In this document: positions 1 through 64,000 of the stretch, piece after piece
Position numbering within the stretch: position 1 is the stretch's first letter
Layout of the letters: each line of letters opens with the position of its first letter
From: Candidatus Pacearchaeota archaeon UBA92
Lineage (GTDB): Archaea; Nanobdellota; Nanobdellia; Pacearchaeales; GW2011-AR1
Reading direction: 5' to 3'
DNA: 64,000 nucleotides
Assembly (NCBI GenBank): GCA_002497285.1
Contig: DANJ01000011.1
Location: forward strand, 3,091-67,090
Translations under genes and position numbers: made by a program
The notes under the pieces: model-generated
Told to the model about the DNA's origin: nothing
Databases searched by the model: none
The model's input: only the letters and a program-made list of their open reading frames with translations

Positions 1-895
1 TCCTGTCGGCAATCACCTTTCTCTGTGCGTTAATACTTTTTCCAAACGCTTTCTCTCTTTCTGAATAATGCTCCTGTAAAACTTTTCTTGCCTTTTTCCT
101 CTCTTCTGCCAGTCTTCTGGCATTTTGCCTCATCAATGCCCCTATAAGTTTCTTCCTCTCTGAATCCAGCCTGTTTTTCAATTTTGCATTGAATTCTCTC
201 CTGACATCCTCCTTCAGCTTAGTATCCACGGCCTGCCTGTATTTCTCCTGAAATTCTCTGGCAAGCATATTATACTTGTCTGTAAAAATCTTCTTCTGGC
301 TGTCAAGGTCGTGCTCAAGCTCATTATCGGCAAGCTTTTCCTTCTCCCTTAATTTCTGGCTTATCTCTCCCTTTACGGCAAGAACAAAATCATCAAACTT
401 GCTGTCTATAATTATTCCCACTCCTGAATCAACTTTTATTTTAGATGAAGATGTGTGCTTTTGAAACATTTCTGTTAAATCTCTAAGCTCCCCCTCAAGA
501 CGAGGTATATCGCCTACATATTTTAGTTCTTTATCGCTCAACTGCTTCTTGACCGAAATTCTTCTCTTTTTATTAATCAAATCCTGTAATTCTTTAATTT
601 TATTTTTCATAGAAGCAGATTCCTTCAAAAGAGTTGCATGTTCCTTCTTTTTTTCAGCAGAAATTACAGGGGAAGATTTGTATTTCTTTTCAATCTTTTT
701 TCTTAATTCTATCAATTCCCTTGTAATCTGTGAAATTGCATTTATGTCTTTCAGCTTTGCCCTTATGAGTTTGGCATCTGTTTCAAACCCCTTTGTATCT
801 AAAGCATTTAGCTGTTGCCTCAATGATTCCAACCGAGCAATCTTGCCGGCAAATTCATCAAACTCTTTTTTTATCTGTACTCTTGTCTTTGGCAA
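1..895 (-). CDS. coiled-coil protein, C-terminus beyond left window edge
   Basis: Minus-strand frame is open from 904 to 1; it is absent from the ORF track because it has no stop in the window. TTG at 895-893 has GAGGGG 5 nt upstream; the first ATG is at 610. The sequence is K/E/L/R-rich (KIKELQDLINKKRR, LKEDVRREFNAKLKNRLDSERKKL). Plus-strand ORFs 276-464 and 549-914 are its low-complexity antisense. Confidence 0.5.
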   Translation of the reverse strand, partial: MPKTRVQIKKEFDEFAGKIARLESLRQQLNALDTKGFETDAKLIRAKLKDINAISQITRELIELRKKIEKKYKSSPVISAEKKKEHATLLKESASMKNKIKELQDLINKKRRISVKKQLSDKELKYVGDIPRLEGELRDLTEMFQKHTSSSKIKVDSGVGIIIDSKFDDFVLAVKGEISQKLREKEKLADNELEHDLDSQKKIFTDKYNMLAREFQEKYRQAVDTKLKEDVRREFNAKLKNRLDSERKKLIGALMRQNARRLAEERKKARKVLQEHYSEREKAFGKSINAQRKVIADR

Positions 896-949
896 TTTAG
901 CCCCTCACACTTAATATAGACCTGTTTTTTCTTTTTATATTCTTCGGTT

Positions 950-2164
950 TTATCCTTTTTTGTATCCCTGTTTTTTCCATTTGGAAATCTGTCTTTTCAT
1001 ATCCTTGGTAGAAATCACTTTTACTGCATTCTCCAGCCCGATAGTGTTATATCCATGCTTTTTCCACTCTTTTATTTTATTCTCCATTGATTTAACATTC
1101 CCTTCCTTCCTAAATCTTTCAAAATCCTCCATTCTTTTCTTCTGCCTTCGTTTAAGCACCGAAATTTTACTCCTAACCTTTTCCTTTATCTTCCGCCTAT
1201 CTTTAATCATTTTGCCTTTAACTTCTTTGTAAATGAGCTCTTTCTGTTTTCTTGTTTCCCAAGAGTTATACTTTTTCAATTCCAAAATAAGGCTATCCCT
1301 ATCATGCATCATATAGATAAAGAGCCCGACAACTATCAAAAAGAAGAATAATATTACTCCCACTAAAATTAAAACTAACATAGAATCTCCTGAAAAAAAA
1401 CCAGTTAAAGAGCCTGAACTACTTTTAGTAACTGTAAAGATTTGGCTTGATATTCCGACAGAAGATTTGTACTTAACAACAGAAAAAAAGACGTAATCTC
1501 CATTATCAATATTTTCAGGAATTGGAATCGATTTGGTAACTCTTGCCTCTTTGTTTACTATGACATTCTCATTAATCGAGCTTAACACACGCCCTTCAAA
1601 ATCCATTATAAAATATTCGGTTTCTACTTCTGTGGTTCCAAGACCTTCAGAAGTTCCCCCTGAAACAAGATCGAAAATCTTAGCTTGGGCAAAAATTTTA
1701 TCTCCTGCCTTAATATCGATATATTGGGGGGGAATTTCAAGATTTAAGTCAAAAAGAACATTTTCAGACTCGACTTCAAAAACAATTGGAAGAAATGAGG
1801 TTTCCATTCCATCACTAATCTTAAGTCTCCCTGCATGAACTCCTGGATCTAATTCTTTCGAATCAAATCTTAATTTTACTTCTTTTTTCTCGCCAATATC
1901 CAAACTAAGAATATCTAAATTTGATGCAACCCCAGGCATATTAAGAACTTCCAGATTTAAATCTCCAGCATAAGTATTAGAAACTAAAATTGTCTTCTCT
2001 AAAGAAGCCCCTTTATTCAAAGAAACCTTCAAAAAAACGCTACTTGTCTCAATCGCGACAGCAAAATTAATAAAAAGGATAACTAATGCAAGAACAACAC
2101 ATAATTTAACTTTAGGACTAAACCTCTTTAAATACACCATCTTAAAAAAAGTCGAAAGGAACAT
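950..2164 (-). CDS. membrane protein: beta-sandwich ectodomains + TM + Lys-rich cytoplasmic tail (paralog of the giant-protein C-terminal anchor cassette)
   Basis: N-terminal TM (LCVVLALVILFINFAVA) and central TM (MLVLILVGVILFFFLIVVGLFIYMM). The ectodomain aligns by eye with the C-terminus of the 2810-aa protein (VESENVLFDLNLEIP vs VKSENFLFDASLFLA; DNGDYVFFSVVKY vs SPGRYILGVEVFY). The tail has two copies of I(K/S)xWKK(H/Q)GY. Confidence 0.6.
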   Translation of the reverse strand: MFLSTFFKMVYLKRFSPKVKLCVVLALVILFINFAVAIETSSVFLKVSLNKGASLEKTILVSNTYAGDLNLEVLNMPGVASNLDILSLDIGEKKEVKLRFDSKELDPGVHAGRLKISDGMETSFLPIVFEVESENVLFDLNLEIPPQYIDIKAGDKIFAQAKIFDLVSGGTSEGLGTTEVETEYFIMDFEGRVLSSINENVIVNKEARVTKSIPIPENIDNGDYVFFSVVKYKSSVGISSQIFTVTKSSSGSLTGFFSGDSMLVLILVGVILFFFLIVVGLFIYMMHDRDSLILELKKYNSWETRKQKELIYKEVKGKMIKDRRKIKEKVRSKISVLKRRQKKRMEDFERFRKEGNVKSMENKIKEWKKHGYNTIGLENAVKVISTKDMKRQISKWKKQGYKKG

Positions 2165-2184
2165 TTAAATCTTACTAAAATTAG

Positions 2185-5100
2185 TTATTTCCGTTTAGAA
2201 ACCCTAAAAATCTTCTTCCTCCTAAAGAAGACTACTCCTAAAATAAGAGCCATAAATATCAATGTTCCAATAATTATAATCAAACTAGGGTTCTTCAAAA
2301 AGTCTTTTTTATTCTCTAAAATTTCAAACTGGGAAGTCGTTGTAGCAAAAGCTCCCGGGTAAAATACTTCAACTCCGAGGATATATCTGCCAGGAGAAAG
2401 ATCGTCTGTAGGAATATCCTTGACAAATTCTTTTACTCCAAGCACATAAAATGTTTCGCTCTCTTCAAAATAGCTGTTTCCCGAAAAATCCTTAATCACA
2501 TAAGTTGCCACAACATCTACTTTGTCTACCTGTCTGCCGACTTCCTTGAGGTTAATCTGCGCCTTCAGTGGCTCTCCTGCATTCACTCTTCTGAACTGTT
2601 CCGCCAGGAACAGAGATGCGTCAAACAGAAAATTTTCCGACTTTACATTCAAAACAACATCAACCTTTGCCACTACAAAATCCCCATCTTTGAATAATAT
2701 GCTTCCCGTCTCTAATTTTTTCCCTGACGATATTACTTCCATGTCTATTTCCTTCTCTTCTCCCGGCGCAAGGGTTACATCATTAGGCAACAAAATGTCA
2801 TCAAACCCCTTCCCTGATATCAAAAGAGTTATTGCCTTATCTCCGTCATTTCGCAATGTAATTGTTCTTTTTTCAGGCTTGCCAGGGCTGCTTTCAATTT
2901 CTAGGTCTCCTGTAAGGACTTTCACATCTGCTGTTCCAGAAGATGTTCCGCCGCCACCCCCGCCTCCGCCTCCACCGCCGGAGCCACCTGAACTTCCGCC
3001 ACTGCTTCCTCCAGAATCAGCAGGCGTTTCTTCAGTGGTATAAACAGAAAATCCGGTCACATTAAACACCAAAACTCCAGAACTATAGCTTAATTCTGTA
3101 CATGTATCTGTACAAACAACCCCATCTCTTAAAACACGAGGGTCTGTAAATGTCAAATTCTGCAATGTCAAATTCGCCGAAACATTCAATCCCAAAGCAG
3201 CAGTAGAATTAAGCTCAATTCTATTGGATGTAATATTAACCCATGAATCAAGGTCTGTGACATTATTTGAAGTATTTGTGTTAGTCAAATCAACACTTCT
3301 CAAAAATCTAATCTTCCCATGCGATGGATTATGCAATATAAAGCCAGACAAATTAGCCAATTGTGAATCGTTCAATCCATCTAAGTTAGTAGTATCTCCC
3401 TGTCCATAAAATCCTTCATATCTTACATATCTCCTGTCATTCAATATATGGAATATGACATTCTCACTATTATTCAAATTGTTGGAAGTATCATTAGCAT
3501 ATAAGAAGAAAGTAAAGTTACTCCCAGTCACAGGCATTGTAAATGTTGTATTTCCCGTCAGCGTCGTATTCGCAACAATCACAGCCCCAGAAGAATTCAA
3601 AACAAAATACCATGCAGTATCCAGGTCCGTTTCATCCGAAGCCCTGTATCGAACATCAATAGCTGAATGATTATTGTAAGTTCTGTTACGAGGGCTATTG
3701 ATAATTACTAAAGGATTAACAGAATCAAAACTAAATGTGACACTTTCGCTATAATTTCTGTTTCCAAAGGTATCATTGGCATAAACCTTGAAAGTATAGC
3801 TCCCTGAAGCTATTGAGCCATTAGAGGCATTAAATAAAGTTCCAAACAGCCCTTCATTCCCGGTCATTGTCACATTGTTTATTCCTGAGTCCAGAGTATA
3901 TTGCACGCTTCCGTTCTCGCTCAAAGAAACATTGAAATTAAGAGAAAGGTCGTTCAATCCATAACTTGCATTTGCAGGGAAATTAATAGTTACTCCTGGG
4001 CTGACAGTATCAACAACATCAATCCATCTTGTCACACTCTCTCCTGTATAATTCTGGCTTCCTGGAAGAACAGCAGTGATATTTATGCTTCCCGCAACGC
4101 TTGTAACAGTTGTATTTGTCGTTGCTGTTCCGTTAGCAACTAAAGCTCCATCAAGATAAACAACAGTATTTATTTCTCCTGTGAGCACAGAAGCATTATA
4201 AGTGACTGTAGCCCCTCTTTCAACACTCACATTCCCCGCACTTCCATTCAGATAAACTTCAACATTCCCAGTTGCCTGGGCAATGGTATAGCTCCTCAAG
4301 GAAGAAGAGTTGAAAAGAGCATTTGTCCCATTCCCATATCCGTGCCATCTGTAATTATACGCTCCTACCGCCAAGTTACTGACATTCCCGCTAAACACAC
4401 CCGATATATTTGTAGTGCTGTAATTAACGCTATTAAATTCAAGCAGGACAGTTCCGTTTGTAGACGTCACCGTAGCATTAAACTCATAGCTCACCCCCGA
4501 AGCATAAACAGTATTATTCGCAGGATTTTCAGTAAATTCTGAAAATATCGGATACTCCAAGTCTCCGGATTCTATTTCAACAACTCTCTCATCAGTCTGG
4601 TTTTTATTTCCAGAGGTATCAACCGCATGTGCAGTAAATGTATGATTCCCCACACTCAATTCAGTAAAGTTATTCGAATATTTTGTAGCAGATGCGTTAT
4701 ACAGGGATTGGACTTCTGCGGATGATAGGGAGCGGTTGAATATCAAGAATTCGTCTATTGAGCCGTTGAAATATCTTACAGCTCCTCCCGTGCCGGCACC
4801 TGTTCTTCCAATAAGAAAGTTGTTAGTTGTTGCATCTGTAATTACAGCTCCAGTTATAGCGACTGATTTATTTAATTGCCCGTCAACGTAAAGATAAATA
4901 TTAGATAGATTCCTAACTACAACCATATGTTGCCATGTATTTGTGATAAATGGATTATTAATTGACCAGCTTTGTGAAGAAGAGCCCCTGAAAAAAATCC
5001 TATTATCTTCCATAAAACTACTCGTTGATGAATCTCCTTGTCCCCAAATTCCTCTACTACTCCCGCCTTTGTGATAGGACCAAAATGACACACTCAAATC

Positions 5101-8100
5101 AGTTAAGTCGTTAAGCAACCCAACATTAGTATTAATATAGTCATTTATTCCGTCATGCCAACTGGCATTGCCAAAGTACCCTGTAGAATTAATTATGGCT
5201 CCATTACTCAAACTCCCATTATTTGAATAACTTGACAAATCAACAGGGTCTCCAGAAGCATTAACATCATCCATTCGCATCCACAAAACTAAACTATTAT
5301 CAAAATCCACAAAACTATAATGATCGCTTGCATCAGAGCTTGAAACATTAACATAAATATCTGTATTCGTCTGATTGCTTGCGTTGGCAGGCGTTGGAGA
5401 GACAAAGCTGATTGCCGGGGCAATAGAATCAAACTCAAAATTCACACTCTCGCTATAATTCTTATTTCCTACAGTATCATTAGCATAAACCCTGAAAGTA
5501 TAATTTCCTGAAGCAATACTTGAATTAGAAGCATTAAAGTTCTGATTATTTACGGATGACATAGTAATATTATTTATTCCATCATCTAGAGAATACAAAA
5601 CGCTTCCATTTTCGCTCAAAGAAACATTAAAGTTCAAAGGCAAATTATTCAAACCATATGTCTCGGATTCCGGAAAGACGATTGTAACTCCCAGTCCTGT
5701 CGTGTCGCATTCAGGTCCCTCGTCAATCCTCGCAGGATCAAAGACTCCTGTGAATGTTGATGAGCAGTCAGTGTAGGAAGTTGTTATCGTCCCGTCAGCC
5801 ATCCCATTAATATATTTAGTAGCATTGAAAATACCTGGCAAGTTCAAAAGAATAGAAGTCATATTAACTGTTCCTCCGGACTTCCCTTTTGATTCTAAAG
5901 TGCCAGATAATATTATTGAACTGGAAGAATTAATAAATATTGTTCCTCCGCCTCCATGGTCTATGCAAGGGGTTGATCCCAGGCAGGTTTCATATCCTCC
6001 CGACGCATTTATGTTGCCCAAAAAATTGAGATTATTAGAAGAAGTGATAGCAATTCTCCCTCCACCTCCTGCACCTCTGTTAAGGTTTCCTCCTATGTCC
6101 GAAGACCTTACGCTTAGAGATCCGTCTCCTGAAATCACATTCCCTTTGAGCCAGATGCTGCCTCCAGATCCCCTCAATCCTTGAGTAGAAGTAACTGCAT
6201 CCATTGAAATTGTCCCATTAACTATAATCCGGTCTCCTTCTAACTTAATCGCTGCCGCCCCGTTTCCACCTCCTCCGCCACTTCCTAAAGAAGTCGGGGC
6301 AGTTTCATTTCCATAAGTACTTACCCCTTGGCTTCCCAGACCCCCATACGATCCTCCATGTTTTGTGGATGAGCAGGTAAGAGGAGATCCAGGTCCTGCA
6401 CAAACGGGGAAACCAAAGTCAGTGCCCTTCAAAATACTCTTTTGTGAGATAGTTATATTTCCACTGCTATTAATCCATACTCCTTTTCCGTCAGATGTTA
6501 TATTATAACAAGTAATAGGATTAGATGCATTAAGAAAACAATCTCCGTATATTGAAACATTGAATCCATTACTATCAAAATTCCCAAGAACATTTATAAC
6601 ATCCCCGTCTCCGGCATCTCCTCCCAATAGCCCTATGTTTCCTGTTAAATTCCAATCCATTGGCCAGATATTATCTGTGAATGTAAGCGTTCCTTGGTCC
6701 CCAGAAGAGGAAAACCCGACACTTCCTGAAACAGATATATTTCCTGTATAATTCAATAGATTAGTATAATCTAACCTTATCCTTCCTCCACCTCCTCCTG
6801 GATTATTTGACCCTGTTAAACTCCCTGCATCTGCTCTTAGAGATCCGTCTCCTGAAATCGCATTTCCTTTGAGCCAGATGCTGCCTCCTGCTCCAGGTTT
6901 AGTGTTTGTGGTTCCGCCGACTCCATCAAAGACTAAATTACCATCTGCCAAAATAACATCCCCTTCCAACTTAACTGCAGAGCCACCGGGTCGACCTATT
7001 CCGCTTCCAGTAGAAGTTCCACCGCTTCCTAATGAGGTAGGAGCTGTTGCATTCCCATAAGGATCTTTTGTATTGCTTCCACCTCGACCGCCATGAGCCC
7101 CGCCGGATCTTACTCCTGCCAAAGAGCCAGGTCCGGAATCAGTACCAAATCCTAGCCCTGTACCATTCAATACTCCTGAACTTCCAATTGTTATATTCCC
7201 ATTTAAACTTCTCCATATCTGTCCTTCCCCATCCGCAGTTAAATTATATCCAGGCGTGTTAGTTGAATTCCCGACATAATCCCCATAAATCTTCATAGTT
7301 CCTCCAGAAACATTAATATTATTCGTAACATTCCAATACTGGCTTCCGACCGCATTTGCCCCCCAACTCCCGACGGCAAATAAAGCATTAAAATGTATAG
7401 ACCCTGTGTATCCGGAAGTAACTGTAAATGAACCAAGATCTTGAGGTAATGTATTATTTGTAACATTCACATTTCCTGTTCCAGATGAATTAAAGACAAT
7501 ATCATCGCCTGCAATTGGGACTCTTCCTCTGCTCCACGCAGTTGCATTGTCAAATAGTTGATTAGATGAAGATATCCAGGTATTTGTTCCAATTCCTGCC
7601 TGTACCGTCATAATTCTCTGTTCCGAATAATTCTTATTTCCTACAGTATCATTAGCATAAACCCTGAAAGTATATGCTCCATCAGCAATTGAATTATTTG
7701 TATAATTGAATCCGTTTCCTGTTCCATTTACAGTCATAGTAATATTATTTATTCCGCCATCTAAGGTATATTGAACCGAGCCATTTTCAGACAAACTAAC
7801 ATTAAAGTTCAATGGCAAAGCATTGTAAGTTGCTCCAGCAGTAGGGAAGATTACATTCACGTTTGGAGCAGTTGTGTCTGCAGACGCATTATTTATCGTC
7901 ACTGTCCTCTTGTCCGTGCTATTCTTATTTCCAGCGATATCAACTGCATAAGCGGTGAATGTATGATCTCCTACGGCAAGATTAGTGAAGTTATTCTGGT
8001 ATTGCGTTGCAGTAGCATTGTAAAGTGCAGAGATTTCACCAGCAGATAAACTCCTGTTGAATACTAAAACTTCATCTATTGAACCGGCGAGATAATTAGT

Positions 8101-10617
8101 TTCTCTGGCTCCAATAGAAAAGTTCTGATTGATAGAAGTAGAAATTTGTCCAAGTAAACTTGAGATAGTCGGATTTGCTCCGTCAAGATATATTAAAATA
8201 TCTGAACCATTATTAACCGTCGTAAAGAAATGCCAATTTCCATCAGATATTTGATTAGAATAAATACGCGCCAATCCTTGACCTGAAGCATAAGTATACA
8301 AAAATGTTAGATTAGAAGAGATAACCTCCGTCTCCCAGCCAAAAATAGCAAAGGGTAGAGAAGGAGTGAAAAAATCAGATACAATTCCCCCAGTCGTATC
8401 CGTTGTTTTTACCCATCCCGAAACACTAAATGGGTTTTTCCCATTAATAATATCATCAAGAGAATCTATTCTTATGTAATCACCATTCCCATCATAATGA
8501 CTTCCATTCCCAAACATTCCAGTACTATTAATTTGGGCATTTCCATTTAAAGTCCCATTATTCCCATAACTGCTCTCATCAAACACCGTAGATGAATTAG
8601 CACTATCCATCCCATACCATCCCAGCAAACTATCATCAAAATCTGTAAATGCATAATGATCTCCATTACCTGTCGAATTAGAGCTTACATTAACATAAAT
8701 ATCTGTATTTGTCTGTGAGCTTGCATTTGCAGGCGTTGGCGAAACAAAACTTATATCTGGCACTCCTCCCAGAACAGGGTCAACGATATGGTCAAACTCA
8801 ACAGCCCCATTTAAAACTCGCAAATCAAAAGTGTCCTGCTCTCCCTGCAGACCAGTCAAAATTACTCTATTATATTCATTATCCGTCAAACTATCAAATT
8901 GTGCAATTATATCATTTTGATTATTTTCATAAACATCAATACTTGGTGTTCCATTAACAGTTCTCGGATATACTGTAATATCTCTCTCGTTCGTCAGATT
9001 CCTCTCAAAAGTCACACGAACATACTCATCTTCGTTAATCGTCTCGCTCCAGTTTTCATCCAATTGTGAAACTTCCGGATAAATATCCGAAAGAACAGTT
9101 CGATTAGAGTCCAAATGTTCTGCTTTAGTTACTAAGATTATATCGAAAGTCTGGTTACTTAAATGTGGAACCATAAATTCTATATAATCATACAAACCAT
9201 TTCCATCAGTATCATAAAGATCGTATGAGATATAAGTATCATTTTCTATCCATTTTATCATTGCACTATTCTTGTTCTTTAAACCGAAGCTTTCATTTAT
9301 TGTTGTATAAGCAAGAACATTTTCATAATGCACACTGTCAGGTCCAAAAACTTTTATTCTCTTTCCATTTTCCATCAGTTCTTCCTCGCTGTATGGCGCA
9401 GGAGTTTCATATTCAATTTCAACTTCCTTAACTTCATCATGTATCTCAACTAATTGCACTTCTTGTCCTTGAGAATTAAGCTCTTCCGCAACAACCTTCC
9501 CTGAAAAGCCAAGATTTCCTAAAACTCTCGAAATCCAGTTTGAAAATCCGCTTTTACTATCTTCCCTGCTAATAACTTTAACAAAATTCCCTGTAACTCC
9601 TACAGAAACACTTCCATCTCCTGAATCAGAACCTAAATTTGAAGCAGAATCACTTCCTTCGACAGGGTCACTTCCAGAGTTATCTCCCGAATCGGTAGAA
9701 ACACTATTATCTCCAGCGTTACTTGTCTCATCTTCTTGCGGATTTGAATCAGGATTAGCAGAATTATCTCCCTCATTAGAATTTTCCTCCTGACTATCTA
9801 GATTATCTCCTGAATTACTTCCCTCATTATCAGGACTATTAGTGTCCTCCCCAGAACTTTCTACATTATTAGTGTTGCTTCCACTATCTTCAGTTTTATT
9901 CTTATAGACATCATTCCTTTCATCGTTTTTCTCATCCTTGCTATTCTTCTCAAAATCTTCAACATCGACAACCGTAGCATTTACAATTGTAACATTAAAT
10001 TCTTCTTTAGATTTTTTATCCTTAAACTCATCTGGAGAGGTTTTATTTTCAGTGGTCTCATTACTAATAACTTCATTCCCAATTGTTTCGTTTGCAAGAG
10101 TAATATTCCCAATTGTTTCGTTTGCAAGAGTAATATTATTAGTAAAATTACCCAAAAAGATACTAATAATAGATACATTAGTCGCGTCTATTGGAATTGC
10201 AATAGACAAATTGCTTTCCTGCGATAAAGAAATATTCTTATTCCATCTTACCGGCCTGTTAAGAACAGCCCCATACTGAAGAGTCTTAGATTTTACAGTT
10301 ATATCTTCTGCAGAATCAACAGATTCATAATCCTTAACAACCAAGTTTTTGTCCACTTCAGTTATTTTTCCAGAATCAAATGGAGTCAATTCATTTCCAT
10401 TAAAATCGTTTACAGAAAAACCAGTTATTTTAAAATTTATCAGAATAAAAATAAGTAGGATAACTGAAATGAGAAGCAAAATTAAAATTAATTCACTCTT
10501 TTTATTTTTATCTTTACCGACGTAACTAGTAACCACTTCTCCGTTCACTCTTTTGTTTTCATAAAGATAAGGGCCATACCTCTTACCTCCTCTCTTGATA
10601 TATTTTCTATGCACCAT
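2185..10617 (-). CDS. giant (2810 aa) modular cell-surface protein (LamG/ConA-like lectin, Ig-like and Gly-rich beta-helix-like modules)
   Basis: 8433-nt ORF. It has a basic N-terminus plus TM (SELILILLLISVILLIFILINF) and an acidic S/N/D/E low-complexity region. There are two LamG-like modules (GSIDEVLVFNRSLSAGEISALYN; GSIDEFLIFNRSLSSAEVQSLYN) and three Ig-like modules (LNFNVSLSENGSV.Y.LD.GINN.TM...YTF.VYANDT.GN.NYSE). Two Gly-rich blocks follow (GGSIWLKGN.ISGDGSL...GGGGRI), then a poly-Gly/Ser linker and a C-terminal TM plus basic tail (FFRRKKIFRVSKRK). Confidence 0.85.
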   Translation of the reverse strand: MVHRKYIKRGGKRYGPYLYENKRVNGEVVTSYVGKDKNKKSELILILLLISVILLIFILINFKITGFSVNDFNGNELTPFDSGKITEVDKNLVVKDYESVDSAEDITVKSKTLQYGAVLNRPVRWNKNISLSQESNLSIAIPIDATNVSIISIFLGNFTNNITLANETIGNITLANETIGNEVISNETTENKTSPDEFKDKKSKEEFNVTIVNATVVDVEDFEKNSKDEKNDERNDVYKNKTEDSGSNTNNVESSGEDTNSPDNEGSNSGDNLDSQEENSNEGDNSANPDSNPQEDETSNAGDNSVSTDSGDNSGSDPVEGSDSASNLGSDSGDGSVSVGVTGNFVKVISREDSKSGFSNWISRVLGNLGFSGKVVAEELNSQGQEVQLVEIHDEVKEVEIEYETPAPYSEEELMENGKRIKVFGPDSVHYENVLAYTTINESFGLKNKNSAMIKWIENDTYISYDLYDTDGNGLYDYIEFMVPHLSNQTFDIILVTKAEHLDSNRTVLSDIYPEVSQLDENWSETINEDEYVRVTFERNLTNERDITVYPRTVNGTPSIDVYENNQNDIIAQFDSLTDNEYNRVILTGLQGEQDTFDLRVLNGAVEFDHIVDPVLGGVPDISFVSPTPANASSQTNTDIYVNVSSNSTGNGDHYAFTDFDDSLLGWYGMDSANSSTVFDESSYGNNGTLNGNAQINSTGMFGNGSHYDGNGDYIRIDSLDDIINGKNPFSVSGWVKTTDTTGGIVSDFFTPSLPFAIFGWETEVISSNLTFLYTYASGQGLARIYSNQISDGNWHFFTTVNNGSDILIYLDGANPTISSLLGQISTSINQNFSIGARETNYLAGSIDEVLVFNRSLSAGEISALYNATATQYQNNFTNLAVGDHTFTAYAVDIAGNKNSTDKRTVTINNASADTTAPNVNVIFPTAGATYNALPLNFNVSLSENGSVQYTLDGGINNITMTVNGTGNGFNYTNNSIADGAYTFRVYANDTVGNKNYSEQRIMTVQAGIGTNTWISSSNQLFDNATAWSRGRVPIAGDDIVFNSSGTGNVNVTNNTLPQDLGSFTVTSGYTGSIHFNALFAVGSWGANAVGSQYWNVTNNINVSGGTMKIYGDYVGNSTNTPGYNLTADGEGQIWRSLNGNITIGSSGVLNGTGLGFGTDSGPGSLAGVRSGGAHGGRGGSNTKDPYGNATAPTSLGSGGTSTGSGIGRPGGSAVKLEGDVILADGNLVFDGVGGTTNTKPGAGGSIWLKGNAISGDGSLRADAGSLTGSNNPGGGGGRIRLDYTNLLNYTGNISVSGSVGFSSSGDQGTLTFTDNIWPMDWNLTGNIGLLGGDAGDGDVINVLGNFDSNGFNVSIYGDCFLNASNPITCYNITSDGKGVWINSSGNITISQKSILKGTDFGFPVCAGPGSPLTCSSTKHGGSYGGLGSQGVSTYGNETAPTSLGSGGGGGNGAAAIKLEGDRIIVNGTISMDAVTSTQGLRGSGGSIWLKGNVISGDGSLSVRSSDIGGNLNRGAGGGGRIAITSSNNLNFLGNINASGGYETCLGSTPCIDHGGGGTIFINSSSSIILSGTLESKGKSGGTVNMTSILLNLPGIFNATKYINGMADGTITTSYTDCSSTFTGVFDPARIDEGPECDTTGLGVTIVFPESETYGLNNLPLNFNVSLSENGSVLYSLDDGINNITMSSVNNQNFNASNSSIASGNYTFRVYANDTVGNKNYSESVNFEFDSIAPAISFVSPTPANASNQTNTDIYVNVSSSDASDHYSFVDFDNSLVLWMRMDDVNASGDPVDLSSYSNNGSLSNGAIINSTGYFGNASWHDGINDYINTNVGLLNDLTDLSVSFWSYHKGGSSRGIWGQGDSSTSSFMEDNRIFFRGSSSQSWSINNPFITNTWQHMVVVRNLSNIYLYVDGQLNKSVAITGAVITDATTNNFLIGRTGAGTGGAVRYFNGSIDEFLIFNRSLSSAEVQSLYNASATKYSNNFTELSVGNHTFTAHAVDTSGNKNQTDERVVEIESGDLEYPIFSEFTENPANNTVYASGVSYEFNATVTSTNGTVLLEFNSVNYSTTNISGVFSGNVSNLAVGAYNYRWHGYGNGTNALFNSSSLRSYTIAQATGNVEVYLNGSAGNVSVERGATVTYNASVLTGEINTVVYLDGALVANGTATTNTTVTSVAGSINITAVLPGSQNYTGESVTRWIDVVDTVSPGVTINFPANASYGLNDLSLNFNVSLSENGSVQYTLDSGINNVTMTGNEGLFGTLFNASNGSIASGSYTFKVYANDTFGNRNYSESVTFSFDSVNPLVIINSPRNRTYNNHSAIDVRYRASDETDLDTAWYFVLNSSGAVIVANTTLTGNTTFTMPVTGSNFTFFLYANDTSNNLNNSENVIFHILNDRRYVRYEGFYGQGDTTNLDGLNDSQLANLSGFILHNPSHGKIRFLRSVDLTNTNTSNNVTDLDSWVNITSNRIELNSTAALGLNVSANLTLQNLTFTDPRVLRDGVVCTDTCTELSYSSGVLVFNVTGFSVYTTEETPADSGGSSGGSSGGSGGGGGGGGGGGTSSGTADVKVLTGDLEIESSPGKPEKRTITLRNDGDKAITLLISGKGFDDILLPNDVTLAPGEEKEIDMEVISSGKKLETGSILFKDGDFVVAKVDVVLNVKSENFLFDASLFLAEQFRRVNAGEPLKAQINLKEVGRQVDKVDVVATYVIKDFSGNSYFEESETFYVLGVKEFVKDIPTDDLSPGRYILGVEVFYPGAFATTTSQFEILENKKDFLKNPSLIIIIGTLIFMALILGVVFFRRKKIFRVSKRK
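10075..10134. repeat. perfect 30-bp tandem duplication inside the giant gene
   Basis: attcccaattgtttcgtttgcaagagtaat occurs twice back to back (10075-10104 and 10105-10134). It encodes NITLANETIG twice. Confidence 0.9.
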
Positions 10618-10808
10618 CGACCTCTTAAATGTAGATTAAAAAAAGAGGATAAAACCCTATTTAAGTATTTCTGATAATGAGATGTAGGATAAATAATAAA
10701 ATGGAATTGCCAACGAAGCTCCTTCTCCTTGACAGAGCGGAACATCAGAAAAAACATTATTATGGACAAGTCTGTTAATTAGAGCATATGTTTTTAAGAA
10801 TTGTCCTT

Positions 10809-10852
10809 TAGAGAATTCTGGGGAAAAGTGTTATAATTACCAGAATTCTCTA
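10809..10852. repeat. perfect 13-bp inverted repeat (hairpin/palindrome) in the 385-bp intergenic region
   Basis: tagagaattctgg (10809-10821) and ccagaattctcta (10840-10852) are separated by an 18-nt spacer. Confidence 0.85.
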
Positions 10853-11002
10853 TATCTCTTACAACTCATTTTTATCAGACGCTGGATAATACTTGTTAGA
10901 CTATTTTATCTTTATATTATAATTCTGCCTTACTTTATTTATCCAAAAATCTACAGGGGGATTATAAAAGAATAAAAATTATGTAGGATAAACAAATTTT
11001 GA

Positions 11003-12022
11003 CTACTTCCCGAAATTTCTTTTTCGCATTCCATAAATTTTGACCGCTTTTCTAAGTTGTTCAGGTCCAAAATCTGGAAAATATTCATCCGCGAAATAAA
11101 ACTCCGTATATGCAGTTTGGAAAGGCATAAAACCGCTTAATCTTTTCTCTCCTGATGTTCTAATTACCAAATCTGGTTCAGGAATGCCTGCAGAATCTAA
11201 AAAGCTTGAAAAAACATGCTCATCCACTTCAGATTTTCCCAATTTTAGAATTTTATTAACTGTTCTGACAATTTCATCTTTTCCCCCATAATCAAGACAC
11301 AACTGAAAATTAAAATCATTATATTCCTTACTCTCTTCTTCAATCGCCAAAATTTCATTAAGCAATTTTTTAGGTAATCTGTCCTTTCTTCCAAGGTGTC
11401 TAAATCTTACCTTCTCCTTTGCAACATCCTTTCTGAATTCTTTAAGAACCCTAAGGAATAAATCAAAAAGGTTTTTCTTTTCTGCGATGCCCCTATTCCA
11501 ATTTTCAGTTGAAAAGCCCCATAAAGTGAAGTATTGCACACCTAAATTCCTAGCTTCGTTGAGTAAAGAATGTAAATTTTCATAAGAGCCAGATTTCAGA
11601 TGTCCCTCAATTTCCTTGAGCCCTTTCTCTTTAGCCCATCTCCTATTTCCATCAGGAATTACAGCAACATGCCCTGGAACCTCCAAATGTCCAAAAAAAC
11701 TCTTTCCAAGATTAGAAAAGCTCTTTTTTTGATCAAGAACAATTCCCTCATCTCTTTTAATTTTAAAATCCTTAAACTTCTCTTTACATTCAGAAAATAA
11801 ATAAGACATTCCTAAAACCGAAGAAGGAAAATAACCCTTTTGCAAGCTTAAAACTAATTCATTAAGTTTTTCCTTGCTTCCCTGAGCAAGAACAAATACA
11901 CTTCCGTTCTCTTGATTACTAACAAACCCCTTCAAGCCAAGCTTATCAGCACTCTCCCTTACAAAATGTCTAAATCCTACAGCTTGGACTCGCCCATACA
12001 ATTCAACTCTTATTTCTTCCAT
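11003..12022 (-). CDS. uppS: acylphosphatase domain fused to cis-prenyltransferase (UppS family isoprenyl transferase)
   Basis: The N-terminal ~90 aa, VELYGRVQAVGFRHFVRESADKLGLKGFVSNQENGSVFVLAQG, matches the acylphosphatase signature. The rest carries UppS motifs: HVAVIPDGNRRWAKEKG, TLWGFSTENWNR, LVIRTSGEKRLSGFMPFQTAYTEFYF. Confidence 0.8.
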   Translation of the reverse strand: MEEIRVELYGRVQAVGFRHFVRESADKLGLKGFVSNQENGSVFVLAQGSKEKLNELVLSLQKGYFPSSVLGMSYLFSECKEKFKDFKIKRDEGIVLDQKKSFSNLGKSFFGHLEVPGHVAVIPDGNRRWAKEKGLKEIEGHLKSGSYENLHSLLNEARNLGVQYFTLWGFSTENWNRGIAEKKNLFDLFLRVLKEFRKDVAKEKVRFRHLGRKDRLPKKLLNEILAIEEESKEYNDFNFQLCLDYGGKDEIVRTVNKILKLGKSEVDEHVFSSFLDSAGIPEPDLVIRTSGEKRLSGFMPFQTAYTEFYFADEYFPDFGPEQLRKAVKIYGMRKRNFGK

Positions 12023-13059
12023 TAAAGTTTCATATAGATGCTTTCTTTAAATCTTTCCAAATCTGCGCTTCTTAATCTTACCCCGACTGCATCTCTATGT
12101 CCTCCTCCAGTAGACCCAGGAAAATCAGGTAATATTTTCTCAATTAGTTCTCTTACATTATTTCCCCTTAAAGATAAGTTAGATATTCCTCCATTATCAT
12201 ATGCAACTACAGTTATTTTATCAGGATATAAATAATATAACTCATTTGAAATTTCAGAACTAATACTTAAATCTCCGCCATAAATAAAAAATAAAATTTT
12301 ATCCCCTACATCCTTCTTCGCCTTATTCACTAAAACGTCATACTTAGTTTTTATCTCTCTATACTTTTTACCAAAATTGCTGTAAGAATCTATTTCCTGC
12401 ATCAATATCTCTGGAGAACTGCATTCGAGTAAGAAGTTTTGCAAATAAACCACGTGTGTAACAGAATCCATCAATCCAAAACCAAGTGCTCTGGCAAGAG
12501 AGCCAATTCCGCTCTTATAATAAACATCAAATGGCTTCTTCATATCCTTGCCTGCAAACATTTTATACTTCTCCTTAAACTCATCATAAAAATCAGGCAT
12601 GAAATTATCTGCCACACACCCAATAACTGCAAACCACATATCCTCTTTTCTTCCTGTAATTTTATATGAAAGATAAGTAACTGGCTCTGCTTTCTTATCC
12701 CCTGATTTAGCAGAGTTATAAGTGAATACATCTTCATAACTTTCCTCAGTATCGTGGTGGTCTATCCATACAAGGGGTATTCCCATATCTCTCACCTCCT
12801 TAACAAAATTTTCTCCTAATATTGGCTGATCCAAAACAAAAACATAATCAGCCTTTAACTCCTGAATTTTTCTTAAATAACCCACATCGACTCCAGGATG
12901 GGTTCTTACAGCAACCCCCTTGCCTCTTCCAATAAATTTTCTCAGAATTATATAACTCATCAACCCGTCTGCATCATTATCATAAAAGAACAATGGGTTC
13001 TGTGCACTCTCAAGATGATCCTTTATCTCATTTATCTCTTTATCTGTCAACATAAACAA
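12022..13059 (-). CDS. DHH/DHHA1 phosphoesterase (RecJ/GAN-like)
   Basis: Motifs NDADGLMS, WIDHHD and GGGHRDAVG. It overlaps the uppS start by 1 nt. Confidence 0.7.
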   Translation of the reverse strand: MFMLTDKEINEIKDHLESAQNPLFFYDNDADGLMSYIILRKFIGRGKGVAVRTHPGVDVGYLRKIQELKADYVFVLDQPILGENFVKEVRDMGIPLVWIDHHDTEESYEDVFTYNSAKSGDKKAEPVTYLSYKITGRKEDMWFAVIGCVADNFMPDFYDEFKEKYKMFAGKDMKKPFDVYYKSGIGSLARALGFGLMDSVTHVVYLQNFLLECSSPEILMQEIDSYSNFGKKYREIKTKYDVLVNKAKKDVGDKILFFIYGGDLSISSEISNELYYLYPDKITVVAYDNGGISNLSLRGNNVRELIEKILPDFPGSTGGGHRDAVGVRLRSADLERFKESIYMKL

Positions 13060-13140
13060 ATTTCAGAAACAACCTATTTAAGTCTAACGCTATATATCAA
13101 AAACAACAATATTTATAAACCGAAATAGAATAAAAATAAC

Positions 13141-13344
13141 ATGGATAAATGGGCTGAAATTCTACTTGGACTTATCCTAGTAATAGTTCCAATACTATTA
13201 GCATGGTACTCAGGATCCTGGTTTGGAGTTTTCTGGAACTTCAAGCACGCAGCATGGGAATTTCTTAAAGGTGGAATCTTCTGGTTTATAGTAATGATAG
13301 GACTATTATTTATACTTCTAGGCATCTCAGATTTGAAAGGATAA
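13141..13344 (+). CDS. small membrane protein
   Basis: 67-aa ORF with two hydrophobic helices. Confidence 0.4.
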   Translation: MDKWAEILLGLILVIVPILLAWYSGSWFGVFWNFKHAAWEFLKGGIFWFIVMIGLLFILLGISDLKG

Positions 13345-13379
13345 ATAACATTTATAATCTCCTCATTCCTCTATTAAAA

Positions 13380-13631
13380 ATGAAAAGAGGCGTTTCATCC
13401 AAATTTCTTTTAGAACAAACCTTACTTTCCAATGAAAGAACCCTGTTAGCTTATATAAGAACAGCCATGGCTTCTCTAATATTTGGTTTTGCCCTATTAC
13501 AATTCGGCTCATCTGTTCCTAATGTAATTTCTCTTGGCTATTCGGCAATCGCAGTTGGAATCATATTTCTCCTCATCGGACTAACTCATTATCATTATAA
13601 CCGGCTAAAAATAACCCAAACGTTTAGATAA
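13380..13631 (+). CDS. DUF202 (YidH-like) membrane protein
   Basis: LSNERTLLAYIRTAMASL motif followed by two further TM helices. Confidence 0.55.
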   Translation: MKRGVSSKFLLEQTLLSNERTLLAYIRTAMASLIFGFALLQFGSSVPNVISLGYSAIAVGIIFLLIGLTHYHYNRLKITQTFR

Positions 13632-13671
13632 GCGCAATAATCAATAAATACCTACTTATTCCTTTCAAGTT

Positions 13672-14841
13672 ATGTCTCCATGCAAAATCTGCGGCCAAGA
13701 AGATTGTAAGAAGCACTCGTTCTTAATTCCTATAAAAAACATAAGAACTGAATTTTCAGGCTCATCCCCTCCAGAGATATTTGTAGGACGCTGGAATTAT
13801 CCAAATGTTTACACAGGAATCCTATCTCCTGAGACGTATGGAAATAATGAAATAATGTCTTCTCCGGAACAATGGAAAGAAAAAAATCTCAAAATCGGCG
13901 ACATTATGCAATTAAGAAACAAATTAATTTATTCCAGAACTCAAACATACATAAAGAAACAAGAATCCCAGTTCCTCAACGTTTTTCATGAAATTGCAAT
14001 GACTCATAAATCAGTGGCAACAGAATTCAAACTAAAAAAACCAATAAATTTTACAAACCATCCAGATTCAAGAGTTCCATTAATATCGAGAGCCGCACCA
14101 TTAGAAAGAGCAATTCTTCAAGAAAATACTAAAATAAAAACAAAGGTAGATTATCTAGTAAATGACACCGAAATAAAATCTTCACCTGCAATCCTTGAAC
14201 TACATAAATTCATCCCAGTATCAAATATAATAAAAATACTTTCAGCAGGCCTTCTAGGATTAAAGAAAAACAGAAAACTTGTCCCAACAAGATGGGCAAT
14301 AACGGCCACAGATGACACTCTCTCAAAAAGTAAGCTTGAAAAAATTCGTTATTTTCCAGAAATCTCTGAATTCCAAGTTTTCAACGTAGAATACCTCGGA
14401 AACCATTACGAGTTTCTCCTTTTTCCGGACAAATACTCATTTGAAGTAATCGAAATATCTATGAAAAATTTTTCTGCCTGGCAAGATTACGAAACCTTTT
14501 TTCCGAGAAAAAAATATGCTGATTCTGTAACTGGTGCATATTATGCTAACCGTCTCGCTTTGACGGAATACTTAGAAAGAATAAAAAGGCAAGCCTCTTG
14601 CCTAGTATTTCGCGAAATACGCCCAGAATATTACGCTCCTTGTGGTGTGGGAATATTAAGAGAAACAAGCCGGACTGCATTCCAACAAAAACCAATGGTC
14701 TTCCAGACATTAAAAGAATCTCTTCAAGATATTCAATCAAGACTCAGAATGAAAGTAGAAAATTTCACGCAACGCTCATGGTTAATAAAGAATTCAGGAA
14801 AACAGACAAAACTAAGTCAATTTTTAGGAATCGCTAATTAA
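13672..14841 (+). CDS. archaeal Nre-family (NreA-like) DNA-repair-associated protein
   Basis: N-terminal Cys cluster (CKICGQEDCKKH) followed by PPEIFVGRWNYPNVYTGIL. By memory this matches the Nre_N/Nre_C family pattern. Confidence 0.5.
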   Translation: MSPCKICGQEDCKKHSFLIPIKNIRTEFSGSSPPEIFVGRWNYPNVYTGILSPETYGNNEIMSSPEQWKEKNLKIGDIMQLRNKLIYSRTQTYIKKQESQFLNVFHEIAMTHKSVATEFKLKKPINFTNHPDSRVPLISRAAPLERAILQENTKIKTKVDYLVNDTEIKSSPAILELHKFIPVSNIIKILSAGLLGLKKNRKLVPTRWAITATDDTLSKSKLEKIRYFPEISEFQVFNVEYLGNHYEFLLFPDKYSFEVIEISMKNFSAWQDYETFFPRKKYADSVTGAYYANRLALTEYLERIKRQASCLVFREIRPEYYAPCGVGILRETSRTAFQQKPMVFQTLKESLQDIQSRLRMKVENFTQRSWLIKNSGKQTKLSQFLGIAN

Positions 14842-15410
14842 CTTTTATTACCCTTCTTTCCAGCAATTCTCTTCAAAACTGCCTTAACATTTTTATTCAG
14901 TTGTGTCATCGCATCTTCCAACTGCACCCTGCTCTTTGTCCCAGTGCAAACCAATTTCCCATTTGAAAATAGAAGAAAAGTAGTTGTTGGTTCAACTAAC
15001 TTGTAAACAAGTCCAGGAAATTGCTCTGGTTCATATTCAGTATTTTCCAATTCAAGAGCAAGAACATTGAGGTTAAGGTCAACGTCAATACTTCCAGATG
15101 CAACAATGTTTTGCACTGTTATCTTTGGTTTGTCCGTTATCTTAACCCCAATTTTAGCAAGTTGTTTTATGACTTGCTCAATCACCTCTTTAACTTGTGC
15201 AACACTTTTTGTCCCAGTACACACAAGATTCCCAGAAGAGAACACCAAAACCGCTGATTTTGGTTTTTGAACCCTTAAAACAAGTCCAGGAAATTGCTCA
15301 GGATTGTATTCTGTGTTGCTCTGACTTCTTGCCAGTTTTGTTAATGATACTGGTTTTCCCAAAGAACTTGTAGCCACAATATTTTGAACCTTTAAATCTG
15401 ATTTTGCCAT
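14838..15410 (-). CDS. tbp: TATA-box binding protein
   Basis: Two tandem TBP repeats: VQNIVATSSLG...EYNPEQFPGLVLRV...VLVFSSGNLVCTGTKS and VQNIVASGSID...EYEPEQFPGLVYKL...FLLFSNGKLVCTGTKS. Confidence 0.95.
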   Translation of the reverse strand: MAKSDLKVQNIVATSSLGKPVSLTKLARSQSNTEYNPEQFPGLVLRVQKPKSAVLVFSSGNLVCTGTKSVAQVKEVIEQVIKQLAKIGVKITDKPKITVQNIVASGSIDVDLNLNVLALELENTEYEPEQFPGLVYKLVEPTTTFLLFSNGKLVCTGTKSRVQLEDAMTQLNKNVKAVLKRIAGKKGNKS

Positions 15411-15479
15411 GTTAGAATATACCCTTTTTAAATAAAATTCATTTATAAACCTTCCGTCGAAGTTTAAAAAAATAAATCC

Positions 15480-17516
15480 CTAAGAAATATCAAATTCGCC
15501 TAGACTTTTTTGAATAGATTTGTTTCTCAGACTTAAAATAATCATAACAATTATTGCGATGATTCCAATAATTAATACGGCCACAACAATCCAAAAGTAA
15601 ACTCCGAAACTGCTTTTAGTAAAACTGCTAGAACAAATACCCTTGCAACAATCACCATCACTAGCACTTTCAGTCCCAATAGAACATTCCTGATTGACTT
15701 GGCAAATCTTTCCTCCAAGCTGACTACAAGTCCTGACTCCAGGAGAAACAACATTGCTACAACTCTGACTTTCTAAAGGCTTAGCAAGATTAACTCCACA
15801 ATTCCTTGAATCTGTACAAAGTCTTGTCTGGCTTCCTGAAACACAAGAACCCCAATCACTGCAACTCCATAATGGAGAGCAACTTCCAGGAACATACTGA
15901 AATTCCTTAACTGCCGAGTGCCTTAAACCTGAAACCTCATAATCTCCTCCTTGCTCGATACAACTAAATTTAGTTGAATTGTTTCCATCGCAAAGAACAA
16001 TCGTCTCCCCACCCTTTGAACAATCATTAGAAATAGAACTTATTGAATTAATTTCTTCGTCTTTTACACAAACAGCATTACTTACATTACTTAATTTATC
16101 AAGATATACCGTCTTATTCACATCAAGCCCATTGACAATCAAATACCCCTTGCTATCAGAATTTGCTTGTTTTCTAAGATAAAGATTTGTTAAATAGAGA
16201 TCGGTATTATTGAAAGCAAAAGTAAATTCTACTCTTATATCTCCCTCTTCGTCAATTTCAATATTTCTAGTGTCATTAAATTTCTTAGATAAATTGAGGG
16301 GTCTTCCATTTTCATATACTGAAAAGTTAAAATTGGCGTCGACATCGCTCAAATTTCCAATAAACCCATTATCTTCATAATCGCATCTTTCATAAATTAG
16401 ATTAGCAGGTAAATTAGTCACACAAGAATTATCTGAAAGATAACTAATTTCCCTTTTATCTCCCAATAAACAATTGCTTACGTTTGCAACAACTTTAGCT
16501 TCACAAATTGCAATTCCCTGATTATTAACAAAACCTCCTCCACTCCTTGAAACCGAAAAAGCAGTTACATTTTGAGTTTGATTATAAGACACAAAATTTG
16601 TACCTGAAGTCACAAATAAATGATTACCGTCGATTCCTAAACCCTCAAAATCAGATCCAAAACCAAAAAGAATTGGAATCGTTGCAACCCCTCCATTAGC
16701 AGGAAACTTTATCTGGAGATGGCTCCCTATAACTTCAAAAGTGAAGTGATGCGACTTATAAGGAAGCATACTACTATAGTTTAACTTAATTTCTCCATTT
16801 TCCCAATAAGCAGTAATTTCTTGAACAGCTCTGTCATATAACGAACCATCTTTGTCTAGAACTTTAAAGACATACTTATCAGCAGGTAATTCAGTCCCTA
16901 TCGGAAGAGTAATTTTATTATGCAAATCATCAAAAACAACTCTGAAAGGAGCCCCTGCACTGCCAAAACTAAACCTTCCCCATTTATTCTCTCCCAAAAC
17001 AAACAATTCATCAACAGATAAATCAATATTTCCGAAAGCACAAACATTTCCAGCAATCACATTTTCACAGACTGCATTATTGCTTGCGAGATTTGTTATC
17101 TTGACAACATCAGCAGTACCGTTATTGCTGAAATTAGCATTTAGAAAATAACTTTCTCTTGTCGTAGAACACGCTCCAGAATTACATCCTAAACTACAAT
17201 CATAAGTTCTATACGCATAAGTTTTATTATCTCCAATAGCGCACCCATAATCTATAACTCTGCTTGAATTAAAACAGACATCTGCAAGTTCAAGATTTTT
17301 CCCATAATTATAATTACTACTCACTACAGTTCCTTGGGTTGAAGGATAAATCCCTCCATCATTATCGCTACATGTTCCGGCAGAATTGTCTGGAGGGGAA
17401 AGAAAAGTTCCTTCAGCAACACTCTTGAAAGGCATTATAGGATTAAAAGAAAGAAGAAATAACGCAATAAGTAAAATTCCCAAAACCAAAAAATAATCCA
17501 ATTCCCTCTCTTCCAT
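15480..17516 (-). CDS. Cys-rich secreted/surface protein with C-terminal TM anchor
   Basis: N-terminal TM, a Cys-rich ectodomain and a C-terminal TM (VYFWIVVAVLIIGIIAIIVMIILSL). A TSR-like block, CSPLWSCSDWGSCVSGSQTRLCTDSRNCG, is present. Confidence 0.6.
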   Translation of the reverse strand: MEERELDYFLVLGILLIALFLLSFNPIMPFKSVAEGTFLSPPDNSAGTCSDNDGGIYPSTQGTVVSSNYNYGKNLELADVCFNSSRVIDYGCAIGDNKTYAYRTYDCSLGCNSGACSTTRESYFLNANFSNNGTADVVKITNLASNNAVCENVIAGNVCAFGNIDLSVDELFVLGENKWGRFSFGSAGAPFRVVFDDLHNKITLPIGTELPADKYVFKVLDKDGSLYDRAVQEITAYWENGEIKLNYSSMLPYKSHHFTFEVIGSHLQIKFPANGGVATIPILFGFGSDFEGLGIDGNHLFVTSGTNFVSYNQTQNVTAFSVSRSGGGFVNNQGIAICEAKVVANVSNCLLGDKREISYLSDNSCVTNLPANLIYERCDYEDNGFIGNLSDVDANFNFSVYENGRPLNLSKKFNDTRNIEIDEEGDIRVEFTFAFNNTDLYLTNLYLRKQANSDSKGYLIVNGLDVNKTVYLDKLSNVSNAVCVKDEEINSISSISNDCSKGGETIVLCDGNNSTKFSCIEQGGDYEVSGLRHSAVKEFQYVPGSCSPLWSCSDWGSCVSGSQTRLCTDSRNCGVNLAKPLESQSCSNVVSPGVRTCSQLGGKICQVNQECSIGTESASDGDCCKGICSSSFTKSSFGVYFWIVVAVLIIGIIAIIVMIILSLRNKSIQKSLGEFDIS

Positions 17517-17537
17517 AATATTCCTAGGTTTATTGGA

Positions 17538-17545
17538 TTTATAAA
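17538..17545 (-). promoter_or_regulatory. putative TATA box (TTTATAAA) for 15480-17516
   Basis: Centred ~25 nt upstream of the ATG at 17516, directly after the stop of the upstream gene. Confidence 0.4.
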
Positions 17546-17546
17546 A

Positions 17547-17810
17547 TTACTTTCTTCTGCGAATATGCTTTTTACTAGCCATTTCTTCATTTAAAACTCG
17601 TTTTTCTTTTAAATTTTTCATAACAATCAATAGAAAAACAAAAACAACAGACAGAATTAAACTTCCAAGAATAATCCAAAAATAAGGGCTAAATTCCGGT
17701 CCTCCTGGGCTTAAAGAAATTCCATTTCCAGAATTCAAAAATAAAAACAAACCAGTTAAAAGAATAAACTCTGAAGCAATTAAATCCAAATCTAATTTTT
17801 TATTCTTCAT
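17547..17810 (-). CDS. small membrane protein with basic C-terminal tail
   Basis: 87 aa with two TM helices and the tail KKHIRRRK. A 4-nt overlap with the ligase stop suggests co-translation. Confidence 0.45.
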   Translation of the reverse strand: MKNKKLDLDLIASEFILLTGLFLFLNSGNGISLSPGGPEFSPYFWIILGSLILSVVFVFLLIVMKNLKEKRVLNEEMASKKHIRRRK

Positions 17811-19489
17811 CTTCTTTCCTTCCCAGCCTCCTTTTTTATGTCCTCAATTGTTGCAATATCATAAATTCCTCTTTCGGGTCTGTAATGGGTAATCCTTGGA
17901 AATCTCATTGCAAATCCCGAACTGTAACTTGGGCTCTTCTGCATATTTTGATAGGTAACCGAAACAATAACCTTTGGTTTAACATGAACTATTGTTCCAT
18001 CCTTCTTAATAATTAATGGGGTCAAAAGGTTATTTATTTCTTTATATGTAGTTCCTTCAGATTCTTTTTCCTTAAGCCCAGAAGAAACCTTTCCAACTTC
18101 AAGAAAATCCTTTCCATCTCTGCATGCAACAATAAAACTCGTCAAGCCTCCAGCCCTCTTTCCAGTCCCATATTCCGCTCCAATAATTACCAAATCCAAG
18201 TCATTCACTACTGGCTTAATTTTTACCATATAACCCACCCTTCTTCCAGGCCGATAATGTGCACTAATATTCTTAATCATTATTCCTTCCTCTCCGATTT
18301 TCAAGGCATCTTTATAGAATTTCATTATCTTGTCTTTATCATTAGAAACAAACTGAGTCGAGAGTCTTATTTTTTTATCCTGAATCTTGATTATTTTTTC
18401 AAGTAATTTTCTTCTCTCCAAAAAAGGCATACCCATTGTGCTTTTTCCGTTATAAAAAAGAATATCAAAAACATTAATTTCAACGGGTAAATCTCTAATT
18501 AATTTATCAATATCATACTTCCTCCTTATCCTCTGACTAATAGCCTCGAATGGCTTATACTTACCACTCTTGGGGTCATAACCTACAACTTCTGAATCCA
18601 AAACGTAGCTTTTACCCTTAACATTATCTTTCACAACAGAAACAACATCAGAAAATTGTTTTGTTACATTGTCAAGTCTTCTTGTAAATAAGTCAATTTT
18701 GCGCCCATCGTTGCTTATCACAACCCTAAAACCATCATACTTATGTTCAACAGCAACAGTTTCTCCACAAATTCTAAGGGCTTCATCCAAATCCAAAACT
18801 TTGACCGGAAGCATAACCTTCATCGGCCTCCCCGGTTTAATATCTACTTCATGCAATGCACTCTTCCCCTTAATAGCTCGTTCATACACCTCTGCAAAAT
18901 CATTAACTTTGTCATACGCTTCATCAATAATATCTCTCATTTCATCTTCATTTTCAAAAAAAGCCTTTGCGATTGAATCTCTTAGAATAGCATCTGCGAC
19001 ACCAACCCTCAAATCGTTCAACAACGTTCGGATAATATATTTAGCCTCTTTTCCAGAAGCAGAAGTTAAAAGTTCAGAAATAAAATCCAACTTCTTATCA
19101 ACCGAACCCTTTCCGTCAGTATCCATTAATCGAGTTAAATTAGTAAATACCTTATCCACCTTTAATTTGGAAGAAAAAAGAGTATTTTGCTTTTTAAATT
19201 TAATAAATTCCTCAGCTACCTCTCCCAAATCCCCTATCTTTCTAAATTTTTCCACAACTTTTTCTATAGAAATTCCAGAAGCTCTAGAAATAGCCTTTAT
19301 TACTAGTTGAGTTGAAATCCCAAACTCTCTTTCATCATAATCCGCAACAACCCTTCCCCTCAGAAGATAAATCCATTCGCTATGTTCTTTTAGTTTTTTT
19401 AAAAAATCTGCCAGAATATCCGTTTTCCCAAGTTTTTTCGTAGTCTCTGAAAGCTCCTCATATACTTCAATAAATTCCGAATAATTCAT
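17807..19489 (-). CDS. lig: ATP-dependent DNA ligase
   Basis: Adenylation motif VAVEHKYDGFRV, with EGIMIK and the length (560 aa) typical of archaeal Lig. Confidence 0.9.
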   Translation of the reverse strand: MNYSEFIEVYEELSETTKKLGKTDILADFLKKLKEHSEWIYLLRGRVVADYDEREFGISTQLVIKAISRASGISIEKVVEKFRKIGDLGEVAEEFIKFKKQNTLFSSKLKVDKVFTNLTRLMDTDGKGSVDKKLDFISELLTSASGKEAKYIIRTLLNDLRVGVADAILRDSIAKAFFENEDEMRDIIDEAYDKVNDFAEVYERAIKGKSALHEVDIKPGRPMKVMLPVKVLDLDEALRICGETVAVEHKYDGFRVVISNDGRKIDLFTRRLDNVTKQFSDVVSVVKDNVKGKSYVLDSEVVGYDPKSGKYKPFEAISQRIRRKYDIDKLIRDLPVEINVFDILFYNGKSTMGMPFLERRKLLEKIIKIQDKKIRLSTQFVSNDKDKIMKFYKDALKIGEEGIMIKNISAHYRPGRRVGYMVKIKPVVNDLDLVIIGAEYGTGKRAGGLTSFIVACRDGKDFLEVGKVSSGLKEKESEGTTYKEINNLLTPLIIKKDGTIVHVKPKVIVSVTYQNMQKSPSYSSGFAMRFPRITHYRPERGIYDIATIEDIKKEAGKERR

Positions 19490-19510
19490 TACCTAAAAAA
19501 CCAACAAGCA

Positions 19511-19518
19511 TATTTAAT
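19511..19518 (-). promoter_or_regulatory. putative TATA box (ATTAAATA) for lig
   Basis: Centred ~25 nt upstream of the ATG at 19489. Confidence 0.4.
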
Positions 19519-19524
19519 CTTTAT

Positions 19525-19581
19525 CACAAACTTCCTACGTGTTGCTTTGGACAAAAGCCCAAAATTTGTTTGAAGTTTGTG
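19525..19581. other. nested hairpin element between radB and lig
   Basis: cacaaacttc (19525-19534) pairs with gaagtttgtg (19572-19581). An inner tttgg/ccaaa stem is present. Confidence 0.5.
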
Positions 19582-19644
19582 TATCAGAAAACAAACGACT
19601 GATTAATCACTCTTAAAAGAAAGAGTTTATTTTCTGTATCAAAT

Positions 19645-20349
19645 CTATAACCATCCCCTCTTTCTAATCCCTCCATCCCAGATTTGAAAAGTTAAATTCT
19701 TCTCTTCTAGCGACCTGTGTTTTCTTAAGTGCATCGTTCTTCTTCCTTTATCATTAACAATTTCAATCAGACATTTACTCCAATACTTCAAGATATCTCC
19801 TCCAACCATCTCAATTTGTCCATCCCAACTATAGACCTGATTCGTTACTAAAACTGGAATTCCCTGTTTTATCGCTATCTCCGCGAGTATTCTCATCTGC
19901 CTTGCAAGCTCAGAATTAACTCTCTGGATATCTTCTCTACTTTTATCCCTTGCATCTCCAAGCTCAAGACGATAAAGCATAGTCATTCCATCAACCAAAA
20001 TCAGGCTTACTTCTTTCTTCAAATTTTTAAGTAAATCATCGAAAGCTTTTTTCTGTTCAGAAAAATTTGTAGCCCTTAAAATTAAAATATTTTCTAAAAC
20101 TCCTTTTTCATCTAAGCCCTTGCCATTTCCCTTAGCAACAATTTGCTTAACTCTTTCTGAAGAAAAACCTCCCTCTGTGTCTATATAAATAACCTTATTC
20201 CCTTTCTTCGCCTGTGAAACTGCGGCAAGCAAGCATAAGTTAGTTTTTCCAGTTCCAGGTCCCCCATAAAAACAAGTTATCACATCTTTTTCATAACCCC
20301 CATAAAGCCAATTATTCAAATCATAACTCCCTGAAGAAATTTTAGCCAT
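19645..20349 (-). CDS. radB: RadB recombinase paralog
   Basis: Walker A GGPGTGKTNLCL, VIYIDTEGGFSSERVKQI, and 234 aa with no N-terminal HhH domain. Confidence 0.75.
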   Translation of the reverse strand: MAKISSGSYDLNNWLYGGYEKDVITCFYGGPGTGKTNLCLLAAVSQAKKGNKVIYIDTEGGFSSERVKQIVAKGNGKGLDEKGVLENILILRATNFSEQKKAFDDLLKNLKKEVSLILVDGMTMLYRLELGDARDKSREDIQRVNSELARQMRILAEIAIKQGIPVLVTNQVYSWDGQIEMVGGDILKYWSKCLIEIVNDKGRRTMHLRKHRSLEEKNLTFQIWDGGIRKRGWL

Positions 20350-20370
20350 AAAAATAAGAAGTCTAGAGAG

Positions 20371-20378
20371 TTATAAAT
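20371..20378 (-). promoter_or_regulatory. putative TATA box (ATTTATAA) for radB
   Basis: Centred ~25 nt upstream of the ATG at 20349. Confidence 0.4.
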
Positions 20379-20382
20379 TTAA

Positions 20383-20622
20383 TTATCTTCTCTTTTTATT
20401 TGTCTTTTTCCCTCGAATTATTTCTTTCTTTCTAAAAGACCAAGCAATAAAAATCAGAGCAATCCAGACAACAAAAAACATAGAAACAAAACTTACATTA
20501 TCTATAGAAGCAGGACTAAGAGAAGGACTTTTTAAGATGATTAAAATACCTGAAAAAACACTTACAATTAATCCAATACTAACAGTAGCAACGAGAAAAA
20601 CAGCTAACCATCCATCATCCAT
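20383..20622 (-). CDS. small membrane protein with basic tail
   Basis: 79 aa, two TM helices, tail GKKTNKKRR. Confidence 0.4.
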   Translation of the reverse strand: MDDGWLAVFLVATVSIGLIVSVFSGILIILKSPSLSPASIDNVSFVSMFFVVWIALIFIAWSFRKKEIIRGKKTNKKRR

Positions 20623-20680
20623 AAGATGAAAGAGATTGAAAGCTTATAAACTTAATTAAAATAAAAAAATAAATTACTCC

Positions 20681-20887
20681 CTATCTTCTTTTTCTTGATC
20701 TTGATCTTGATTCAGACTTAGCCATTCCCATATCACAATTCTTACAACTCTTACAAGTTAAAGCATGTAATAGAAGCAAAATAGCAGCTATTGCAATTAC
20801 CCATGTTGAATACGCAACGGTCCAGAATGTGAATACCAAGATTATTAGGGCAAGAACAGACTCTGTCCAAGTACAGTTACACTTCAT
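20681..20887 (-). CDS. small Cys-containing membrane protein with basic tail
   Basis: 68 aa with CNC...CKSCKNC and the tail SRSRSRKRR. A GGAGGTG Shine-Dalgarno-like box lies 4 nt upstream of the ATG. Confidence 0.45.
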   Translation of the reverse strand: MKCNCTWTESVLALIILVFTFWTVAYSTWVIAIAAILLLLHALTCKSCKNCDMGMAKSESRSRSRKRR

Positions 20888-20934
20888 TTAACACCTCCAT
20901 AAATAATAATAAACAAATGAGTTTATAAAAATAT

Positions 20935-21189
20935 CTACTTCCTAGCAAAACTAGAAATCTTATCTAGGTCTTTATTTATAACCGAAATTACATCGGCGAT
21001 TGCCTTTTTCACAGTTCCTTTATCACTTTCTATTCTAAAAATAATTGGCTTTGAAGGATGTTCAATTCTCCATGCGGCAAACTTTATTCCCGGTTCATTC
21101 AAATAAACTCTTAGCACCTCGGCAACAGTCGAATTATCAATCTTAAGTTCCAAAATATCTTTTTCCTGCTTCAATATCTCTATATCCAT
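20935..21189 (-). CDS. rpoL: DNA-directed RNA polymerase subunit L (Rpo11)
   Basis: ELKIDNSTVAEVLRVYLNEPGIKFAAWRIEHPSKPIIFRIES matches the Rpo11 pattern (..FAAY.IEHP..). Confidence 0.75.
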   Translation of the reverse strand: MDIEILKQEKDILELKIDNSTVAEVLRVYLNEPGIKFAAWRIEHPSKPIIFRIESDKGTVKKAIADVISVINKDLDKISSFARK

Positions 21190-21223
21190 AGTAGTCAGAT
21201 AAAATGAGTATTTTTAAAGGTTT

Positions 21224-21808
21224 CTAATCAATAACTTCAATATCATTACCAAACATATTGTCATCTACTTCATCTGCTTGCGAGCCTTGAGCCCTCTCTA
21301 ATTCAATCTTAACTCTCCTCTCATCCATTTTCTGCAACTCAGCTAATGTAACCACAGACTCAACTACTTTATCTTTTCTAAGATTAATTCCTAGTTTATT
21401 TTCAATCTTATTTATAAGAGAAAAATTATCATCAGGCAAACCACCATTTTCAATAATTCTTAATTTGTCTTCCGTCTCGCCTATCGCCTCGGCAAGCTGT
21501 TTTCTTGAAAGACCCTTTGAGATTCTTGTTTTGGAAATATCCCAGTGAAAATTGTCCTTTAAAGAAATTAGAACATTATTTCTTTGATAACTCTTCTTTC
21601 TCCAGGTCTCAACTCTTGGAACATCCCTCATACCTGGCTTCTTGTATTTATCAGTAAAATCAATTGTTCTTCCCTTCTCAACCTTTTCTTCCTTAACCTC
21701 TTCACTTATTGGAAAAGTTCTAAGAATAAAAAGTTCTTCCTCTCTTGCCTGAGATTCAGGAACCCGAACAATCTCACCCTCTTTTATCGCCTCTACCAGT
21801 CTTTCCAT
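21224..21808 (-). CDS. HTH (XRE/Cro-C1 type) DNA-binding protein, MBF1-like
   Basis: ISKTRISKGLSRKQLAEAIGETEDKLRIIENG is a helix-turn-helix. There is no N-terminal zinc ribbon. Confidence 0.5.
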   Translation of the reverse strand: MERLVEAIKEGEIVRVPESQAREEELFILRTFPISEEVKEEKVEKGRTIDFTDKYKKPGMRDVPRVETWRKKSYQRNNVLISLKDNFHWDISKTRISKGLSRKQLAEAIGETEDKLRIIENGGLPDDNFSLINKIENKLGINLRKDKVVESVVTLAELQKMDERRVKIELERAQGSQADEVDDNMFGNDIEVID

Positions 21809-21860
21809 ATAAAAAGTCCTATTTTCGTATTTAAATTAATTGTTGTTGGCAAGAATATAA

Positions 21861-22493
21861 TCACAATAAGGTCATTTCTTCAAGCTGGTCAATATTTCTT
21901 ATGTAAACTGTCTGTTTTTCACCAATAACAATAATCGGAGAATCAGTAACCTTGTAAAAATTCTTTAATTTATCGACAGTTTCATATTCAAGATTAAAAT
22001 CAAAAGAGTAAACCATAATCTCTGGATTCCTTCTTTTGAAAGTGGTCAAAATAGAACCCATATTTTCACTTTCATCTTGTTTTTCACCAAGGTTAGAATA
22101 AAAAAATATTATTGGCTGGAATGATTTATTGCAATTTCCGTTAAAGTTTTTTATTATCTGTAGATGCTTATATTCTAAATCAGAATAAATTTTCTTTTGT
22201 TCTAATACTCTGAAATCATCTTTTCCGAACCTGTTTTCCAAAAGGTTTAGCTGTGACCCTACTCTGTCAAGAGTTTCAGAAGACTCAAACAAGATTTCAT
22301 CATCACAACTCTGGCTTTCAATAATTTGATCAAGCCTTGTTAAAGATTCCTGAATAAGCTTATTCTTCGACTGTATGTTTTGATAATTTAAGTACGATAC
22401 AGAATAGGCTGACAAAAAGATTAAACTAAAAAGGACAGTTGCAACAAAGAAAGAAAGAATAAATCTAAGAAAATATCTTTCTTGAACCTTCAT
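21861..22493 (-). CDS. membrane-anchored hypothetical protein
   Basis: The start is taken at MKVQERYF (ATG 22493-22491), which forms an ATGA overlap with the TGA stop of the upstream GT2 gene. It has one N-terminal TM. Confidence 0.5.
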   Translation of the reverse strand: MKVQERYFLRFILSFFVATVLFSLIFLSAYSVSYLNYQNIQSKNKLIQESLTRLDQIIESQSCDDEILFESSETLDRVGSQLNLLENRFGKDDFRVLEQKKIYSDLEYKHLQIIKNFNGNCNKSFQPIIFFYSNLGEKQDESENMGSILTTFKRRNPEIMVYSFDFNLEYETVDKLKNFYKVTDSPIIVIGEKQTVYIRNIDQLEEMTLL

Positions 22494-23749
22494 CCTAAAC
22501 CCTCCCTCCAAGACACCTTTCTGTTCAAAGAAATATAAATGAATGAAACTATCCACCAAAAAGCGAATAATAGTGAATAGAATAAACTAAAAAGTACAAA
22601 ATTTATTTTTACCCCTTCTTTATAACCCATTTTTTTCCTAGAAAAGTGAATATAAACAGCAAGCATAGCTAAAAATAAAACTGCAAGGATAAAGACAGGT
22701 CTACTAAAGAGCGTATAAAAGAATCTCTGGATTAAGTATGTGTTAAAGCCAATCCATCCTCCAAAATCAAAATTAATAGATTTCAAAAAGATTATATCGT
22801 CAGCGAGCTGTAAAAGTACCCTTGTGAAAGTATAGATAGTAAGCACTACTGAAAGAATAACGGTGATAACTGCAACTGGCAAAACGAGATATCCTAAAGG
22901 CCCATGCTTGAAGCCAAAAAGTTTTCTATAATTCCAAAGATTTTTGACAAGTCCTGCATACCACCTTCTTCTTTGATACAACAAAGACCTAAAAGATTCA
23001 GGAGAGAAAGTATATGCCACTGCATCTTCAGCATTTTCTATCACTCCATTTTTACTCTGAATCCTCAAAGCAACTTCTAAATCCTCAGTTAAGTTGCGCT
23101 CATCGAAACCTCCATGCTCTAAAAAGAAACTCTGCCTATATGCAGAAAAAGCTCCGGGAGTGATGTGTATAGCGTTTACAGTTGCAAAACTTTTTCTCAA
23201 GAAAACACCCATATAATATTCTATCTGAACTATTCTTCCCCAAATTCCATTCGGCTTGTATACACCCATAGAAGGAGAAACAGACGTAACTTTTTCATCA
23301 TAGAAATACCCAACCATAATTTTCAAAGCATCTTTCTTCACAAAGGTATCTGCATCCATAGTTACAATTATGTCTCCCTTCGCCCTAAGAATCCCAAAAT
23401 TCAATGCAGATCCTTTACCTCCATTTGGTTTGCTAAAAACCCTAACCCTCGAACTAATTGATTCAAATTTTTTTGCTAATTTATAGGTATTATCTTTGCT
23501 CCCATCATCAACTACTATAATCTCCAAATTCTCAGATGGATAATCTAAAGATAAGGCAGATTTTATAGTTCTTGCAATTCCCTTACGCTCATTGTAAGCA
23601 GGTATTATTATACTAACACTTTTATCTGTTTTAGGCTCGGGTTTAGGAATATTTTTATAATACAAAAAAATATTTATCACATAAAAAGAAGTAGCTATCA
23701 ACCCTATATATGCCAAGATATACATCAAAGCAAAATAAAGATCCATCAT
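22490..23749 (-). CDS. family 2 glycosyltransferase, processive type (QxxRW), membrane-integrated
   Basis: VSIIIPAYNE, IIVVDDGSKDNT, DADT, QRRRWYAG, and C-terminal TM helices. Confidence 0.8.
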   Translation of the reverse strand: MMDLYFALMYILAYIGLIATSFYVINIFLYYKNIPKPEPKTDKSVSIIIPAYNERKGIARTIKSALSLDYPSENLEIIVVDDGSKDNTYKLAKKFESISSRVRVFSKPNGGKGSALNFGILRAKGDIIVTMDADTFVKKDALKIMVGYFYDEKVTSVSPSMGVYKPNGIWGRIVQIEYYMGVFLRKSFATVNAIHITPGAFSAYRQSFFLEHGGFDERNLTEDLEVALRIQSKNGVIENAEDAVAYTFSPESFRSLLYQRRRWYAGLVKNLWNYRKLFGFKHGPLGYLVLPVAVITVILSVVLTIYTFTRVLLQLADDIIFLKSINFDFGGWIGFNTYLIQRFFYTLFSRPVFILAVLFLAMLAVYIHFSRKKMGYKEGVKINFVLFSLFYSLLFAFWWIVSFIYISLNRKVSWREGLG

Positions 23750-24318
23750 TCCACCTTTCCGTCTTGCTTTTGTTCTTCATCCTGTTTTTCAGTTAACATC
23801 TCAGAGGCATCTGCCTTAACTGTCTGGAAATAATCATAAAATTCTTCGCTTAGGCTAAGCTCAGAAGTATGCCCCATTTTCTTCTTCTTTACTAGCCCCA
23901 TTTCAACAAAACTCTTAACGTGGTCATACGCCTTATTCCCTCTAATTTTAATAATAACGCTCTGTTTAATTGGTTGTTTATATGCTATTATCGCTAAAGT
24001 CTCCTGTTCTGCACTTGTGAACTCTGCATTGCCTCCGGCAAGCTTGCTGACCATCACATGATATTCCTGAGAAACATCCATCTTCCACTTACCTTCTCTT
24101 TCCACAACATTAATCGCGAAATCTTTATATTTATCCGTCAAGTCTCCTAAAATTTTCCTCAAAATTATCGGATTAATATTTGTAAGACTAATCAATTCCT
24201 GCAAGGATAAAAATCTACCTGAGATAAAAAGAGCTGCTTCGACTTTTCGAGCATTTTCTATTTCATTCTCCTCATCAAGCTCTTCAATACTTTTACTAGA
24301 AAATTCCATGCCTAACAA
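23746..24318 (-). CDS. scpB: segregation and condensation protein B
   Basis: VEAALFISGRFLSLQELISL and ETLAIIAYKQPIKQSVIIKIRG. An ATGA overlap joins it to the GT2 start. Confidence 0.8.
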   Translation of the reverse strand: MLGMEFSSKSIEELDEENEIENARKVEAALFISGRFLSLQELISLTNINPIILRKILGDLTDKYKDFAINVVEREGKWKMDVSQEYHVMVSKLAGGNAEFTSAEQETLAIIAYKQPIKQSVIIKIRGNKAYDHVKSFVEMGLVKKKKMGHTSELSLSEEFYDYFQTVKADASEMLTEKQDEEQKQDGKVE

Positions 24319-24377
24319 TAGACCAAGAGATTTTTAAAGGTTAAGGACTGAAGAAATTTAAATCAAATACAATAAAT

Positions 24378-26048
24378 CTAAGATTCATAGATTACTATTC
24401 TTTCATTATCCCCTACAAATTCACCAAATAAGAATTCATCTTTCCCATCTTTATCGTGATCTGCTGAAGCAATTGACCCAGACAACCCTCCAATTGGGAG
24501 ACCTCCTGTAAAGATGTTATGGCCAAATGATGAAAAATATCCTTTTTCTTTTGTTTTCTCAAAGGAATATAGGTAAGTTCCATACTGAATTGAGTTCAAA
24601 TCATCAGATTCATCATTATTCAGGTCGGATATGACAACATCTCCCAATCCTCCAAAATTGTTGTTGCTCGGACCTCCCCTAATCAAATCCTCTCTCGTAA
24701 AAGAATTATCTCCATTCGCTTCAAAAATGTAGTATACATCATATCCCCATATGCCTCCTCCAGATGTAAGTGCTCCAATGATAAATTCTTTCTTTCCGTC
24801 ATTATCAACATCTCCTAAACACTTAAGAAACTTAGGGACGGCAAATTGTCCACTTTTTTCTACCAAGGGAGTACGATAAACCTCTTGATAAGAGTTGTCT
24901 CCTGTGTTCTCAATGACCCTCAAATCTGGTTCCCCATAAAGCCCTCCTCCAGCAATGATAAATTCTTTCTTTCCGTCATTGTCTAAATCGTTACAGGTAT
25001 CAAATGCGCCAATTTGCTCATTATATTGGTTGAAACGAAAGTTTTCTTCGTAAACTTCTTGATAAGAGTTGTCTCCTGTGTTCTCATAAATAGTAACAAA
25101 GTTATCCGACCCATGTAACGATCTCACAGAGATTACTTCTTTCTTTCCGTCATTGTCTAAATCGTCTATTGCCCCATCAAGAGCATAGTCCTGTCCTGAA
25201 GGATAAGAAATTTCCCATGAGAGTTGACTTGGATAAGAGGATTCAGAAGTAGATTCATAAATTTTATGGTAACTTATCATTTGACTTGGAATTACTCCTG
25301 TAATTAAAAGTTCCTTAAGGGAATCTCCATCTGAATCATCAATATCACTCAATTTTGCATAATAGCCTGCGGCTGATACGGGTACATCGAAAGAAGCGAC
25401 TGGAGCAAAAATATTGTCTCCTTGGGCTTCGTAAAAATGGAATCTGGCTAAGTTCACGTTAACATTTTCCTTCAGGATAAACTCTCTGTTGTTATCGTTA
25501 TCAAAATCAAAACCATCTGAAGAATAATCAGAATAAATAAATTGATTATTAGGAAAATCGGCTATCTTGGTAATTCCTGCCTCGGAGAGGTTGCCTAAAA
25601 CCTCGAACTGATAGTAATTACTATTATTATCTTCTAGATACTTCTTGTTAATATCCTTAGCCTCAATATAAAATTCATAAGTTCCTGGACTGGGGCGGCC
25701 ATTTATCTCGTTTATAAGAGGGCATGTATGAAGCGTACCCGGATATCTGGGCGGCGTGGACTCGCAATCATTAAACTCATCACTTGAGCCTGCTTCTCTC
25801 CAAAACAAATGAGACTCAGCATCAGAAAAAGTCTTCCAAAAAATAATCTTTCCGAAAAAGTTTCCAACCAAATAATCAGTAGATTCAATTTCGCCGATAA
25901 ACGGCGGTCTTGCAGTAATAGAAGGGGGACCAAACCTTAGTTCCCCTGAGTTATCAAACCCTATAAACCCCGAAACCAAGAGCACAAAAAACAATAAACC
26001 CAAAACAATAGCTAAATAATGAACCCCTCCCTTCCCAAATTGAATCAT
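24378..26048 (-). CDS. FG-GAP/VCBS-repeat beta-propeller surface protein
   Basis: N-terminal TM and repeated Ca-binding-like DxDxDG blocks (DDLDNDGKKEVI, NDLDNDGKKEFII, GDVDNDGKKEFII, ADHDKDGKDEFLF). There is an internal 29-nt exact DNA repeat, cttgataagagttgtctcctgtgttctca. Confidence 0.7.
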   Translation of the reverse strand: MIQFGKGGVHYLAIVLGLLFFVLLVSGFIGFDNSGELRFGPPSITARPPFIGEIESTDYLVGNFFGKIIFWKTFSDAESHLFWREAGSSDEFNDCESTPPRYPGTLHTCPLINEINGRPSPGTYEFYIEAKDINKKYLEDNNSNYYQFEVLGNLSEAGITKIADFPNNQFIYSDYSSDGFDFDNDNNREFILKENVNVNLARFHFYEAQGDNIFAPVASFDVPVSAAGYYAKLSDIDDSDGDSLKELLITGVIPSQMISYHKIYESTSESSYPSQLSWEISYPSGQDYALDGAIDDLDNDGKKEVISVRSLHGSDNFVTIYENTGDNSYQEVYEENFRFNQYNEQIGAFDTCNDLDNDGKKEFIIAGGGLYGEPDLRVIENTGDNSYQEVYRTPLVEKSGQFAVPKFLKCLGDVDNDGKKEFIIGALTSGGGIWGYDVYYIFEANGDNSFTREDLIRGGPSNNNFGGLGDVVISDLNNDESDDLNSIQYGTYLYSFEKTKEKGYFSSFGHNIFTGGLPIGGLSGSIASADHDKDGKDEFLFGEFVGDNERIVIYES

Positions 26049-26086
26049 AAGAAAAAATAAAAGTTTAAGGTATATAAATAATTGGA

Positions 26087-26689
26087 TTATCCACTCAAAG
26101 CTATCAAAAAGCCTTCAATAATTGCCGCAATTACAAGCAAAGGCAGAACAATCACTAAAAAGACCTTCAGGCTCTTCCAAAGCCTTCTCTTGAATTCTTT
26201 ACCTCTTTCTTTTCCAGAGAACCAGACTAACCCTAACTTTATTCCCAGCCCTACAGAAATAAATATAGCTGGAAGCTCAAAAACCCCATGCGGCGCAAGC
26301 CTCCAGATGGTAAACCATCCTTCTACAGCGACCGCTTTAGACATTACATATCCCAAAATAAGTCCATTCAGCAAAATACTTGCCACTGGAAAAATACCTA
26401 AAAAAGCACCAAGAATAATCGCAAGAAAGACCGAAATAAGATTATTTTGGAATATATAAGCAATCAACTCGGCAGTATTCAAGCCCGAAGTTTTATCAAT
26501 CAATTCTTTTATAATTTTATCAAAAAAAACAGAAAAATAATCAGGAAACAAAAATCCTATTACCGACCCAAAGACAAAAATAAGAAAAGCCCACAAGACA
26601 AAATTAGAACTCTCTTTCAAATAGTTCCAGCTCTCTCTCCAGATAGTTTCTTTCTTTCCCATTTTTCCCGTCCTTTTTTTCAACTTCAT
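26087..26689 (-). CDS. SpoIIM-family (DUF95) membrane protein
   Basis: PHGVFELPAIFISVGLGIKLG motif and multiple TM helices. Confidence 0.65.
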   Translation of the reverse strand: MKLKKRTGKMGKKETIWRESWNYLKESSNFVLWAFLIFVFGSVIGFLFPDYFSVFFDKIIKELIDKTSGLNTAELIAYIFQNNLISVFLAIILGAFLGIFPVASILLNGLILGYVMSKAVAVEGWFTIWRLAPHGVFELPAIFISVGLGIKLGLVWFSGKERGKEFKRRLWKSLKVFLVIVLPLLVIAAIIEGFLIALSG

Positions 26690-27397
26690 CTAAGCGAACA
26701 TCCTGTTAAGCATTTTTACTTTTCTCGCATACTTATGTCTTAAATAAAATCCATAGATTACTCCTACAACAAGTCCTCCGAAATGAGCAGTATTTCCAAT
26801 CGGCCATCCTCCAACTGCAGAGATTGCCCATAATCCAAACATCATAAATATCATTGCAGCCCATAAGGGCATTGGAATAACAAAAAATACTAGCACCTTC
26901 AAGCGAGGAAGCAAAACAGCAAGCAATCCTCCAAGTCCAAATAATGCCCCAGAAGCGCCTACCGCTGCAGCATTAATTCCCCCGAACAAAGCTTCTCCTC
27001 CTTTGACATATAATCCAAGGTATGCAAAACCCACAAAAGACAAGCCTGCAACAATTCCAGCAATCATATAGAACCATAAAAATCTCTTTCTTCCAATTAT
27101 CTTCTCAACTAAATTTCCAATAAAAAACATAGAAACCATGTTAACAAACAAGTGAGTAAATCCTCCATGCATAAACATACTTGTGATTAAAGTCCAAACA
27201 TAACCTTGCACAAATAAGCTCGGAGTCAATGCAATATACTTGAATACATCTGCAACGCCAGATTCAATTCCCTTAGATGCAATAAATAAACTAACTAAAA
27301 TAAAAAAGATTACATTTACATAAATCAATATATTGGTCAGACTTTGCCTAGCAAAAAATCCCTCCTTGGCCCGACGATTACCAAAATACCTAACCAT
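26690..27397 (-). CDS. rhomboid intramembrane serine protease
   Basis: MHGGFTHLFVNM, GASGALFGLGG and HFGGLVVG motifs. Confidence 0.85.
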   Translation of the reverse strand: MVRYFGNRRAKEGFFARQSLTNILIYVNVIFFILVSLFIASKGIESGVADVFKYIALTPSLFVQGYVWTLITSMFMHGGFTHLFVNMVSMFFIGNLVEKIIGRKRFLWFYMIAGIVAGLSFVGFAYLGLYVKGGEALFGGINAAAVGASGALFGLGGLLAVLLPRLKVLVFFVIPMPLWAAMIFMMFGLWAISAVGGWPIGNTAHFGGLVVGVIYGFYLRHKYARKVKMLNRMFA

Positions 27398-28281
27398 TAC
27401 TTGCCTCTCTTTTTAGTTTTCTTTGGAGTTTTCTTAATGCCCTTAGCCTTTTTTTTAGTTTTTAGAACCTTAACCTTTGTCTTAGGATTTAGCTTTTCTT
27501 CTTTTTTCTTAAGTTTAGCCTTTTCTTTTTCCCTTTCCTTTCTTCTAACTGCCCTCTCAATTTTTTTGTTTTTCTCTTCTTTCTTAATCTTCCTTACCAA
27601 AGCTTCATCGCTCTTCTTGGCTAATTTTTCAACTTCCTCATTTATAACAGCTAAGTCTTTCCTAAATTTTTCAAGTTCGGAACTTGCTTCATCAATAAAC
27701 TTATCATTATCTTTGAGTTCCAGAACATCCCCACATTCTGCACATACAAAAAGAGCGTGCAAAGCATCCTCTTCATTATATTCTAAATCGCAATTTTTAC
27801 AATAATAAAACCTCTCCTGTTTTCTTTTCTCAAGTTCCTTTTCCAAGGCCTCAATTTTATCTCCAAGTACCTTCTTTAAACTCTCAAAAGATTTTCCTGT
27901 TTCCAATGTCCAAAAATAAGTATACCATCCACCGTTTTTCTTATCTTTTTTCCTGACAAAACTAACCAACCCTTCATCCGAAAGTTTATACAAAATATTT
28001 CTAGTTTGATTTATTGTCAGCTTCAGTTTTTCAGCAATGGTAAACTCATTAACATTTTTTCTTCCAGATAGAAGCTCAACAATACCTACAACATCTGGGC
28101 CAATGGTAGACGCCACCGCATTTTTCAAAAGTGTAATCTGAACGTCAGAAACATCCGCTTGTTTACCAATTTTTCCAGGTTTTTTGTTTTTAGATTTAAA
28201 TTTACGTTTAAACATCACCTTCATTAAAAAACAGCAAATAAAAACCTTTCGTCCGATATAATCGACATATATTTCAAACAT
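27397..28281 (-). CDS. tfe: transcription factor E alpha subunit with long Lys-rich C-terminal extension (start uncertain: 28281, 28224 or 28215)
   Basis: Winged helix EFTIAEKLKLTINQTRNILYKLSDEGLVSFVRKKDKKNGGWYTYFWTL, zinc ribbon YYCKNCDLEY...FVCAECGDVL, and a ~70-aa K/E-rich tail. Confidence 0.75.
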   Translation of the reverse strand: MFEIYVDYIGRKVFICCFLMKVMFKRKFKSKNKKPGKIGKQADVSDVQITLLKNAVASTIGPDVVGIVELLSGRKNVNEFTIAEKLKLTINQTRNILYKLSDEGLVSFVRKKDKKNGGWYTYFWTLETGKSFESLKKVLGDKIEALEKELEKRKQERFYYCKNCDLEYNEEDALHALFVCAECGDVLELKDNDKFIDEASSELEKFRKDLAVINEEVEKLAKKSDEALVRKIKKEEKNKKIERAVRRKEREKEKAKLKKKEEKLNPKTKVKVLKTKKKAKGIKKTPKKTKKRGK

Positions 28282-28349
28282 AAGCGTCGTAACATATATA
28301 AACCAAAATACCTATTTAGCCATATAAACTAAATAGAAAAGGTGATAAA

Positions 28350-28904
28350 ATGTTTTGGGACAAAAAAGAAAAAAAAGAATCTAATGAACTTCCAGATTTG
28401 CCTCCAGCTCCTACTTCGAGGCCACAATTGCCTCCAATCAGGGTAGATAATATGAATAAGAGTCCAAGGCTATCTGAACTACCTGCTATGAATACCCATA
28501 TGGAAAGTTCGGAAAACTTTACACCAAGAACAAAACTTCCTGAGCTTCCAAAATTTAGAGAAATGGAAAATGAAAGAATTGTAGAAAATGGAATGGAAGA
28601 AGAGTTCGAAGTAATTCATCCGCAAATACCTACGCCAAGAGTTCAAGAGTTTCGTGAACAACGTGAAATCCATGAGTCCCACGAAGCTGGACCGATCTTT
28701 GTTAAACTAGAAAAATTCAAATCAGCGAAAAATTCAATTATGAAAGTTCAGGAAAAACTTAAAGAAATGGACGAGCTCCTTAAAGTCATAAGAGAGATAA
28801 GAACTAAAGAAGAATCTGAATTAGATTTCTGGGAAAAAGAGACAGATGCTCTCAAATCAAGACTAGATTTGATAGCTAGAGAATTATTTGAGAAGGTAGA
28901 ATGA
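28350..28904 (+). CDS. hypothetical protein (Pro-rich N-terminus, coiled-coil C-terminus)
   Basis: 184-aa ORF with AGGTGA 4 nt upstream of the ATG. Confidence 0.45.
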   Translation: MFWDKKEKKESNELPDLPPAPTSRPQLPPIRVDNMNKSPRLSELPAMNTHMESSENFTPRTKLPELPKFREMENERIVENGMEEEFEVIHPQIPTPRVQEFREQREIHESHEAGPIFVKLEKFKSAKNSIMKVQEKLKEMDELLKVIREIRTKEESELDFWEKETDALKSRLDLIARELFEKVE

Positions 28905-29224
28905 TGGAATATGTAAAACTGTCCCATTCCGAAGAAATATTTGGACAGAAAAACCTCTTGAGTTCACAAATAGACTGCCTAAATCTAGTAAAAAAGTTTG
29001 GAGAATATAATAAAATAAGACAGCAAGAAACTGCAGCAAAAATCCTTCTTAAAAGAAAAGTAGCAGAAGCCTTAGATGAACTAAAAATTCTGGAAAAACT
29101 AATGCCTAAAGTAAAAAATGAATCAAATGAAAACAATGAAATTGACAAACCTGCACAAAAGAAAAGACAAAGCTTAGAGCTAGAAATTGAAGAGATTCGC
29201 AGAAAAATTGAAAGATTACAATAG
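28901..29224 (+). CDS. hypothetical coiled-coil protein
   Basis: 107-aa ORF with an ATGA overlap to the upstream gene. Confidence 0.45.
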   Translation: MMEYVKLSHSEEIFGQKNLLSSQIDCLNLVKKFGEYNKIRQQETAAKILLKRKVAEALDELKILEKLMPKVKNESNENNEIDKPAQKKRQSLELEIEEIRRKIERLQ

Positions 29225-29260
29225 CAATAAATCTAAAAATCCCCAAGTCTAAAACATCTA

Positions 29261-31039
29261 ATGATAACAAGAGAAGAACTAATAAAAGAGTATATAGAAT
29301 TTTTTAGAAAAAACAAACATAAACAAATTCCATCTTCCTCTCTAATCCCTATCAACGACCCCACTGTTCTATTCACAACAGCAGGTATGCATCCATTAGT
29401 TCCTTATCTCACTGGACAAAAACATCCCTTTGGAAAACGCCTTGTAAGTGTTCAAAAATGTGTTCGTACTGGAGACATAGATTCTGTAGGTGATAAAGTT
29501 CATCATACCTTCTTTGAAATGCTTGGCAACTGGTCTCTCGGAGATTATTGGAAAAAAGAAGCAATCCAGTTTTCATTCGATTTCCTAACAAAGGAATTAA
29601 AAATACCCCTAGAAAAATTAGCAATCACTTGCTTCAAAGGAAATGAAGACGCCCCAAAAGACGAAGAGTCCGAAAAAATCTGGCGTTCTCTTGAAATATC
29701 AAAAGACAGAATTGCATTTCTTGGAAAGGAAGATAACTGGTGGGGCCCTGCAGGCAAGACAGGCCCATGTGGCCCAGATACAGAAATATTTTATTACACG
29801 GGAAAAACAGTTCCAAAAAAGTTCGACCCCAAAGACAAAGATTGGGTAGAAATTTGGAACGACGTTTTTATGCAGTATGAAAAAACAAAAGAAAATAAAT
29901 ACATCCCACTAAAACAAAAAAACGTAGATACTGGAATGGGCGTTGAAAGAACACTTGCAGTATTAAATCAATTAGAAGATAATTATCAAACCCCTATATT
30001 CCATCCAATAATAAAAGAAATAGAAATTCTATCCAAAAAGAAATATGAGGGCCACTACAAAAAAGATATGAGGATAATCGCAGACCACATAAGAGCAACT
30101 ACACTAGTCCTTGGAGATGACCATTTAGTAAAGCCTTCAAATACCGAGCAGGGTTATGTTATAAGACGATTAATAAGAAGGGCCGTAAGGTACGGAAATA
30201 GGTTAGAAATAAAAAACAATTTCGCTACAAAAATAGCCCTTATAGTGATTGAAACCTATGAAAATTATTATCCAGAACTTAAAAAGAATAAGAATTTCAT
30301 ATTAACTCAGTTAGATGAAGAAGAAAACAAATTCAGAAAGACCTTAGAATCAGGAATAAAAGAATTTGAAAAGATATCTAAAAGCAAAAAAATAATTTCA
30401 GGAAAAGAAGCTTTTCTTTTATATCAATCCTATGGTTTTCCTATTGAACTAACGGAAGAATTAGCTTCTGAAAAGAAAATAAAGTTAAACATGGATGAAT
30501 ATGATAAAGAATTCGAAAAGCACCAACACCTTTCGAGAACCCAGTCTGCAGGAATGTTCAAATCTGGTCTATCAGACAATTCAGAACAAACAACTAAACT
30601 ACACACAGCAACCCATTTACTAAATGAGGCACTTAGAAAAGTCCTTGGAAAAGAAGTAAAACAGCGTGGTTCCAACATTACACCAGAAAGATTAAGATTC
30701 GACTTTAACTTTCCAAGAAAATTAACTGAAAAAGAAATCAAAGAAGTAGAAGATTTAGTAAATAAAAAAATAAAACAAGGATTAAAAGTAGAAAGAACAG
30801 AAGGAAATCTCCAATCTGCTTTAAAATCTGGAGCGCAGGCAGAATTCGGACACAAATATCCAGACAAAGTTTCAGTTTACACAATTCTAGATAAAAAAGA
30901 AAAATCAGGCTTCTTCTCAAAAGAAATCTGCACAGGCCCCCATGTAAAGAACACAAAAGAGATTGGACATTTCAAGATAATAAAAGAAGAATCATCAGCC
31001 GCGGGAATAAGAAGAATTAAGGCTATTGTAGAAGATTAG
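29261..31039 (+). CDS. alaS: alanyl-tRNA synthetase, compact bacterial-type form lacking a C-Ala domain
   Basis: SSSLIPINDPTVLFTTAGM, QKCVRTGDIDSVGDKVHHTFFEMLGNWSLGDYW, and editing-domain motifs HTATHLLNEAL and CTGPHV. It is only 592 aa. Confidence 0.85.
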   Translation: MITREELIKEYIEFFRKNKHKQIPSSSLIPINDPTVLFTTAGMHPLVPYLTGQKHPFGKRLVSVQKCVRTGDIDSVGDKVHHTFFEMLGNWSLGDYWKKEAIQFSFDFLTKELKIPLEKLAITCFKGNEDAPKDEESEKIWRSLEISKDRIAFLGKEDNWWGPAGKTGPCGPDTEIFYYTGKTVPKKFDPKDKDWVEIWNDVFMQYEKTKENKYIPLKQKNVDTGMGVERTLAVLNQLEDNYQTPIFHPIIKEIEILSKKKYEGHYKKDMRIIADHIRATTLVLGDDHLVKPSNTEQGYVIRRLIRRAVRYGNRLEIKNNFATKIALIVIETYENYYPELKKNKNFILTQLDEEENKFRKTLESGIKEFEKISKSKKIISGKEAFLLYQSYGFPIELTEELASEKKIKLNMDEYDKEFEKHQHLSRTQSAGMFKSGLSDNSEQTTKLHTATHLLNEALRKVLGKEVKQRGSNITPERLRFDFNFPRKLTEKEIKEVEDLVNKKIKQGLKVERTEGNLQSALKSGAQAEFGHKYPDKVSVYTILDKKEKSGFFSKEICTGPHVKNTKEIGHFKIIKEESSAAGIRRIKAIVED

Positions 31040-31335
31040 CCTCTTACAGAATTCGCTTCTAATTCCTTTTTGAAATCATCCTTGGCAGAAGCAAACTTAA
31101 CCAAAACTTGAAGTTCCCTAAGGTCAGAATATCTAAGAGGGATGCTCCTATTTTCACTCCTTAGAAAATAAAAATCACGACTTCCTTTATTAGACAATCC
31201 GATTATGCCCTGCATACCGTATCCCTTTCTTTCAATCGCATCTCCAACTATAACTTCTGTACCTTCAAGTCCAGAAAAAATTTTTCTTCTTTCATCGACA
31301 TCCATAGGTAGATGTATTTCTTTCCAATATTTCAT
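31036..31335 (-). CDS. hypothetical protein
   Basis: 99-aa ORF with TTTATAAAA at 31367-31375 upstream. Confidence 0.4.
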   Translation of the reverse strand: MKYWKEIHLPMDVDERRKIFSGLEGTEVIVGDAIERKGYGMQGIIGLSNKGSRDFYFLRSENRSIPLRYSDLRELQVLVKFASAKDDFKKELEANSVRG

Positions 31336-31380
31336 GAATCCTCGCGGATTACATTTCTAAGAACAGTTTATAAAACTACC

Positions 31381-31389
31381 TATTAGGCA
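31381..31389. repeat. left 9-bp target-site duplication TATTAGGCA
   Basis: Identical 9-mer at 43829-43837, each abutting a terminal inverted repeat. Confidence 0.7.
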
Positions 31390-31406
31390 GGCTTTGTTTA
31401 ATAAGT
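31390..31406. repeat. left terminal inverted repeat GGCTTTGTTTAATAAGT
   Basis: Exact reverse complement of 43812-43828. Confidence 0.8.
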
Positions 31407-31466
31407 AGGGGTTGTTTAAATAATCCCTCCTTCCTAAGATATCTTCTAAAAATGAAGAAAGGAATC

Positions 31467-31946
31467 TTAGAAGGTATTATAGACCTTAATCGCTTTATTC
31501 AATTGAAATTCACAGTTGCCCCAATCAATATATTTACAAATATCCCTTGGATCAATAAATTTTCTTTCTAAAATTTCCCCGATTGCAGGGTCTTCGGTTT
31601 GATTATTAATTTTATCTACAAAAGCTGTATATCTTAATAAATAATGAATCTTTGATCCATCCCTTGGTATGACTTTTATGTAACCAACTCTTTTGATATT
31701 TTTTATTTTTAAATCTGCTTCTTCTTGTACTTCCCTTTTCAGAGTATCTTCAAAGGATTTATCTTCTTTTTCGGGTGTCCCTCCCGGAATTCCCCACATA
31801 CCATTATATTTAATCAAACAAACTTTCCCTTCTTTATCAAATATAAATGCATAAACTTGTGTTACATTATCCAAATTTTCAAAGTTTGTGTTATCATGCC
31901 ATTCATTATCTGAAATCCTTCCCTTAAAATCTACTCTAAATTTCAT
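31467..31946 (-). CDS. NUDIX hydrolase
   Basis: Nudix box GIPGGTPEKEDKSFEDTLKREVQEEADL. Confidence 0.85.
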   Translation of the reverse strand: MKFRVDFKGRISDNEWHDNTNFENLDNVTQVYAFIFDKEGKVCLIKYNGMWGIPGGTPEKEDKSFEDTLKREVQEEADLKIKNIKRVGYIKVIPRDGSKIHYLLRYTAFVDKINNQTEDPAIGEILERKFIDPRDICKYIDWGNCEFQLNKAIKVYNTF

Positions 31947-32027
31947 ATTAATAAATAACTTTTTAGCCTTAAAAGGTTTTCTTTTATAATTAAATAAATT
32001 TATAATGTTATATTTATTATTAAAAAA

Positions 32028-32972
32028 ATGAGATATGTGAGAAATTTAAATTCGATTAATAAAAATGATGTTGAAATAGCGGGTGGAAAGGGCGCTTCAT
32101 TAGGAGAGCTAATTAACTCTAATATAGAAGTACCTGGAGGATTTGTTATACTCTCAAATGCATTTGAAGAATTTATTAAAGAAACCGATACAACAATAGA
32201 AATTGACTCAGAATTGGATTCTATAAATCTAAAAGATATTAATAGCATAAATAGGGCTTCAGAAAGGATAAATTTTGCAATTGTTTCTAAGGATATCCCT
32301 AAAAAGATTAAAGATGAAATAATAAAATCTTATAATCAATTAAAATCAAAATATGTTGCTGTTAGGAGTTCAGCGACTTCAGAAGATGGCGCTAATTCAG
32401 CATGGGCAGGACAATTAGATACTTATCTTAATACTTCAAAAGAAAACCTAATAATGAATATTAAAAGATGTTGGGCCTCTCTGTTCACTCCAAGAGCATT
32501 AATATATCGTCTTGAAAAAAAATTAAAAAAAGAAAAAATATCTGTGGCTGTAGTTATTCAAAAAATGATAGATAGCAGTGAATCTGGAGTTGCATTTTCT
32601 GTCCACCCAATTACAAAAGACAAAAACCAATTAGTAATTGAGGCATGTTTTGGGTTAGGAGATGCTATAGTTTCTGGAGAGATCATCCCCGATAGTTATG
32701 TTTTAAATAAGAGTGACTGGAGAATTTTAGATATAAATATCAACAATAAAGTAAAAGGATTGTTTAAGGAAAAGAATGGTGAAAATAAATGGAAACAATT
32801 AAAGAAAAAGGGGGGAAATCAGGTTTTGACAAAAAAAGAAATTGTAGTATTGGGCAAATTAGTAAAAATGATTGAAGAGCATTATAAATTCCCGGTAGAT
32901 ATTGAATGGGCAAAAAGGAAGGATAAATTTTATATTCTTCAAAGTAGACCAATTACGACTTTATTGGATTAA
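32028..32972 (+). CDS. PEP synthase/PPDK N-terminal ATP-grasp (nucleotide-binding) domain, stand-alone
   Basis: GGKGASLGELINSNIEVPGGFVI, VAVRSSATSEDGANSAWAGQLDTYLN, VAVVIQKMIDSSESGVAFSVHP, DIEWAKRKDKFYILQSRPIT. Confidence 0.85.
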   Translation: MRYVRNLNSINKNDVEIAGGKGASLGELINSNIEVPGGFVILSNAFEEFIKETDTTIEIDSELDSINLKDINSINRASERINFAIVSKDIPKKIKDEIIKSYNQLKSKYVAVRSSATSEDGANSAWAGQLDTYLNTSKENLIMNIKRCWASLFTPRALIYRLEKKLKKEKISVAVVIQKMIDSSESGVAFSVHPITKDKNQLVIEACFGLGDAIVSGEIIPDSYVLNKSDWRILDININNKVKGLFKEKNGENKWKQLKKKGGNQVLTKKEIVVLGKLVKMIEEHYKFPVDIEWAKRKDKFYILQSRPITTLLD

Positions 32973-33002
32973 CTTTTTAAATCTGTTTGTGTTATCCTTG
33001 TT

Positions 33003-34082
33003 ATGAAATTAGAGATATTTAAAGCAGGAAAAATATTTAACCCAATTAAGGGAACAAAAAACAAACCAGTACTCCAACATAAAAAGATAAAGGTGACAGT
33101 TCCCGCAAGATTAAATACAATGTGTTTTGATTTAAAAACACTAACTAAGCCTAAAAAGAAATTTATTTATAATGCTGGGGAACTTGCTTTCTCAGTAAAT
33201 GTAAATACTTATGCAAAATTAATAATTACAAAAAATGATAATGGTTCTGTTTTGCTTTCTAAAAACACAAAAAGAAAATCGATAGTTAAACATGCAGCAT
33301 TAATGATGAAAAATGCTCTTAAAATAAATGATTTGTTTTTAATTGAAGCAAACAATGTATATGACTATCCTCACGCTGGTCTTGGATCTTCATCTTCATT
33401 AATTAGTGCAGTTTGTATAGCCATCAATGAGGCCTATGGTAAACCATTAAGCCCAAGACAATTAACACTATTTATTGCTCAAAATCATGGAGAAGAAATT
33501 GAATCAGATGATGAAAGATTAATTCATGTCCAGTGTAATGGTGGTTCTCCTTCTGTAGCCCTATATTATGGAGGTATGCAGATAATTGCAGGAGAATCAA
33601 ATATGATCTTTAGAGAGGAATTTCCTGAAGAATATACATTTGTTTTTGGAATACCTAAGATGTATAAAAAGTGTGATGCTCAATGCTTAATGGCAATCGA
33701 AAAAACTCAATTCCCAAAAATGCTAAAATCGAGTAAAGATTTCTCAAAAGAGATTGCTTGGAAAGTTTTACATGAACTTATTCCTTCAATAATGAATAAA
33801 GATATGAAATCTATCGGAGACATATTACAATATTATAGATTTAATACCGGGAGTTTAGTAATAGATTCAAGAACATGGAAAGGATTATATTCTTTAGTAA
33901 AATCATTGATGAAGTATAGAAATGATGCAACCCCCATAATCTCTGTTTCATCTTGTGGTCCTGCAATATATATTTTAACAAAAAATCCAAAGATGATAGA
34001 AAAAATTTTAAAAGATAAAAAAATGATTACATTCACAGCTAAACCAAATAATAAAGGTTATTCAATCTTATATAATTTTTAA
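33003..34082 (+). CDS. GHMP-kinase-superfamily enzyme, beta-RFAP-synthase-like
   Basis: P-loop-like PHAGLGSSSSLISAVCIAINEAYG. The N-terminal VTVPARLNTMCFDL resembles the PSRLH start of beta-ribofuranosylaminobenzene-5'-phosphate synthases rather than that of classical kinases. Confidence 0.55.
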   Translation: MKLEIFKAGKIFNPIKGTKNKPVLQHKKIKVTVPARLNTMCFDLKTLTKPKKKFIYNAGELAFSVNVNTYAKLIITKNDNGSVLLSKNTKRKSIVKHAALMMKNALKINDLFLIEANNVYDYPHAGLGSSSSLISAVCIAINEAYGKPLSPRQLTLFIAQNHGEEIESDDERLIHVQCNGGSPSVALYYGGMQIIAGESNMIFREEFPEEYTFVFGIPKMYKKCDAQCLMAIEKTQFPKMLKSSKDFSKEIAWKVLHELIPSIMNKDMKSIGDILQYYRFNTGSLVIDSRTWKGLYSLVKSLMKYRNDATPIISVSSCGPAIYILTKNPKMIEKILKDKKMITFTAKPNNKGYSILYNF

Positions 34083-35192
34083 TAATTCTTCGTAACTTTT
34101 AAGATATTCTGGATAAAAATAAATTGTATAAGTATAACCCTCCTCTCTTTTTATTGAGTGGATTCTAAATTTTATTTCGATATCTTTTGGGAGCCTTTTC
34201 TTTAAAATTATACAAACCATCGGCATAGAAGGGGTTTCAAGATATTTGATATCTTTTTCATTTAATCTTTTAATAAATTTATTTTTATTTGAGATAATTT
34301 TCATCGCTCTTTTCTTAAATCCTTTTTTGGATAAATATTCTGTATTTGCCCAAATAATTGCAGGCAATATTCCAGACCTTGATCCTATAAGTGTGTCGTC
34401 AAAAATTTTAACATATTCAGTATTACTACCAATATTATCTTGCAAACCCTTTCTACACAAAAAAATTCCTGAGGGGTAATAAAGGAAACCATATTTATGA
34501 TAATCAAAGGTTAATGATTTAACAAAAGAATTTCCAAAGTCTGAATATTTATTTTTATTTAGAAATGGGATAAAAAATCCTCCAACAGCAGCATCAAGGT
34601 GCAAAAAACATGGTTTTTTATACTCTTTGATAAATTCGGATATTGATTCTATATTGTCTATTATTCCAGTTGAAGTATGCCCTAAGGTTCCAACTATAAT
34701 TAAAGGAGATTCAATATTTTTTGTTGCTTCCTTAAGTTGAGTTTTATCAAGGGGTTTGTTCCAAAATTTAGCTTTTGTTTTTATTATTTTTAAATCAAGC
34801 AATCTTGCTGCTTTATCTAAAGAATAATGGCCCTCACTATGAGAAATAATAATGGGCCTGCCTTTCTTTTTAAGATATTCTCTTCCTATCCATAATGCCA
34901 TAATATTTCCTTCGGTTGAACCACTATTAATGTATCCATCAAGGTTAGAACCATGGAACCAATTAGAGATTTTTTTTATAACCTTATTCTCAAGTTCTCT
35001 ACAACTATCTTGAGAAAACTTCATCCTCGTAGTAGTGCCAATATTATTTGGGTTTAATTTTAATAATTGTTTTATTTCTTTCTTAAAATAATTTTGAGGT
35101 GTGGGAGGTTGAGGAATTCCGATTCTAAGTAAGGAAGTTTCTTTTTCTCTTTTTATTACCTTTTTTAATTTGTTTTTAATTTGTTTTATCAT
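34068..35192 (-). CDS. PLP-dependent group II amino-acid decarboxylase (MfnA-like)
   Basis: SGSTEGNIMALWIGREY, HLDAAVGGFFIPF, and SLTFDYHKYGFLYYPSGIFLCRK (PLP lysine in DxHK). Confidence 0.75.
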   Translation of the reverse strand: MIKQIKNKLKKVIKREKETSLLRIGIPQPPTPQNYFKKEIKQLLKLNPNNIGTTTRMKFSQDSCRELENKVIKKISNWFHGSNLDGYINSGSTEGNIMALWIGREYLKKKGRPIIISHSEGHYSLDKAARLLDLKIIKTKAKFWNKPLDKTQLKEATKNIESPLIIVGTLGHTSTGIIDNIESISEFIKEYKKPCFLHLDAAVGGFFIPFLNKNKYSDFGNSFVKSLTFDYHKYGFLYYPSGIFLCRKGLQDNIGSNTEYVKIFDDTLIGSRSGILPAIIWANTEYLSKKGFKKRAMKIISNKNKFIKRLNEKDIKYLETPSMPMVCIILKKRLPKDIEIKFRIHSIKREEGYTYTIYFYPEYLKSYEELLKII

Positions 35193-36748
35193 AGTCCTAA
35201 ACTTATATACTGAACACCTTTTTTACTTATTATAAAAAGAACAGGTATTGTTAAATCTTCTCTTTGTGTTTTTTTCAATAGATTAGATAATTTATCGATA
35301 TCATTCTCAAAGACTTTAGTATATTTTTTTGGAAAATCTCCCACTATTTCCCCCATTTCATATATTAAATTGTAGTCTGGAACATAATCTCTTGGCAGAA
35401 GTTTAAGTGATTTCCCTTCTTCCCTCATAACAAATGGTTCTTCAGGATTCTTTGATATTGTAATAATCACTTTATTCTTAAAATTATTTTTATCAATCAA
35501 AAAAGAACCATAATATAAAACGTCCTTTCTTGAGGGGCTTAACCTAACAATATATATTTTATTTGGTTTCTTATTTTTAATCATAAATTTTTTTATGTTA
35601 TTATAGTCTCTTGAAAATAAGTGATCTGTATTAATTATATCTCCCTCTTCATCTCTTATAGTTATGCTCCAAATCTCTTCTTTCTTTTTCATAAAATGAT
35701 TTGGATTAAATTCCGATGGATTCCTATATATTTTTACTGGTAACAATTTGTCTGGATATAAATATTTTAAAATTTTAATCCCATCCCATCTTGATAACAA
35801 CTTATTTTCTTTAAAGGTATCACTAACTGATTTATTAATTGTATATCTTGGTTTCCAAGAAACATATTTTTTTGCTTTATCAATACCATATATACGATTT
35901 CTTGATAAACTTATTATGTCTTCTTTTAAAAGGGAAGGTTTCTTATTTGATTCGTTATATTCTTTCTGTTGTTTTTGAGCAATTCTGAATAATTCTCTTA
36001 AAGTCGCAGATTTATCTATTCTTTTATCAAATATATTTGCAACCAGATTTAGATAATCTTTTTGTGATGTAAATCCAGAAGCGATATTAAAATCTTCATT
36101 TTTAATTTCTAAATTTTTAATAATTTTCATAATAAAATTTGATAAATCATTTTGATGAATAAAAGAAAAATTATTACTCCCATCACCAAACATTATAGCT
36201 TTATCTTTTTTTATTGCTTCAATAAATCTATTGAATTTATTTTTAAAATATAATCCAAATATAATTGGAAATCTAACTATAACAAAATCTATGTCCGACT
36301 TTTTTAAAATATTTTCTGCTTTTAATTTATAATTTCCATAGTAACTAGTAGGAATTTTGTTCGAATTTTCAAAGATAATTTTAGATTTATAATTTCCATA
36401 TACTGCCGATGATGAACAAAATATTATTCTAATATTTTTCTTTTTCTTTTTCAAATAACTAACTAAATTTTCCAATGTCTTATAATTAATTTTGGAAGAT
36501 TCTTCATTTAAAAATTCTGCTTTTCCTATAGTAAATATGATGTCAGAAATATTTTTTATTTTATCAAGTTTATTTAGATCTTCATTAATTATAAAATTAA
36601 TTTTTATTAATTGTTCATAACACTCCGGATTTTGAGGATATTTTTTATAATAAGTACCAATCAGCTCAAAATCATAATTGGTTAACGTTTCAGAAATAGA
36701 TTGAGCAACTTTACTAGATGCGCCAATAATGATGATTTTTCCTCTCAT
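35189..36748 (-). CDS. NAD-dependent epimerase/dehydratase (SDR) fused to an uncharacterised ~200-aa C-terminal domain
   Basis: KIIIIGASSKVAQS, CSSSAVYGNYK (S...YxxxK), VRFPIIFG. The C-terminal half has no motif I recognise. Confidence 0.6.
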   Translation of the reverse strand: MRGKIIIIGASSKVAQSISETLTNYDFELIGTYYKKYPQNPECYEQLIKINFIINEDLNKLDKIKNISDIIFTIGKAEFLNEESSKINYKTLENLVSYLKKKKKNIRIIFCSSSAVYGNYKSKIIFENSNKIPTSYYGNYKLKAENILKKSDIDFVIVRFPIIFGLYFKNKFNRFIEAIKKDKAIMFGDGSNNFSFIHQNDLSNFIMKIIKNLEIKNEDFNIASGFTSQKDYLNLVANIFDKRIDKSATLRELFRIAQKQQKEYNESNKKPSLLKEDIISLSRNRIYGIDKAKKYVSWKPRYTINKSVSDTFKENKLLSRWDGIKILKYLYPDKLLPVKIYRNPSEFNPNHFMKKKEEIWSITIRDEEGDIINTDHLFSRDYNNIKKFMIKNKKPNKIYIVRLSPSRKDVLYYGSFLIDKNNFKNKVIITISKNPEEPFVMREEGKSLKLLPRDYVPDYNLIYEMGEIVGDFPKKYTKVFENDIDKLSNLLKKTQREDLTIPVLFIISKKGVQYISLGL

Positions 36749-37836
36749 TTTCGTAGGTCGACAATATGTCTTAATTTGTGAGAGCTTGTTTTTGGAACCT
36801 CAATTTTATTTTGAAAGATAAATTCCTTCTTAGCGAAAATAAATGAAAGTTCTTTGATGATATCCTTTTCTTTATCTTTAAATTCAGATGGAAGAATAAA
36901 TTCAACATAATCTCTATTCTCTTTTGTTTTAAAATTAACAATAAATTCATTAGTATATTTTGATAAAGTATCTTCTATTTTTGTTTTTGATGTAAGCATT
37001 CCTTGCAATTTTATAAGGTCATCATCTCTTCCTGTAACTGAAAATTCACTTATTGAACCATCATCATTATATTTGACTTTTTCTAGAACATCTTTAGTAT
37101 TATATCTTATTATTTTTGTAGAACTATTATTTAAATCAGTTATTGCTAATTCTAAATTTTTATTTATCTCTACTGCCTCTACATATATCCCCTCATTAAT
37201 TACTTTTATTAATTTTGGATCTCCTTTTTTAGAAACTCCAAGGGCAGGACATTCTGTTAAACCAAAATGATTTACAACTTCAACACCCAAGTCTTTAAAT
37301 CGTGAAATATATGAATCTAATAACATTTCCCCTGCTACAAGAACTTTTTTTGGCATAATTTTCGGATTAATTTTATTTAAAACCTCAAGTAAACCAAGAG
37401 CATAGCTTGGAACTGAGAACCATACTGTTGGTTTCACCTTTAAAATAACTTCCATTATTTTTTCCTTGGGATATGTATTTGGAGCGCCTAATGGCAATAT
37501 TGATATGCCATCCAATAAACAAGCTCGTTCATACATACTGCCAGGAACATAATTTCCATATGCGAAAAGATTCAAAACAATATCTTTATTTGATACCCCC
37601 GATAGTTTTATCGATTTTCTTGTTCTGTTAATAAATCCTTCTACAGCTTTGTTAGAGTAAAAAACATAAAGAGCTTTTCCGGTTGATCCACTTGTAATTC
37701 TTAGTTCAAGAAAATTTTTAGGAACTATAAATGCCGATAGGTCTTTTTTCGTACTAATTTTAATCTTTTTCCAATCTTCAATAGATTTAATTTTATCTTC
37801 TCCAACTAAATCATTCATTTTTTTTATTATTTTCAT
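36745..37836 (-). CDS. adenylate-forming ligase, PaaK/CapK/coenzyme-F390-synthetase family
   Basis: TSGSTGKALYVFYS AMP-binding motif. The C-terminal SSHKLRHIVDLRK resembles the PaaK-type SGKxxRxxDxR ending. Confidence 0.65.
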   Translation of the reverse strand: MKIIKKMNDLVGEDKIKSIEDWKKIKISTKKDLSAFIVPKNFLELRITSGSTGKALYVFYSNKAVEGFINRTRKSIKLSGVSNKDIVLNLFAYGNYVPGSMYERACLLDGISILPLGAPNTYPKEKIMEVILKVKPTVWFSVPSYALGLLEVLNKINPKIMPKKVLVAGEMLLDSYISRFKDLGVEVVNHFGLTECPALGVSKKGDPKLIKVINEGIYVEAVEINKNLELAITDLNNSSTKIIRYNTKDVLEKVKYNDDGSISEFSVTGRDDDLIKLQGMLTSKTKIEDTLSKYTNEFIVNFKTKENRDYVEFILPSEFKDKEKDIIKELSFIFAKKEFIFQNKIEVPKTSSHKLRHIVDLRK

Positions 37837-37887
37837 AGTATTTATTTGGAAAGTATATTTTAAAAGCTTTCTAAACTTATTTTATTC

Positions 37888-38553
37888 ATGAATAAATCAA
37901 AAAATAATAAAGAAATTTGGAATAAGTTCTATAAAAAAAGTTCAAAGTATATATACTGACCGTCTGAAGAAATATTTACTTTTTCTGAAAAATATTTAGG
38001 AAACCTTAAGGGCAAAAAGGTTCTTGATATTGGGTGTGGGGCTGGAAGGCATTTATTGATGTTTGATTATAGGGGATGTATTACCTTTGGAATCGATAGT
38101 TCGAAAGAGGCTGTATCAACATCTAAAAAATTCTTGAAAAAGTGGAATGTTAATTCAGAAATAAGGTTGGCTAGTTCCACTAATATCCCCTATAATGATA
38201 ATTCATTTGATATTATTCTTCTTTGGGATATTTTTCATTACCTCTCAAAAAGAGATCAAGAAAAAACTATTGAAGAAATTATGCGAGTATCAAAAAATGG
38301 TGCATGGGTTATATTTTCACTTAGATCAAAAAATGATTCTAGATATAGGATAGGAAAAGAAATGAGAAAGAATACTTATTTACAAGATAAACCAGGAAAG
38401 AGAGATATTGTGATAGAATATTGGAGCAAAAAAGAAGCGGAAAGTTTTTTTAGATTAGATAATTTATTGATTGGAGAGAAAATTATTGCCCCCATTGGTA
38501 GATATAATGTAAAAAGTGCTCATTGGATTCTAGCTGGGAAAATTAACAAATAA
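37888..38553 (+). pseudogene. class I SAM-dependent methyltransferase interrupted by one in-frame TGA (37957-37959)
   Basis: ATG at 37888 is in frame with ORF 38056-38553. Motif I VLDIGCGAGRH (38020-38052) lies between the TGA and the first possible restart, so any restart product lacks the SAM-binding loop. Confidence 0.7.
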
Positions 38554-38587
38554 ATAACTTTAAAAATGTAACTTGGTATTTCATTTT

Positions 38588-39487
38588 ATGGAAATAAATA
38601 AAATATTGAAAAATATCTCCAGAGATGTAGCCAAGGTACAACACGAATCAGGCGTTTTATCACAATGGCCAATAAATTCAGTAGAGGCAATGTATTATTC
38701 TGGCCCTTTTTTAATCCCAGAAGTAGGGAAAAATTTAATGAGTTGGAAGAATGATCCAAAAAGTTTATTTGAAAAAGGATTGATGCCCGGAAAACTTTCA
38801 GGATTAATTTTTTATTTTTTAAATGAAAAGGCAAAAGAGATGATGGGAGAAGAGAATCATAAAAATCTATTAATGGGAATTTTATCAAAAATCATGCTAT
38901 TTAAAAAAGAAAATTATTTTACTGATTATACCTCCAAATCATGGATGCCTGAATGGGATTTGGATGCTAATCCAAAAAAAGTAGATGTAAAAAAATTAGT
39001 ATTTTTACTCGATAACTTAACAGAAATGATTAATCCTATTTTTAGATCTAATGGAGTACAATTGTTTTTTGATGATAACAATGTTTATCGTTATTATTAT
39101 AGATTAGAATTAAACAAGAAAATAATTATTGTATCTCCAAAACAAGGTATGAAAATTGATTTTTTTGAACATATTATTGAACCTGAAAATCTTGATCATT
39201 CTCAAGTATTTATTGAAAACGGGGGGGAAATTATCGAAGGAGATTCGAATATTTTATTTGAAGAAGTAAAAAATAAAATTAAAAAATTAAAAAATTCTAA
39301 AGAGTTCAATAGGGAATATGTTATTAACCAAATTTTTGATGCTTTTGATTTTGATATTCCAGAAGCACAAAAAGGATTTCTTAAAACACCCTTTCCTGAA
39401 GAAATAGTTAAATTTTATATGAAAACATGTGAGATTCCAGAAGATAAACTTAGTCAAGGAATATATCATATTTTAGGAGGTTCATAA
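38588..39487 (+). CDS. hypothetical protein (candidate substrate-binding partner of the split dikinase)
   Basis: ~300-aa ORF (first ATG at 38588, TTG at 38573). Its stop abuts the start of the swivel-domain gene (TAAATG). No motif recognised. Confidence 0.5.
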   Translation: MEINKILKNISRDVAKVQHESGVLSQWPINSVEAMYYSGPFLIPEVGKNLMSWKNDPKSLFEKGLMPGKLSGLIFYFLNEKAKEMMGEENHKNLLMGILSKIMLFKKENYFTDYTSKSWMPEWDLDANPKKVDVKKLVFLLDNLTEMINPIFRSNGVQLFFDDNNVYRYYYRLELNKKIIIVSPKQGMKIDFFEHIIEPENLDHSQVFIENGGEIIEGDSNILFEEVKNKIKKLKNSKEFNREYVINQIFDAFDFDIPEAQKGFLKTPFPEEIVKFYMKTCEIPEDKLSQGIYHILGGS

Positions 39488-39808
39488 ATGATACTCAAAG
39501 GCATTCCTGCTTCTGAAGGAGAATTTGAAGGAACTCTCAAGATTTTCTCAAAAGAGAAAGAATTTAATAAAAATGATATTCTTGTAGCTATCTCAACCTC
39601 TCCCGAAATGAGTGCAGAGATGTTAAATGCTGGAGCAGTTCTTACAGAGTATGGAGGATTGTTATCTCATGCTTCAATATTTTGCAGGGAGATTAAAAAA
39701 CCATGTGTTGTTGGAATAAAAGATTTATTAAACGTAGTTTCTGATGGTATGAAAGCCAAAATTAATGGTAAAAATGGTATTGTTGAAATTAGCCCAAATG
39801 AAGAATAA
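39488..39808 (+). CDS. PEP-utilising enzyme mobile (swivelling phosphohistidine) domain, stand-alone
   Basis: ILVAISTSPEMSAEMLNAGAVLTEYGGLLSHASIFCREIKKPCVVGI, with the catalytic His in GGLLSHAS. Confidence 0.8.
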   Translation: MILKGIPASEGEFEGTLKIFSKEKEFNKNDILVAISTSPEMSAEMLNAGAVLTEYGGLLSHASIFCREIKKPCVVGIKDLLNVVSDGMKAKINGKNGIVEISPNEE

Positions 39809-40853
39809 AAAGTGGTATTCAAGACTTTTAAAAAGAGTGAACTTATCAACTACATATGAAATATTTAATCTCTTTAAAACTTCGAAATTTGTTGTATTGA
39901 AACAAGAAGAATTTAAAAATCATTTCTATAGAGAGATAGCCTTTATACTGGGCCCGTATGTTTTATGTTTTGCAAAGAATAAGACTATGAAAAATGAATT
40001 AGTTTTAAATTGGACAAGTAAAAATCCCCAAATCCCTTTTGGAAAAATTTTCAAAAACAAAAATACTGAAAGAAAACTGATTGAAAAGACGATCAATAGT
40101 AGAAAATATATTGTTTCAGGAGAAATTAATGCTACTATTGAAGAAAAATTTAGAGGTTTAGAGATTCTTAAGGTTTCGGCCTTTTGCGGAAATGTCATGA
40201 ATTCTAAGGAGGATATTAATATTTCAAAAAAATTTATTTCAAAAAATAAATCCGATTTATATTTATTTCCTGAATCATATCCTTTCTCAAGGATAGTTTT
40301 TAATTCAAAAGGATTTCCGGAAGGCACAATATTTGGCAGGTATGGTAACCATGGACCTGAAACATACTTTATGAAAAAAAATCCGGTTCAAATAAGCAAG
40401 TCTACAGCTTTTGCTGATGAAAAAAAAATAATGAAAAAGGGAAGATTTCCAAAAATAATTGATCACAAAGGAATAAAAGTGGCAGTAATAATCTGTTATG
40501 ATTTATTAAATCCAAGAATCTCCCATTATTTGGCTAATAAAGATATAGACATTGTTTTTATTCCTTCCATGATTCCTTCCAATGATGTAGAAAAATGGAA
40601 AAAATTTCTTTATGTTAGGGGGCAGGAAATACAATGTCCGTTAATTCTAGCAAGCAATAAAGACAAAAGGAATATTTGTATCCCAAAAATATTATATTAT
40701 GATCCTATTGAAGAAAAAGTTAATGAGTATAATAAACCTCAAGTTTTTGAAATTCCATTTGGAAAATTGAAGATAAAAGAATCCCCAAGAGTACATTGGA
40801 GCTGGTTATTGAAGAATAAGGTGTTTGGTCCTTTTTCAAAAGATTTTGATTAA
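39798..40853 (+). CDS. carbon-nitrogen hydrolase (nitrilase superfamily)-like protein
   Basis: LYLFPESYPF (Glu motif) and GIKVAVIICYDLLNP (Cys motif). Alternative starts are at 39765 and 39774. Confidence 0.5.
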   Translation: MKNKKWYSRLLKRVNLSTTYEIFNLFKTSKFVVLKQEEFKNHFYREIAFILGPYVLCFAKNKTMKNELVLNWTSKNPQIPFGKIFKNKNTERKLIEKTINSRKYIVSGEINATIEEKFRGLEILKVSAFCGNVMNSKEDINISKKFISKNKSDLYLFPESYPFSRIVFNSKGFPEGTIFGRYGNHGPETYFMKKNPVQISKSTAFADEKKIMKKGRFPKIIDHKGIKVAVIICYDLLNPRISHYLANKDIDIVFIPSMIPSNDVEKWKKFLYVRGQEIQCPLILASNKDKRNICIPKILYYDPIEEKVNEYNKPQVFEIPFGKLKIKESPRVHWSWLLKNKVFGPFSKDFD

Positions 40854-41476
40854 TTTTTTGCTTTATCTATGAACTTTTTAACTTTTAAGAGGTCTCTAAA
40901 ACCCATGTTGTTTCTAAGGGAAGATTCAGCATCTACAGCATATGGTTTAACTTTACTAATGGCTCCTTTAACATTTGATTCATTCAAACCTCCTGCCAAG
41001 ATTATGGGTATATTGTTATTTTTTACAATTTTTTTACTTAGGTTCCAATCATGAACTTTACCCGTTCCTCCGAGGTGATGTCCAAGTTTTGAATCAAGTA
41101 AAATATAATCTGCCTCACAATATAACTCTATCTTTGATTCATCATTTTTATTAGTAATATGCACAACAGGTATGATTTTTATATCACAATTTTTTGATAA
41201 ATATTCTACATTTGTTTTAGTAGGATTCAACAATTGAATTCCCCAGGGAGAAATATATTCTATCAAATTCAATAATTTAATTGGATCATCTTCAATAGTT
41301 AAAATAATAAATTTTCCTTTATTATTATGGGATATGATCTTTTTAGCTTCGGTTGGATTTAAACTTAAATTAGTCTCAGGAATCTCTATAAGTAATCCTA
41401 AAAAATCAGCCCCATATTCAATAGCCTTTTTTGCTTCATTGCTAGAATGTATTCCACAAATTTTTACTTTTACCAT
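40850..41476 (-). CDS. trpF: phosphoribosylanthranilate isomerase (TrpF) family
   Basis: MVKVKICGIHSSNEAKKAIEYGADFLGLL, GGTGKVHDWNL, PIILAGGLNESNV, AVDAESSLR. The start is taken at the internal Met; the ORF-track extension to 41665 is non-homologous. Confidence 0.8.
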   Translation of the reverse strand: MVKVKICGIHSSNEAKKAIEYGADFLGLLIEIPETNLSLNPTEAKKIISHNNKGKFIILTIEDDPIKLLNLIEYISPWGIQLLNPTKTNVEYLSKNCDIKIIPVVHITNKNDESKIELYCEADYILLDSKLGHHLGGTGKVHDWNLSKKIVKNNNIPIILAGGLNESNVKGAISKVKPYAVDAESSLRNNMGFRDLLKVKKFIDKAKN

Positions 41477-41553
41477 AATCTCAATACGAAAATCAAGTTT
41501 TTTAATATTTGTAAAATGCAAAGATTTATATCTTGTAACTATGGAGTAGCAAT

Positions 41554-42123
41554 ATGGCAAAAAGAATAGAATTTGTTTGTACAGCAAATAATGGGAAAAG
41601 TCCGGTAGCATTAGCTGTAGCCAGAAATTATGTTGGAAAAAATGAAAACTATGCATTGTCTTCAACAGGAACCATGGTTGATGTGATTACAAGGTCTGAT
41701 GGCAATCAACTTTCTAAATACTTAAACCAATTTTTAAGTGATGCCTATGAGCGAAATATTTTGTCTACAAAAGAAGTTGAGAATTTAGAAAAGAATCCTA
41801 GAGGAATATTAGAAAAATTTCTCAGAAACGAAAGAACAAATAGGGACAGATATCTTACTGGAATAGGTTTAGAATTTGTAGATTATCCTAATCAAACACA
41901 TGCAATTGAGGGTGGAGGGATAATTGCTTGTATTGGAGATTCAAATTTAAAGAGAGTTAGGGAGATATATAACTGTTCAGATCATTCACCAAGAATCATA
42001 AATCTAATGGGTGAAGAATATCCTGATGTAAGTAATCAATGGGTGTTAACTTATGATGAGTTTAGAGATGTAGCAAGAGTGGTGAGAGAAAATACGATTA
42101 GATTGATTGAGTTAGATAAATAA
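41554..42123 (+). CDS. low-molecular-weight phosphatase-like protein with variant P-loop (CX5K)
   Basis: IEFVCTANNGKSPVA compared with the canonical VCxGNxCRS. Confidence 0.4.
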   Translation: MAKRIEFVCTANNGKSPVALAVARNYVGKNENYALSSTGTMVDVITRSDGNQLSKYLNQFLSDAYERNILSTKEVENLEKNPRGILEKFLRNERTNRDRYLTGIGLEFVDYPNQTHAIEGGGIIACIGDSNLKRVREIYNCSDHSPRIINLMGEEYPDVSNQWVLTYDEFRDVARVVRENTIRLIELDK

Positions 42124-42165
42124 TTTTCTATTTTTTCAAAATGTAAGTCTGCTTTCAAACATCTA

Positions 42166-42354
42166 TTACTTTTTGGTTTTAGGTTCCAAATCCCAATATG
42201 CACTTTTACAATTAGGGCATATTCTCGGTTTTTCTTTTAACTCGCCCTCAAGTTGCGATAATTCAACACGAGGTATCCACTCGTGACCGCACCTTAAACA
42301 TCTGAAAGCATTAACCTCCTTCTTAATTCTATACTTATCTTTAGTATCTTTCAT
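42166..42354 (-). CDS. small zinc-ribbon protein
   Basis: CLRCGHEW...CPNCKS. Confidence 0.5.
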   Translation of the reverse strand: MKDTKDKYRIKKEVNAFRCLRCGHEWIPRVELSQLEGELKEKPRICPNCKSAYWDLEPKTKK

Positions 42355-42529
42355 AGTTTATTTAAGTTTAACTCCTTTATATAATTATCGTTTATAAAAA
42401 CTATGTTAATATTAGTTAATTTTATTATAATGTGGGATATAATTGTATTTTTATCGTCGGTTATTGTATTTACTTATAAAAGTAAGAAATAGAAAGGTTT
42501 ATATAGTAGTTATTACTTATATAAGTAAG

Positions 42530-43792
42530 ATGATAAAAGTAAATAATCAAATACAAACAACGGACATAAGAAAACTTAACCGAGAAGAACGAGGTAAGTT
42601 AATCTTTGAGAATGGAAGGATTAGACAGAAAGATAACTATTGGGTTGTTGATTCTCAAACTTCATTTAAAGCATATAAAGTAAGTTTTAATGGACACAAA
42701 CCAAAATGCACTTGCCCAGATTGTCAAATAAGAAAAGGCAAATGCAAACATATTTTCGCAGTAGAACTTTATATTAAAAGACAAATAGATGAAGAAGGTA
42801 AGATAACAGAAACAAGAGGAGTAAACATAAAACAATATTCTCAAAAATGGTCTGCTTATAATAAATCTCAAACAAACGAAAAGTTAATTTTTATGAAATT
42901 GTTAAAAGATTTATGTGAGAATGTAGAACAGCCAGAATATAAATTTGGTCGTCCAACTTTGCCTTTTAGTGATATGCTCTTTGGCTCTGTAATGAAAGTT
43001 TATACAGGATTTTCATTAAGAAGATTTATGTCTGATATGAAAATTGCCCACGATTACGGATTAGTTGATAATGTGCCTTGTTATTCTTCTCTATCTAATT
43101 TTATGAATAAAGAAGAAGTTAAGTCAATATTGGAAAATCTAATAACAATTAGTTCTCTACCTCTTAAAGAAATTGAAAAAGATTTTGCAGTTGATAGTTC
43201 AGGATTTTCAACTTCAAGATATGCTCGTTGGTTTGATTACAAATGGGGGAAAGAAAGAAAGTATAAAGTTTGGTTAAAAGCACATTTAATTTCAGGAGTT
43301 AAAACTAATGTTATTACAGGAGTTAAGATAACAGAAGGACAGGAAAACGACAGCCCACAATTAAAAGAATTAGTTAAGAAAACGGCAGAGAACTTTGGAA
43401 TTTCAGAAGTAAGCGGAGATAAGGCATACAACAGCCGAGAGAATCTTAAAGTTATTGAAGAAGTTGGTGGAATTCCTTATATTCCTTTCAAAAAGAATGT
43501 TACAGGAAAAAGAGGTGGTTGTTCAATTTGGGGTAAGATGTATCATTATTTTATGTATAAACACGATGAATTTTTAGAACACTATCATAAAAGGTCTAAT
43601 TCAGAAACAATTTTTCATATGATTAAAACAAAATTCAGAGGAGATATTAAAAGCAAAAAGCAGACCGCACAATTTAACGAACTTCTGATTAAAGTTTTAT
43701 GTCATAATGTTTGTGTTGTAATTCAAGAAATAAACGAATTGGGGGTAAAAGCAGAATTTAATCTTGAACAGACAAGAGAAATTTCTGTTTAA
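42530..43792 (+). CDS. DDE transposase (IS4/IS5 superfamily-like) with N-terminal SWIM zinc finger
   Basis: SWIM motif CTCPDCQIRKGKCKHIFAVELY. Candidate DDE residues are in FAVDSSGFS, VSGDKAYNS and RSNSETIFHMIKTKF. The start is taken at MIKVNN. Confidence 0.8.
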   Translation: MIKVNNQIQTTDIRKLNREERGKLIFENGRIRQKDNYWVVDSQTSFKAYKVSFNGHKPKCTCPDCQIRKGKCKHIFAVELYIKRQIDEEGKITETRGVNIKQYSQKWSAYNKSQTNEKLIFMKLLKDLCENVEQPEYKFGRPTLPFSDMLFGSVMKVYTGFSLRRFMSDMKIAHDYGLVDNVPCYSSLSNFMNKEEVKSILENLITISSLPLKEIEKDFAVDSSGFSTSRYARWFDYKWGKERKYKVWLKAHLISGVKTNVITGVKITEGQENDSPQLKELVKKTAENFGISEVSGDKAYNSRENLKVIEEVGGIPYIPFKKNVTGKRGGCSIWGKMYHYFMYKHDEFLEHYHKRSNSETIFHMIKTKFRGDIKSKKQTAQFNELLIKVLCHNVCVVIQEINELGVKAEFNLEQTREISV

Positions 43793-43811
43793 AAAGTATG
43801 GACTGATTAGG

Positions 43812-43828
43812 ACTTATTAAACAAAGCC
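43812..43828. repeat. right terminal inverted repeat ACTTATTAAACAAAGCC
   Basis: Exact reverse complement of 31390-31406. Confidence 0.8.
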
Positions 43829-43837
43829 TATTAGGCA
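43829..43837. repeat. right 9-bp target-site duplication TATTAGGCA (contains the uppP stop codon)
   Basis: Identical to 31381-31389. The uppP TAA is at 43833-43831. Confidence 0.7.
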
Positions 43838-44610
43838 ATACTCAAATAAATCCCAATACTTGCAGCCAATAACAAACAATAAAGTCCAAACCACATAAAA
43901 CTTTTCCTATTTACAAGAATATAATTAAAAATGAGGTGTATAGCTATAATTCCTACAATAAAGCTAGCCAATGCCGCCCAAATCAAATCAGGAGGCAGAG
44001 TATTATTCCCTATGGTGATTAAATTTGCTCCAAAAACCACAGGGATTGAAAGTAAAAATGAAAATTTCATCGCCTCTTTTTCATTTAAGCCAAGCATAAT
44101 TCCAGAGGATATTGTTGACCCGCTTCTTGATATTCCGGGAATAATTGATAAAGCTTGAGCAACCCCAATAAAAAAGGCCCCTCTAAAACCAAGTTTTTCC
44201 TGTTTAACCTTTCCTGGAACACTCGCGATAAGCAAAAACATACCTGTAAGTGCAAACCCTGAAGCTATAATCCCAAGATTAGATAGAACACTGTCAAAAT
44301 AAGATTTAGCAAAAAATCCAAAAAGCGCTGTAGGCAAAGAAGCAATTATAAGTAAAATGCCCATTCTTCCTTTCTCACTCCTAAATTTTCCCCTAAGCAA
44401 TTCTTCAATGATATCAACAATATCTTTTCCAAAATAAACGAAAACAGCCATGAGTGTTCCGAAATGTAAAGCAACATCGAAGATTAATCCAACTTTGTAA
44501 TCGAGTAATCTTTCAACTAAAACTAAATGTCCTGAACTTGAAATAGGCAACCATTCAGTAGATCCCTGTACGATAGCTAAAATGATAGCTGAAAAAAGTT
44601 CGTTTACCAT
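43831..44610 (-). CDS. uppP: undecaprenyl-diphosphate phosphatase (BacA/UppP)
   Basis: GSTEWLPISSSGHL and PGISRSGSTI motifs; polytopic membrane protein. Confidence 0.9.
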   Translation of the reverse strand: MVNELFSAIILAIVQGSTEWLPISSSGHLVLVERLLDYKVGLIFDVALHFGTLMAVFVYFGKDIVDIIEELLRGKFRSEKGRMGILLIIASLPTALFGFFAKSYFDSVLSNLGIIASGFALTGMFLLIASVPGKVKQEKLGFRGAFFIGVAQALSIIPGISRSGSTISSGIMLGLNEKEAMKFSFLLSIPVVFGANLITIGNNTLPPDLIWAALASFIVGIIAIHLIFNYILVNRKSFMWFGLYCLLLAASIGIYLSIA

Positions 44611-44670
44611 GGTTTAGGCAAAAAACTTCTTATTAATAAACTTAATTAGGGTAAAACATAACTAACACTA

Positions 44671-44820
44671 TTAAAAAAAAGAAACAACCCGGCATTTCCA
44701 GCACAAAGGATCCCAAAAACTAAGGAATCCTGTTTCCTCTTGGATTACCAGGTCGTACTTCAAATCAAACAAATTTTTGCAATTCAAACAAACCTCTGCT
44801 AGTTGGAATTTATTTTCCAT
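44671..44820 (-). CDS. possible 49-aa zinc-ribbon mini-protein (below ORF-track cutoff)
   Basis: My own translation is MENKFQLAEVCLNCKNLFDLKYDLVIQEETGFLSFWDPLCWKCRVVSFF, with CxxC...CxxC. TATTTATAT lies ~25-30 nt upstream. Confidence 0.3.
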   Translation of the reverse strand: MENKFQLAEVCLNCKNLFDLKYDLVIQEETGFLSFWDPLCWKCRVVSFF

Positions 44821-44984
44821 ATCAAAAAATAGAAAATCTGATATAAATACTCATAAGCGATTCTAAAGCATCCTTCTCCGGACAATCTTGCTTATATACA
44901 ATAGCACTGAAAAAAGACAAAACATAAACTTATAAGCAGACTCACTGAAAAAGACAACAGGCGTTTACTAAATGTTAGGAGTGA

Positions 44985-45416
44985 CTAAAACCCTCTTCTC
45001 CTACCCATAATCTCCCTATAAACCTCCTGAACTCTCTCTTCAAAATCTTCTTGTCCAACCGGACTTTTAGAAAAAAACTCAAAATTACATCTTCCCCATT
45101 GTTCAGAAAAGTCTCTTGAAGATATTCCAATTACATAAGCAGTTGGCATTAAAGCTCTATCTCTAAGCAAACAGCAAAGCTCATAACCTCTAGGCATGTT
45201 TCTAGAAAAGCCAAGTTGAGTATCACAGACAAACAAGTCTATCCGAGGCGTGCTATGAACTAATCTGTCTAATTCGCTTTCACTTGTAGTTTCTTCAACC
45301 CTGAAACCTGCAATTATTAACTTAGTTGCATAATGAACTGCCCACTGCGCATCATCATCATATACAATAGCAAATGGGGCGTCTGTAAATGAACTCATAA
45401 AAAGAAAGAATATCAA
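44985..45416 (-). CDS. CheY-like receiver-domain protein (stand-alone)
   Basis: IVYDDD, DLFVCDTQLG, VIGISS and FFSK fall at the expected receiver positions. The likely start is MSSFTD (45398). Confidence 0.45.
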   Translation of the reverse strand: MIFFLFMSSFTDAPFAIVYDDDAQWAVHYATKLIIAGFRVEETTSESELDRLVHSTPRIDLFVCDTQLGFSRNMPRGYELCCLLRDRALMPTAYVIGISSRDFSEQWGRCNFEFFSKSPVGQEDFEERVQEVYREIMGRRRGF

Positions 45417-45432
45417 AAATATATAGAGTTTA

Positions 45433-48400
45433 CTATTCTACATATATTCCAGGTCTTCCGGGTTTTACCTTCCCAGATTTCCCAGAAGGATCATATTTAT
45501 TCTTATCATTAACTGCATACACCTTAACCTTTAATCCCATCTTTTCTCCCAATGCATTCTCATCATAACTCTTCAATTCTTGAGGAAGAACATAAAGATA
45601 AATCTTCTCGGCCTTCCCTCCTTTACCTTCAACCAACTTCAAAATCTGCCCAATGTCATTAACTGTCTTCTCCAATGCCTTATCCGCTTCTTCAATCTTG
45701 TCATCAATTTTCTTCTCATCAAACTCGGGCCAAGTAGATAAGGAAACAAAACCTTTCCCTCCAATCTTACTCCACAATTCCTCGGCAATGTGTGGACAGA
45801 AAAGTCCAAACATTTTCAAAAAACTTTCTAAGTCTTTCTTCCCAGCTCCTTCCTTTTCAATAACTCCAAACAATTCTCTTAATTTTATAACTGCAAGATT
45901 ATACTTCATATTTTCAATATCAATTCCAATTGTCCTTATTCCCTTATTCACATAATGTTCCAATTTCTTACTACTCTTTCCTAACTTCAAATCAGAGAAA
46001 TAATCCCAAACTTTCAAAACAAATCTTAAACTTCCCTGTGCTCCTTCCTCGCTCCAGCTGAAATCCTTATCCGGCCCTGCAACAGATACCAAAAACAATC
46101 GGACTCCATCAACCCCATATTTCTTTGCAGCAATTTCAGGAACAATCACATTTCCCAAGGATTTTGACATCTTTTTCCCATCTTCTCCATAAATGAACCC
46201 CTGTGTGAAAAGCCTTTTTGCTGGTTCTCTTACACTTACCAAACCCAAGTCGCTCAAAAACTTTGTATAAAATCTGAAATAGATGTCATGCATCGTCGCA
46301 TGCTCCTTTCCTCCGATATATAGGTCAATAGGCATCCAGTAATCAGCCTTCTTTTTCTCAAATATTTTATTTTTATTTTTAGAATCCAGATATCTTAAGA
46401 AATACCAGCTGCTGTCAACAAAAGTATCCATCGTGTCAGTCTCTCTCCTTCCCATTTTACCGCACTTCCAGCATTTCACATTTACAAAATTATTATTTCC
46501 TTTCAAGGGATTTTCAACACCTTGAAACTTAATATTTTCAGGCAACTTCACTGGCAAATCTTTCTCTCTAACGGGCTGAATTCCGCAATTATCGCAATAG
46601 ATAATTGGAATTGGAGTTCCCCAAAATCTCTGCCTACTTATCAGCCAGTCCCGTAACTTATATGCAACCTTCTTTCTCCCAAGCCCTTTCTCATTCAATG
46701 CAATTGTAATATGTTCCTTTGCCTCTTCAGACGACAAGCCGGAAAATCCCTCGCTATTAATCAACTTGCCATAAACTACATAAGCTTCCTTACTCACATC
46801 ACCTTCAATGACTTGCTTTATCTTTAAACCATACTTCTTAGCAAAATCCCAATCACGGGCATCATGCGCAGGCACACCCATCACAATGCCAGAGCCATAA
46901 TCAGAAACAACAAAATTCCCTGTCCAGATTGGTATTCTTTCCCCTGTCAGAGGATGCTTAGCATAACTGCCTGTAAATACGCCTTCCTTATTCATCCTAT
47001 CCCTGTCTTCATCTTTCGTACTCTTGACCTTCTTCAAAAACGCCTCAACTTCCCTCTTCCTGTCAGACGTAACAAGACTCATCAGTTCAGGATGCTGCGC
47101 AGAAACAACTAAAAATGTAGCGCCAAATAAAGTGTCAACTCGCGTTGTAAATACTTTCCACTTTTTACCAGAAACGATTTCATTTAGTAATTCAGGGAAT
47201 TCTTTTGTCCCCATCTGCCTATCCAAAAAATGTCCTCTTTCATCCAACCTTATTAGTTTAGCACCCAAATCCCTTGCATATTTTTCTGCATTTTCAATCC
47301 TATGCACCTCATCATTCGAAATAAATATTGAAATTTCATCAACATTATCTTTTATCTTTGCATTCAAATTAAAATCGTAAAGCCCAGAATTTAGAACCTT
47401 ATAGGCTTTCTTGTGTTTTCCACCAGGGGCAACTAAAATCAATTTATTGATTTTCTTATTAGTCTCACTTAACCACCGAAGCAAAAAAGCTCCTCCTGCA
47501 GAATGCCCTATTAATATACTTCTCTCATCAATCTGTTTGTTTAGCTTTTCTAGTTCTGCCTTCCACTCATTATACTTAGGTGTGCTTACGTGAGGCATCA
47601 AAGGAACAAAAGTCTTTATTCCTTTTCTTTCTAATTTATCCTTTATCCAAGTTAGCCAATGCCTTTCATTTATAGTCTCTTCTCTACCACTAGCAGCAAA
47701 CCCATGAATAATTATAGCATTAGAAATTTTTTTCTCATCTCCGACCTCAAAATCAACCTCCGTCCCTTCTGACTTCCCGATCCAATTTCTCTGTAAAGTC
47801 TTAATCATCTCAGGCCATTCATCCAGCTTGTCCAAGCCAGAAAGCAATTCATCGGCATAATCCGTAGTCTTTAGAAACCACTGCTCCAATTGTTTTACTT
47901 CAACATTCGTATCTTCATGTCTCCAGCATTTGCCATCAACAACCTGTTCATTCGCCAATACCGTATTGCACTTAGGGCAGAAATTTACGCCCGCTTTCTT
48001 CCTATATGCTAATCCCGATTCAAGCATCTTCAAAAATATCCACTGATCCCATTTATAGTAAGCAGGATCATGGCTCTTCAGCATCCTGTCCCAGTCATAA
48101 GACAGCCCGAAGCCTTTCATCTGTTTTATAAAATTCTTAATGGCCTCATCAGTAAACTTCCTTGGATGGCTCTTGTTTTTTATAGCGGCATTTTCAGCTG
48201 GCAACCCAAAAGAATCAAAGCCCATTGGATGCATTACATTGTATCCTTGCATTCTCTTAAACCTGGCAAAAATATCTCCTATTGTATAGATGAAAGCGTG
48301 CCCCATATGCAACCCAGATCCAGAGGGATAAGGATATTGTTCCAGGACATAAAACTTCTTCTTACCTTTTACATTATCCTTGGCAACAAACGCTTTACCT

Positions 48401-48462
48401 TTCTCCCATTTTCCCTGCCATTTTTTCTCTATTGCCTTAAAATTAATCATCTTCTTAACCAT
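45433..48462 (-). CDS. leuS: leucyl-tRNA synthetase, bacterial type, with inserted YdeN/RBBP9-like serine hydrolase domain
   Basis: PYPSGSGLHMGHAFIYTIGD, MGFDSFGLPAENAAI, Zn motif CPKCNTV...CWRH, CP1 motifs VFTTRVDTLFG and GVPAHDARDWDFAKK, and KMSKS. An extra ~190 aa sits between NWIGKSEGTEVDF and VFTTR. Confidence 0.9.
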   Translation of the reverse strand: MVKKMINFKAIEKKWQGKWEKGKAFVAKDNVKGKKKFYVLEQYPYPSGSGLHMGHAFIYTIGDIFARFKRMQGYNVMHPMGFDSFGLPAENAAIKNKSHPRKFTDEAIKNFIKQMKGFGLSYDWDRMLKSHDPAYYKWDQWIFLKMLESGLAYRKKAGVNFCPKCNTVLANEQVVDGKCWRHEDTNVEVKQLEQWFLKTTDYADELLSGLDKLDEWPEMIKTLQRNWIGKSEGTEVDFEVGDEKKISNAIIIHGFAASGREETINERHWLTWIKDKLERKGIKTFVPLMPHVSTPKYNEWKAELEKLNKQIDERSILIGHSAGGAFLLRWLSETNKKINKLILVAPGGKHKKAYKVLNSGLYDFNLNAKIKDNVDEISIFISNDEVHRIENAEKYARDLGAKLIRLDERGHFLDRQMGTKEFPELLNEIVSGKKWKVFTTRVDTLFGATFLVVSAQHPELMSLVTSDRKREVEAFLKKVKSTKDEDRDRMNKEGVFTGSYAKHPLTGERIPIWTGNFVVSDYGSGIVMGVPAHDARDWDFAKKYGLKIKQVIEGDVSKEAYVVYGKLINSEGFSGLSSEEAKEHITIALNEKGLGRKKVAYKLRDWLISRQRFWGTPIPIIYCDNCGIQPVREKDLPVKLPENIKFQGVENPLKGNNNFVNVKCWKCGKMGRRETDTMDTFVDSSWYFLRYLDSKNKNKIFEKKKADYWMPIDLYIGGKEHATMHDIYFRFYTKFLSDLGLVSVREPAKRLFTQGFIYGEDGKKMSKSLGNVIVPEIAAKKYGVDGVRLFLVSVAGPDKDFSWSEEGAQGSLRFVLKVWDYFSDLKLGKSSKKLEHYVNKGIRTIGIDIENMKYNLAVIKLRELFGVIEKEGAGKKDLESFLKMFGLFCPHIAEELWSKIGGKGFVSLSTWPEFDEKKIDDKIEEADKALEKTVNDIGQILKLVEGKGGKAEKIYLYVLPQELKSYDENALGEKMGLKVKVYAVNDKNKYDPSGKSGKVKPGRPGIYVE
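47161..47733 (-). other. alpha/beta serine-hydrolase domain inserted in LeuRS (about aa 244-434)
   Basis: AIIIHGF, RHWLTWIKDKLERKGIKTFVPLMP, LIGHSAGG (GxSxG), ERGHFLDRQMGTKEFPELL. It is collinear with the product of 48462-49082. Confidence 0.75.
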
Positions 48463-49082
48463 TATTCTAATATTGCCTCCAACAATTCTGGAAATTCTTC
48501 AGTCCCCATATCTTCTAAACAATAATGCCCATTACCTTTTAATTCTACCAATTTTCCTCCAAGGGCATCATGAAAGATTTTAGCACTTTTCTTCCCATCT
48601 TCCTCTTCATCGTCAGAAGTGAATATGGTTATCTTTGCAACATTCTTTTTGATTTCTGGATTTATCTGATAATTATAAAATTTCTTCTTTAATTCTAATC
48701 GTTCTCCTTCGCCATAAGGAATTTTCCAAGGAGCCACCAAAATTAATTTTTTAACCTTCTTGTCAATATCTCCAAGCCACCTTACTAAAAAAGCGGCCCC
48801 ACAACTATGGCCAACCAAAACGGTATCTTCATTAATTTCTAACTTACTAAACCCCTCTTTCCAAATTTCATAATCAGCTCTCCAAGGATTGGGCATATGG
48901 GGTGCTTCTACTTCTATACCGCCCTTCTCCAATTTTTTCTTTACCCAAGGAATCCAGTGTTTATCATAAGTCCTTTCTTCGAGACTCATGGCTTTTTCTT
49001 CATCATAAGGACAACCGTGTAGTATTATCACATTCATACATACATCAAAACCAGCTGAATTATAAAACTTTCCAATCGCCAA
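48462..49082 (-). CDS. YdeN/RBBP9-family serine hydrolase (free-standing paralog of the LeuRS insert)
   Basis: VIILHGC, KHWIPWVKKKLEKGGIEVEAPHMPNP, LVGHSCGAAFLVRWL, GNGHYCLEDMGTEEFPELL. Its TAA overlaps the leuS ATG by 1 nt (TAATG). Confidence 0.75.
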   Translation of the reverse strand: MAIGKFYNSAGFDVCMNVIILHGCPYDEEKAMSLEERTYDKHWIPWVKKKLEKGGIEVEAPHMPNPWRADYEIWKEGFSKLEINEDTVLVGHSCGAAFLVRWLGDIDKKVKKLILVAPWKIPYGEGERLELKKKFYNYQINPEIKKNVAKITIFTSDDEEEDGKKSAKIFHDALGGKLVELKGNGHYCLEDMGTEEFPELLEAILE

Positions 49083-49112
49083 CCTTAAATATCCTAAATC
49101 CTAAATATAACT

Positions 49113-49625
49113 ATGATACAAGCATATATGTCGGGAGACAAAATAACAAGTAATCAGGCGTCCGCATTCTCTCTTCATGAAAAGTCGCACTTCGGAGAAA
49201 AGAAATCGGGAAAAATAGAATACTCTCCAGTTGAAGCCCTCTTCCTACTTAAAGAAGAAAAAATACAAATAACTCAAAATAAAAAGTTAATCTCTGAAGA
49301 GCAGTTAATAAAAAAGCTTAAAAGTAAGGACAAAAGAATAGAACTCAAATTACCCGCATTCTCAGATTTAAGAAAAAAAGGATATGTCCTAAAAACAGCC
49401 CTCAAGTTTGGAGCAGACTTCAGGGTATATGAAAAAGGCATAAAGCCCGGAGAAGATCACGCTCTCTGGCTAATGCAATGCGTGAAAGAATCTGCAACAT
49501 TCACCTGGCAGGATTTTGCAGCCAAAAACCGTGTTGCCCATTCAGCAAGAAAGAACCTGGTAATCGCAATAATTGATGACGAAGACGACGTTACTTATTA
49601 CAAAGTTGAGTGGATGAAACCATAA
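49113..49625 (+). CDS. endA: tRNA-splicing endonuclease
   Basis: VEALFLL, FSDLRKKGYVLKTALKFGADFRVYEKG, HALWLMQCV, VAHSARKNLVIAIIDDEDDVTYY. Confidence 0.85.
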   Translation: MIQAYMSGDKITSNQASAFSLHEKSHFGEKKSGKIEYSPVEALFLLKEEKIQITQNKKLISEEQLIKKLKSKDKRIELKLPAFSDLRKKGYVLKTALKFGADFRVYEKGIKPGEDHALWLMQCVKESATFTWQDFAAKNRVAHSARKNLVIAIIDDEDDVTYYKVEWMKP

Positions 49626-49659
49626 CAATATTAATAAACCTGAACAATATTTCTTCATT

Positions 49660-50646
49660 ATGCCTGATTTACAAAAAGTGGGAGATACAAAAAATAGGAT
49701 TTTATCAATAATTAAAAACAAGGGCCCTTCCTATCCTGCACAGGTATCAAAAGAAGCAGGAGTTTCCCCTTTATTCACTGCAGCGTTCCTTTCAGAACTT
49801 GTAAAAGACAGACAATTAAAAATGAGTAGTATGAAAGTAGGAAGCTCGCCAATTTATTACGCTCCTGGTCAAGAGCCACAATTAGAAAATTTTGTAAAAT
49901 ATTTAAATTCGAAAGAAAGAGAAGCTTTTGAAAAGCTAAAAAACTCAGAGGTGGTAGAAGATTTATCCCAACAACCAGCCATTAGAGTTGCCCTAAGAAA
50001 TATCAATGATTTTGCAGTTCCAATAAACGTCCGTATTGATGGAGAAACAAAACTTTTTTGGAGGCATTTCCAATTCCCTGAATCACAAACAAGAGACAGA
50101 ATTAGAGAACTCTTATCTCCTTCAAATATTATAAGACCAAAACAAAAAGAAACAGTCCTGGTTCAAGTTAAGGAAGAGCCTAAAAAAGAAGAAACTATTC
50201 CAACGCAGACAGAAACTGCAATCAAAGAGACAAAATCACAAATAGAACCTCTGATAAAAGAGACAGAAAGAAAAGTAGAGAAAATAATAGAAAAACCCAT
50301 AAAAATAAAATCTAAAAAAGAAAAAATAATCTCTTCAGAATTTGCAGAGTCTGTAAAAGACTACCTAGCTACAAAAGATGTAGAGATATTAGAAGAAGTA
50401 ATGGTAAAAAAGAAAGAATTTGTGGCAAAAGTCCGCACAGATGAATCCTTTGGCAAACAAGAATTCTACCTCATAGCAAAAGACAAAAAAAAGATTAATC
50501 AGGACGATTTAACCCTAGCAATCCAACATGCCCAGTCTCAAAGAATGCCTGCCCTATTTCTCTCTCCTGGCTCTTTAGACGCCAATGCCTCCTCTTATAT
50601 CCAAGAATGGAAAAATGTAATAAAATTCAACAAGGTTAAGATTTGA
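49660..50646 (+). CDS. winged-helix-like hypothetical protein
   Basis: The N-terminal ILSIIKNKGPSYPAQVSKEAGVSPLFTAAFLSELVKDRQLK looks wHTH-like, followed by a K/E-rich linker. The C-terminal domain is unassigned. Confidence 0.4.
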   Translation: MPDLQKVGDTKNRILSIIKNKGPSYPAQVSKEAGVSPLFTAAFLSELVKDRQLKMSSMKVGSSPIYYAPGQEPQLENFVKYLNSKEREAFEKLKNSEVVEDLSQQPAIRVALRNINDFAVPINVRIDGETKLFWRHFQFPESQTRDRIRELLSPSNIIRPKQKETVLVQVKEEPKKEETIPTQTETAIKETKSQIEPLIKETERKVEKIIEKPIKIKSKKEKIISSEFAESVKDYLATKDVEILEEVMVKKKEFVAKVRTDESFGKQEFYLIAKDKKKINQDDLTLAIQHAQSQRMPALFLSPGSLDANASSYIQEWKNVIKFNKVKI

Positions 50647-50978
50647 TACTAAACTATGGTCCTAAAACAATCTTTCTCATTTTGATAGCCCTAGCAGTTG
50701 TCCTAGAAGTAACAGGCGACATATATTTCAAAAAATACTCAATAGAAAATAAAAATGTTCTACTTTTTATAGGATTAATAGTTTACTTCTTAGGCTCTAT
50801 CTTTTGGGCAATATCCCTAAAATACGAGCTATTGTCAAAATCAATAACCCTATTTACAATACTCAACCTAATTATCGTTTTAGCTGTAGGTGTACTAATT
50901 TTTAATGAACAAATATCCGATATAAATAAAATTGGAATAGTGCTAGGAATAATAAGTGTGGCACTTATGGAGATATAA
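50643..50978 (+). CDS. SMR/DMT-type small 4-TM transporter
   Basis: 111 aa, four TM helices, with a membrane-embedded Glu in TM1 (VVLEVTGDIYFK). Confidence 0.5.
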   Translation: MILNYGPKTIFLILIALAVVLEVTGDIYFKKYSIENKNVLLFIGLIVYFLGSIFWAISLKYELLSKSITLFTILNLIIVLAVGVLIFNEQISDINKIGIVLGIISVALMEI

Positions 50979-51016
50979 CTCGCAAAGTTTAAATACCACA
51001 TTTTCAAACTCTAAAC

Positions 51017-51229
51017 ATGGGAAAAATAAAATCAGCTATGATAAAGAGAGCAGCTCATCAGATGATGAAAGAAGAGAATACATTCACAACAGAGTTTAAT
51101 ACAAATAAGAAACTCTTAGGCGACACTATGCCGAGCAAGAAAAACAGAAACAAGATAGCTGGCTATATAGCTAGACTAAAGAGAGTAGAAAAAAGAAAAA
51201 AAATAATCGTAGCTGCTAAAGATGATTGA
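51017..51229 (+). CDS. rps17e: ribosomal protein eS17
   Basis: The MGKIKSAMIKRAAHQMMKEENTFTTEFNTNKK pattern of S17e. Confidence 0.75.
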   Translation: MGKIKSAMIKRAAHQMMKEENTFTTEFNTNKKLLGDTMPSKKNRNKIAGYIARLKRVEKRKKIIVAAKDD

Positions 51230-51524
51230 AGAAAACAATGAAAAGAACATTGTATTTGTAGGAAATAAACAAGTTATGAATTATGTTACTAGTGCAGTCA
51301 TGCAATTAAAAACCGGTTCTCCAAATGTAATAATCAAGGCAAGGGGAAAATTCATATCTAAAGCTGTAGATGTTGCAGAAGTTCTCAGAAAAAGATTTCT
51401 TAAGGACTTATCCCCAACAATAGAGGATATTAAAATAGATACAGAAGAGTATGATAAAGAGGGAAAAACCATAAAAGTCTCAACAATAGACATAATAATT
51501 GCCAAAGCTAGTTCTCTTTCTTAA
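51222..51524 (+). CDS. albA: Alba DNA/RNA-binding protein
   Basis: NIVFVGNKQVMNYVTSAVMQL...VIIKARGKFISKAVDVAEVLRKRF. Confidence 0.9.
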   Translation: MIEENNEKNIVFVGNKQVMNYVTSAVMQLKTGSPNVIIKARGKFISKAVDVAEVLRKRFLKDLSPTIEDIKIDTEEYDKEGKTIKVSTIDIIIAKASSLS

Positions 51525-51532
51525 TCCAACAA

Positions 51533-51540
51533 ACTTAAAA
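51533..51540 (+). promoter_or_regulatory. putative TATA-like box (CTTAAAAA) for tRNA-Met
   Basis: Centred ~26 nt upstream of the tRNA 5' end. Confidence 0.35.
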
Positions 51541-51562
51541 ACCATTTTTTGCTTCTAATTTT

Positions 51563-51635
51563 GGCTCTGTAGCTTAGTGGTTAAAGCGCCTGTCTCATAC
51601 GCAGGAGATCGAGAGTTCAATTCTCTCCAGAGCCA
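51563..51635 (+). tRNA. tRNA-Met (anticodon CAT; elongator Met or Ile2-type, G1:C72)
   Basis: Hand-folded cloverleaf: acceptor GGCTCTG/CAGAGCC, D arm GCTT/AAGC, anticodon arm CCTGT-CTCATAC-GCAGG, T arm GAGAG-TTCAATT-CTCTC, discriminator A. Confidence 0.9.
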
Positions 51636-51680
51636 TTATGGATATTAAACCTGGACTCCTAGAACCCGGAGAGGTTGTAG

Positions 51681-51697
51681 AATTCTCTCCAGAGCCA
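51681..51697 (+). repeat. second copy of the tRNA-Met 3' end (AATTCTCTCCAGAGCCA)
   Basis: Exact 17-mer also at 51619-51635, with a degenerate T-arm remnant (GAGAGGTTGTAG) upstream. Confidence 0.85.
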
Positions 51698-51735
51698 TCC
51701 CCAATATTTATATTCTTATTTTTCTTTCAATCAAG

Positions 51736-51948
51736 ATGAACAGACTGGAAAAAGAACTAAGACATTATACTCTCGCCGAAAAGATCCTCTTTCTATTTAA
51801 TGTATTTATAGCAATCCTAATAATCCTATTTTCAGGAAATCTCCTTCAAACAACATTTGGAAAATCAACCCTCGCACTTGGCTTAGTAATGGTAGCATTA
51901 ATAACAATTCTCCGAGTATTGAAAAAATGGGGTCCTAAAAACTATTAA
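51736..51948 (+). CDS. small membrane protein
   Basis: 70 aa, two TM helices. Confidence 0.4.
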   Translation: MNRLEKELRHYTLAEKILFLFNVFIAILIILFSGNLLQTTFGKSTLALGLVMVALITILRVLKKWGPKNY

Positions 51949-52295
51949 GGCTTCTCAAAAACTTTAACCCCATCTCCCTCTTTTCTAGGAAGAACATGAA
52001 AATGCAGATGCATCACTATTTGTCCTGCAGACTTTCCATTATTAACGATTAAATTGAAACTATCTCCAAAACCAGAATCTATCAGGCTCTTGCTAACCTC
52101 TTTAATAAAGCTCATCAATTCCTTACCAAACTTATCAGGAAATTCTGAAATCTCTTTGTAATGAGTTTTAGGAATAATTAGACTATGTCCATCAGTCCTA
52201 GGGTTGACATCCCGAATAGCAAAAAAGTTATCACTTTCTATAAACTTTTCAGCACTGACTTCCCCTTTAACCATCTTACAAAATATGCAATTCAT
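51945..52295 (-). CDS. HIT-family (histidine triad) nucleotide hydrolase
   Basis: CIFCKMV and the HLHFHVLPR triad. Confidence 0.85.
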   Translation of the reverse strand: MNCIFCKMVKGEVSAEKFIESDNFFAIRDVNPRTDGHSLIIPKTHYKEISEFPDKFGKELMSFIKEVSKSLIDSGFGDSFNLIVNNGKSAGQIVMHLHFHVLPRKEGDGVKVFEKP

Positions 52296-52297
52296 TG

Positions 52298-53104
52298 TTA
52301 ATTCTTAAAGATACTTCTATAAAAACTTTCCCTTAAAACTTCTCTATTAACTTCCTCTTTTCTCATATCTCTATTCCAGAACCATGGTTTTCTTTTCTCT
52401 TTTAAACCAACTAATGAAGCAGCCAGCTTCCCTATCTCCCTGGAAAATTGACTTCTCTTAGCATATATTGGCATTGGCACTCTTTGATACAAACTCTTAG
52501 CAACTCTTCTATCATCTTTAATCATGGCAACAACCGGAATATTAATAGACTCCTGAACCTCCTCAAGACTAACTTGAGAACTTCTTCCAAGAACACGATT
52601 AACAATTATCCCAGAAATATCTCTCCCCGATTGCCTAATTATTTTTGCAGTTTTCATACTGCAACTTAAAGTTGGATAATCTGGAGTAGAAACAATAAAC
52701 AATGAATCTGAAGCAAGCATAGCAGAAGTCAATTCTTCATTCAAAGAAGGAGAAGAATCTATAATAATAAAATCATATCCCCTTCTAATCTGAGCAATCT
52801 TTTGTTTCAGTTTCAGAGGACTGTACTCCTTATTAAACATAAAATTCCCAGGAATGACATCAACGTTATATTTCTCATGCACTGCAGCACTAACTCGAGT
52901 TCCTGCACTTGATAATACATCATGCACAGTTTTCCCAGGAGAAATTATGTCCATATGCAATCCCAAATTTGGAGCTGAATAATTCGCATCAATAAGTAAA
53001 ACTTTCTTATCAAACCTATTAGCTAATTCAACAGCCAAAGCCGCACTTAATGTCGTTTTACCCACTCCGCCTTTCAAAGAAACCAAACTTATCACCCTTC
53101 CCAT
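52298..53104 (-). CDS. MinD/ParA-family P-loop ATPase
   Basis: Deviant Walker A SLKGGVGKTTLSAALA; IIIDSSPS. Confidence 0.7.
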   Translation of the reverse strand: MGRVISLVSLKGGVGKTTLSAALAVELANRFDKKVLLIDANYSAPNLGLHMDIISPGKTVHDVLSSAGTRVSAAVHEKYNVDVIPGNFMFNKEYSPLKLKQKIAQIRRGYDFIIIDSSPSLNEELTSAMLASDSLFIVSTPDYPTLSCSMKTAKIIRQSGRDISGIIVNRVLGRSSQVSLEEVQESINIPVVAMIKDDRRVAKSLYQRVPMPIYAKRSQFSREIGKLAASLVGLKEKRKPWFWNRDMRKEEVNREVLRESFYRSIFKN

Positions 53105-53140
53105 TGTATCTAAAATTCAAACTTCCTTATAAGCGTTTCC

Positions 53141-53887
53141 CTATTCAAGAAGTAGAAGCAAAGCCATGACTCCTATTCCGGCTAATAAGGCAATAAGCTG
53201 AAGAAATGCCTTTCTTATCCCGACATCCTTGTGCAATTCAGGGATTAAGTCAGCTCCTGCAATATAAATGAATCCGCCAGCAGCAAGAGGAAGCAGGATA
53301 TCTGCAATATATTCTATTCTCGTGCTCAAAATCAGACCTATGACTGCGCCAAGAACTGCTAAAAGCGCAGAAACAAAATTCAAGAACAAAGCCTTGCCTT
53401 TAGAAAATCCTCCATGAATCATGACTCCAAAGTCTCCTATTTCTTGAGGAATCTCATGGAAGATGACTGCAAGAGTTGTAGCAATCCCGATAGGCAGAGA
53501 AACCAGATAACCGGCTGCAATTATCAAGCCATCCAGAAAATTATGGAACCCGTCTCCTATTAAATTCGTATATGCGAAAGGATGAATATGATTTTTAGTT
53601 ATGGGCATATGGCAATGTTGCCAGTGTACGAACTTTTCTATAACAAAGAATAGCAAAAACCCTGCTAAAATCCAGATTGAAGAAACTAAAGAAAATCCTT
53701 CCTCTCCCATTTCAGGGATAATATGAAGAAAAACATCGCCAAATAAAGCCCCAGCAGAAAAAGCAAGCAGATAGATTAAAACGACTTTAAGCTTGCTGGA
53801 GGAAATGCCCAGGATAATTACTCCGACAAGTGAGACAATGCTAACGACTAACACACTGGTCAGAGTGTAAAACCATGCTTCTAACAT
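53141..53887 (-). CDS. ZIP-family divalent metal transporter (ZupT-like)
   Basis: HNFLDGL and HEIPQEIGDF motifs; 8 TM-like segments. Confidence 0.8.
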   Translation of the reverse strand: MLEAWFYTLTSVLVVSIVSLVGVIILGISSSKLKVVLIYLLAFSAGALFGDVFLHIIPEMGEEGFSLVSSIWILAGFLLFFVIEKFVHWQHCHMPITKNHIHPFAYTNLIGDGFHNFLDGLIIAAGYLVSLPIGIATTLAVIFHEIPQEIGDFGVMIHGGFSKGKALFLNFVSALLAVLGAVIGLILSTRIEYIADILLPLAAGGFIYIAGADLIPELHKDVGIRKAFLQLIALLAGIGVMALLLLLE

Positions 53888-53900
53888 GCACCATGTAGCT

Positions 53901-53963
53901 ATTAATAACTTTTAAACCTTTTGTTAATAACTTTAAGGAAAATATATAAATGCAGTTAATAAC
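53901..53963. promoter_or_regulatory. three copies of quasi-palindrome (G/A)TTAATAAC in the ZIP/nikR divergent promoter region
   Basis: Copies at 53901-53909, 53923-53931 and 53955-53963. The outer copies each lie between a TATA box (53910-53917 minus; 53943-53950 plus) and its start codon. Confidence 0.45.
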
Positions 53964-53971
53964 CCATTATA

Positions 53972-54364
53972 GTGTCAAAACCTAAAATAATATCAATATC
54001 TATTCCGGAAGAAGCTCTTTCCACTCTGAATTCTTTGCAAAAAAACCTGAGGCTTAAAGGAAGGAGCGAAACAATAAGGGAAGCGATAAATGCCCTTGAG
54101 AGTAAGACAAGAGACCTTGATAACCTAAAAGGAGACCTGAATGCAATAGCCACTATAATACACAAGGAAAAATACAACAAGGAGATATCAGGAATAGTCC
54201 ACAAGCACTCAAAAATAATAAAGACACATATCCACAATCACCTTGACAATCATAAATGTGCAGAAGTCCTTGTTCTAAAAGGTAAAGCCTCAGAAATAAA
54301 AGCTCTGATAAATGCAACACAGACAAATAAAAAACTTGAAAAAACAGACTTGATTATCTGCTAG
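53972..54364 (+). CDS. nikR: NikR-like metal-responsive RHH regulator (GTG start)
   Basis: N-terminal ribbon-helix-helix ISISIPEEALSTLNSL...GRSETIREAINAL. C-terminal His-rich ACT-like domain HKHSKIIKTHIHNHLDNHKCAEVLVLKG. Confidence 0.65.
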   Translation: MSKPKIISISIPEEALSTLNSLQKNLRLKGRSETIREAINALESKTRDLDNLKGDLNAIATIIHKEKYNKEISGIVHKHSKIIKTHIHNHLDNHKCAEVLVLKGKASEIKALINATQTNKKLEKTDLIIC

Positions 54365-54605
54365 TTTTAGCCAATCCCCTCGGATTGTACATTCTTATAA
54401 CAAGGAAATAAACAAGCGCGCCTATCCAGCTTCCCAAGACTATAACTATAATCCAGACAATTTTCTCAACATTATTCTTAAATCCTCTCTGTGCACAGTC
54501 AACAATCATCCAGATCCAGAATGCAAACACTATCAGTCCAACCACGATTGCAAACAATCCTCCAAGAGCCATAAAAGGCCATATCCAAAAATCCATTAAT
54601 CCCAT
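54354..54605 (-). CDS. PLDc_N-type small membrane protein
   Basis: WIWMIVDCAQR...VWIIVIVLGSWIGALVYFLV. Confidence 0.5.
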   Translation of the reverse strand: MGLMDFWIWPFMALGGLFAIVVGLIVFAFWIWMIVDCAQRGFKNNVEKIVWIIVIVLGSWIGALVYFLVIRMYNPRGLAKTSR

Positions 54606-54638
54606 GATAAAGAAAGCCTACGGCTCTTTATAAAATTA

Positions 54639-55820
54639 TCATCTCATATTTTTATGTTGGTATGTGAATAAGAACATTATTGCCATAAAAGCTGCAAACA
54701 ATAAAAATAAATATTTGAAAGGCAAAACAAATAACAATAGAGAAGCCAAAATCTTTCCAAGGGACTGCATCACATCAACACTTGTATTGAAAGGTCCATA
54801 AAATCTATGCACACTATTTCTACTTGAAACTTCTAAGAAATAAGCTTCCGTAGTCGGCTCAAGCATGGCCATCCCAAATGAAGCCAATATCAAAAAGAAC
54901 ATTATCAAAAAAATATCTCCTGCAAGAAATGAAGCAATTGCAAAAAAGAAGGCAATTGCAAATCCAGTCATAAAAACTTTTCTGAAGCCATAATGTCTTG
55001 TCATCTTAGAAAATAAATATTCCGAAGTTATGAGTGGCACAGCTACCGCAAACAAAGAGTACCCAATCCATATTTCCCTTAAACCATTTTGAACAATATA
55101 AAGAGGCATAAAAATATAGGACAATGTCCACCAGATGAAAGTTCCCCCTCTGAAAAAGTAAGCAGAGACTCTTTCTTTGTTTCCAAAAAACTCAAAAAAG
55201 TTACGGAAAAATTTATCATTAATTTTCTTGCTTTGATTATTATCTTTAACCTTGGAGAAAGAAAAAATCATCAATCCTACAAAACAAAAGATAAATGCTA
55301 ATAAGAAGACATAATTATTTCCAAAAAATGATCCAATATAACCCCCTATAAATGGACCCAATACCCATCCAAGATTAAGAAAAGTATAAATAAATCCTTC
55401 ATTTTCTGATAATTCCCCATCCTTGGATTTATCTCTGACAATAATACCAAAAACACTCACTCTTATAGTATAAAGTATTGTAATAAATGTTGCAAGAAAA
55501 ATAAACAAAATGAAACTGTGATTAAAATAAAATAGCAAATATATTATGCAAAGCAATATTAAAGAATAAACAAAAAGCTGTGATTTCTTAGATTTTTGTA
55601 CAATTGGAATAAAAAGAAAATAAGAAATTACAGAAACCAGAGAAAGACCCGCAGAAATTAATCCAGTAAGTGCAATATTATTGACAAAACTATTAATATA
55701 CACTGCCCAAATAACCGAAATAGATGCAATAGCAAGAGCAGAAAATAAATTTACAAAAGCAAGAACAAAAATGCTTCTAGAAACAAATAATCCAGTATGT
55801 CTTCTGAATTGCACCACCAT
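54639..55820 (-). CDS. MFS-like polytopic transporter
   Basis: 393 aa with ~11-12 hydrophobic helices. No strong signature was read. Confidence 0.45.
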   Translation of the reverse strand: MVVQFRRHTGLFVSRSIFVLAFVNLFSALAIASISVIWAVYINSFVNNIALTGLISAGLSLVSVISYFLFIPIVQKSKKSQLFVYSLILLCIIYLLFYFNHSFILFIFLATFITILYTIRVSVFGIIVRDKSKDGELSENEGFIYTFLNLGWVLGPFIGGYIGSFFGNNYVFLLAFIFCFVGLMIFSFSKVKDNNQSKKINDKFFRNFFEFFGNKERVSAYFFRGGTFIWWTLSYIFMPLYIVQNGLREIWIGYSLFAVAVPLITSEYLFSKMTRHYGFRKVFMTGFAIAFFFAIASFLAGDIFLIMFFLILASFGMAMLEPTTEAYFLEVSSRNSVHRFYGPFNTSVDVMQSLGKILASLLLFVLPFKYLFLLFAAFMAIMFLFTYQHKNMR

Positions 55821-55854
55821 CTTAGAAAATTAAATTCTATTTAATATTTAAACA

Positions 55855-57540
55855 CTACTTAATCCTTGTCTCAACAATTTTCCCTGCATTTTCAAAAACA
55901 ACTTTATCCTTAAGCAAATCTTTCAAAATCTTGATTAAATCCTTAATATGAACTCTAATCTGTCTTGTTGAATCTCTATCCCTGATTGTAACTGTCTTGT
56001 CTTCTATAGTCTGTCCATCAATAGCAATGCAATAAGGAGTTCCAATTTCGTCCTGCCTACTATAACGTCTACCAATACTTCCAGATTTATCATAAAATAC
56101 GTTTAACTCTTCTTTCAACTCCTTATATAATTCATACCCTGCATCAGCAATTTCTCCTTTTGAAATAACAGGCATTACAGCCGCTTTATAGGGAGCTAAT
56201 TTTGGACTTAGATGCAGAACAACATTCTCTCTCTTTTTGTCAAATTCATAGGCATCGAGCATAAAAGCAATAAATGCTCTTCCTACACCAAGAGACGGTT
56301 CACAAGCAACTTCAGGAATAAGTCTAGATTTAGAATCCTCATCAAAAATCTCAAAACTCTTCCCGCTTTTCTCCTGATGTTGAGTTAAATCATAAATTCC
56401 ACGATTAGCAAATCCCTGTAATTCTCTCCAACCCATAGGAAATTTATATTCCAAGTCCCACGTATCGATGGCATAATGACTCTTTTCCTCACTAATATGC
56501 TGTCTCGCCCTGAAGTTTTCGGGGTTTGCTCCCAAAAGCAAAAACCAGCTAAATTCTTGAGCAAGCCAATATGCATGCCAATCTATCATCATTCCTTTCT
56601 TCCAAGAATCTAATATTTTCATTTTCTCTCCCTCCCTATTTTCTTTCTGCATACCTTCAGTCAAGAATGTAATTTCCAAATCAGGCAATTCATCCATATA
56701 AGGACATTTTGAACCTGGCTTGGTAAAATATTCAATTTCCATTTGCTCAAACTCTCGACTTCTAAACAAAAATTCTCTCGGTGCTATTTCATTCCTAAAA
56801 GCTTTTCCAATTTGTGCAATTCCAAAAGGCAACTTTCCCCTTGCATTATCAAAAACATTTCTAAAATTTACAAAAATAGATTGTGCAGTTTCCGGACGCA
56901 GATAGGATTCACTTCCTTTACCAGGACCAACTTTTGTTTCAAACATCGGATTGAACTTGCCTTCTATCTCATACTCTGCTTTATTCTCATAATTTTTAAC
57001 TTCATGCGCATCAACCTTGAATCTTTCTTTCTTCTTTTTATCATAAACAATGTAATCTACAAAGTTCTCGACATGTCCCGAAGCTTCCCAAACTTTTGGA
57101 TTCGTAATTATGCTCCCATCAACGCCTTCAACATCCTCTCTATTTCTAACATGAAATGCCCACCAAGAATCTTTTATATTCTTAGCAAGTTCAACACCCA
57201 AAGGCCCATAATCCCAAAATCCAGCTAATCCTCCATAAATTTCTCCAGAAGGATAAACAAATCCTTTCCTCTTACAAAATGAGGCGAGTTCATCAATTCC
57301 AATCTCGGTCCTCTCTGTCTTAACAACCATCTTAATCTTATTTTTGTTTTCTTGGTTTTTAATCTCTTCGCTACTTTCATTCATAACAAACTTTTTCATC
57401 CTCTCCTCTGCTTCCTTTTTCGTCTTACCTAAATAAGCAATAGTTTTTGCAACAACCTTTCCCTTAATTCTTTTGCTTTCTCGTAAATAATAATATTCAT
57501 TATTCCCAATCTTCTTTTTAACTATGAACATTTTATACAA
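55855..57540 (-). CDS. glyS: glycyl-tRNA synthetase (archaeal/eukaryotic alpha2 type) with ~80-aa N-terminal extension
   Basis: RKGFVYPSGEIYGGLAGFWDYGPLGVELAKN, FRNEIAPREFLFRSREFEQMEIEYF, SLGVGRAF. The extension carries IGNNEYYYLRESKRIKGKVVAKTIAYLGK. Confidence 0.9.
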   Translation of the reverse strand: MYKMFIVKKKIGNNEYYYLRESKRIKGKVVAKTIAYLGKTKKEAEERMKKFVMNESSEEIKNQENKNKIKMVVKTERTEIGIDELASFCKRKGFVYPSGEIYGGLAGFWDYGPLGVELAKNIKDSWWAFHVRNREDVEGVDGSIITNPKVWEASGHVENFVDYIVYDKKKKERFKVDAHEVKNYENKAEYEIEGKFNPMFETKVGPGKGSESYLRPETAQSIFVNFRNVFDNARGKLPFGIAQIGKAFRNEIAPREFLFRSREFEQMEIEYFTKPGSKCPYMDELPDLEITFLTEGMQKENREGEKMKILDSWKKGMMIDWHAYWLAQEFSWFLLLGANPENFRARQHISEEKSHYAIDTWDLEYKFPMGWRELQGFANRGIYDLTQHQEKSGKSFEIFDEDSKSRLIPEVACEPSLGVGRAFIAFMLDAYEFDKKRENVVLHLSPKLAPYKAAVMPVISKGEIADAGYELYKELKEELNVFYDKSGSIGRRYSRQDEIGTPYCIAIDGQTIEDKTVTIRDRDSTRQIRVHIKDLIKILKDLLKDKVVFENAGKIVETRIK

Positions 57541-57793
57541 ATCCTATTATTTGATAGCCATAATTTTCAACATCTTCCTCTTTCCAAAACTTTTGACCCT
57601 TAGTTTTGACAACATAGCCTACCTTCTTGCTGATTTTCCTACCTGTATAATTATTTGTTTCAGGATCCCATTCTTCTAAAACCAAAACATCACCTTCCTT
57701 AACCTCAAAATCTGCTAAGTGGAGTTCAAATTTCTTCTTTCCAGATAAGATGGCTTCAAAAAATTTAGACCACACTTTTTTCTTTACTTCCAT
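57533..57793 (-). CDS. ASCH/DUF3850-like PUA-fold protein
   Basis: KKFELHLADFEVKEGDVLVLEEWDPETNNYTGRKISKKVGYV. It overlaps glyS by 8 nt. Confidence 0.5.
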   Translation of the reverse strand: MEVKKKVWSKFFEAILSGKKKFELHLADFEVKEGDVLVLEEWDPETNNYTGRKISKKVGYVVKTKGQKFWKEEDVENYGYQIIGFV

Positions 57794-57815
57794 GCATTAC
57801 CCACTACATAATTAT

Positions 57816-57823
57816 ATTTAAAT
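57816..57823 (-). promoter_or_regulatory. putative TATA box (TTTAAATA) for the ASCH-glyS operon
   Basis: Centred ~26 nt upstream of the ATG at 57793. Confidence 0.4.
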
Positions 57824-57901
57824 CTTTCTAGACACTACATAACCACTACACAACCCATAATTAGGCACTACAAGAGAAATTTTCTTCAATTCTATAGGGT
57901 A

Positions 57902-57973
57902 AGCGCGGAGAGGGATTCGAACCCCCGCATGGAAGCTCTGCAGGCTTCTGCCTTACCACTTGGCTATCCGCGC
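57902..57973 (-). tRNA. tRNA-Cys (GCA)
   Basis: Hand-folded: acceptor GCGCGGA/TCCGCGC, anticodon arm GAAGC-CTGCAGA-GCTTC, T arm GGGGG-TTCGAAT-CCCTC. TTTAAATA lies ~27 nt upstream (57997-58004). Confidence 0.85.
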
Positions 57974-58015
57974 ATGAAAATAAAGTAAAAAGATTCTATT
58001 TAAAGATATTCATAA

Positions 58016-58654
58016 CTAGGGAAGATTAACCCCCTCAACCAACTCGTTATTTGTCTCATCTACTTCACCTACTTGATAAGAGGTATCGACCCTAAATCTT
58101 ACAAAATGATTGCCAAAAGACAAGTTGCTAAAAACATAAGAAAATTCCTTTTCATCTCCAGGATAAAATGGCCCCTCTGTTGGAAAGATATCAACAAGAG
58201 AATCTAAATCTAAATCAACAAAAGAAGAAAAGAATTTACCTTCAATAACTTTAGTTCCAATATTTCTTGCTTTCGCAGAAATCGTCAGTTCGCATGTTCC
58301 ATTATATCCACTAGTACACGCTCCTTTGGTAAAAACAAATTCTATTGCTTCCAAATCATAAAACTTTTCCTTCTCTTCTACAATCTTTAACCCACACAAG
58401 GATTCATTTTCATTCCAAGAACACATATTGCTAGAAACATTATAAGCATCCTCTTCACATTTTGCTTTATCAATATAATCTAGACATGAAGTATATATTA
58501 CCTCAGAATTATTTTGAAAACCAATCGTGGACTCATTAGTTACATTTAGCTCTCCAATATTATCTGAAGGACTATAGAAAAAAATGAAAAACAGAACAAC
58601 TGCTCCCATAGCTACAAGCAAAATCATCAAAAAGACAGGACTCTTAAAATTCAT
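58016..58654 (-). CDS. membrane-anchored surface protein with CARDB-like C-terminal domain
   Basis: The start is taken at MNFKSPVFLMILL (the upstream extension is the antisense of tRNA-Arg). C-terminal GNHFVRFRVDTSYQVGEVDETNNE. Confidence 0.55.
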   Translation of the reverse strand: MNFKSPVFLMILLVAMGAVVLFFIFFYSPSDNIGELNVTNESTIGFQNNSEVIYTSCLDYIDKAKCEEDAYNVSSNMCSWNENESLCGLKIVEEKEKFYDLEAIEFVFTKGACTSGYNGTCELTISAKARNIGTKVIEGKFFSSFVDLDLDSLVDIFPTEGPFYPGDEKEFSYVFSNLSFGNHFVRFRVDTSYQVGEVDETNNELVEGVNLP

Positions 58655-58692
58655 AATGCCAATAAGAACCTCTTTTTTATAAATTCTTCCAA

Positions 58693-58767
58693 CGGCCTCG
58701 ACAGGATTTGAACCTGCGACCCCTTGCTTAGAAGGCAAGTGCTCTATCCAGGCTGAGCTACGAGGCC
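58693..58767 (-). tRNA. tRNA-Arg (TCT)
   Basis: Hand-folded: acceptor GGCCTCG/CGAGGCC, D arm GCTC/GAGC, anticodon arm CTTGC-CTTCTAA-GCAAG, T arm GCAGG-TTCAAAT-CCTGT. TTTAAATA lies ~27 nt upstream (58791-58798). Confidence 0.9.
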
Positions 58768-58804
58768 ATATATAAAAACCAAAAAAAGAATATTTAAAGC
58801 TATC

Positions 58805-61800
58805 CTATTTCATCCTAAGGCGAATAATCTCTTTGGACTTGCTCGCCGTTCTCGCATAATGCCTTTGCACAAACCTCAGCACGAAGAAAAGAAGAGCGAG
58901 AGCAATAATAATCAAGCCGAGAAAAGAAATAATTCTTAAATTATCGCCGGAAATAGCAAATCCAGTAATCCCTCTTTCAGACAAAAGAACACTCTGCTCC
59001 AGCTTAATGCTTTCTTTTCCATTAGATCCAATCAAAATCAAATCAAACTCGCCTACAGAATTCTTTGGAAGAAGAATATTAAGTTCATGCTCCTCTTTTA
59101 CCCCATCACTGAGAGTTATAATTTCAGACCCTTTGCCTACATTAATCCCATTTGGATTAACTAACTCATAACTGACCTCGACATCCTGATTAGAACCGCT
59201 AAAATCTTCTAACGAATATCTAACATTTAACTCAGTTCCTTCTCTAATAGCACTCAAGAAAACAAAATCAAAATCCGAGGGCATAACTATCAGACTAAGC
59301 GAAGTAATTCCGCTTACCTCATTGCACTCTACAATAATGTTAGATGAATATTGTCCCGCTTTTGTATTTTTAGGAACATTCAAGGCAAATACAAACTCTG
59401 TTCTTTGTCCAGAACTTAAAGATTCAACCTGCTCACTAGATATCCAATTGCTGATCGCCCCGAAAGAACTTAGCTTACAGCTATTCAAAAATCTCTGCCC
59501 CGAATTCAGAACATTAACCGTAACTAAATCACTCTCTCCTTTTTTTAATCTCAATTCAGGAATACTGGACAAAGTCAACTCTCCAATCCCTTCAATAGCA
59601 GGCACACTGCTTCCTCCAGAACTTCCGCCTCCGCTACCTCCGGAGTTTCCGCCAGAATTTCCACTTCCTCCGCTAGAGCTAGTTACACCAAATGTGCTCG
59701 TAGAATGTCCTATATTGCCTGCGGCATCGCCTGCATCGACATTTAAATTATAAGTGCCGCTATTTGGAATATTAGCATTCACAACTATGACTACATTATC
59801 ACATCTGACACCAGTATTATTCACTACAACAGCCTCTCCAGTGCTAGTCACAGTAATATTATATGTGCAAGTAGTAGGGCTAGAATCATTTACTGTATAG
59901 TTCAAAGAAATATCTCCTGTAGTAAAGTCAGATCCGACATCAATAGTTACATTTGGAGGAGTAAAATCAGAAATTAAACTTCTATTTCCGCTTATAACCT
60001 CTCCCTGAGAATCAACGCATCCAATGGCCCAGATATAATTTCCTTCAGCTAAATTCAAACTAAATGTATTTTCTATTCCTGAAGTCACACCATCCGTCTG
60101 ATTTAATAAATAACTCCCGTTAAAGTCACCATAAAGACTGCAATTAATTAAACTATCGGAAGTAGGAATATATGCAAAATTGACATTGCTCAGATTCGTA
60201 TAATTATTATTCTTTGGACTTAACAAGTGAATTGTCGCTTTTCCAGAATTGACATAGAATACCAAATCATCTCTGCCAATTTCTCCAGAAATTGTTTCAT
60301 TCGCATAAACGCTCAAGTTATAAATTCCATCTCCAGAAACACTAAAAGTGGTGTTAACGCAATTCAAAATGCTTGTATTAATGTTCCCATTATCCGTCGT
60401 ATACCAACAACTATGGAGGTTATCTGAAACCACGGAAAAGTTCAAAGCAATTGCCGTGAAATTATAGGTGGAAGAATGAGATGGATAAAGAATACTAACA
60501 TTAGGACTTACTCCGATACTTCCGCTTAAATTAACGCTAAATGTAACTGCCAAACTATTTTTATTCCCAACGCTATCGTTAATCCAAATCATCCATGTGT
60601 TGCTTCCCTCACTTGCTATTGGCGTTACATTTTGTCCGCAGACAACACTGGCATTTGTCAATCCTAAATTCAAGGAATACCAGCATGAATCAGGATTCAA
60701 TTCAACAAACGTGTAATTCAAATTAATATTGGAATAATTATAAGTAACATTTAATGGCGAAGTAATTGTTATTTCAGGATATACAGAGTCAACAAAGAAT
60801 GTAACATTTGCGCGTCCAATATTTCCAAGGATATCGCTAGCGTAAACAAAGATGGTAGAGGAACCTTGAGAAGCAGTATAGGTGACATTTTGTCCGCAGA
60901 CAACACTGGCATTTGTCAATCCTTCATTATCACTCCGCCAACAGCTATCCAAATTAGCATCCGAAGCAGAATAATTAATTTCTAAAGAATTAGTGTTATA
61001 AGATAAATTTTGTGGCTCAACGATACTAACTACGGGAGAAATACCATCAACATCGAAGGTAATTGTGCTGGAATTGACATTATTGCTTGTGTCATTTGCC
61101 CAGATTTTCCAAGTGCTGTTGCCTTGTCCGGAATTCAAGCCAGTAACATTTTGTCCGCAGACAACACTGGCATTTGTCAATCCTAAATTCAAGGAATACC
61201 AGCAACTGCTCAAAGCAGTTTCGTCAGATGCCGTATAATTTAGTTCCGTCTGGATAAAGTTGTAAGTCGTATTTTGAGGATAAACCATCCTGACTGATGG
61301 AAGTGTTGTGTCTAGTATCTGTCCAACCCCAACGAAAAAATCAACGCTTGTAGAATTAGCATTTCCAAGAGTATCATTAGCATAAACCACAAGAGAATGA
61401 GACCCGTATGCAAGAGATTTATGGATTTCGATATCATCGAAATAAGCAGTATGGGTATTTGTATCATCAAAAGCAATTACCGCAAAACCACTATAATTTA
61501 AAGAATTGTCGAGCACACTTAATGCCAACTGTCCATCTACATATGCAGAAATATTCGTTCCAATTACACTAAACCCAAGAGTATGCCACTCGCCCTTGCT
61601 TACATAAACTGGTGCAGGCAAATCCCCTGTCCAAAGAGCACCAAGATTCGTCCAGGTTCCATTTACGACCTTATTTATATTGATAGAACTGAAATCATAA
61701 TCGAGTACAATTTCATATTTATTATTAACATCGTTAAATCTTGGAGTCAGATAAGCGCCTCCGAATGAATTAACCGGTACCATTACCTTTGCAGAACCAT

Positions 61801-62818
61801 GATAATCGGTGGCATTAAAATTAGTAATATATGAAAGAGCATCATCAATTGGTGTTTCATTAAATAATTTGTAAACTCCATCCACGACATTAGCCGTACC
61901 AAAACCGGAAGGATTTGTCCAAATTGGAGTTCCATTAGAGTTATTTTGATAATTCTGAAAATCATCGGCAAAAATCAAATCAAGTTTTCCAAAATCAATG
62001 GTTCCATTTTTGTGAGAATAAGTAATATTAGGTTTGTCATCAAGAGATATTAAAATACCATTAATATTTGGCTCAATAACCGTAACATTCAAATTAGGTG
62101 TAGGAGTATTAAGAGTTAAATTTTGTGGTGAATTGATAGTCAACAGGGGAGCGGTCGTGTCTGAAGTAATAATATCTCCCATTATGCTGACATTATCCAT
62201 CCTGCAAAATTCAGAAACGGCGCCTGCAGTGCATTCAAACCTAATGGTGATATTTAAATCATTATTAGCAGTCAAACCGAAACTTTTGGAAACATAGGAG
62301 GCATCATCTGCAGAATTCCCCAACGTCTCTTCCAAAACTACAAAAGAGGTGTTACTTGTTTTATATTTTACTTTAAACTCATCTGCAGTATCTAATCCAA
62401 TCAATCTCCTATGATAATTAAAAACAATGGTAGCATACCCTATAGTGCTAATATTTCTTTCAATTACTGACGCAGGCTCGGATGTTGATGATGGATTAGA
62501 CTGCGCATGACTAAGTCCTTCGTAAGGATTAACTTGTGAAACCGTCCAATTATTAGCTCTCCCTGAACTTATCAACTGCCAACCATTCAAATTTCCATCT
62601 TCGAAATCATCTGAAAAAATAGTCACAGCACTAACATTGGAGAACAAAAAGATAGCCATAATAAATAGTAGAGACCACTTAAAACCGCCATTCTTTAATA
62701 TCTCCCTCATAACCAATTCAATCTTCTTTGAAAGAATAAGAGCATTATTATCACAATATTTTTGAAATCCTTTGTAAACCTTAGAGTCTATGCTAAAGGT
62801 CACCTTCTTTTTAGTCAT
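58805..62818 (-). CDS. giant (1337 aa) modular cell-surface protein with RHH-like cytoplasmic N-terminus
   Basis: The N-terminal KKVTFSIDSKVYKGFQKYCDNNALILSKKIELVMREIL is followed by a TM, then a MAM-like jelly-roll module and a ConA/LamG-like module. Four ~87-aa Ig-like repeats contain SCW.S.N.GLTNASVVCGQNVT. These are followed by a Gly/Ser linker, the anchor cassette, and a C-terminal TM. Confidence 0.85.
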   Translation of the reverse strand: MTKKKVTFSIDSKVYKGFQKYCDNNALILSKKIELVMREILKNGGFKWSLLFIMAIFLFSNVSAVTIFSDDFEDGNLNGWQLISSGRANNWTVSQVNPYEGLSHAQSNPSSTSEPASVIERNISTIGYATIVFNYHRRLIGLDTADEFKVKYKTSNTSFVVLEETLGNSADDASYVSKSFGLTANNDLNITIRFECTAGAVSEFCRMDNVSIMGDIITSDTTAPLLTINSPQNLTLNTPTPNLNVTVIEPNINGILISLDDKPNITYSHKNGTIDFGKLDLIFADDFQNYQNNSNGTPIWTNPSGFGTANVVDGVYKLFNETPIDDALSYITNFNATDYHGSAKVMVPVNSFGGAYLTPRFNDVNNKYEIVLDYDFSSININKVVNGTWTNLGALWTGDLPAPVYVSKGEWHTLGFSVIGTNISAYVDGQLALSVLDNSLNYSGFAVIAFDDTNTHTAYFDDIEIHKSLAYGSHSLVVYANDTLGNANSTSVDFFVGVGQILDTTLPSVRMVYPQNTTYNFIQTELNYTASDETALSSCWYSLNLGLTNASVVCGQNVTGLNSGQGNSTWKIWANDTSNNVNSSTITFDVDGISPVVSIVEPQNLSYNTNSLEINYSASDANLDSCWRSDNEGLTNASVVCGQNVTYTASQGSSTIFVYASDILGNIGRANVTFFVDSVYPEITITSPLNVTYNYSNINLNYTFVELNPDSCWYSLNLGLTNASVVCGQNVTPIASEGSNTWMIWINDSVGNKNSLAVTFSVNLSGSIGVSPNVSILYPSHSSTYNFTAIALNFSVVSDNLHSCWYTTDNGNINTSILNCVNTTFSVSGDGIYNLSVYANETISGEIGRDDLVFYVNSGKATIHLLSPKNNNYTNLSNVNFAYIPTSDSLINCSLYGDFNGSYLLNQTDGVTSGIENTFSLNLAEGNYIWAIGCVDSQGEVISGNRSLISDFTPPNVTIDVGSDFTTGDISLNYTVNDSSPTTCTYNITVTSTGEAVVVNNTGVRCDNVVIVVNANIPNSGTYNLNVDAGDAAGNIGHSTSTFGVTSSSGGSGNSGGNSGGSGGGSSGGSSVPAIEGIGELTLSSIPELRLKKGESDLVTVNVLNSGQRFLNSCKLSSFGAISNWISSEQVESLSSGQRTEFVFALNVPKNTKAGQYSSNIIVECNEVSGITSLSLIVMPSDFDFVFLSAIREGTELNVRYSLEDFSGSNQDVEVSYELVNPNGINVGKGSEIITLSDGVKEEHELNILLPKNSVGEFDLILIGSNGKESIKLEQSVLLSERGITGFAISGDNLRIISFLGLIIIALALLFFVLRFVQRHYARTASKSKEIIRLRMK
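60628..61204. repeat. intragenic ~260-bp module repeats with long exact cores
   Basis: A 59-nt exact repeat, acattttgtccgcagacaacactggcatttgtcaatcctaaattcaaggaataccagca, occurs at 60628-60686 and 61146-61204. A 39-nt partial copy is at 60885-60923. Confidence 0.85.
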
Positions 62819-62840
62819 TAATCAAAGAGAAAAAGAGAAT

Positions 62841-62848
62841 TTATAAAC
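62841..62848 (-). promoter_or_regulatory. putative TATA box (TTTATAA) for the 1337-aa gene
   Basis: Centred ~27 nt upstream of the ATG at 62818, which supports use of the RHH-encoding start. Confidence 0.4.
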
Positions 62849-62860
62849 ATTTGTTTCCTA

Positions 62861-62910
62861 CATAAATTTACATATTTATACATATAAATACAGGAATATA
62901 CAGAAAAATA
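62861..62910. repeat. five tandem 10-bp phased units (CA-N8, A/T-rich)
   Basis: cataaattta catatttata catataaata caggaatata cagaaaaata. Confidence 0.6.
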
Positions 62911-62936
62911 AATACTAAAAAAAATAAGGAAATCAA

Positions 62937-64000
62937 TTATTGCGCAGTTATTCTAACATTGTCTACACTACAGCTTTCAGAAACGGCCCCGACTTCACAC
63001 TTAAACCTTATTTTGCTAGCTATTGCTGGAATCGGATAACTTTTGAAAACATAAGAAGCATCATTAGCACTCCCACTTCCTAAATGTTCTAAGCTAACCC
63101 AAGCTCCATTGAAATAACTAACTTCGAAATCGTCTGCAGTATCTAATCCGACAAGCTTTCTTCTATATTCAAAAGTAACCTCTGAATAACCTGAAACATC
63201 TATAGATTTTTCCATGAAACTATCCTCTCCTGCTCCAGTTTGCTTGGCTCTCGCACTCCAAACGCCCTCAAAACTATCTCCGCTAAATGAATTCCAAGGA
63301 ACTCCTGTTCCATATAAATACCAATTAGACAAAGATCCCGACTCGAATCCGTCAAAGAAAACTTCAACATTAATCAAATCAGTTTCATCATTGTCAGAAG
63401 GACTTGCACAACCAGGATCAACCATATCTATTAGATTGTCTCCATCATTGTCAATTCCATCAGCACATTGTTTAGGTTGTACGAATGGAGGAACATAGAA
63501 ATTAGTTCCTGCAACACCATTTACTGAATTTGCAAACCATTTGTAGTTTTCAATTCTCTGTTCTGTAGTTAATCCAGAAATCCCATCATTCTCATAAGCC
63601 TCTGCATGTACGCTCATCAAAAGCATTTTATTATACTTAATAGATGCGGGCAAATTGCCTGGAATATCTGAGAAACTCATCAGTTTTTCTCCTAAAATAT
63701 CTGAAGGAGTATCTCTCCAACCTCTTGTAGGTCCGCCATAGTAAATCATTTCGTGCCCATTATCCATGGTTGTAAGCGCATATCCTGGATTTCCATCATA
63801 GTCAGCTATATCAGTTATAGAACCTTCAAGAATAGGATACCTTCCTAACAAATCTGGCCAATTATAATATTGACCTTGCCAGTAATAATCGCCTGCCATG
63901 TAAAAGAAACCAGCACAAATTCCAACATAACTTCCACCATCACGATCTATAAAATCCAAGATGTTTGTCTTGCCTGCACTTCCAAGAGACCTCTGCATAT
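62937..64000 (-). CDS. secreted protein, N-terminus probably beyond right edge: GATase1/BPL_N-like domain + Cys/Asp-rich metal-binding-like motif + MAM-like module
   Basis: GGSYVGICAGFFYMAG, CADGIDNDGDNLIDMVDPGC, and a C-terminal ~150 aa collinear with the N-terminal module of the 1337-aa protein (YRRKLVGLDTADDFEVSY vs YHRRLIGLDTADEFKVKY). Confidence 0.6.
   Translation of the reverse strand, partial: MQRSLGSAGKTNILDFIDRDGGSYVGICAGFFYMAGDYYWQGQYYNWPDLLGRYPILEGSITDIADYDGNPGYALTTMDNGHEMIYYGGPTRGWRDTPSDILGEKLMSFSDIPGNLPASIKYNKMLLMSVHAEAYENDGISGLTTEQRIENYKWFANSVNGVAGTNFYVPPFVQPKQCADGIDNDGDNLIDMVDPGCASPSDNDETDLINVEVFFDGFESGSLSNWYLYGTGVPWNSFSGDSFEGVWSARAKQTGAGEDSFMEKSIDVSGYSEVTFEYRRKLVGLDTADDFEVSYFNGAWVSLEHLGSGSANDASYVFKSYPIPAIASKIRFKCEVGAVSESCSVDNVRITAQ

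What the first reader, a model, noticed from the sequence alone, without database searches (positions are those of the whole stretch)
31381..43837. 12.4-kb cargo transposon with perfect 17-bp TIRs and a 9-bp target duplication, inserted exactly at the uppP stop codon
Read directly from the sequence. The left end is TATTAGGCA|GGCTTTGTTTAATAAGT (31381-31389|31390-31406). The right end is ACTTATTAAACAAAGCC|TATTAGGCA (43812-43828|43829-43837). This gives the classical TSD-TIR...TIR-TSD layout of a DDE transposon. The only transposase (SWIM zinc finger + DDE, 42530-43792) ends 19 bp inside the right TIR, and I found no convincing matching left TIR next to it. The mobile unit therefore appears to be the whole 12,439 bp with about 14 genes. 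Nine-bp duplications are known for IS10, IS50 and IS903-type elements. The interior looks more AT-rich than the flanks: my spot counts of 60-nt lines gave 23-27% GC in the 33-40 kb region, against mostly 33-50% (one line ~23%) in flanking genes. Removing 31390-43837 in silico leaves the uppP stop followed 47 nt later by the start of the 99-aa gene with its TATA box, which is the normal intergenic spacing here. Cargo-carrying unit transposons in small archaeal genomes are rarely described.
Basis: partly seen in the sequence, partly recalled or inferred. Interest (0 to 1): 0.85.

Follow-up and report, generated by a model that had tools for sequence, protein, structure and literature searches.

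The report
Cargo-carrying IS903-like transposon in a Pacearchaeote
The 12.4-kb segment is a genuine single-transposase transposon that moved as one piece, carrying a 12-gene metabolic cluster into a tiny archaeal genome, and it belongs to a widespread, apparently undescribed family of IS903-like transposons that usually carry restriction-modification genes.

Summary
A perfect 17-bp TIR (GGCTTTGTTTAATAAGT, 31390-31406 / 43812-43828) is flanked by a perfect 9-bp duplication (TATTAGGCA). The interior is 28% GC against 35.5% in the flanks.

- A relative with 95%-identical uppP has the uninterrupted site (uppP stop, 39 nt, then the homologue of the 99-aa gene).
- The same ~12.4-kb element sits at two other chromosomal sites in two other archaeal genomes (90% and 78% nt identity). 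Each has its own perfect 9-bp duplication (CTAATACGT, TTTAGCTGC).
- The cargo cluster also exists without transposon parts in other genomes.

The transposase is an IS5-family, IS903-group DDE enzyme with an extra N-terminal SWIM finger. The TIR matches the E. coli IS903 repeat at 15 of 17 positions, and 9 bp is the IS903-group duplication length.

Of 80 relatives fetched from archaeal and a few bacterial genomes, 52 are complete elements of 1.8-11.4 kb with perfect 9-bp duplications. Most carry restriction-modification genes. The window's copy is the largest and carries a rare conserved pathway cluster of unknown product.

Verdict: real; a new variant of a known kind (an IS with passenger genes). 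Whether it is active now is untested.

The parts
31381..31389 (.). Left copy of the 9-bp target-site duplication, TATTAGGCA
   Evidence: A single copy of the homologous sequence is present at the empty site in L018.
31390..31406 (+). Left terminal inverted repeat, GGCTTTGTTTAATAAGT. It contains the outer 12-bp motif TGTTTAATAAGT at 31395-31406.
   Evidence: It matches the IS903 IR GGCTTTGTTGAATAAATC at 15 of 17 positions. The same TIR is found in L020, L021, L028-L030, L035, L081, L101, L103 and L110.
31413..31424 (+). Inner (subterminal) copy of the 12-bp motif at the left end (TGTTTAAATAAT; family consensus TGTTTAAAAAGT), in direct orientation to the outer copy. Proposed second transposase-binding site.
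   Evidence: The motif is conserved at this position in 11 of the 12 other listed ends; L033 carries the two end arrangements swapped. It co-varies with the TIR in L032 and L024 (TGCCC.../TGCCT...).
31467..31946 (-). Cargo gene 1: NUDIX hydrolase (159 aa)
   Evidence: Pfam PF00293.
32028..32972 (+). Cargo gene 2: stand-alone ATP-binding domain of a PEP-synthase/PPDK-type enzyme (314 aa)
   Evidence: PF01326, E 5e-92. NCBIfam hits cover the N-terminal third of PEP synthase, rifamycin phosphotransferase and PigC.
33003..34082 (+). Cargo gene 3: GHMP-kinase-fold protein with weak similarity to beta-RFAP synthase (359 aa)
   Evidence: all hits below the curated cut-offs.
34068..35192 (-). Cargo gene 4: PLP-dependent decarboxylase, MfnA/histidine-decarboxylase-like (374 aa)
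35189..36748 (-). Cargo gene 5: NAD-dependent epimerase/dehydratase with about 200 aa of extra C-terminal sequence (519 aa)
   Evidence: This protein was the probe that found the second copy, L101.
36745..37836 (-). Cargo gene 6: adenylate-forming enzyme, PaaK-like (363 aa)
37888..38553 (+). Cargo gene 7: SAM-dependent methyltransferase, interrupted by an in-frame TGA at 37957-37959 (Trp24 in the intact L103 orthologue). Probable pseudogene.
   Evidence: The same TGA is present in two other assemblies of this population (L001, L002). The gene is split in L101.
38573..39487 (+). Cargo gene 8: 304-aa protein of unknown function
   Evidence: No Pfam, NCBIfam, PADLOC or PDB sequence hit. Only 23 homologues among 5.8 billion proteins. 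The model is confident (pLDDT 89), yet no PDB fold match has E<=0.001.
39488..39808 (+). Cargo gene 9: PEP-utilising-enzyme mobile (phospho-histidine swivel) domain (106 aa)
   Evidence: PF00391.
39765..40853 (+). Cargo gene 10: carbon-nitrogen hydrolase-like protein (362 aa; the true start may lie a little downstream)
40850..41476 (-). Cargo gene 11: phosphoribosylanthranilate-isomerase-like (TrpF fold) protein (208 aa, as called in public assemblies)
   Evidence: PF00697.
41554..42123 (+). Cargo gene 12: 189-aa protein with weak similarity to low-molecular-weight phosphatases
   Evidence: The orthologues in L107 and L108 hit PF01451.
42166..42354 (-). Backbone gene: 62-aa zinc-ribbon protein (CxxC...CPxCKSxYW), transcribed divergently from the transposase
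   Evidence: It travels with the transposase in L010, L020, L021, L028 and L030. A similar gene is found in 12 of 50 elements. Function unknown.
42355..42529 (.). Divergent intergenic control region between the zinc-ribbon gene and the transposase. It holds TATA-like boxes and two near-palindromes, TTACTTATAAAAGTAAG and TTACTTATATAAGTAAG.
   Evidence: Read from the sequence. It is conserved with L010. Any regulatory role is inference.
42530..43792 (+). Transposase (420 aa): an N-terminal SWIM zinc finger plus an IS903-type DDE domain
   Evidence: PF01609 E 5e-22 and PF04434. NF033579 covers profile positions 2-287 of 289 at 134.8 bits against a cut-off of 140; the IS903 transposase hits the same model. 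tblastn against IS903 gives E 4e-6. Y352, R355, E359 and K366 are invariant in 18 relatives. dN/dS is 0.06-0.12.
43786..43797 (+). Inner 12-bp motif at the right end (TGTTTAAAAAGT). It is inverted relative to the outer copy and overlaps the transposase stop codon (43790-43792).
43812..43828 (-). Right terminal inverted repeat (ACTTATTAAACAAAGCC on the + strand)
43829..43837 (.). Right copy of the 9-bp target-site duplication, TATTAGGCA. It contains the uppP stop codon.
43831..44610 (-). Flanking host gene uppP (BacA family, 259 aa). It is intact because the duplication restores its last codons and stop.
31036..31335 (-). Flanking host gene of 99 aa, unknown function. Its start codon is 54 nt from the left TIR (47 nt from the uppP stop once the element is removed).
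   Evidence: The homologue in L018 follows uppP directly.

Best explanation
Window 31390-43828 is one 12,439-bp transposon of an IS903-like lineage (IS5 family). It has a short left end of about 37 bp, a 10.7-kb passenger region, and a right-hand backbone of about 1.65 kb. The backbone holds a 62-aa zinc-ribbon gene, a divergent promoter region, a SWIM+DDE transposase and the right end.

Proposed mechanism, by analogy with IS903: the transposase binds the 12-bp motifs in both ends, cuts at the GGC termini, and joins the 3' ends to a target cut with a 9-bp stagger. Repair of the gaps gives the 9-bp duplication.

Shown here:
- The element's boundaries and its duplication.
- An uninterrupted site in a close relative.
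- Two more insertions of the same 12.4-kb unit at unrelated sites, each with its own 9-bp duplication.
- Fifty-two related elements in the genome collection, plus others on two Logan/metagenome contigs and on IMG/VR contigs, with the same end and duplication signature.
- A transposase with the IS903-type catalytic signature under purifying selection.

Inferred: the chemistry, the roles of the SWIM finger and the inner motifs, and whether this copy can still move.

The passenger is a conserved but rare 11-12-gene pathway cluster that is chromosomal, without transposon parts, in other small archaeal-type genomes. It was captured into the slot that in most relatives holds restriction-modification genes. 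It then spread to at least three genomes with higher GC than its own.
For: - Ends and duplication.
- Empty site: L018 and L019.
- Second copy, L101: 12,428 bp, 89.9% nt identity across window 31376-43852. It lies between a KaiC-like gene and an HD-domain gene near ThrRS, with TSD CTAATACGT. The flanks show no other similarity to the window.
- Third copy, L103: 12,432 bp, 78.1% identity over window 31390-43834. TSD is TTTAGCTGC, next to genes for an Hjc-type Holliday-junction resolvase, a proteasome subunit and a beta-CASP nuclease.
- IS903 relationship: the IS903 IR read from E. coli plasmid NZ_CP110979.1 is GGCTTTGTTGAATAAATC at both ends. The best NCBIfam model is the one IS903 hits. The pairwise tblastn E-value is 4e-6. 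Y(2)R(3)E(6)K is present in both. The IS903 group makes 9-bp repeats (PMC8431375).
- Family: 52 of 80 genome loci have GGCTTTG...CAAAGCC ends with a perfect 9-bp TSD and spans of 1,802-11,371 bp. Chance expectation is about 3e-5 per locus.
- Shared backbone: it is limited to window 31390-31426 and 42184-43828.
- Cargo without a transposon: L106, L107, L108.
- Selection: dN/dS is 0.04-0.31 for the transposase and all cargo genes.
- Composition: element GC is 0.28 against flanks of 0.33-0.36 in the window and L101. In L103 only the right flank (0.365) stands above the element (0.275); the left flank is 0.285.
Against: - No transposition was observed. The insertion is present in every contig that carries the identical uppP or 99-aa protein, so no polymorphic or excised allele was seen in this population.
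- One cargo gene carries a fixed nonsense codon, so the cargo may be partly decaying.
- The transposase scores just under the curated cut-off of the IS903-type model (134.8 against 140), and it is only 23% identical to the IS903 transposase.
- How the cluster was captured is unknown.
- Assembly errors in the metagenome contigs cannot be excluded formally. However, three independent assemblies give the same structure at the window's site, and two others hold the other two copies.
Confidence: 0.9

Rival explanations
1. The mobile unit is only a small IS of 1.4-1.8 kb at the right end. On this reading, the left 17-mer is a stray solo end, and the genes between are native to this chromosome.
For: Only one transposase is present, and it sits at the extreme right. 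The smallest family member is 1.8 kb (L032).
Against: - No TIR-like sequence lies within 3 mismatches next to the transposase.
- The 9-bp duplication flanks the whole 12.4 kb.
- Relatives lack all 12.4 kb at this site.
- The complete unit recurs at two other sites with other duplications.
- The interior GC differs from the flanks.
Confidence: 0.02
2. The element arrived by transposition but is now a fixed, immobile relic in this genome, or it depends on a transposase supplied in trans.
For: The insertion is present in all contigs of this population. The methyltransferase gene is a pseudogene. No empty-site or circle junction was seen.
Against: - The transposase ORF is full length, its catalytic residues are intact, and dN/dS is 0.06-0.12 against the other copies.
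- Both TIRs are perfect and the duplication is undecayed.
- A cluster of 71 sequences at 90% identity or more to this transposase exists in public data.
Confidence: 0.3
3. The segment is a genomic island, provirus or plasmid integrated by a site-specific recombinase, and the inverted repeats are incidental.
For: It has foreign composition and is inserted at a gene's 3' end. Relatives of the transposase occur on contigs that IMG/VR classes as viral.
Against: - There is no integrase, resolvase, replication or capsid gene inside.
- The three insertion sites and their 9-bp repeats are unrelated, unlike att sites.
- The TIR plus fixed-length duplication signature is repeated in 52 related genome-collection loci and on several further contigs.
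Confidence: 0.02
4. It is a decayed compound transposon of the Tn903 kind. Two IS copies once flanked the cluster, and the left copy was later deleted down to its outer end.
For: This is a plausible route for the original capture of the cluster. IS903 forms such compound transposons (established knowledge of Tn903).
Against: - The left end is the same 37-bp structure in all three cargo copies and in restriction-modification-carrying relatives.
- So the single-transposase architecture is the ancestral, transposing form and not a recent decay product.
- There is no transposase remnant near the left end.
Confidence: 0.1

Closest known systems
IS903 / IS903B (IS5 family, IS903 group; Enterobacteria)
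   Same: - The terminal repeat is nearly the same: GGCTTTGTTGAATAAATC against GGCTTTGTTTAATAAGT, 15 of 17 positions.
- Both make a 9-bp target duplication (PMC8431375).
- Both have a DDE_Tnp_1 transposase that hits NCBIfam NF033579 over the full profile.
- Both have the Y(2)R(3)E(6)K signature.
- Target choice looks symmetrical around the duplication. From memory, IS903 is also reported to prefer a palindromic target; I did not check this.
   Different: - IS903 is 1,057 bp with one gene; this element is 12,439 bp with 14 genes, and its family is never smaller than 1.8 kb.
- The transposase has an extra 105-aa N-terminal region with a SWIM zinc finger and is only 23% identical to IS903's.
- Each end has a second, inner copy of the binding motif. 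The inner copy is direct at the left end and inverted at the right.
- The hosts are mostly DPANN and other archaea.
tIS ('transporter IS': IS with passenger genes; described for the IS1595 and IS66 families)
   Same: It has IS-type ends, one transposase, passenger genes inside the repeats, and a duplication at the outer boundaries. This is the definition given in the TnCentral preprint 10.1101/2021.05.26.445724.
   Different: [quoted passage not shown] This element is IS5/IS903-derived. The cargo is much larger (10.7 kb, 12 genes). Cargo carriage is the norm across the family, not an exception.
Tn903 (compound transposon, aphA1 flanked by two IS903 copies)
   Same: It uses IS903-type ends and transposase to move passenger DNA.
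   Different: Tn903 needs two complete IS copies. Here there is a single transposase and only a 37-bp left end.
Transposon-like restriction-modification units flanked by inverted repeats and short duplications (Furuta, Abe & Kobayashi 2010, PMC2853133)
   Same: Restriction-modification genes lie between terminal inverted repeats with a short target duplication, and were found by comparison with an empty site. Most relatives of the window's element carry Type IIG, Type III or C5-methylase systems.
   Different: Those cases were bacterial, with 8-bp duplications and no clear resident transposase. No archaeal case survived their screen. Here the transposase is encoded in the element, and the window's copy carries a metabolic cluster instead.

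Membership tests
IS5 family, IS903 group | DDE transposase of the IS903 type | tested here: inconclusive
   The best NCBIfam model is NF033579, covering profile positions 2-287 of 289, E 4e-39, but at 134.8 bits against a curated cut-off of 140. A 198-aa fragment of the IS903 transposase hits only this model, at 215.7 bits. Direct tblastn gives 23% identity over 186 aa, E 4e-6.
IS5 family, IS903 group | Catalytic DDE with the Y(2)R(3)E(6)K signature | tested here: met
   Window transposase: D222 (DSSG), D297 (GDKAY) and Y352-R355-E359-K366, all invariant in 18 relatives. IS903 has ...YNRRSIAETAMYRVK..., read. D222 aligns with the IS903 DSTG motif.
IS5 family, IS903 group | Terminal inverted repeats of about 18 bp beginning GGC | tested here: met
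   A 17-bp perfect TIR, GGCTTTGTTTAATAAGT, identical at 15 of 17 positions to the IS903 IR read from NZ_CP110979.1.
IS5 family, IS903 group | 9-bp target-site duplication | tested here: met
   Window, L101, L103, 52 genome loci and 4 IMG/VR elements on 5 contigs. The group's property is as stated in PMC8431375.
IS5 family, IS903 group | Size of 950-1150 bp with only the transposase gene | tested here: not met
   The window element is 12,439 bp with 14 ORFs. The family range is 1,802-12,439 bp with a median of 5,456 bp. The size range for the group is from PMC8431375.
tIS (IS with passenger genes) | Passenger genes lie between IS-type ends with a single transposase, and the whole moves as a unit | tested here: met
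   The same 12.4-kb unit is found at three unrelated sites, each with its own duplication. An empty site exists in L018.
Compound (composite) transposon | Two complete IS copies flanking the cargo | tested here: not met
   There is one transposase gene. The left end shares only 31-37 bp with relatives. No other TIR copies occur in the window.
Mutator-like / IS256 (the group in which SWIM fingers are typical) | MULE / IS256-type transposase domain | tested here: not met
   The catalytic domain is PF01609 (DDE_Tnp_1). There is no MULE or Transposase_mut hit. Only the zinc finger is SWIM.
Tn3-family or other unit transposons with a resolution system | Large DDE transposase plus a resolvase and res site | tested here: not met
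   No resolvase or recombinase domain was found among the 14 ORFs.
Known anti-phage defence island (cargo) | Cargo proteins match models of defence systems | tested here: not met
   PADLOC gave only weak fold-level hits (a NUDIX fragment; DndA/SspA at about 20 bits). This contrasts with relatives whose cargo is restriction-modification.

The most novel reading that the evidence does not exclude
The window's element would be the largest known member of an undescribed, widespread family of SWIM-finger, IS903-derived cargo transposons. On this reading the family is a main vehicle for moving restriction-modification systems, and occasionally whole metabolic or glycan gene clusters, between the reduced genomes of DPANN and other archaea. 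It would have two-site asymmetric ends and would select a palindromic target that looks like archaeal BRE/TATA promoter elements.
Probability: 0.45. Interest if true: 0.75.

Novelty: new variant of a known kind. Interest (0 to 1): 0.62.

Why it matters
DPANN archaea have very small genomes, and little is known about how they gain genes. This is a clear, sequence-resolved case: a single-enzyme transposon delivered a complete 12-gene pathway cluster to at least three different genomes. The evidence includes the empty site, the donor-type locus and the independent insertions.

The family also links restriction-modification mobility in archaea to a defined transposase. It extends the 'IS with passenger genes' class to the IS5/IS903 lineage. 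The near-identity of the ends with E. coli IS903 shows how conserved the recognition of the ends is across domains.

A one-protein transposon that tolerates 10 kb or more of cargo in archaea could also serve as a genetic tool. The cargo itself is of interest: it is a rare conserved cluster of unknown product, and it includes a confidently modelled protein with no PDB fold match.

Tried and rejected
- Inner left TIR next to the transposase: none within 3 mismatches. Reading 42100-42640 showed only AT-rich promoter-like sequence and two near-palindromes. The small-IS reading was rejected.
- Empty site among contigs encoding the identical uppP or the identical 99-aa protein: all 21 contigs read carry the insert. 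The empty site came only from the 95% relative found by protein search.
- L009, a 1,377-bp contig with a 97%-identical transposase: it is truncated, diverges at the 3' end and lacks a TIR, so it says nothing about boundaries.
- My first inverted-repeat script searched only within 250 nt of the transposase stop and missed elements with cargo on both sides. A search for GGCTTTG/CAAAGCC plus a matching 9-mer fixed this.
- L073's 10.8-kb pair was a false pair. The true element there is 4,518 bp.
- L081 has the TIR pair but no duplication, so it was not counted.
- L106 as a decayed transposon: rejected. It has no TIR within 4 mismatches and no transposase remnant, and its zinc-ribbon homologue is on the wrong side of the cluster.
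- Cargo as a defence system: no support from PADLOC.
- The 304-aa protein as the substrate-binding domain of a rifampicin-phosphotransferase/PigC-type enzyme: no PDB sequence hit, and no fold match despite a model with pLDDT 89. The idea remains unsupported.
- PDB sequence search with the transposase: no hit.
- Literature searches found no description of this family. Filee et al. 2007 (PMC1847376) could not be read. ISfinder could not be queried.

Full report
**1. Observation**

The left junction is TATTAGGCA|GGCTTTGTTTAATAAGT, at 31381-31389 | 31390-31406. The right junction is ACTTATTAAACAAAGCC|TATTAGGCA, at 43812-43828 | 43829-43837.

With up to three mismatches the 17-mer occurs only at these two places, in inverted orientation. 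The 9-mer occurs only at these two places. The uppP gene (43831-44610, minus strand, BacA family) has its stop codon inside the right copy of the duplication. The only transposase gene (42530-43792) stops 19 nt before the right repeat. No repeat-like sequence lies on its upstream side. GC is 0.281 inside the element against 0.354 and 0.356 in the flanks.

**2. Gene content**

Pfam and NCBIfam identify the following ORFs, from left to right:
- a NUDIX hydrolase;
- a stand-alone ATP-binding domain of the PEP-synthase/PPDK type;
- a GHMP-kinase-fold protein;
- a PLP-dependent decarboxylase;
- a 519-aa epimerase/dehydratase fusion;
- a PaaK-like adenylating enzyme;
- a SAM methyltransferase broken by an in-frame TGA at 37957-37959;
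- a 304-aa protein with no family;
- a phospho-histidine swivel domain;
- a CN-hydrolase-like protein;
- a TrpF-like isomerase;
- a weakly phosphatase-like protein;
- a 62-aa zinc-ribbon protein;
- the transposase.

There is no integrase, resolvase or second transposase. The window comes from, or is nearly identical to, Candidatus Pacearchaeota archaeon CG1_02_32_132. In GenBank the transposase is labelled only 'hypothetical protein'.

**3. Is it an insertion?**

All contigs read that encode the identical uppP or the identical 99-aa neighbour carry the element. The insertion is therefore fixed in that population.

The closest different uppP (95% identity) lies on contig L018. There the uppP stop is followed 39 nt later by a 97-aa homologue of the 99-aa gene, then by AlaRS. 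The junction in L018 reads gtcgcTTAATAGGaagttttata. The window with the element and one duplication copy removed reads ttgccTAATAGGtagttttata. DNA identity is 84% on the uppP side and 92% on the AlaRS side, and nothing matches 31390-43828. A more distant relative (L019, uppP 74%) has uppP directly next to AlaRS, with conserved gene order on both sides.

**4. Does the whole 12.4 kb move as one unit?**

A scan of metagenome contigs with the 519-aa cargo protein found L101, from contig VAPK010012485.1 of GCA_006243085.1.
- L101 holds a 12,428-bp element that aligns to window 31376-43852 at 89.9% identity. Its flanks share no other similarity with the window.
- It lies between a KaiC-like ATPase gene and an HD-domain gene, near archaeal ThrRS.
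- It has the same TIRs and its own perfect duplication, CTAATACGT.

A third copy is L103 (the same contig as L104, and as L022 from GCA_964534185.1).
- It is 12,432 bp and 78.1% identical over the full length.
- It lies next to genes for an Hjc-type resolvase, a proteasome subunit and a beta-CASP nuclease.
- Its duplication is TTTAGCTGC.

Three unrelated sites, three different 9-bp duplications and one structure are direct evidence that the complete unit transposes.

**5. Which transposon family?**

The transposase has a DDE_Tnp_1 domain and a SWIM finger. Its best NCBIfam model is NF033579 (IS5 family), matched over positions 2-287 of 289. The score is 134.8 bits, just under the 140-bit cut-off.

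I recalled the IS903 end from memory, used it as a query, and read the real sequence in E. coli plasmid NZ_CP110979.1. IS903B there begins GGCTTTGTTGAATAAATC and ends with the inverse of the same 18 bases. The window's repeat matches it at 15 of 17 positions. The IS903 transposase hits only NF033579 and aligns to the window's enzyme with E 4e-6. Both carry Y(2)R(3)E(6)K. The IS903 group is described as 950-1150 bp with 9-bp duplications (PMC8431375).

So the ends, the duplication length and the catalytic core are IS903-type. The size, the gene content and the extra 105-aa SWIM region are not.

**6. The family**

The transposase has more than 6,000 homologues, mostly from Pacearchaeota, Woesearchaeota and Nanoarchaeota. 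I fetched 80 loci from the species-representative genome collection. I then searched for [GA]GCTTTG...CAAAGC[CT] pairs whose outer 9-mers are identical.

Fifty-two loci have such a pair around the transposase. Chance expectation is about 3e-5 per locus. Including the window, the spans run from 1,802 to 12,439 bp with a median of 5,456 bp. Hosts include DPANN lineages, Methanosarcinales, Hadarchaeota, Aenigmatarchaeota and a few bacterial bins. Four more complete elements lie on five contigs that IMG/VR classes as viral.

Similarity between the window and close relatives (L010, L020, L021, L029) is confined to 31390-31426 and 42184-43828. These two stretches are the backbone; everything between is a cargo slot.

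Among 123 cargo proteins of 170 aa or more from the other elements, the commonest families are:
- N6_Mtase (20) and Eco57I (16);
- N6_N4_Mtase (8);
- C5 DNA methylase (5) and Methylase_S (5);
- PD-(D/E)XK nucleases (6);
- ResIII (3).

The usual cargo is therefore restriction-modification. L025 carries a glycosyltransferase/radical-SAM cluster. The window's element is the largest and has the most unusual cargo.

**7. The cargo**

The 304-aa protein has only 23 homologues among 5.8 billion proteins. Looking these up showed the same gene set in three further contexts:
- in the same order but without TIRs, transposase or backbone in L106, where cluster and flanks have a homogeneous GC of about 0.30;
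- in rearranged order between the genes for the two PheRS subunits in L108;
- in rearranged order, with UvrA, UvrC and SAM-synthetase genes close by, on a 985-kb contig, L107.

The cargo is thus a coherent, conserved pathway cluster that the transposon captured. An L106-like low-GC genome is the likeliest type of donor; this is inference.

All cargo genes and the transposase show dN/dS of 0.04-0.31 between copies. The history is mosaic. Against L103 the transposase is 97% identical in protein while the cargo is 66-86%. Against L101 the transposase is 88% and ten of the twelve cargo genes compared are 87-94% identical (PRAI 81%, the phosphatase-like protein 78%). Backbone and cargo have therefore recombined.

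The product of the pathway is unknown. No defence-system model matches. The 304-aa protein gives a confident model (pLDDT 89) with no PDB fold match.

**8. Mechanism and confidence**

The best explanation is DDE cut-and-paste or replicative transposition of IS903 type, acting on the outer ends of a single-transposase element with a large passenger region. The evidence shows the structure, the insertion, the repeated mobility of the unit and the family signature. The chemistry, the roles of the SWIM finger, the zinc-ribbon protein and the inner motifs, and present-day activity are inferred. My confidence that this is a unit transposon that inserted as one piece is 0.9.

Rivals:
- A small IS plus native genes: refuted by the empty site and the other copies.
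- A recombinase-driven island: no recombinase, and no common attachment site.
- An immobile relic: possible but untested (0.3).
- A compound-transposon origin for the capture: possible, but this concerns history only.

**9. Novelty**

[quoted passage not shown] Furuta et al. 2010 found transposon-like restriction-modification units only in bacteria and without a clear transposase. A 2026 survey of archaeal IS does not mention SWIM, IS903 or passenger genes. Eight full-text searches found no description of this family.

ISfinder itself could not be queried, so some members may already have names. I rate the element a new variant of a known kind. It uses known chemistry and a known end sequence, in a new architecture and host range, with systematic cargo carriage.

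Noticed in passing
window 31395-31406, 31413-31424, 43786-43797, 43812-43823; also the ends of L020, L021, L024, L028-L030, L032, L035, L101, L103: Each end holds two copies of a 12-bp motif (TGTTTAAWAAGT). The two copies are direct at the left end. At the right end the inner copy is inverted and overlaps the transposase stop codon. In L032 and L024 the TIR motif is TGCCC/TGCCT, and there the inner copies change in the same way. This co-variation points to functional binding sites and to asymmetric ends, unlike IS903.
   Followed up: partly
55 reconstructed insertion sites (window 31361-31389 + 43838-43857; L020-L103): Target sites share a palindromic pattern around the 9-bp duplication: T-14, T-12, T-10, A-9, A-8, T-4, T-3 | N9 | A+3, A+4, T+7, T+8, T+9, A+12, A+14. 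Per-position chi-square p-values go down to 2.5e-8. The half-site AAAnnTTTAnAnA resembles an archaeal BRE/TATA promoter. The window's own site matches only partly.
   Followed up: partly
window 45433-48462 (-), especially about 47178-47749: The leucyl-tRNA synthetase (1009 aa) carries an inserted serine-hydrolase domain (PF06821). The close relative L018 has an 821-aa LeuRS without it; window 47178-47749 has no counterpart there. L019's LeuRS (1144 aa) carries an alpha/beta-hydrolase plus NUDIX insert.
   Followed up: no
window 37888-38553, stop codon at 37957-37959: The cargo methyltransferase has an in-frame TGA where the intact L103 orthologue has Trp24. The same TGA is present in two other assemblies of this population, and the gene is split in L101. 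This is either decay of one cargo gene or, less likely, recoding.
   Followed up: partly
window 38573-39487 (+): The 304-aa cargo protein has only 23 homologues in 5.8 billion proteins and no Pfam, NCBIfam or PDB sequence match. Its AlphaFold model is confident (pLDDT 89.4, pTM 0.89), yet no PDB fold match has E<=0.001. It always sits directly upstream of the phospho-histidine swivel-domain gene.
   Followed up: partly
window 42166-42354 (-); L010, L020, L021, L028, L030, L033, L068, L072, L078, L084, L094, L095: A small zinc-ribbon protein (C-x2-C ... CPxCKSPYW) is encoded divergently from the transposase in 12 of 50 elements. In restriction-modification-carrying relatives it is the first gene of the cargo operon and overlaps the next gene. 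It is retained in the window although the restriction-modification genes are gone. Its function is unknown.
   Followed up: partly
window 31036-31335 (-) and L018 10820-11682: The 99-aa gene beside the insertion looks only about 40% identical by eye to its L018 counterpart; blastn found no DNA match between the two genes. The neighbouring genes are far more conserved (uppP 95% in protein, AlaRS 92% in DNA). L018 also has an extra 113-aa ORF. The uppP-AlaRS gap appears to be a variable spot.
   Followed up: no
L058 859-5984 and 5994-11452: Two different elements of the family abut each other. The second is inserted exactly at the first one's duplication, so the 9-mer TAACTCTTA occurs three times. 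The family can evidently insert next to an existing copy.
   Followed up: no
L110-L116 (IMG/VR contigs): Four complete family members of 3.9-4.4 kb with perfect 9-bp duplications lie on five contigs that IMG/VR classes as viral (L112 and L113 carry the same element). L110 has the identical 17-bp TIR. These could be vectors between genomes, if the contigs are truly viral.
   Followed up: partly
L025 9716-19308: Another non-defence cargo in the family: a 9.6-kb element with four glycosyltransferases, a radical-SAM/SPASM enzyme and a histidine phosphatase.
   Followed up: partly

Follow-up and report, generated by a model that had tools for sequence, protein, structure and literature searches.

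What does a tiny symbiotic archaeon carry between the ends of a transposon: a single biosynthetic pathway, or enzymes that have nothing to do with one another? We addressed this question in a 64,000-nucleotide stretch of a Candidatus Pacearchaeota genome (the window), where a preliminary description had viewed positions 31467-42123 as transposon cargo encoding a self-contained small-molecule pathway. Our analysis leans, by a modest preponderance, toward the view that the passengers jointly encode a self-contained biosynthetic pathway whose product is a small molecule derived from ribose 5-phosphate. That the genes belong together is well supported: about ten of them are found together, though in varying order, in at least six separate lineages from two domains, and purifying selection acts on them.

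Transposon ends and insertion sites

Positions 31390-43828 are a 12,439-bp IS903-like (IS903-group, IS5-family) unit transposon. The idea of transposon cargo is borne out by perfect 17-bp terminal inverted repeats (TIRs), a 9-bp target-site duplication (TSD), and several insertion sites. The ends and backbone of the element are as follows.

31381..31389, unstranded: left 9-bp TSD, TATTAGGCA; the same 9-mer abuts both element ends
31390..31406, plus strand: left TIR, GGCTTTGTTTAATAAGT, an exact 17-mer
42166..42354, minus strand: small Zn-ribbon open reading frame (ORF), 62 aa, with weak Zn-ribbon Pfam matches
42527..43792, plus strand: IS5-family DDE transposase with an N-terminal SWIM zinc finger, 421 aa (PF01609, E 5e-22; PF04434), start corrected to 42527
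43812..43828, minus strand: right TIR, exact reverse complement of the left TIR
43829..43837, unstranded: right 9-bp TSD, TATTAGGCA, a direct repeat of the left copy

The 17-mer occurs only twice in the window, the two copies being inverted relative to each other, and the transposase is single-copy there, scoring 134.6 bits against the NCBIfam model NF033579 (transpos_IS5_2; cutoff 140). The GC content is 0.281 in the element and 0.355 in the remainder of the window, with values of 0.337-0.371 for equal-sized windows elsewhere. A 12.5-kb block shares 89.9% nucleotide identity with L012/L071, and this homology stops exactly at the TIRs, the left TIR being the point where homology with L012 breaks off. 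The L012/L071 copy is flanked by a separate TSD (ACGTATTAG), and a copy in a third lineage (L067 and L074) by yet another (GATAGATTA). Counting these two sites in other archaeal genomes, each bearing a distinct 9-bp duplication, the element has inserted at at least three different sites.

The transposase is 88% identical to the L012 copy and 67% identical to that of L095, where a 3.9-kb sister element has identical TIRs, its own TSD (TACAGAAAG), and a homolog of the Zn-ribbon ORF adjoining the transposase. This ORF (dN/dS 0.03 vs L012) is part of the transposon backbone. The cargo of the L095 element is a restriction-modification pair, consisting of a DNA m5C methylase and an HNH endonuclease.

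Cargo genes and their conservation

Eleven cargo genes had been claimed; we counted 12. The domains previously named are all present by Pfam, although the LMWPc match is weak and below cutoff.

31467..31946, minus strand: NUDIX hydrolase, 159 aa (PF00293, E 6e-13; dN/dS 0.16 vs L012)
32028..32972, plus strand: stand-alone ATP-grasp protein (PPDK_N), 314 aa (PF01326, E 5e-92; dN/dS 0.11)
33003..34082, plus strand: GHMP-superfamily protein of a distinct COG1907-like family, 359 aa (PF00288, GHMP_kinases_N; dN/dS 0.09)
34068..35192, minus strand: group II PLP-dependent decarboxylase, 374 aa (PF00282, Pyridoxal_deC; dN/dS 0.12)
35189..36748, minus strand: extended SDR (aa 1-~310) fused to a predicted ATP-grasp-fold domain (aa ~320-519) (PF01370, E 2e-18; dN/dS 0.24)
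36745..37836, minus strand: PaaK/CapK-type adenylate-forming ligase, 363 aa (PF00501, AMP-binding; dN/dS 0.09)
37888..38553, plus strand: class I SAM methyltransferase pseudogene (called ORF 38056-38553), in-frame TGA at 37957-37959
38588..39487, plus strand: orphan protein, 299 aa (ORF 38573-39487; dN/dS 0.10)
39488..39808, plus strand: stand-alone phosphohistidine swivel domain, 106 aa (PF00391, E 3e-20; dN/dS 0.22)
39765..40853, plus strand: nitrilase-superfamily (CN_hydrolase) protein with a ~130-aa N-terminal extension, 362 aa (PF00795, 26.7 bits, cutoff 23.2; dN/dS 0.07)
40850..41476, minus strand: TrpF-like isomerase (PRAI), 208 aa (PF00697, E 2e-20; dN/dS 0.28), start corrected to 41476
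41554..42123, plus strand: degenerate LMW-phosphatase-like protein, 189 aa (LMWPc, 18.4 bits, under the 23.2 cutoff)

Ten of the 12 genes are under purifying selection (dN/dS 0.07-0.28), and the other two are decaying. The methyltransferase domain reported earlier is present, but its gene is a pseudogene. Specifically, codon 37957-37959 is TGA in the window and TGG in L012 and L013, and three-frame translation recovers the SAM motif VLDIGCGAG after the stop and upstream of the called start. The L012 gene carries a different nonsense codon, and the gene is missing from L014, L064, and L066. Similarly, the LMW-phosphatase likeness holds as a weak match, but the protein is degenerate: Lys replaces the catalytic Arg in its P-loop (CTANNGKS) and the DP acid motif is absent, unlike in the canonical bacterial orthologs. 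This gene is frame-disrupted in L012 and L013.

The complete gene set was found in L012, L013, L067, and L071. With tblastn, L014 has 10 of the 12 genes, which are the core itself (NUDIX, ATP-grasp, GHMP-like, PLP decarboxylase, SDR-ATP-grasp fusion, PaaK-like ligase, orphan, swivel, nitrilase-family, and TrpF-like). Comparison of gene neighborhoods revealed conserved subsets in DPANN archaea and CPR bacteria alike, and a core of about ten genes recurs, reordered and at 35-66% identity, in CPR bacteria. L066 has nine cargo genes by tblastn, to which Pfam gene calls add LMWPc and a His_Phos_1 phosphatase in place of NUDIX. In L064, tblastn detects seven, and NUDIX, LMWPc, and a short-chain (adh_short) SDR come in addition from Pfam gene calls; it keeps the orphan and swivel genes, and no PPDK_N gene was found within 10 kb, which, like the changed SDR type, weighs against the pathway reading proposed here. 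Because the L066 cluster adjoins mraZ/rsmH/PBP/Mur and the L064 cluster adjoins uvrA/uvrC, their hosts are bacterial. Gene fusions that tie GHMP to NUDIX (P0022) and the orphan to the swivel domain (P0086) also speak for a single pathway.

We found no transporter, regulator, or resistance gene that could point to what the product does. Since none of the cargo genes attains an NCBIfam equivalog cutoff, all substrates are assigned by inference; the preliminary assignments to MfnA, beta-RFAP synthase, PaaK, and TrpF fall far below the curated cutoffs at that level.

Proposed pathway and its rivals

We propose seven steps, listed in decreasing confidence. In the first, the GHMP-like enzyme would ribosylate an acceptor from PRPP, rather than using ATP, like ForT and RFAP synthase. 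A profile search assigned it to no sugar-kinase or mevalonate-kinase model among the NCBIfam HMMs; beta-RFAP synthase models rank first, above homoserine kinase, yet score far under cutoff (53 vs 328 bits; 47.5 vs 113.5). Profile-versus-PDB comparison places the family equally close to homoserine kinase (E 1e-6) and ForT (E 8e-3). Two residues that are invariant in the family, R36 and H124, and one that is nearly so, D43, line up with ForT Arg19, His99, and Asp28, in N-terminal and P-loop alignments that are each nonsignificant on their own, while homoserine kinases lack the equivalent Arg and His. ForT and RFAP synthase use such Arg/Asp/His residues for PRPP (PMC8183095, PMC6787355). The conserved residues make the protein a candidate PRPP-dependent ribosyl synthase.

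In the second step, provided that the first creates an N-glycosidic bond, the TrpF-like enzyme would open ribosylamine 5-phosphate to 1-amino-1-deoxyribulose 5-phosphate (Amadori rearrangement). The protein aligns end-to-end with Thermotoga maritima TrpF (E 1.6e-22) and scores at most 112.6 bits against NCBIfam TrpF models (cutoff 215). Of the T. maritima enzyme's features, Cys7, Asp126, and the phosphate loops are retained, but Leu stands in place of Arg36, which we take to bind the carboxylate of anthranilate. A role as a putative phosphoribosyl-amine isomerase is plausible. Because ForT and RFAP synthase form C-glycosides, a TrpF-type rearrangement cannot act on their products, and we know of no N-glycoside-forming activity in their superfamily.

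The SDR would then, as the third step, reduce the ketone to a ribityl-type chain. With PRPP-site residues and the TrpF Cys and Asp kept, the earlier logic of ribosyl transfer, TrpF, and reductase remains plausible. Its aromatic-amine part finds no support: Arg36 is replaced, and the decarboxylase is equidistant from Ser-, Tyr/Asp-, and His-decarboxylases in the PDB (E 1e-22 to 1e-26). The latter enzyme, which carries the DYHK lysine motif and scores about 168 bits against HisDC and MfnA models (cutoffs about 300), may supply or trim an amino-acid-derived amine in the fourth step.

In the fifth, C-N bonds would be made by the PaaK-like ligase through adenylation and by the SDR-fused ATP-grasp through an acyl-phosphate, with the nitrilase-family enzyme delivering ammonia or cleaving an amide. 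The ligase scores about 74 bits against PaaK models (cutoff 700), and phenylacetate-CoA ligases are nearest to it in the PDB (E about 1e-17). The SDR C-terminal domain, ~200 residues with no Pfam assignment and only 12 clusters among 1.84e9 representative proteins, is predicted to be a cryptic second ATP-grasp fold. Its AF2 model (pLDDT 91.6) matched the Rph ATP-binding domain, Ddl, PurD, PurK, CPS, and HpeI in Foldseek with probability 1.0 and modest TM scores of 0.40-0.56. The candidate CN_hydrolase triad of Glu (FPES), Lys (K-S-T-x-F-A-x-E-K), and Cys (ICYD) is kept in four orthologs. In the sixth step, a three-piece dikinase of the PEP-synthase/Rph type may phosphorylate an intermediate, and in the last, NUDIX (His-phosphatase or LMWPc in bacterial versions) may remove phosphate or nucleotidyl groups as the pathway finishes.

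Alternatively, and with distinctly lower probability, the product could be nucleotide-like, such as a C- or N-nucleoside 5'-phosphate analogue serving as an antimetabolite or signal, with the ribose ring closed. The GHMP-like enzyme would form the glycosidic bond from PRPP, other enzymes would build or tailor the "base," and NUDIX and phosphatases would serve maturation or self-protection, as in tubercidin or formycin biosynthesis. This is consistent with the GHMP+NUDIX fusion (P0022) and with ForT and RFAP synthase, the solved relatives, making C-ribosides (PMC8183095, PMC6787355). Furthermore, more distant members of the GHMP family, at 30-39% identity and from about 50 species, lie in a nucleotide-centered cassette with Ham1/ITPase-like (38 loci), P-loop NMP-kinase-like, nucleoside deoxyribosyltransferase-like, NUDIX, and methyltransferase neighbors, and also turn up in BGC-like loci in actinomycetes and the B. 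cereus group. Yet window-type clusters lack the Ham1, P-loop kinase, and PrnB-like partners, except that L064 has a P-loop kinase, and TrpF would need a non-Amadori role or a side intermediate. The TrpF-like gene is present in all window-type loci of sufficient length with catalytic residues intact and the dN/dS noted above, which speaks for ring opening as a step of the pathway.

We consider it unlikely that the genes decorate a surface glycan or capsule, with a sugar phosphorylated by the GHMP protein, modified by an NDP-sugar-type SDR, and amidated by the CapK-like ligase and decarboxylase. A dikinase resembling Campylobacter Cj1418, a glutamine kinase, might in addition phosphorylate or phosphoramidate the sugar. 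The SDR does match Epimerase, RmlD_sub_bind, and GDP_Man_Dehyd, marking the extended epimerase/dehydratase family; capsule loci contain PaaK/CapK-type ligases, NUDIX enzymes hydrolyze NDP-sugars, and the decarboxylase's nearest solved relative is a serine decarboxylase, which makes ethanolamine. Still, the element and orthologous clusters contain no glycosyltransferase, sugar-1-phosphate nucleotidyltransferase, flippase, or polymerase, and their neighborhoods vary, none being glycan loci. In L064 the extended SDR gives way to a classical adh_short reductase, the GHMP protein matches no sugar-kinase model, and the TrpF-like enzyme is left unexplained.

Even less probable is catabolism or scavenging of an aromatic or nitrile/amide compound, in which a phenol-type dikinase resembling HpeHI or PpsAB traps the substrate, a CoA thioester is formed by the PaaK-type ligase, and a nitrile or amide is hydrolyzed by the nitrilase. 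Two-component dikinases already characterized do initiate aromatic catabolism (PMC12167813), and the ligase's PaaK relatives and the nitrilase-family triad fit. Against this, ring-cleavage, beta-oxidation, and thioesterase genes are absent, and the three or four ATP-consuming activation steps, PRPP-type enzyme, and TrpF point to anabolism; the orphan acceptor domain also differs from that of Rph/HpeH. Furthermore, the ultra-small DPANN/CPR hosts have little catabolic capacity. Finally, a chance collection of unrelated genes between transposon ends, which the two decaying genes and the alternating gene orientation might suggest, deserves almost no credence, being already contradicted by purifying selection on all ten genes and by the same ten genes, in different order, in bacterial clusters without a transposase, and disfavored by the stop/start overlaps joining PaaK-SDR-decarboxylase and orphan-swivel-hydrolase.

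Dikinase pieces and their known counterparts

Returning to the ribose 5-phosphate pathway, we infer that ATP-grasp, orphan, and swivel make up one split dikinase in three pieces. Among PDB entries, the ATP-grasp subunit comes closest to PEP synthases and to the rifampin phosphotransferase of Listeria (E 1e-57 to 1e-62). The orphan had no matches in Pfam, NCBIfam, PDB sequences, or PADLOC. Structure prediction, which gave the SDR C-terminal half a fold, was confident for the orphan as well (AF2, pLDDT 90.6) but found no matching fold in the PDB or BFVD. Its gene is invariably directly upstream of the swivel gene, and in one case the two are fused (P0086); only because of this adjacency and single fusion do we presume that it is the acceptor-binding subunit.

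Split dikinases are an established subfamily that includes HpeHI, CreHI, and PpsAB (PMC12167813). The swivel sequence GGLLSHASIFCR agrees with the catalytic-His motif known from PEP synthase, Rph, and HpeH, while the orphan bears no resemblance to the Rph/HpeH substrate domain and may represent a new kind of acceptor domain.

Structure and relatives of the element

A 12.5-kb block (window 31376-43852) is common to the window and to L012, a contig from a related Woesearchaeota MAG, at 89.9% nucleotide identity, and neither of its flanks is shared between the two. We located the ends of the element from these homology breakpoints; they had escaped a repeat search with default settings (seed 11, minimum length 18). 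The element starts with GGCTTTGTTTAATAAGT (31390-31406, + strand) and its other end is the exact reverse complement (43812-43828, - strand), which gives a perfect pair of 17-bp terminal inverted repeats. The same ends occur in L012, in two further contigs with copies (L071 and L074), and in a sister element on L095. Directly outside them lies a 9-bp target duplication that differs at each insertion: TATTAGGCA in the window (31381-31389 and 43829-43837), ACGTATTAG in L012, TACAGAAAG in L095, and GATAGATTA in a third lineage, represented by L067 (left end) and L074 (right end), with about 80% identical cargo. The uninterrupted target site of the window insertion would be expected to read ...CTACCTATTAGGCA joined straight to ATACTCAAAT..., and no such empty site turned up in the sequences covered. 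The flanking genes encode TFIIE-alpha, AlaRS, and UppP/BacA. The AlaRS beside the insertion site (29261-31039, + strand) has tRNA-synt_2c and tRNA_SAD domains and is only 592 aa long, which is short compared with typical AlaRS.

No further copies of the 17-mer end, internal ones included, were found in the window, which has a single transposase gene; we therefore treat the element as a unit transposon and not as an insertion sequence beside a gene cluster. The transposase carries a SWIM finger at its N-terminus, matches DDE_Tnp_1 (PF01609, E 5e-22), and scores just below the cutoff of the IS5-family model NF033579 (transpos_IS5_2; E 4.5e-39, 134.6 bits versus 140). GC content is 0.281 in the element versus 0.355 in the rest of the window. 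Judged by sequence features, it is essentially certain that window 31390-43828 is a transposon, and the inverted repeats, the 9-bp duplications at independent insertions, and the IS5-type transposase bear out the preliminary description, in which the genes between the ends had been called transposon cargo. That description counted eleven genes where we count twelve, and our ORF listing and Pfam/NCBIfam scans recovered every domain that it named.

Cargo genes and Zn-ribbon ORF of the element (window coordinates, strand, assignment from Pfam/NCBIfam unless stated otherwise)
31467-31946, -, NUDIX
32028-32972, +, PPDK_N ATP-grasp (PF01326, E 5e-92)
33003-34082, +, GHMP
34068-35192, -, group II PLP decarboxylase
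35189-36748, -, extended SDR with ~200 unassigned C-terminal residues
36745-37836, -, PaaK-like AMP-binding ligase
38056-38553, +, methyltransferase
38573-39487, +, ~300-aa ORF without a match
39488-39808, +, PEP-utilizers swivel (PF00391, E 3e-20)
39765-40853, +, CN_hydrolase
40850-41476, -, PRAI (PF00697)
41554-42123, +, LMWPc (sub-threshold match, Pfam)
42166-42354, -, Zn-ribbon ORF, 62 aa, between cargo and transposase

The sister element on L095 (IMGVR_UViG_3300022860_000148, 128-4052), a contig from a viral collection and classed as viral, is 3,925 bp long. Its transposase is 67% identical to that of the window and it has the same small Zn-ribbon ORF, whereas its cargo is a type II restriction-modification pair, consisting of a C-5 cytosine (m5C) DNA methylase and an HNH_2 endonuclease. 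Because the Zn-ribbon ORF is conserved in both L012 (dN/dS 0.03) and L095, its product probably assists or regulates transposition. Among viral contigs, a transposase search returned only L095 again and a search for the biosynthetic pathway found none; most single 17-mer matches there are presumably chance. The restriction-modification cargo prompted us to consider a defense role, which was set aside when PADLOC gave nothing meaningful for ten cargo proteins (weak generic-domain matches only, best E 5e-6, 24 bits). A transposon family with exchangeable cargo, whether a biosynthetic cluster or a restriction-modification pair, should be a useful marker of gene flow in uncultivated archaea.

Conservation and decay of the cargo

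Searches with tblastn recovered the whole gene set in L012 and in three other contigs (L013, L067, and L071). In more distant loci most of the set persists, with a rearranged order and amino-acid identities of 35-66%: 10 of the 12 genes in L014 (a MAG labelled "bacterium"), nine in L066, where the cluster adjoins mraZ-rsmH-PBP-Mur, and seven in L064, a 985-kb contig that includes uvrA and uvrC. To these, Pfam gene calls contribute, in L066, an LMWPc gene and a His_Phos_1 phosphatase at the NUDIX position and, in L064, NUDIX, LMWPc, short-chain (adh_short) SDR, and P-loop kinase genes. The core comprises the GHMP protein, the PLP decarboxylase, the SDR, the PaaK-like ligase, the orphan protein (the 299-aa product of 38588-39487, + strand), the swivel, the CN-hydrolase-like and TrpF-like proteins, an ATP-grasp, and a phosphohydrolase. 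When the window is compared with L012, dN/dS is 0.07-0.28 for these ten core genes. Furthermore, cluster GC lies below that of the flanks in every host except L013 (in L014, 0.356 versus 0.455), which fits repeated horizontal acquisition. The family is rare: at a 90% identity threshold, 5.8 billion sequences yield just 23 clusters of the orphan protein, and the C-terminal domain of the SDR fusion has 12 representative clusters among 1.84 billion, for which an exhaustive HMMER scan was needed (a word-indexed search gave only two fragments). Taken together, the gene-neighborhood co-occurrence proposed earlier as a check is present, with most of the set recurring in distant bacterial loci, and the cargo is very probably one conserved pathway. 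Our literature search found no earlier description of the cluster, which does not prove absence, nor one of TrpF in DPANN or CPR.

Some loci depart from this pattern. The L064 cluster (6196-9363 and 16364-17488) has a classical adh_short reductase instead of the extended SDR fusion, adds a U32 peptidase along with its P-loop (AAA_17) kinase, and adjoins a radical-SAM/HHH protein and a SAM synthetase; no PPDK_N gene was found within 10 kb of it. On a 516-kb contig, L065 (9695-11106) holds a decayed remnant in which nothing is left but the swivel, a 263-aa orphan protein, and part of the PLP decarboxylase, next to mannoside-phosphorylase and PMM genes.

Two cargo genes are themselves decaying. 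The SAM methyltransferase of the preliminary description is present as a domain and not as a working gene: in the window (37888-38553), TGG has become TGA at 37957-37959 (codon 24). An independent nonsense mutation places a stop at codon 74 in L012 (14886-15572), whereas L013 has an intact copy of the gene and the bacterial clusters have none. In the LMWPc-like gene, an Arg-to-Lys change in the P-loop (CX5R) is fixed in all archaeal copies, and the frame is disrupted in L012 (~18550-19110, 7-nt gap) and in L013 (~11390-11950, 1-nt gap and lost ATG), while the bacterial copies in L064 and L066 have the canonical form. For neither gene are the dN/dS values reliable, since stop codons and indels that break the frame corrupt the alignments; we took these values solely as a sign of disruption, which direct alignment confirmed.

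Enzymes of the cargo and a candidate pathway

Judging by profile scores, the cargo enzymes belong to known superfamilies and none is an equivalog-level member of a characterized family: none of the twelve genes reached an NCBIfam equivalog cutoff, the PaaK-like ligase, for example, scoring 74 bits versus 700. The GHMP protein (359 aa) represents a family of its own, present in about 50 GTDB species. Its best NCBIfam matches are beta-RFAP synthase models, with homoserine kinase behind, and not the ordinary sugar or mevalonate kinases that had been named as the refuting outcome. A search of its family profile against the PDB gave homoserine kinase at E 1e-6 and ForT/RFAP synthase at E 6e-3 to 8e-3, all weak matches that cannot separate a kinase from a PRPP synthase; comparison at the level of residues is informative. 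Across 39 sequences, R36 (the Arg of a PsRL motif) and H124 (at the head of a GLGSS loop) never vary and at least 90% retain D43, and in local alignments, themselves weak, these align with ForT Arg19, His99, and Asp28, respectively. Homoserine kinases lack the equivalent Arg and His. In ForT, Arg19 and His99 bind the pyrophosphate of PRPP (PMC8183095); in RFAP synthase, D19 is essential and His98 has been modelled on PRPP (PMC6787355). Because R36, D43, and H124 match PRPP-site or essential residues of these enzymes, we favor a PRPP-type donor over ATP.

The likeness to ForT, PyfQ, and beta-RFAP synthase, which are PRPP-dependent C-glycoside synthases, thus extends from the GHMP fold motifs and best NCBIfam matches to the conserved strand-1 Arg, the following Asp, and the His heading the phosphate loop. 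It does not extend to family membership: the protein falls far under the family cutoffs (53.3 bits versus 328 for NF040726, 47.5 versus 113.5 for TIGR00144), scores only ~18 bits against the ForT sequence, and forms a family apart, marked by an invariant AQNHGEE motif. The beta-RFAP-synthase-like label it first received therefore stands for its matches and PRPP-site residues and fails at the cutoffs. Its pairing with a TrpF-like enzyme suggests that the product is an N-glycoside rather than a C-glycoside, although we know of no GHMP enzyme that performs N-ribosylation via PRPP.

The wider GHMP family (L006, L008, L010, and L015-L063, found with family alignment A1) shares 30-39% identity with the window protein and occupies another cassette, itself strongly conserved. 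Partners there include a PrnB/IDO-like heme protein (~31 loci; fused to the GHMP protein in L023), a methyltransferase of ~220 aa that is sometimes fused (~46 loci), a Ham1/ITPase-like protein (38 loci), a GreA-C-like 155-aa protein (25 loci), and P-loop AAA_17/18 kinases. Further recurring genes encode a U32 peptidase, an aminotransferase, a nucleoside deoxyribosyltransferase-like protein, and an Asp/Glu racemase. Hosts span CPR, DPANN, the B. cereus group, and actinomycetes, and our literature search for this cassette found nothing. One such locus, L062 (methyltransferase-fused GHMP, U32 peptidase, racemase, and P-loop kinase), belongs to the same Woesearchaeota MAG as L012 (CAZROF01), so that the two GHMP systems coexist in one genome.

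The TrpF-like protein scores 73.7 bits against PF00697 (cutoff 22.7) and resembles phosphoribosylanthranilate isomerase along its full length: its alignment with T. maritima TrpF (E 1.6e-22) runs from one end to the other and includes conserved phosphate-binding loops. Its KICG and LLDS motifs, conserved in four orthologs, align with the catalytic Cys7 and Asp126. The PRAI fold and catalytic pair of the TrpF first proposed are thus retained, whereas its place in tryptophan biosynthesis is not: the protein falls under all NCBIfam TrpF equivalog cutoffs (best score, 112.6 bits versus 215), and all orthologs have Leu at the position of Arg36. We take Arg36 of the T. maritima enzyme to bind the anthranilate carboxylate, in which case the substrate would be a ribosylamine 5-phosphate other than PRA. 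As noted from the sequence at the outset, no other trp genes occur in the element, nor do any in clusters L012-L014, L064, and L066.

The PLP decarboxylase had been called MfnA-like, in a pathway making or modifying an aromatic amine. There is no support for the word aromatic: plant serine decarboxylase, MfnA (Tyr/Asp), and histidine decarboxylase are equally distant from the enzyme, which scores 167.5 bits versus 299.4 for MfnA (TIGR03812) and 168.4 versus 305 for histidine decarboxylase (NF002748). The CN-hydrolase-like protein keeps candidate catalytic Glu, Lys, and Cys residues and, beside an adenylating ligase, could deliver ammonia or cleave an amide. Ammonia delivery by a nitrilase-type unit has a precedent in glutamine-dependent NAD synthetase.

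Three proteins may form a split dikinase. The PPDK_N protein is nearest to PEP synthases and rifampin phosphotransferase, and the swivel has the catalytic His motif (GGLLSHASIFCR versus GGxT[S/C]HAA...). The orphan gene always adjoins the swivel gene and is fused with it in protein P0086; this position suggests that its product is the acceptor-binding subunit. Structure prediction, advised in the preliminary description for this protein and for the C-terminal half of the SDR fusion, yielded confident models of both. That of the orphan protein (pLDDT 90.6) has no fold match in the PDB or BFVD (best PDB E 0.17, TM ~0.2, with Rph structures in the library) and, with no sequence match either, an Rph/HpeH-type substrate domain was rejected. 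The C-terminal domain of the SDR fusion (pLDDT 91.6) is modelled as a previously unannotated ATP-grasp, with best fold matches to the ATP-binding domain of rifampin phosphotransferase and then to Ddl, PurD, PurK, CPS, and HpeI, which would give the cluster two ATP-grasp modules. NCBIfam NF004520 (PRK05865), a mycobacterial 854-aa "sugar epimerase family protein," matches both the SDR and the swivel, so that a single-chain version linking these domains exists elsewhere.

From these parts, we propose a self-contained, mobile biosynthetic pathway that would open with PRPP-dependent ribosylation, after which a TrpF-type Amadori step would open the sugar for reduction. Decarboxylation, ATP-dependent C-N ligation of two kinds, and a single dikinase phosphorylation would then build up the product, and phosphohydrolases would complete it. 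We hold this specific order tentatively, at somewhat less than an even chance. Its weak points are that known ForT/RFAP-type enzymes make C-glycosides, which TrpF cannot open; that the GHMP-ForT similarity, as judged from alignments, is weak; and that L064 has no PPDK_N gene nearby. In its broadest form, the proposal is that of a cross-domain "pathway transposon" that carries a novel metabolite pathway from one ultra-small symbiont to another, in DPANN archaea as well as CPR bacteria, with a PRPP-dependent N-ribosylating GHMP member, a three-piece dikinase with a new-fold acceptor domain, and an open-chain (ribulosyl or ribityl) amine phosphate, cofactor-like or an antimetabolite, as its product. 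That whole is possible, if rather unlikely.

Alternatively, the product could be a closed-ring nucleotide analogue; the nucleotide-centered context of the wider GHMP family speaks for this reading, which we nevertheless consider unlikely. The surface-glycan decoration cassette offered as an alternative in the preliminary description is less likely again, because neither the element nor the orthologous clusters contain genes for a glycosyltransferase, a nucleotidyltransferase, or export. Scavenging of an aromatic or nitrile compound is very improbable, and a chance assortment of genes, contradicted by the conservation and selection documented here, is scarcely credible.

Significance and comparison with known systems

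DPANN archaea and CPR bacteria are thought to be nearly without biosynthetic capacity and dependent on hosts, which makes a ten-enzyme, ATP-expensive pathway unexpected in them. The pathway is under purifying selection, has moved between two domains, and in one lineage is packaged in a transposon with textbook ends. This suggests that its product matters for symbiosis, be it in host interaction, in competition, or as a missing cofactor. For biochemistry, the cargo offers several leads: the GHMP/ForT superfamily gains a new branch that keeps PRPP-site residues, a TrpF paralog occurs away from tryptophan synthesis, the acceptor protein of a dikinase in three pieces matches no known fold, and an SDR is fused to a cryptic ATP-grasp.

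In the biosynthesis of the nucleoside antibiotics tubercidin and formycin, a PRPP-dependent scaffold enzyme is combined with a reductase and a Nudix or phosphatase finishing step. The cargo follows a similar logic with its PRPP-type enzyme, reductase, and Nudix or phosphatase for the last step, but it has no recognizable base-forming genes, includes a nitrilase-family enzyme along with a split dikinase and a TrpF-like enzyme, and resides in DPANN and CPR instead of actinomycetes.

Two-component dikinases such as HpeHI, CreHI, and PpsAB are an established subfamily (PMC12167813). With these and with single-chain rifampin phosphotransferase, the cargo shares a PPDK_N ATP-grasp, a phosphohistidine swivel with its His motif, and the expected mechanism (ATP to His-PP to His-P to acceptor); with the former, it also shares a separate ATP-grasp subunit. 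It differs in having three pieces rather than two and a second ATP-grasp, that of the SDR fusion, in the cluster. In neither sequence nor fold does the orphan protein detectably resemble the Rph/HpeH substrate-binding domain or the PEP/pyruvate TIM barrel.

As for the vehicle, the closest known systems are the IS903 group of the IS5 family and IS-derived unit transposons that carry passenger genes ("transporter IS"). The element resembles them in its DDE_Tnp_1 transposase, whose best NCBIfam model is IS5-family, in the single transposase gene adjoining one end, and in its 9-bp target duplication. Its short inverted repeats begin GGCTTTGTT..AATAA, and we take these ends to be closely similar to the IS903 end and the 9-bp duplication to be as in IS903. 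It differs in that ~11 kb with 12 passenger genes separate the left end from the transposase, that a conserved Zn-ribbon ORF is added, that the transposase has an N-terminal SWIM finger, that the hosts are DPANN archaea, and that its family swaps cargo. By its structure, the element appears to work like an IS903-type transposon that is unusual in size, passengers, Zn-ribbon ORF, and hosts. We rate it as a unit transposon carrying a biosynthetic gene cluster.

Follow-up and report, generated by a model that had tools for sequence, protein, structure and literature searches.

Gene content of the locus

The window, i.e. the whole stretch of 64,000 nucleotides that was analysed, holds a cluster with two separately encoded parts of a dikinase, a PPDK_N ATP-grasp domain and a phosphohistidine swivel domain, and a third gene, here called ORF300, directly upstream of the swivel gene. 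The genes of the cluster and its surroundings are:

31467-31946, minus strand: NUDIX hydrolase at the cluster edge (Pfam NUDIX, E 5.8e-13)
32028-32972, plus strand: stand-alone PPDK_N ATP-grasp subunit of 314 aa, proposed ATP-binding phosphodonor (Pfam PPDK_N, E 4.6e-92)
33003-34082, plus strand: GHMP-kinase-superfamily protein, weakly similar to beta-RFAP synthase and conserved in the cluster (Pfam GHMP_kinases_N, E 1.2e-7)
34068-35192, minus strand: group II PLP-dependent decarboxylase, His/Tyr decarboxylase-like (Pfam Pyridoxal_deC, E 1.2e-16)
35189-36748, minus strand: SDR/epimerase-fold protein with a C-terminal domain of about 200 aa (Pfam Epimerase, E 2e-18)
36745-37836, minus strand: PaaK-like adenylate-forming enzyme (Pfam AMP-binding, E 4e-11)
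37888-38553, plus strand: SAM methyltransferase with an in-frame TGA at 37957-37959 (sequence reading)
38588-39487, plus strand: ORF300, apparently a new fold, upstream neighbour of the swivel gene and proposed acceptor-side partner (synteny; no Pfam, NCBIfam or PDB sequence match)
39488-39808, plus strand: free-standing phosphohistidine swivel protein of 106 aa, catalytic His61 (Pfam PEP-utilizers, E 3.4e-20)
39798-40853, plus strand: CN-hydrolase-like protein (Pfam CN_hydrolase, E 4e-6, residues 207-287)
40850-41476, minus strand: PRAI (TrpF)-like TIM-barrel isomerase (Pfam PRAI, E 2e-20)
41554-42123, plus strand: LMW phosphatase-like protein (weak Pfam LMWPc match, E 0.0026)
42443-43792, plus strand: DDE/SWIM transposase at the edge of a low-GC island (Pfam DDE_Tnp_1, E 4.6e-22, and SWIM)

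Several neighbours scored against NCBIfam families below the cutoffs: the GHMP-like protein against BetaRFA-P_synth (E 2e-14, far below), the decarboxylase against histidine decarboxylase and MfnA (about E 1e-49) and the isomerase against phosphoribosylanthranilate isomerase (E 2e-32). The PDB matches of the PaaK-like protein were phenylacetate-CoA ligases (about E 2e-17), while PDB searches with the GHMP-like and CN-hydrolase-like proteins gave no match. The last 200 aa of the SDR protein had no Pfam or NCBIfam match and no profile similarity to the middle (X) domains of related swivel proteins. Comparison of the GHMP-like, decarboxylase, SDR, PaaK-like, CN-hydrolase-like and PRAI-like proteins with 153 X domains in eight families (hmmsearch, hhalign) likewise revealed no relationship. 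A correspondence of ORF300 or the SDR C-terminus to the middle part of the "epimerase...swivel" architecture NCBIfam NF004520 was not supported: the match is confined to the epimerase and swivel ends.

The GC content was 25-30% over 32-44 kb versus 32-39% in the adjoining stretches. The methyltransferase has tryptophan at the TGA position in two other loci, one of which carries a different nonsense codon, and the gene is absent from three further loci; it is a lineage-specific, probably decaying insert. The NUDIX gene is kept beside PPDK_N in six loci; the LMW phosphatase-like gene is conserved in five.

The two dikinase domains

The initial annotation had recognized a complete stand-alone PPDK_N domain and a stand-alone swivel domain with its catalytic histidine in GGLLSHAS, and both assignments were borne out with E-values far beyond chance. 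The PPDK_N match of the ATP-grasp protein spans residues 16-311 of a model of 328 positions and is its only Pfam match. PDB matches comprised PEP synthase (PEPS, 8a8e), rifampicin phosphotransferase (RPH, 5fbs) and HpeI (9goj). By alignment, K21, R113, T132 and E293 correspond to K22, R117, T136 and E297 of RPH-Lm, which are ligands of the ATP phosphates (PMC4844700). The swivel protein covers the PF00391 PEP-utilizers model in full (72 positions) and consists of the swivel only (NCBIfam profile positions 763-863). Among PDB structures it matches the C-terminal swivel of Listeria RPH (5fbs, residues 766-865) best by E-value; there GGLLSH61AS, an instance of the catalytic GGxx(S/C)H motif, aligns with GGLMTH825GA, so that His61 equals RPH His825. 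All 20 swivel homologs found were stand-alone proteins of 81-113 aa.

The window contains exactly one PPDK_N domain and one swivel, and no X-domain homolog or X-swivel gene. A PEP/pyruvate-binding TIM barrel (PF02896, PEP-utilizers_C) had been reported as missing, and a tblastn search of the 64-kb window with this domain from an authentic PEP synthase indeed yielded no match. Lacking a TIM barrel, an X domain and a second swivel or ATP-grasp in the window, the two dikinase parts have only each other as local partners.

The upstream neighbour of the swivel gene

Judging by the starts of its homologs, ORF300 most probably begins at ATG 38588, which gives 299 aa. Its TAA (39485-39487) directly abuts the ATG of the swivel gene (39488), as the initial annotation had read it. 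Searches of Pfam and NCBIfam up to E 10, and of PDB sequences by single sequence and by profile, returned nothing. An exhaustive profile search of 1.84 billion proteins gave a family of 26 representatives, all of 70-343 aa, and no convincing fused homolog. A lone ORF300-swivel "fusion" (P0018) was rejected as a Rosetta-stone fusion, since it lies on a 1.6-kb contig and its ORF300 also has an in-frame TAG. Typical members are stand-alone proteins of about 280-306 aa with the motifs QWP...(F/L)LxxLxExxxPxFR(G)...YRxY...FFGHxxxPE, encoded directly upstream of a free swivel, and the protein of the window conforms to this description. Across the wider family (27 sequences), P28, E146, P150, R153, R168, Y170, F193 and E200 are conserved in 90% or more. 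A PSRP/DUF299 identity was discarded as well. PSRP/DUF299 proteins have a PF03618 kinase/pyrophosphorylase domain and act on a threonine two residues before the catalytic histidine; ORF300 has no Pfam match even at E 10, and the swivel has leucine at this place (GGLLSH).

The AlphaFold2 model of ORF300 was confident (pLDDT 89.4, pTM 0.89). Foldseek searches of PDB and BFVD gave no match at E ≤0.001 (best E 0.12 and 0.012, respectively), no TM-score normalised by query length above about 0.21 and no match to RPH. Hmmsearch with the 153 X domains gave no match (E at least 0.24), and hhalign with the eight X-domain families gave probabilities of at most 1.5%. The comparison with the RIF-binding domain that the initial annotation had suggested thus came out negative, and a RIF-binding-like substrate domain covalently ahead of the swivel is absent from the window proteins. 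As judged from sequence and predicted structure, given the missing PDB fold match and the missing profile homology to RIF-binding-like domains, ORF300 is a syntenic partner of the swivel and not a detached copy of a known substrate domain. The earlier proposal of a detached substrate-binding module thus keeps its foundation in the universal tight linkage to the swivel gene and loses the kinship to the X domains and RPH. An AlphaFold model of the natural read-through fusion, a weak proxy with a truncated ORF300, had a pTM of 0.53, a disordered linker and a swivel that was not docked. Together with the confident, unmatched fold this comes formally close to the outcome that the initial annotation had set against its own proposal; on synteny, a functional partnership of ORF300 and swivel is still the best reading.

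Conservation of the gene arrangement

In all of about 20 loci with downstream sequence, ORF300 directly precedes the swivel gene: the two are 0-9 nt apart or overlap by 4-11 nt. The order was the same in remote members of the family, of about 20-28% identity, whose gene surroundings are quite different. The CN-hydrolase-like gene, which in the window shares its first 11 nt with the end of the swivel gene, is always third in cluster-type loci. A PPDK_N gene lies inside the cluster in eight of the nine cluster loci covered on both sides. It takes two different positions and orientations there, which indicates selection for linkage, and the linkage has been retained despite rearrangement in lineages of Woesearchaeota and CPR. 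One full cluster (L001) had no PPDK_N within 10 kb; the sole PPDK_N seen on its contig belongs to a 2388-aa multi-module protein 78 kb away. Pairs of ORF300 and swivel without a nearby stand-alone ATP-grasp were encountered in five loci (L001, L010, L012-L014), and in a distant branch the pair occurs with radical-SAM/SPASM maturases and no dedicated ATP-grasp. The conserved cluster of about 11 genes, including the trio, is common to DPANN archaea and CPR bacteria; we propose that it is a horizontally mobile island.

Split and fused relatives

Eighty species-representative CPR/DPANN loci with close PPDK_N relatives were surveyed for split and fused forms, as the initial annotation had recommended. 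Stand-alone ATP-grasps are routine in these genomes (28 of 80 loci), and 22 of these 28 loci have one to five X-swivel genes nearby. Free swivels were confined to the two loci with the present cluster. The nearest ATP-grasp relatives were not PEP synthases; they belonged to fused RPH-like proteins or to two-component sets in which the partner is an X-swivel protein. In X-swivel proteins the match to RPH models extends past the swivel part. With 52-62% identity, the ATP-grasp of the window nests among the RPH-like ATP-grasps of CPR/DPANN; in a rough neighbour-joining tree the cluster-associated ATP-grasps formed no separate clade. PEP-utilizers_C was absent from the 80 loci and occurred only in unrelated canonical PEP synthases at L012 and L013.

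Separate ATP-grasp subunits that act in trans are characterised in the two-component dikinases PpsAB (phenylphosphate synthase), CreHI and HpeHI (PMC12167813). A detached ATP-grasp is therefore not new, and of the novelty claimed for a three-polypeptide enzyme the free swivel is the unusual part. A literature search for free-standing swivel proteins gave nothing useful; a free carrier always paired with a protein of apparently new fold is, as far as could be found, undescribed.

Comparison with known dikinases

PpsAB, CreHI and HpeHI share with the window proteins the separate PPDK_N polypeptide (HpeI, PDB 9GOJ, matches the ATP-grasp at E 1.4e-46), the catalytic histidine on a PF00391 swivel and the lack of a TIM barrel. 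However, they fuse the swivel to a RIF-binding-like domain, giving a subunit of about 600 aa, whereas the window encodes a free 106-aa swivel and a 299-aa neighbour without detectable relationship to that domain. RPH (5FBS, 5HV1; PMC4844700) has an ATP-grasp of about the same length (314 aa in the window) with the same ATP-site residues, and the YvkC-type flavonoid phosphate synthetase has the RPH architecture. By analogy, the RPH chemistry, ATP to AMP, Pi and a phospho-product via phosphohistidine, is presumed for the window proteins. In RPH, a RIF-binding domain of 430 aa lies between ATP-grasp and swivel within one chain of about 865 aa; the window has three genes 6.5 kb apart and no such domain, and its two dikinase proteins reach only 261 and 55 bits of the NCBIfam RPH cutoff of 999. 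The CPR/DPANN RPH-like radiation comprises fused, multi-module or arrayed PPDK_N and X-swivel proteins with common stand-alone ATP-grasps, as in the window, but its swivels always follow an X domain of about 245, 380 or 525 aa. The prodiginine ligases PigC, RedH and HapC resemble the window in the N-terminal PPDK_N, the C-terminal swivel and the ATP-dependent phosphoryl activation in biosynthesis (NCBIfam matches), yet each is one chain of about 880 aa and has its own central domain (245 and 35 bits for the window proteins versus a cutoff of 1300). PEP synthase and PPDK have homologous ATP-grasp and swivel domains, but possess the TIM barrel that the window lacks, and they place the swivel in the middle, tethered at either end.

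A putative three-protein phosphorelay

We propose, with about evenly balanced confidence, that the trio is a three-polypeptide relative of the small-molecule dikinases RPH, PpsAB and HpeHI, acting as a phosphorelay within a pathway of about 11 genes. Following the family chemistry and the conserved residues, ATP would be bound by the 314-aa ATP-grasp protein and its beta-phosphate attacked by His61 of the free swivel; the pyrophosphohistidine would then shed the gamma-phosphate, leaving AMP, Pi and phospho-His61. The strict gene linkage suggests that the phospho-swivel, instead of swivelling on a tether, would diffuse and dock on ORF300. In place of a RIF-binding-like domain, ORF300 may present the acceptor at a conserved Glu/Arg site (E146, R153, R168, E200) for phosphate transfer. 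Considering the PLP decarboxylase, the PaaK-like ligase, the GHMP/beta-RFAP-synthase-like enzyme, the PRAI-like isomerase, the SDR, the amidase-like protein and the phosphatases nearby, one may speculate that the acceptor is a pathway intermediate, for instance a tyrosine- or histidine-derived amine or an aryl-acid conjugate, which phosphorylation would activate or mask.

The relay is suggested by the domain identities, the intact catalytic residues, the absence of other dikinase parts from the window, the PPDK_N linkage (8/9 loci) and the universal ORF300-swivel adjacency, as well as by the RPH-like kin of the ATP-grasp, the match of X-swivel proteins to RPH beyond the swivel and the biochemical precedent for a separate ATP-grasp (PMC12167813). 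The second transfer in RPH needs an Arg-Glu pair in the acceptor domain (PMC4844700), and the conserved polar residues of ORF300 are likewise Glu and Arg. Against the relay count the lack of a detectable sequence, profile or fold relationship of ORF300 to any known acceptor or substrate domain, the undocked swivel in the weak fusion model (pTM 0.53), the absence of a clustered PPDK_N in L001, the radical-SAM branch without a dedicated ATP-grasp and the failure of the cluster ATP-grasps to form a separate clade in the rough neighbour-joining tree.

ORF300 might not be the acceptor module at all: it could load the swivel or act as its adaptor, as a new phosphodonor enzyme or a scaffold, or be an enzyme that merely needs the swivel, with the phosphate going to another enzyme of the cluster, e.g., the CN-hydrolase-like protein, or to a peptide. 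We regard this as unlikely, although the five ORF300-swivel pairs without a nearby stand-alone ATP-grasp fit it, as do the position of the pair behind a radical-SAM/SPASM peptide or protein maturase in the distant branch, the translational coupling of the CN-hydrolase-like gene to the swivel in all cluster-type loci and the undocked fusion model, itself a weak proxy. ORF300 has no nucleotide-binding motif or fold match, ORF300 alone is found with the swivel in every context, unlike the CN-hydrolase-like gene, and the ATP-grasp is within the cluster in eight of nine complete loci. It is rather improbable that ATP-grasp and swivel are not dedicated partners, the former serving X-swivel proteins encoded elsewhere and the latter being charged by any available ATP-grasp or PEP-dependent enzyme. 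The habit of stand-alone ATP-grasps to serve several partners, seen in the 22 of 28 loci, the non-monophyly of the cluster ATP-grasps and the lack of an ATP-grasp in the L001 cluster would agree with such promiscuity; the absence of an X-swivel gene from the window and the linkage that survived rearrangement in Woesearchaeota and CPR lineages speak against it. An ordinary PEP synthase or PPDK in pieces with its TIM barrel encoded elsewhere, for which the initial annotation had allowed, is essentially refuted: PEP synthase models give the top NCBIfam E-values, yet only 317 bits versus a cutoff of 598, PEP-utilizers_C is missing from the window and the 80 related loci, the best PDB match of the swivel by E-value is that of RPH, and the ATP-grasp clade lies far from canonical PEP synthases in the rough neighbour-joining tree. 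Conservation likewise essentially refutes decaying pieces of a once-fused RPH-like gene with ORF300 as unrelated filler, for although the island holds a pseudogenised methyltransferase and a transposase, reading frames and catalytic residues are intact and the three-gene arrangement is kept over more than 20 loci in Archaea and Bacteria at 43-92% identity.

Returning to the relay, a functional analogy exists to the PTS proteins EI and HPr (PMC13099321), in which a small free phosphohistidine carrier moves between separate proteins and the EI swivel is homologous to PF00391. The PTS donor is PEP via the EI C-domain, whereas the donor in the window is presumably ATP via the ATP-grasp; no HPr or EII homologs were identified. 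Tentatively, the free 106-aa swivel could be a diffusible, HPr-like phosphohistidine carrier that links an abundant CPR/DPANN ATP-grasp to a new acceptor fold, ORF300, in an ATP-driven, PTS-like relay for the modification of small molecules or, in the radical-SAM branch, of peptides, and possibly a living example of the multi-protein state from which fused RPH-type dikinases supposedly arose.

Should the relay work as proposed, the swivelling-domain mechanism would need no covalent tether on either side; in current structural work, tethering is regarded as central to catalysis in PPDK, PEPS and RPH. A new acceptor fold would be added to a kinase class with mostly unknown substrates. The RPH-like proteins of CPR genomes have so far simply been counted as rifampicin-resistance genes (PMC8651080). 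That ultra-small archaea and bacteria with minimal genomes have this cluster of about 11 genes in common suggests a metabolite or modification worth keeping and exchanging. With small, soluble proteins and a simple 32P transfer as the assay, the dikinase step is a tractable place to begin the biochemistry.

The ATP-grasp and swivel proteins

The dikinase-like genes and their direct neighbours were located as follows:
32028-32972, +: PPDK_N ATP-grasp protein, 314 aa (Pfam E 4.6e-92, profile positions 2-311 of 328)
38588-39487, +: ORF300, 299 aa
39488-39808, +: swivel (phosphohistidine) protein, 106 aa (complete PF00391, E 3.4e-20)
39798 (ATG): CN-hydrolase-like gene, 11-nt overlap with the swivel stop

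In agreement with the initial annotation, the 314-aa protein consists of a complete PPDK_N domain and has no further Pfam domain. Among its matches in the PDB sequences (E 1e-62 to 1e-46) were the archaeal PEP synthases 8a8e and 9dae, the Listeria rifampin phosphotransferases (RPH) 5fbs and 5hv6, and HpeI (9goj), a stand-alone ATP-grasp subunit. Mutagenesis of RPH has shown that K22, R117 and T136 position the ATP phosphates, with E297 as Mg ligand (PMC4844700); K21, R113, T132 and E293 of the window protein are their counterparts in the alignment. The top PDB match of the swivel protein was the C-terminal swivel of RPH. Its GGLLSHAS motif (His61) stood opposite GGLMTHGA (His825) of RPH; the free swivel with a catalytic histidine was correctly recognized. 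All 20 swivel homologs recovered were stand-alone proteins of 81-113 aa. ORF300 most likely starts at ATG 38588, where its homologs begin too, and its TAA is directly followed by the ATG of the swivel gene, with no nucleotide between them, as had been noted before.

ATP-grasp relatives in CPR and DPANN

Close relatives of the ATP-grasp protein are counted in thousands: 7884 of 8000 scored candidates had E values of 1e-20 or lower, and the best 120 were mostly 310-330 aa long and came from Patescibacteria, Woesearchaeota and Nanoarchaeota. In species-representative genomes, 80 ATP-grasp loci with 51-92 % identity were recovered, their architecture being assigned by own ORF calling and BLAST. 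The classical fusion of PPDK_N, a middle X domain and swivel (~670-850 aa) was present at 34 loci, multi-module proteins with two to five X-swivel units (up to 2388 aa) at 18 and a stand-alone PPDK_N at 28. Separate X-swivel genes (one to five, ~200-630 aa) lay within 10 kb at 22 of the 28 stand-alone loci; four had no X-swivel gene on the available sequence, two of these on short contigs (3-4 kb), and the remaining two, L016 and L017, carried a window-type cluster. A free swivel below 150 aa was found only at these two among the 80 loci. In a 350-aa X-swivel protein the match to RPH-type NCBIfam models begins ~70 residues upstream of the swivel; because it extends beyond the swivel, at least the C-terminal part of the X domains resembles the RIF-binding domain. 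In a rough neighbor-joining tree the CPR/DPANN ATP-grasps formed a clade distant from canonical PEP synthases, with fused and stand-alone forms intermixed.

The split of the ATP-grasp from the remaining enzyme has precedents. HpeHI, CreHI and PpsAB are two-component dikinases that, like the window, have the ATP-grasp on its own polypeptide, which presents the ATP, while the second subunit carries the substrate-binding and swivel domains; the HpeHI subunits form a transient complex only (PMC12167813). A separate ATP-grasp subunit is already established biochemically. The initial annotation had considered a three-polypeptide enzyme as new; with 28 of 80 loci split, this does not apply to the ATP-grasp, and what stands is the untethered swivel with ORF300 as partner. 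No description of a free-standing swivel with a non-homologous partner was found in the literature searched, the coverage of which is incomplete. RPH has been placed in 'a large unexplored group' of enzymes (PMC4844700) and is argued to stem from PTS-like multi-protein relays (PMC13099321); rph-like genes of CPR were counted as resistance genes (PMC8651080).

Giant dikinase-like proteins, with a single N-terminal PPDK_N followed by two to five X-swivel units and a length of up to 2388 aa, were observed at:
L065, 10001-17167
L057, 10001-17053
L033, 5565-11624

The loci L079, L084, L093 and L052 hold arrays as an alternative form, a stand-alone PPDK_N with up to five X-swivel genes. In CPR/DPANN, a single ATP-loading module seems to supply many acceptor modules. 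The literature searched contained no description of such a multi-X-swivel arrangement.

ORF300 and its pairing with the swivel

ORF300 had no match in Pfam, NCBIfam or the PDB sequences, even at E 10 or by family profile. When 1.84 billion representative proteins were searched exhaustively with the profile, a family of 26 members emerged, none of them fused to an ATP-grasp or swivel domain, since all have only 70-343 aa. The AlphaFold2 model based on the family alignment (pLDDT 89.4, pTM 0.89) presents a helical N-terminal region, then a beta-sheet in the centre and helices at the C-terminus. Foldseek revealed nothing at E ≤0.001, neither in the PDB (best E 0.12), a library that includes RPH, PEP synthase, PPDK and PTS enzyme I, nor in BFVD (best E 0.012), and the TM-scores normalised to query length did not exceed ~0.21 in either. 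ORF300 had been proposed as a detached substrate-binding domain comparable to that of RPH. This was rejected: besides the missing structural match, in hmmsearch its profile came no closer than E 0.24 to any of the 153 X domains extracted, and in hhalign the probability was at most 1.5 % against eight X-domain family alignments. The six other cluster proteins compared showed no X-domain likeness either, and an X-domain homolog is absent from the 64-kb window.

The swivel gene is situated directly 3' of the ORF300 homolog in all ~20 loci having downstream sequence, the two genes being at most 9 nt apart or overlapping by up to 11 nt. The pairing is kept in distant relatives (~20-28 % identity) in different neighbourhoods. 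At L010 the pair precedes the gene of a 430-aa methyltransferase-like protein, and in three further loci it lies behind a radical-SAM/SPASM maturase and a short SDR; at L011 the maturase is present, the SDR is absent and the contig stops at the ORF300-like ORF. Loci of the maturase branch were:
L011, 415-2425
L012, 826-4465
L013
L014

The maturase is of the anaerobic-sulfatase-maturase/DynA type (E ~1e-55 to 1e-62, below cutoffs), a neighbour that hints at a possible tie of the distant pairs to peptide or protein modification. On a bacterial contig (L002, 9611-11106) only ORF300 and the swivel are present, with a 74-aa piece upstream that resembles the PLP decarboxylase of the cluster; this is apparently the leftover of a decayed cluster that kept the pair. 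The curated NCBIfam model NF004520 (PRK05865) describes an 854-aa 'sugar epimerase family protein' with an N-terminal SDR/epimerase and a C-terminal swivel, and its ends are matched separately by the window SDR (35189-36748) and the swivel (39488-39808). As an SDR also stands beside the pair at L012, the association of SDR and swivel may be a recurrent one.

A single apparent ORF300-swivel fusion, P0018, was found on a 1.6-kb contig (L003, 1-1627). Its frames are joined, with the linker Leu-Lys, by two indels that compensate each other where TAA meets ATG, and the ORF300 part has an in-frame TAG at 128-130. We distrust it as a true fusion; it is either real but broken or an assembly error. In a model of P0018 (ORF300 residues ~121-299, linker and swivel; unpaired alignments) both parts folded confidently, and the linker pLDDT of 36 and the pTM of 0.53 gave no defined docking. 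With a truncated ORF300, an unpaired alignment and an inherently mobile swivel, this prediction is weak negative evidence on docking.

The conserved gene cluster

Among the genes that flank the cluster are those for archaeal TFE, AlaRS, a rhomboid protease and BacA. Between 32 and 44 kb the GC content is 25-30 %, versus 32-39 % in neighbouring stretches, and this low-GC island ends with a DDE/SWIM transposase (42443-43792). ORF300 homologs were located on contigs and their neighbouring genes read. The recurring genes were:
PPDK_N
GHMP-superfamily protein, weak likeness to beta-RFAP synthase
group II PLP decarboxylase
SDR/epimerase with an additional ~200-aa domain
PaaK-like adenylating enzyme
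ORF300, swivel and CN-hydrolase-like protein
PRAI-like isomerase
phosphatases, LMWPc-like and at some loci His_Phos_1
NUDIX protein

The same cluster, with ~90 % protein identity, is present on a 57-kb contig of a Candidatus Woesearchaeota MAG (L016). It also occurs at the woesearchaeotal locus L017 and in bacteria: L009 adjoins mraZ, rsmH, PBP and Mur ligase genes. The low GC, the transposase and the occurrence in Woesearchaeota and bacteria indicate that the cluster passed between archaea and bacteria. The observation holds and is more specific than initially annotated: the novelty is not the detached ATP-grasp, but an untethered swivel with a partner of apparently new fold, placed in a conserved cluster common to archaea and bacteria.

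Between the PaaK-like gene and ORF300 lies a SAM-methyltransferase gene (37888-38553) with an in-frame TGA (37957-37959), a position at which the relatives L016 and L017 encode Trp; in L016 another nonsense codon follows downstream. L017 and L096 have an intact copy, and clusters that are more distant have none. This is apparently an accessory gene with independent decay in two close relatives, or else the stops are sequencing errors.

A putative three-protein phosphorelay

The best-supported model is a three-protein phosphorelay, to which we give an even chance. The ATP-grasp would charge His61 of the free swivel, a chemistry derived from RPH and PpsAB; the catalytic residues are conserved. 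The charged carrier may then dock on ORF300 as supplier of the acceptor site, a step based on the obligatory gene linkage. By speculation from the neighbouring enzymes, the acceptor could be an amino-acid-derived amine or an aryl-acid conjugate with phosphoribosyl chemistry; in the distant branch the neighbouring radical-SAM/SPASM maturase may point to a peptide. In the wider ORF300 family, at least 90 % of the sequences share P28 (in a QWP motif), E146, P150, R153, R168, Y170, F193 and E200, and H195 is mostly conserved. The charged residues among them are compatible with a candidate phosphate-handling site. The second phosphotransfer of RPH needs an Arg-Glu pair of the acceptor domain (PMC4844700), which the Glu/Arg conservation may parallel as an analogy, not as evidence of homology. 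An ORF300 that acts as loader or adaptor and not as acceptor module we regard as unlikely.

Less probable still is an ATP-grasp that is not dedicated to the cluster. At eight of nine cluster loci covered on both sides PPDK_N is part of the cluster, with two different placements and orientations. In the window, L016, L017, L096 and L007 it precedes the GHMP gene; in L004, L009 and L098 it follows the phosphatases. Only L001 has no PPDK_N in its cluster, and the sole one found on its 985-kb contig belongs to the 2388-aa multi-module protein (L065) 78 kb away; the cluster-associated ATP-grasps are also not monophyletic in the rough tree. The phosphorelay remains preferred over a split PEP synthase, which is very improbable: when the 64-kb window was searched by tblastn for each of the three domains that make up an authentic PEP synthase, it showed one ATP-grasp, one swivel and, as annotated, no PEP/pyruvate TIM barrel, and PEP-utilizers_C occurred at none of the 80 loci, the lone match being an unrelated canonical PEP synthase in L012/L013. 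Gene decay is equally improbable.

Other features of the window

ORFs 58805-62818 (-; 1337 aa) and 15480-17516 (-; 678 aa) had zero Pfam matches at E 1e-5. A 2810-aa ORF (2185-10617, -) contains ConA-like/Laminin-G, Big_13 and Y_Y_Y domains and matches the Nup98-type S59 autopeptidase domain (E 2e-6, slightly under the Pfam cutoff); it probably encodes a giant protein of the cell surface. In the leucyl-tRNA synthetase (45433-48462, -; 1009 aa) residues 250-425 form an inserted Ser_hydrolase domain of alpha/beta type (PF06821, E 2e-19), at the boundary of the catalytic core and the editing domain.
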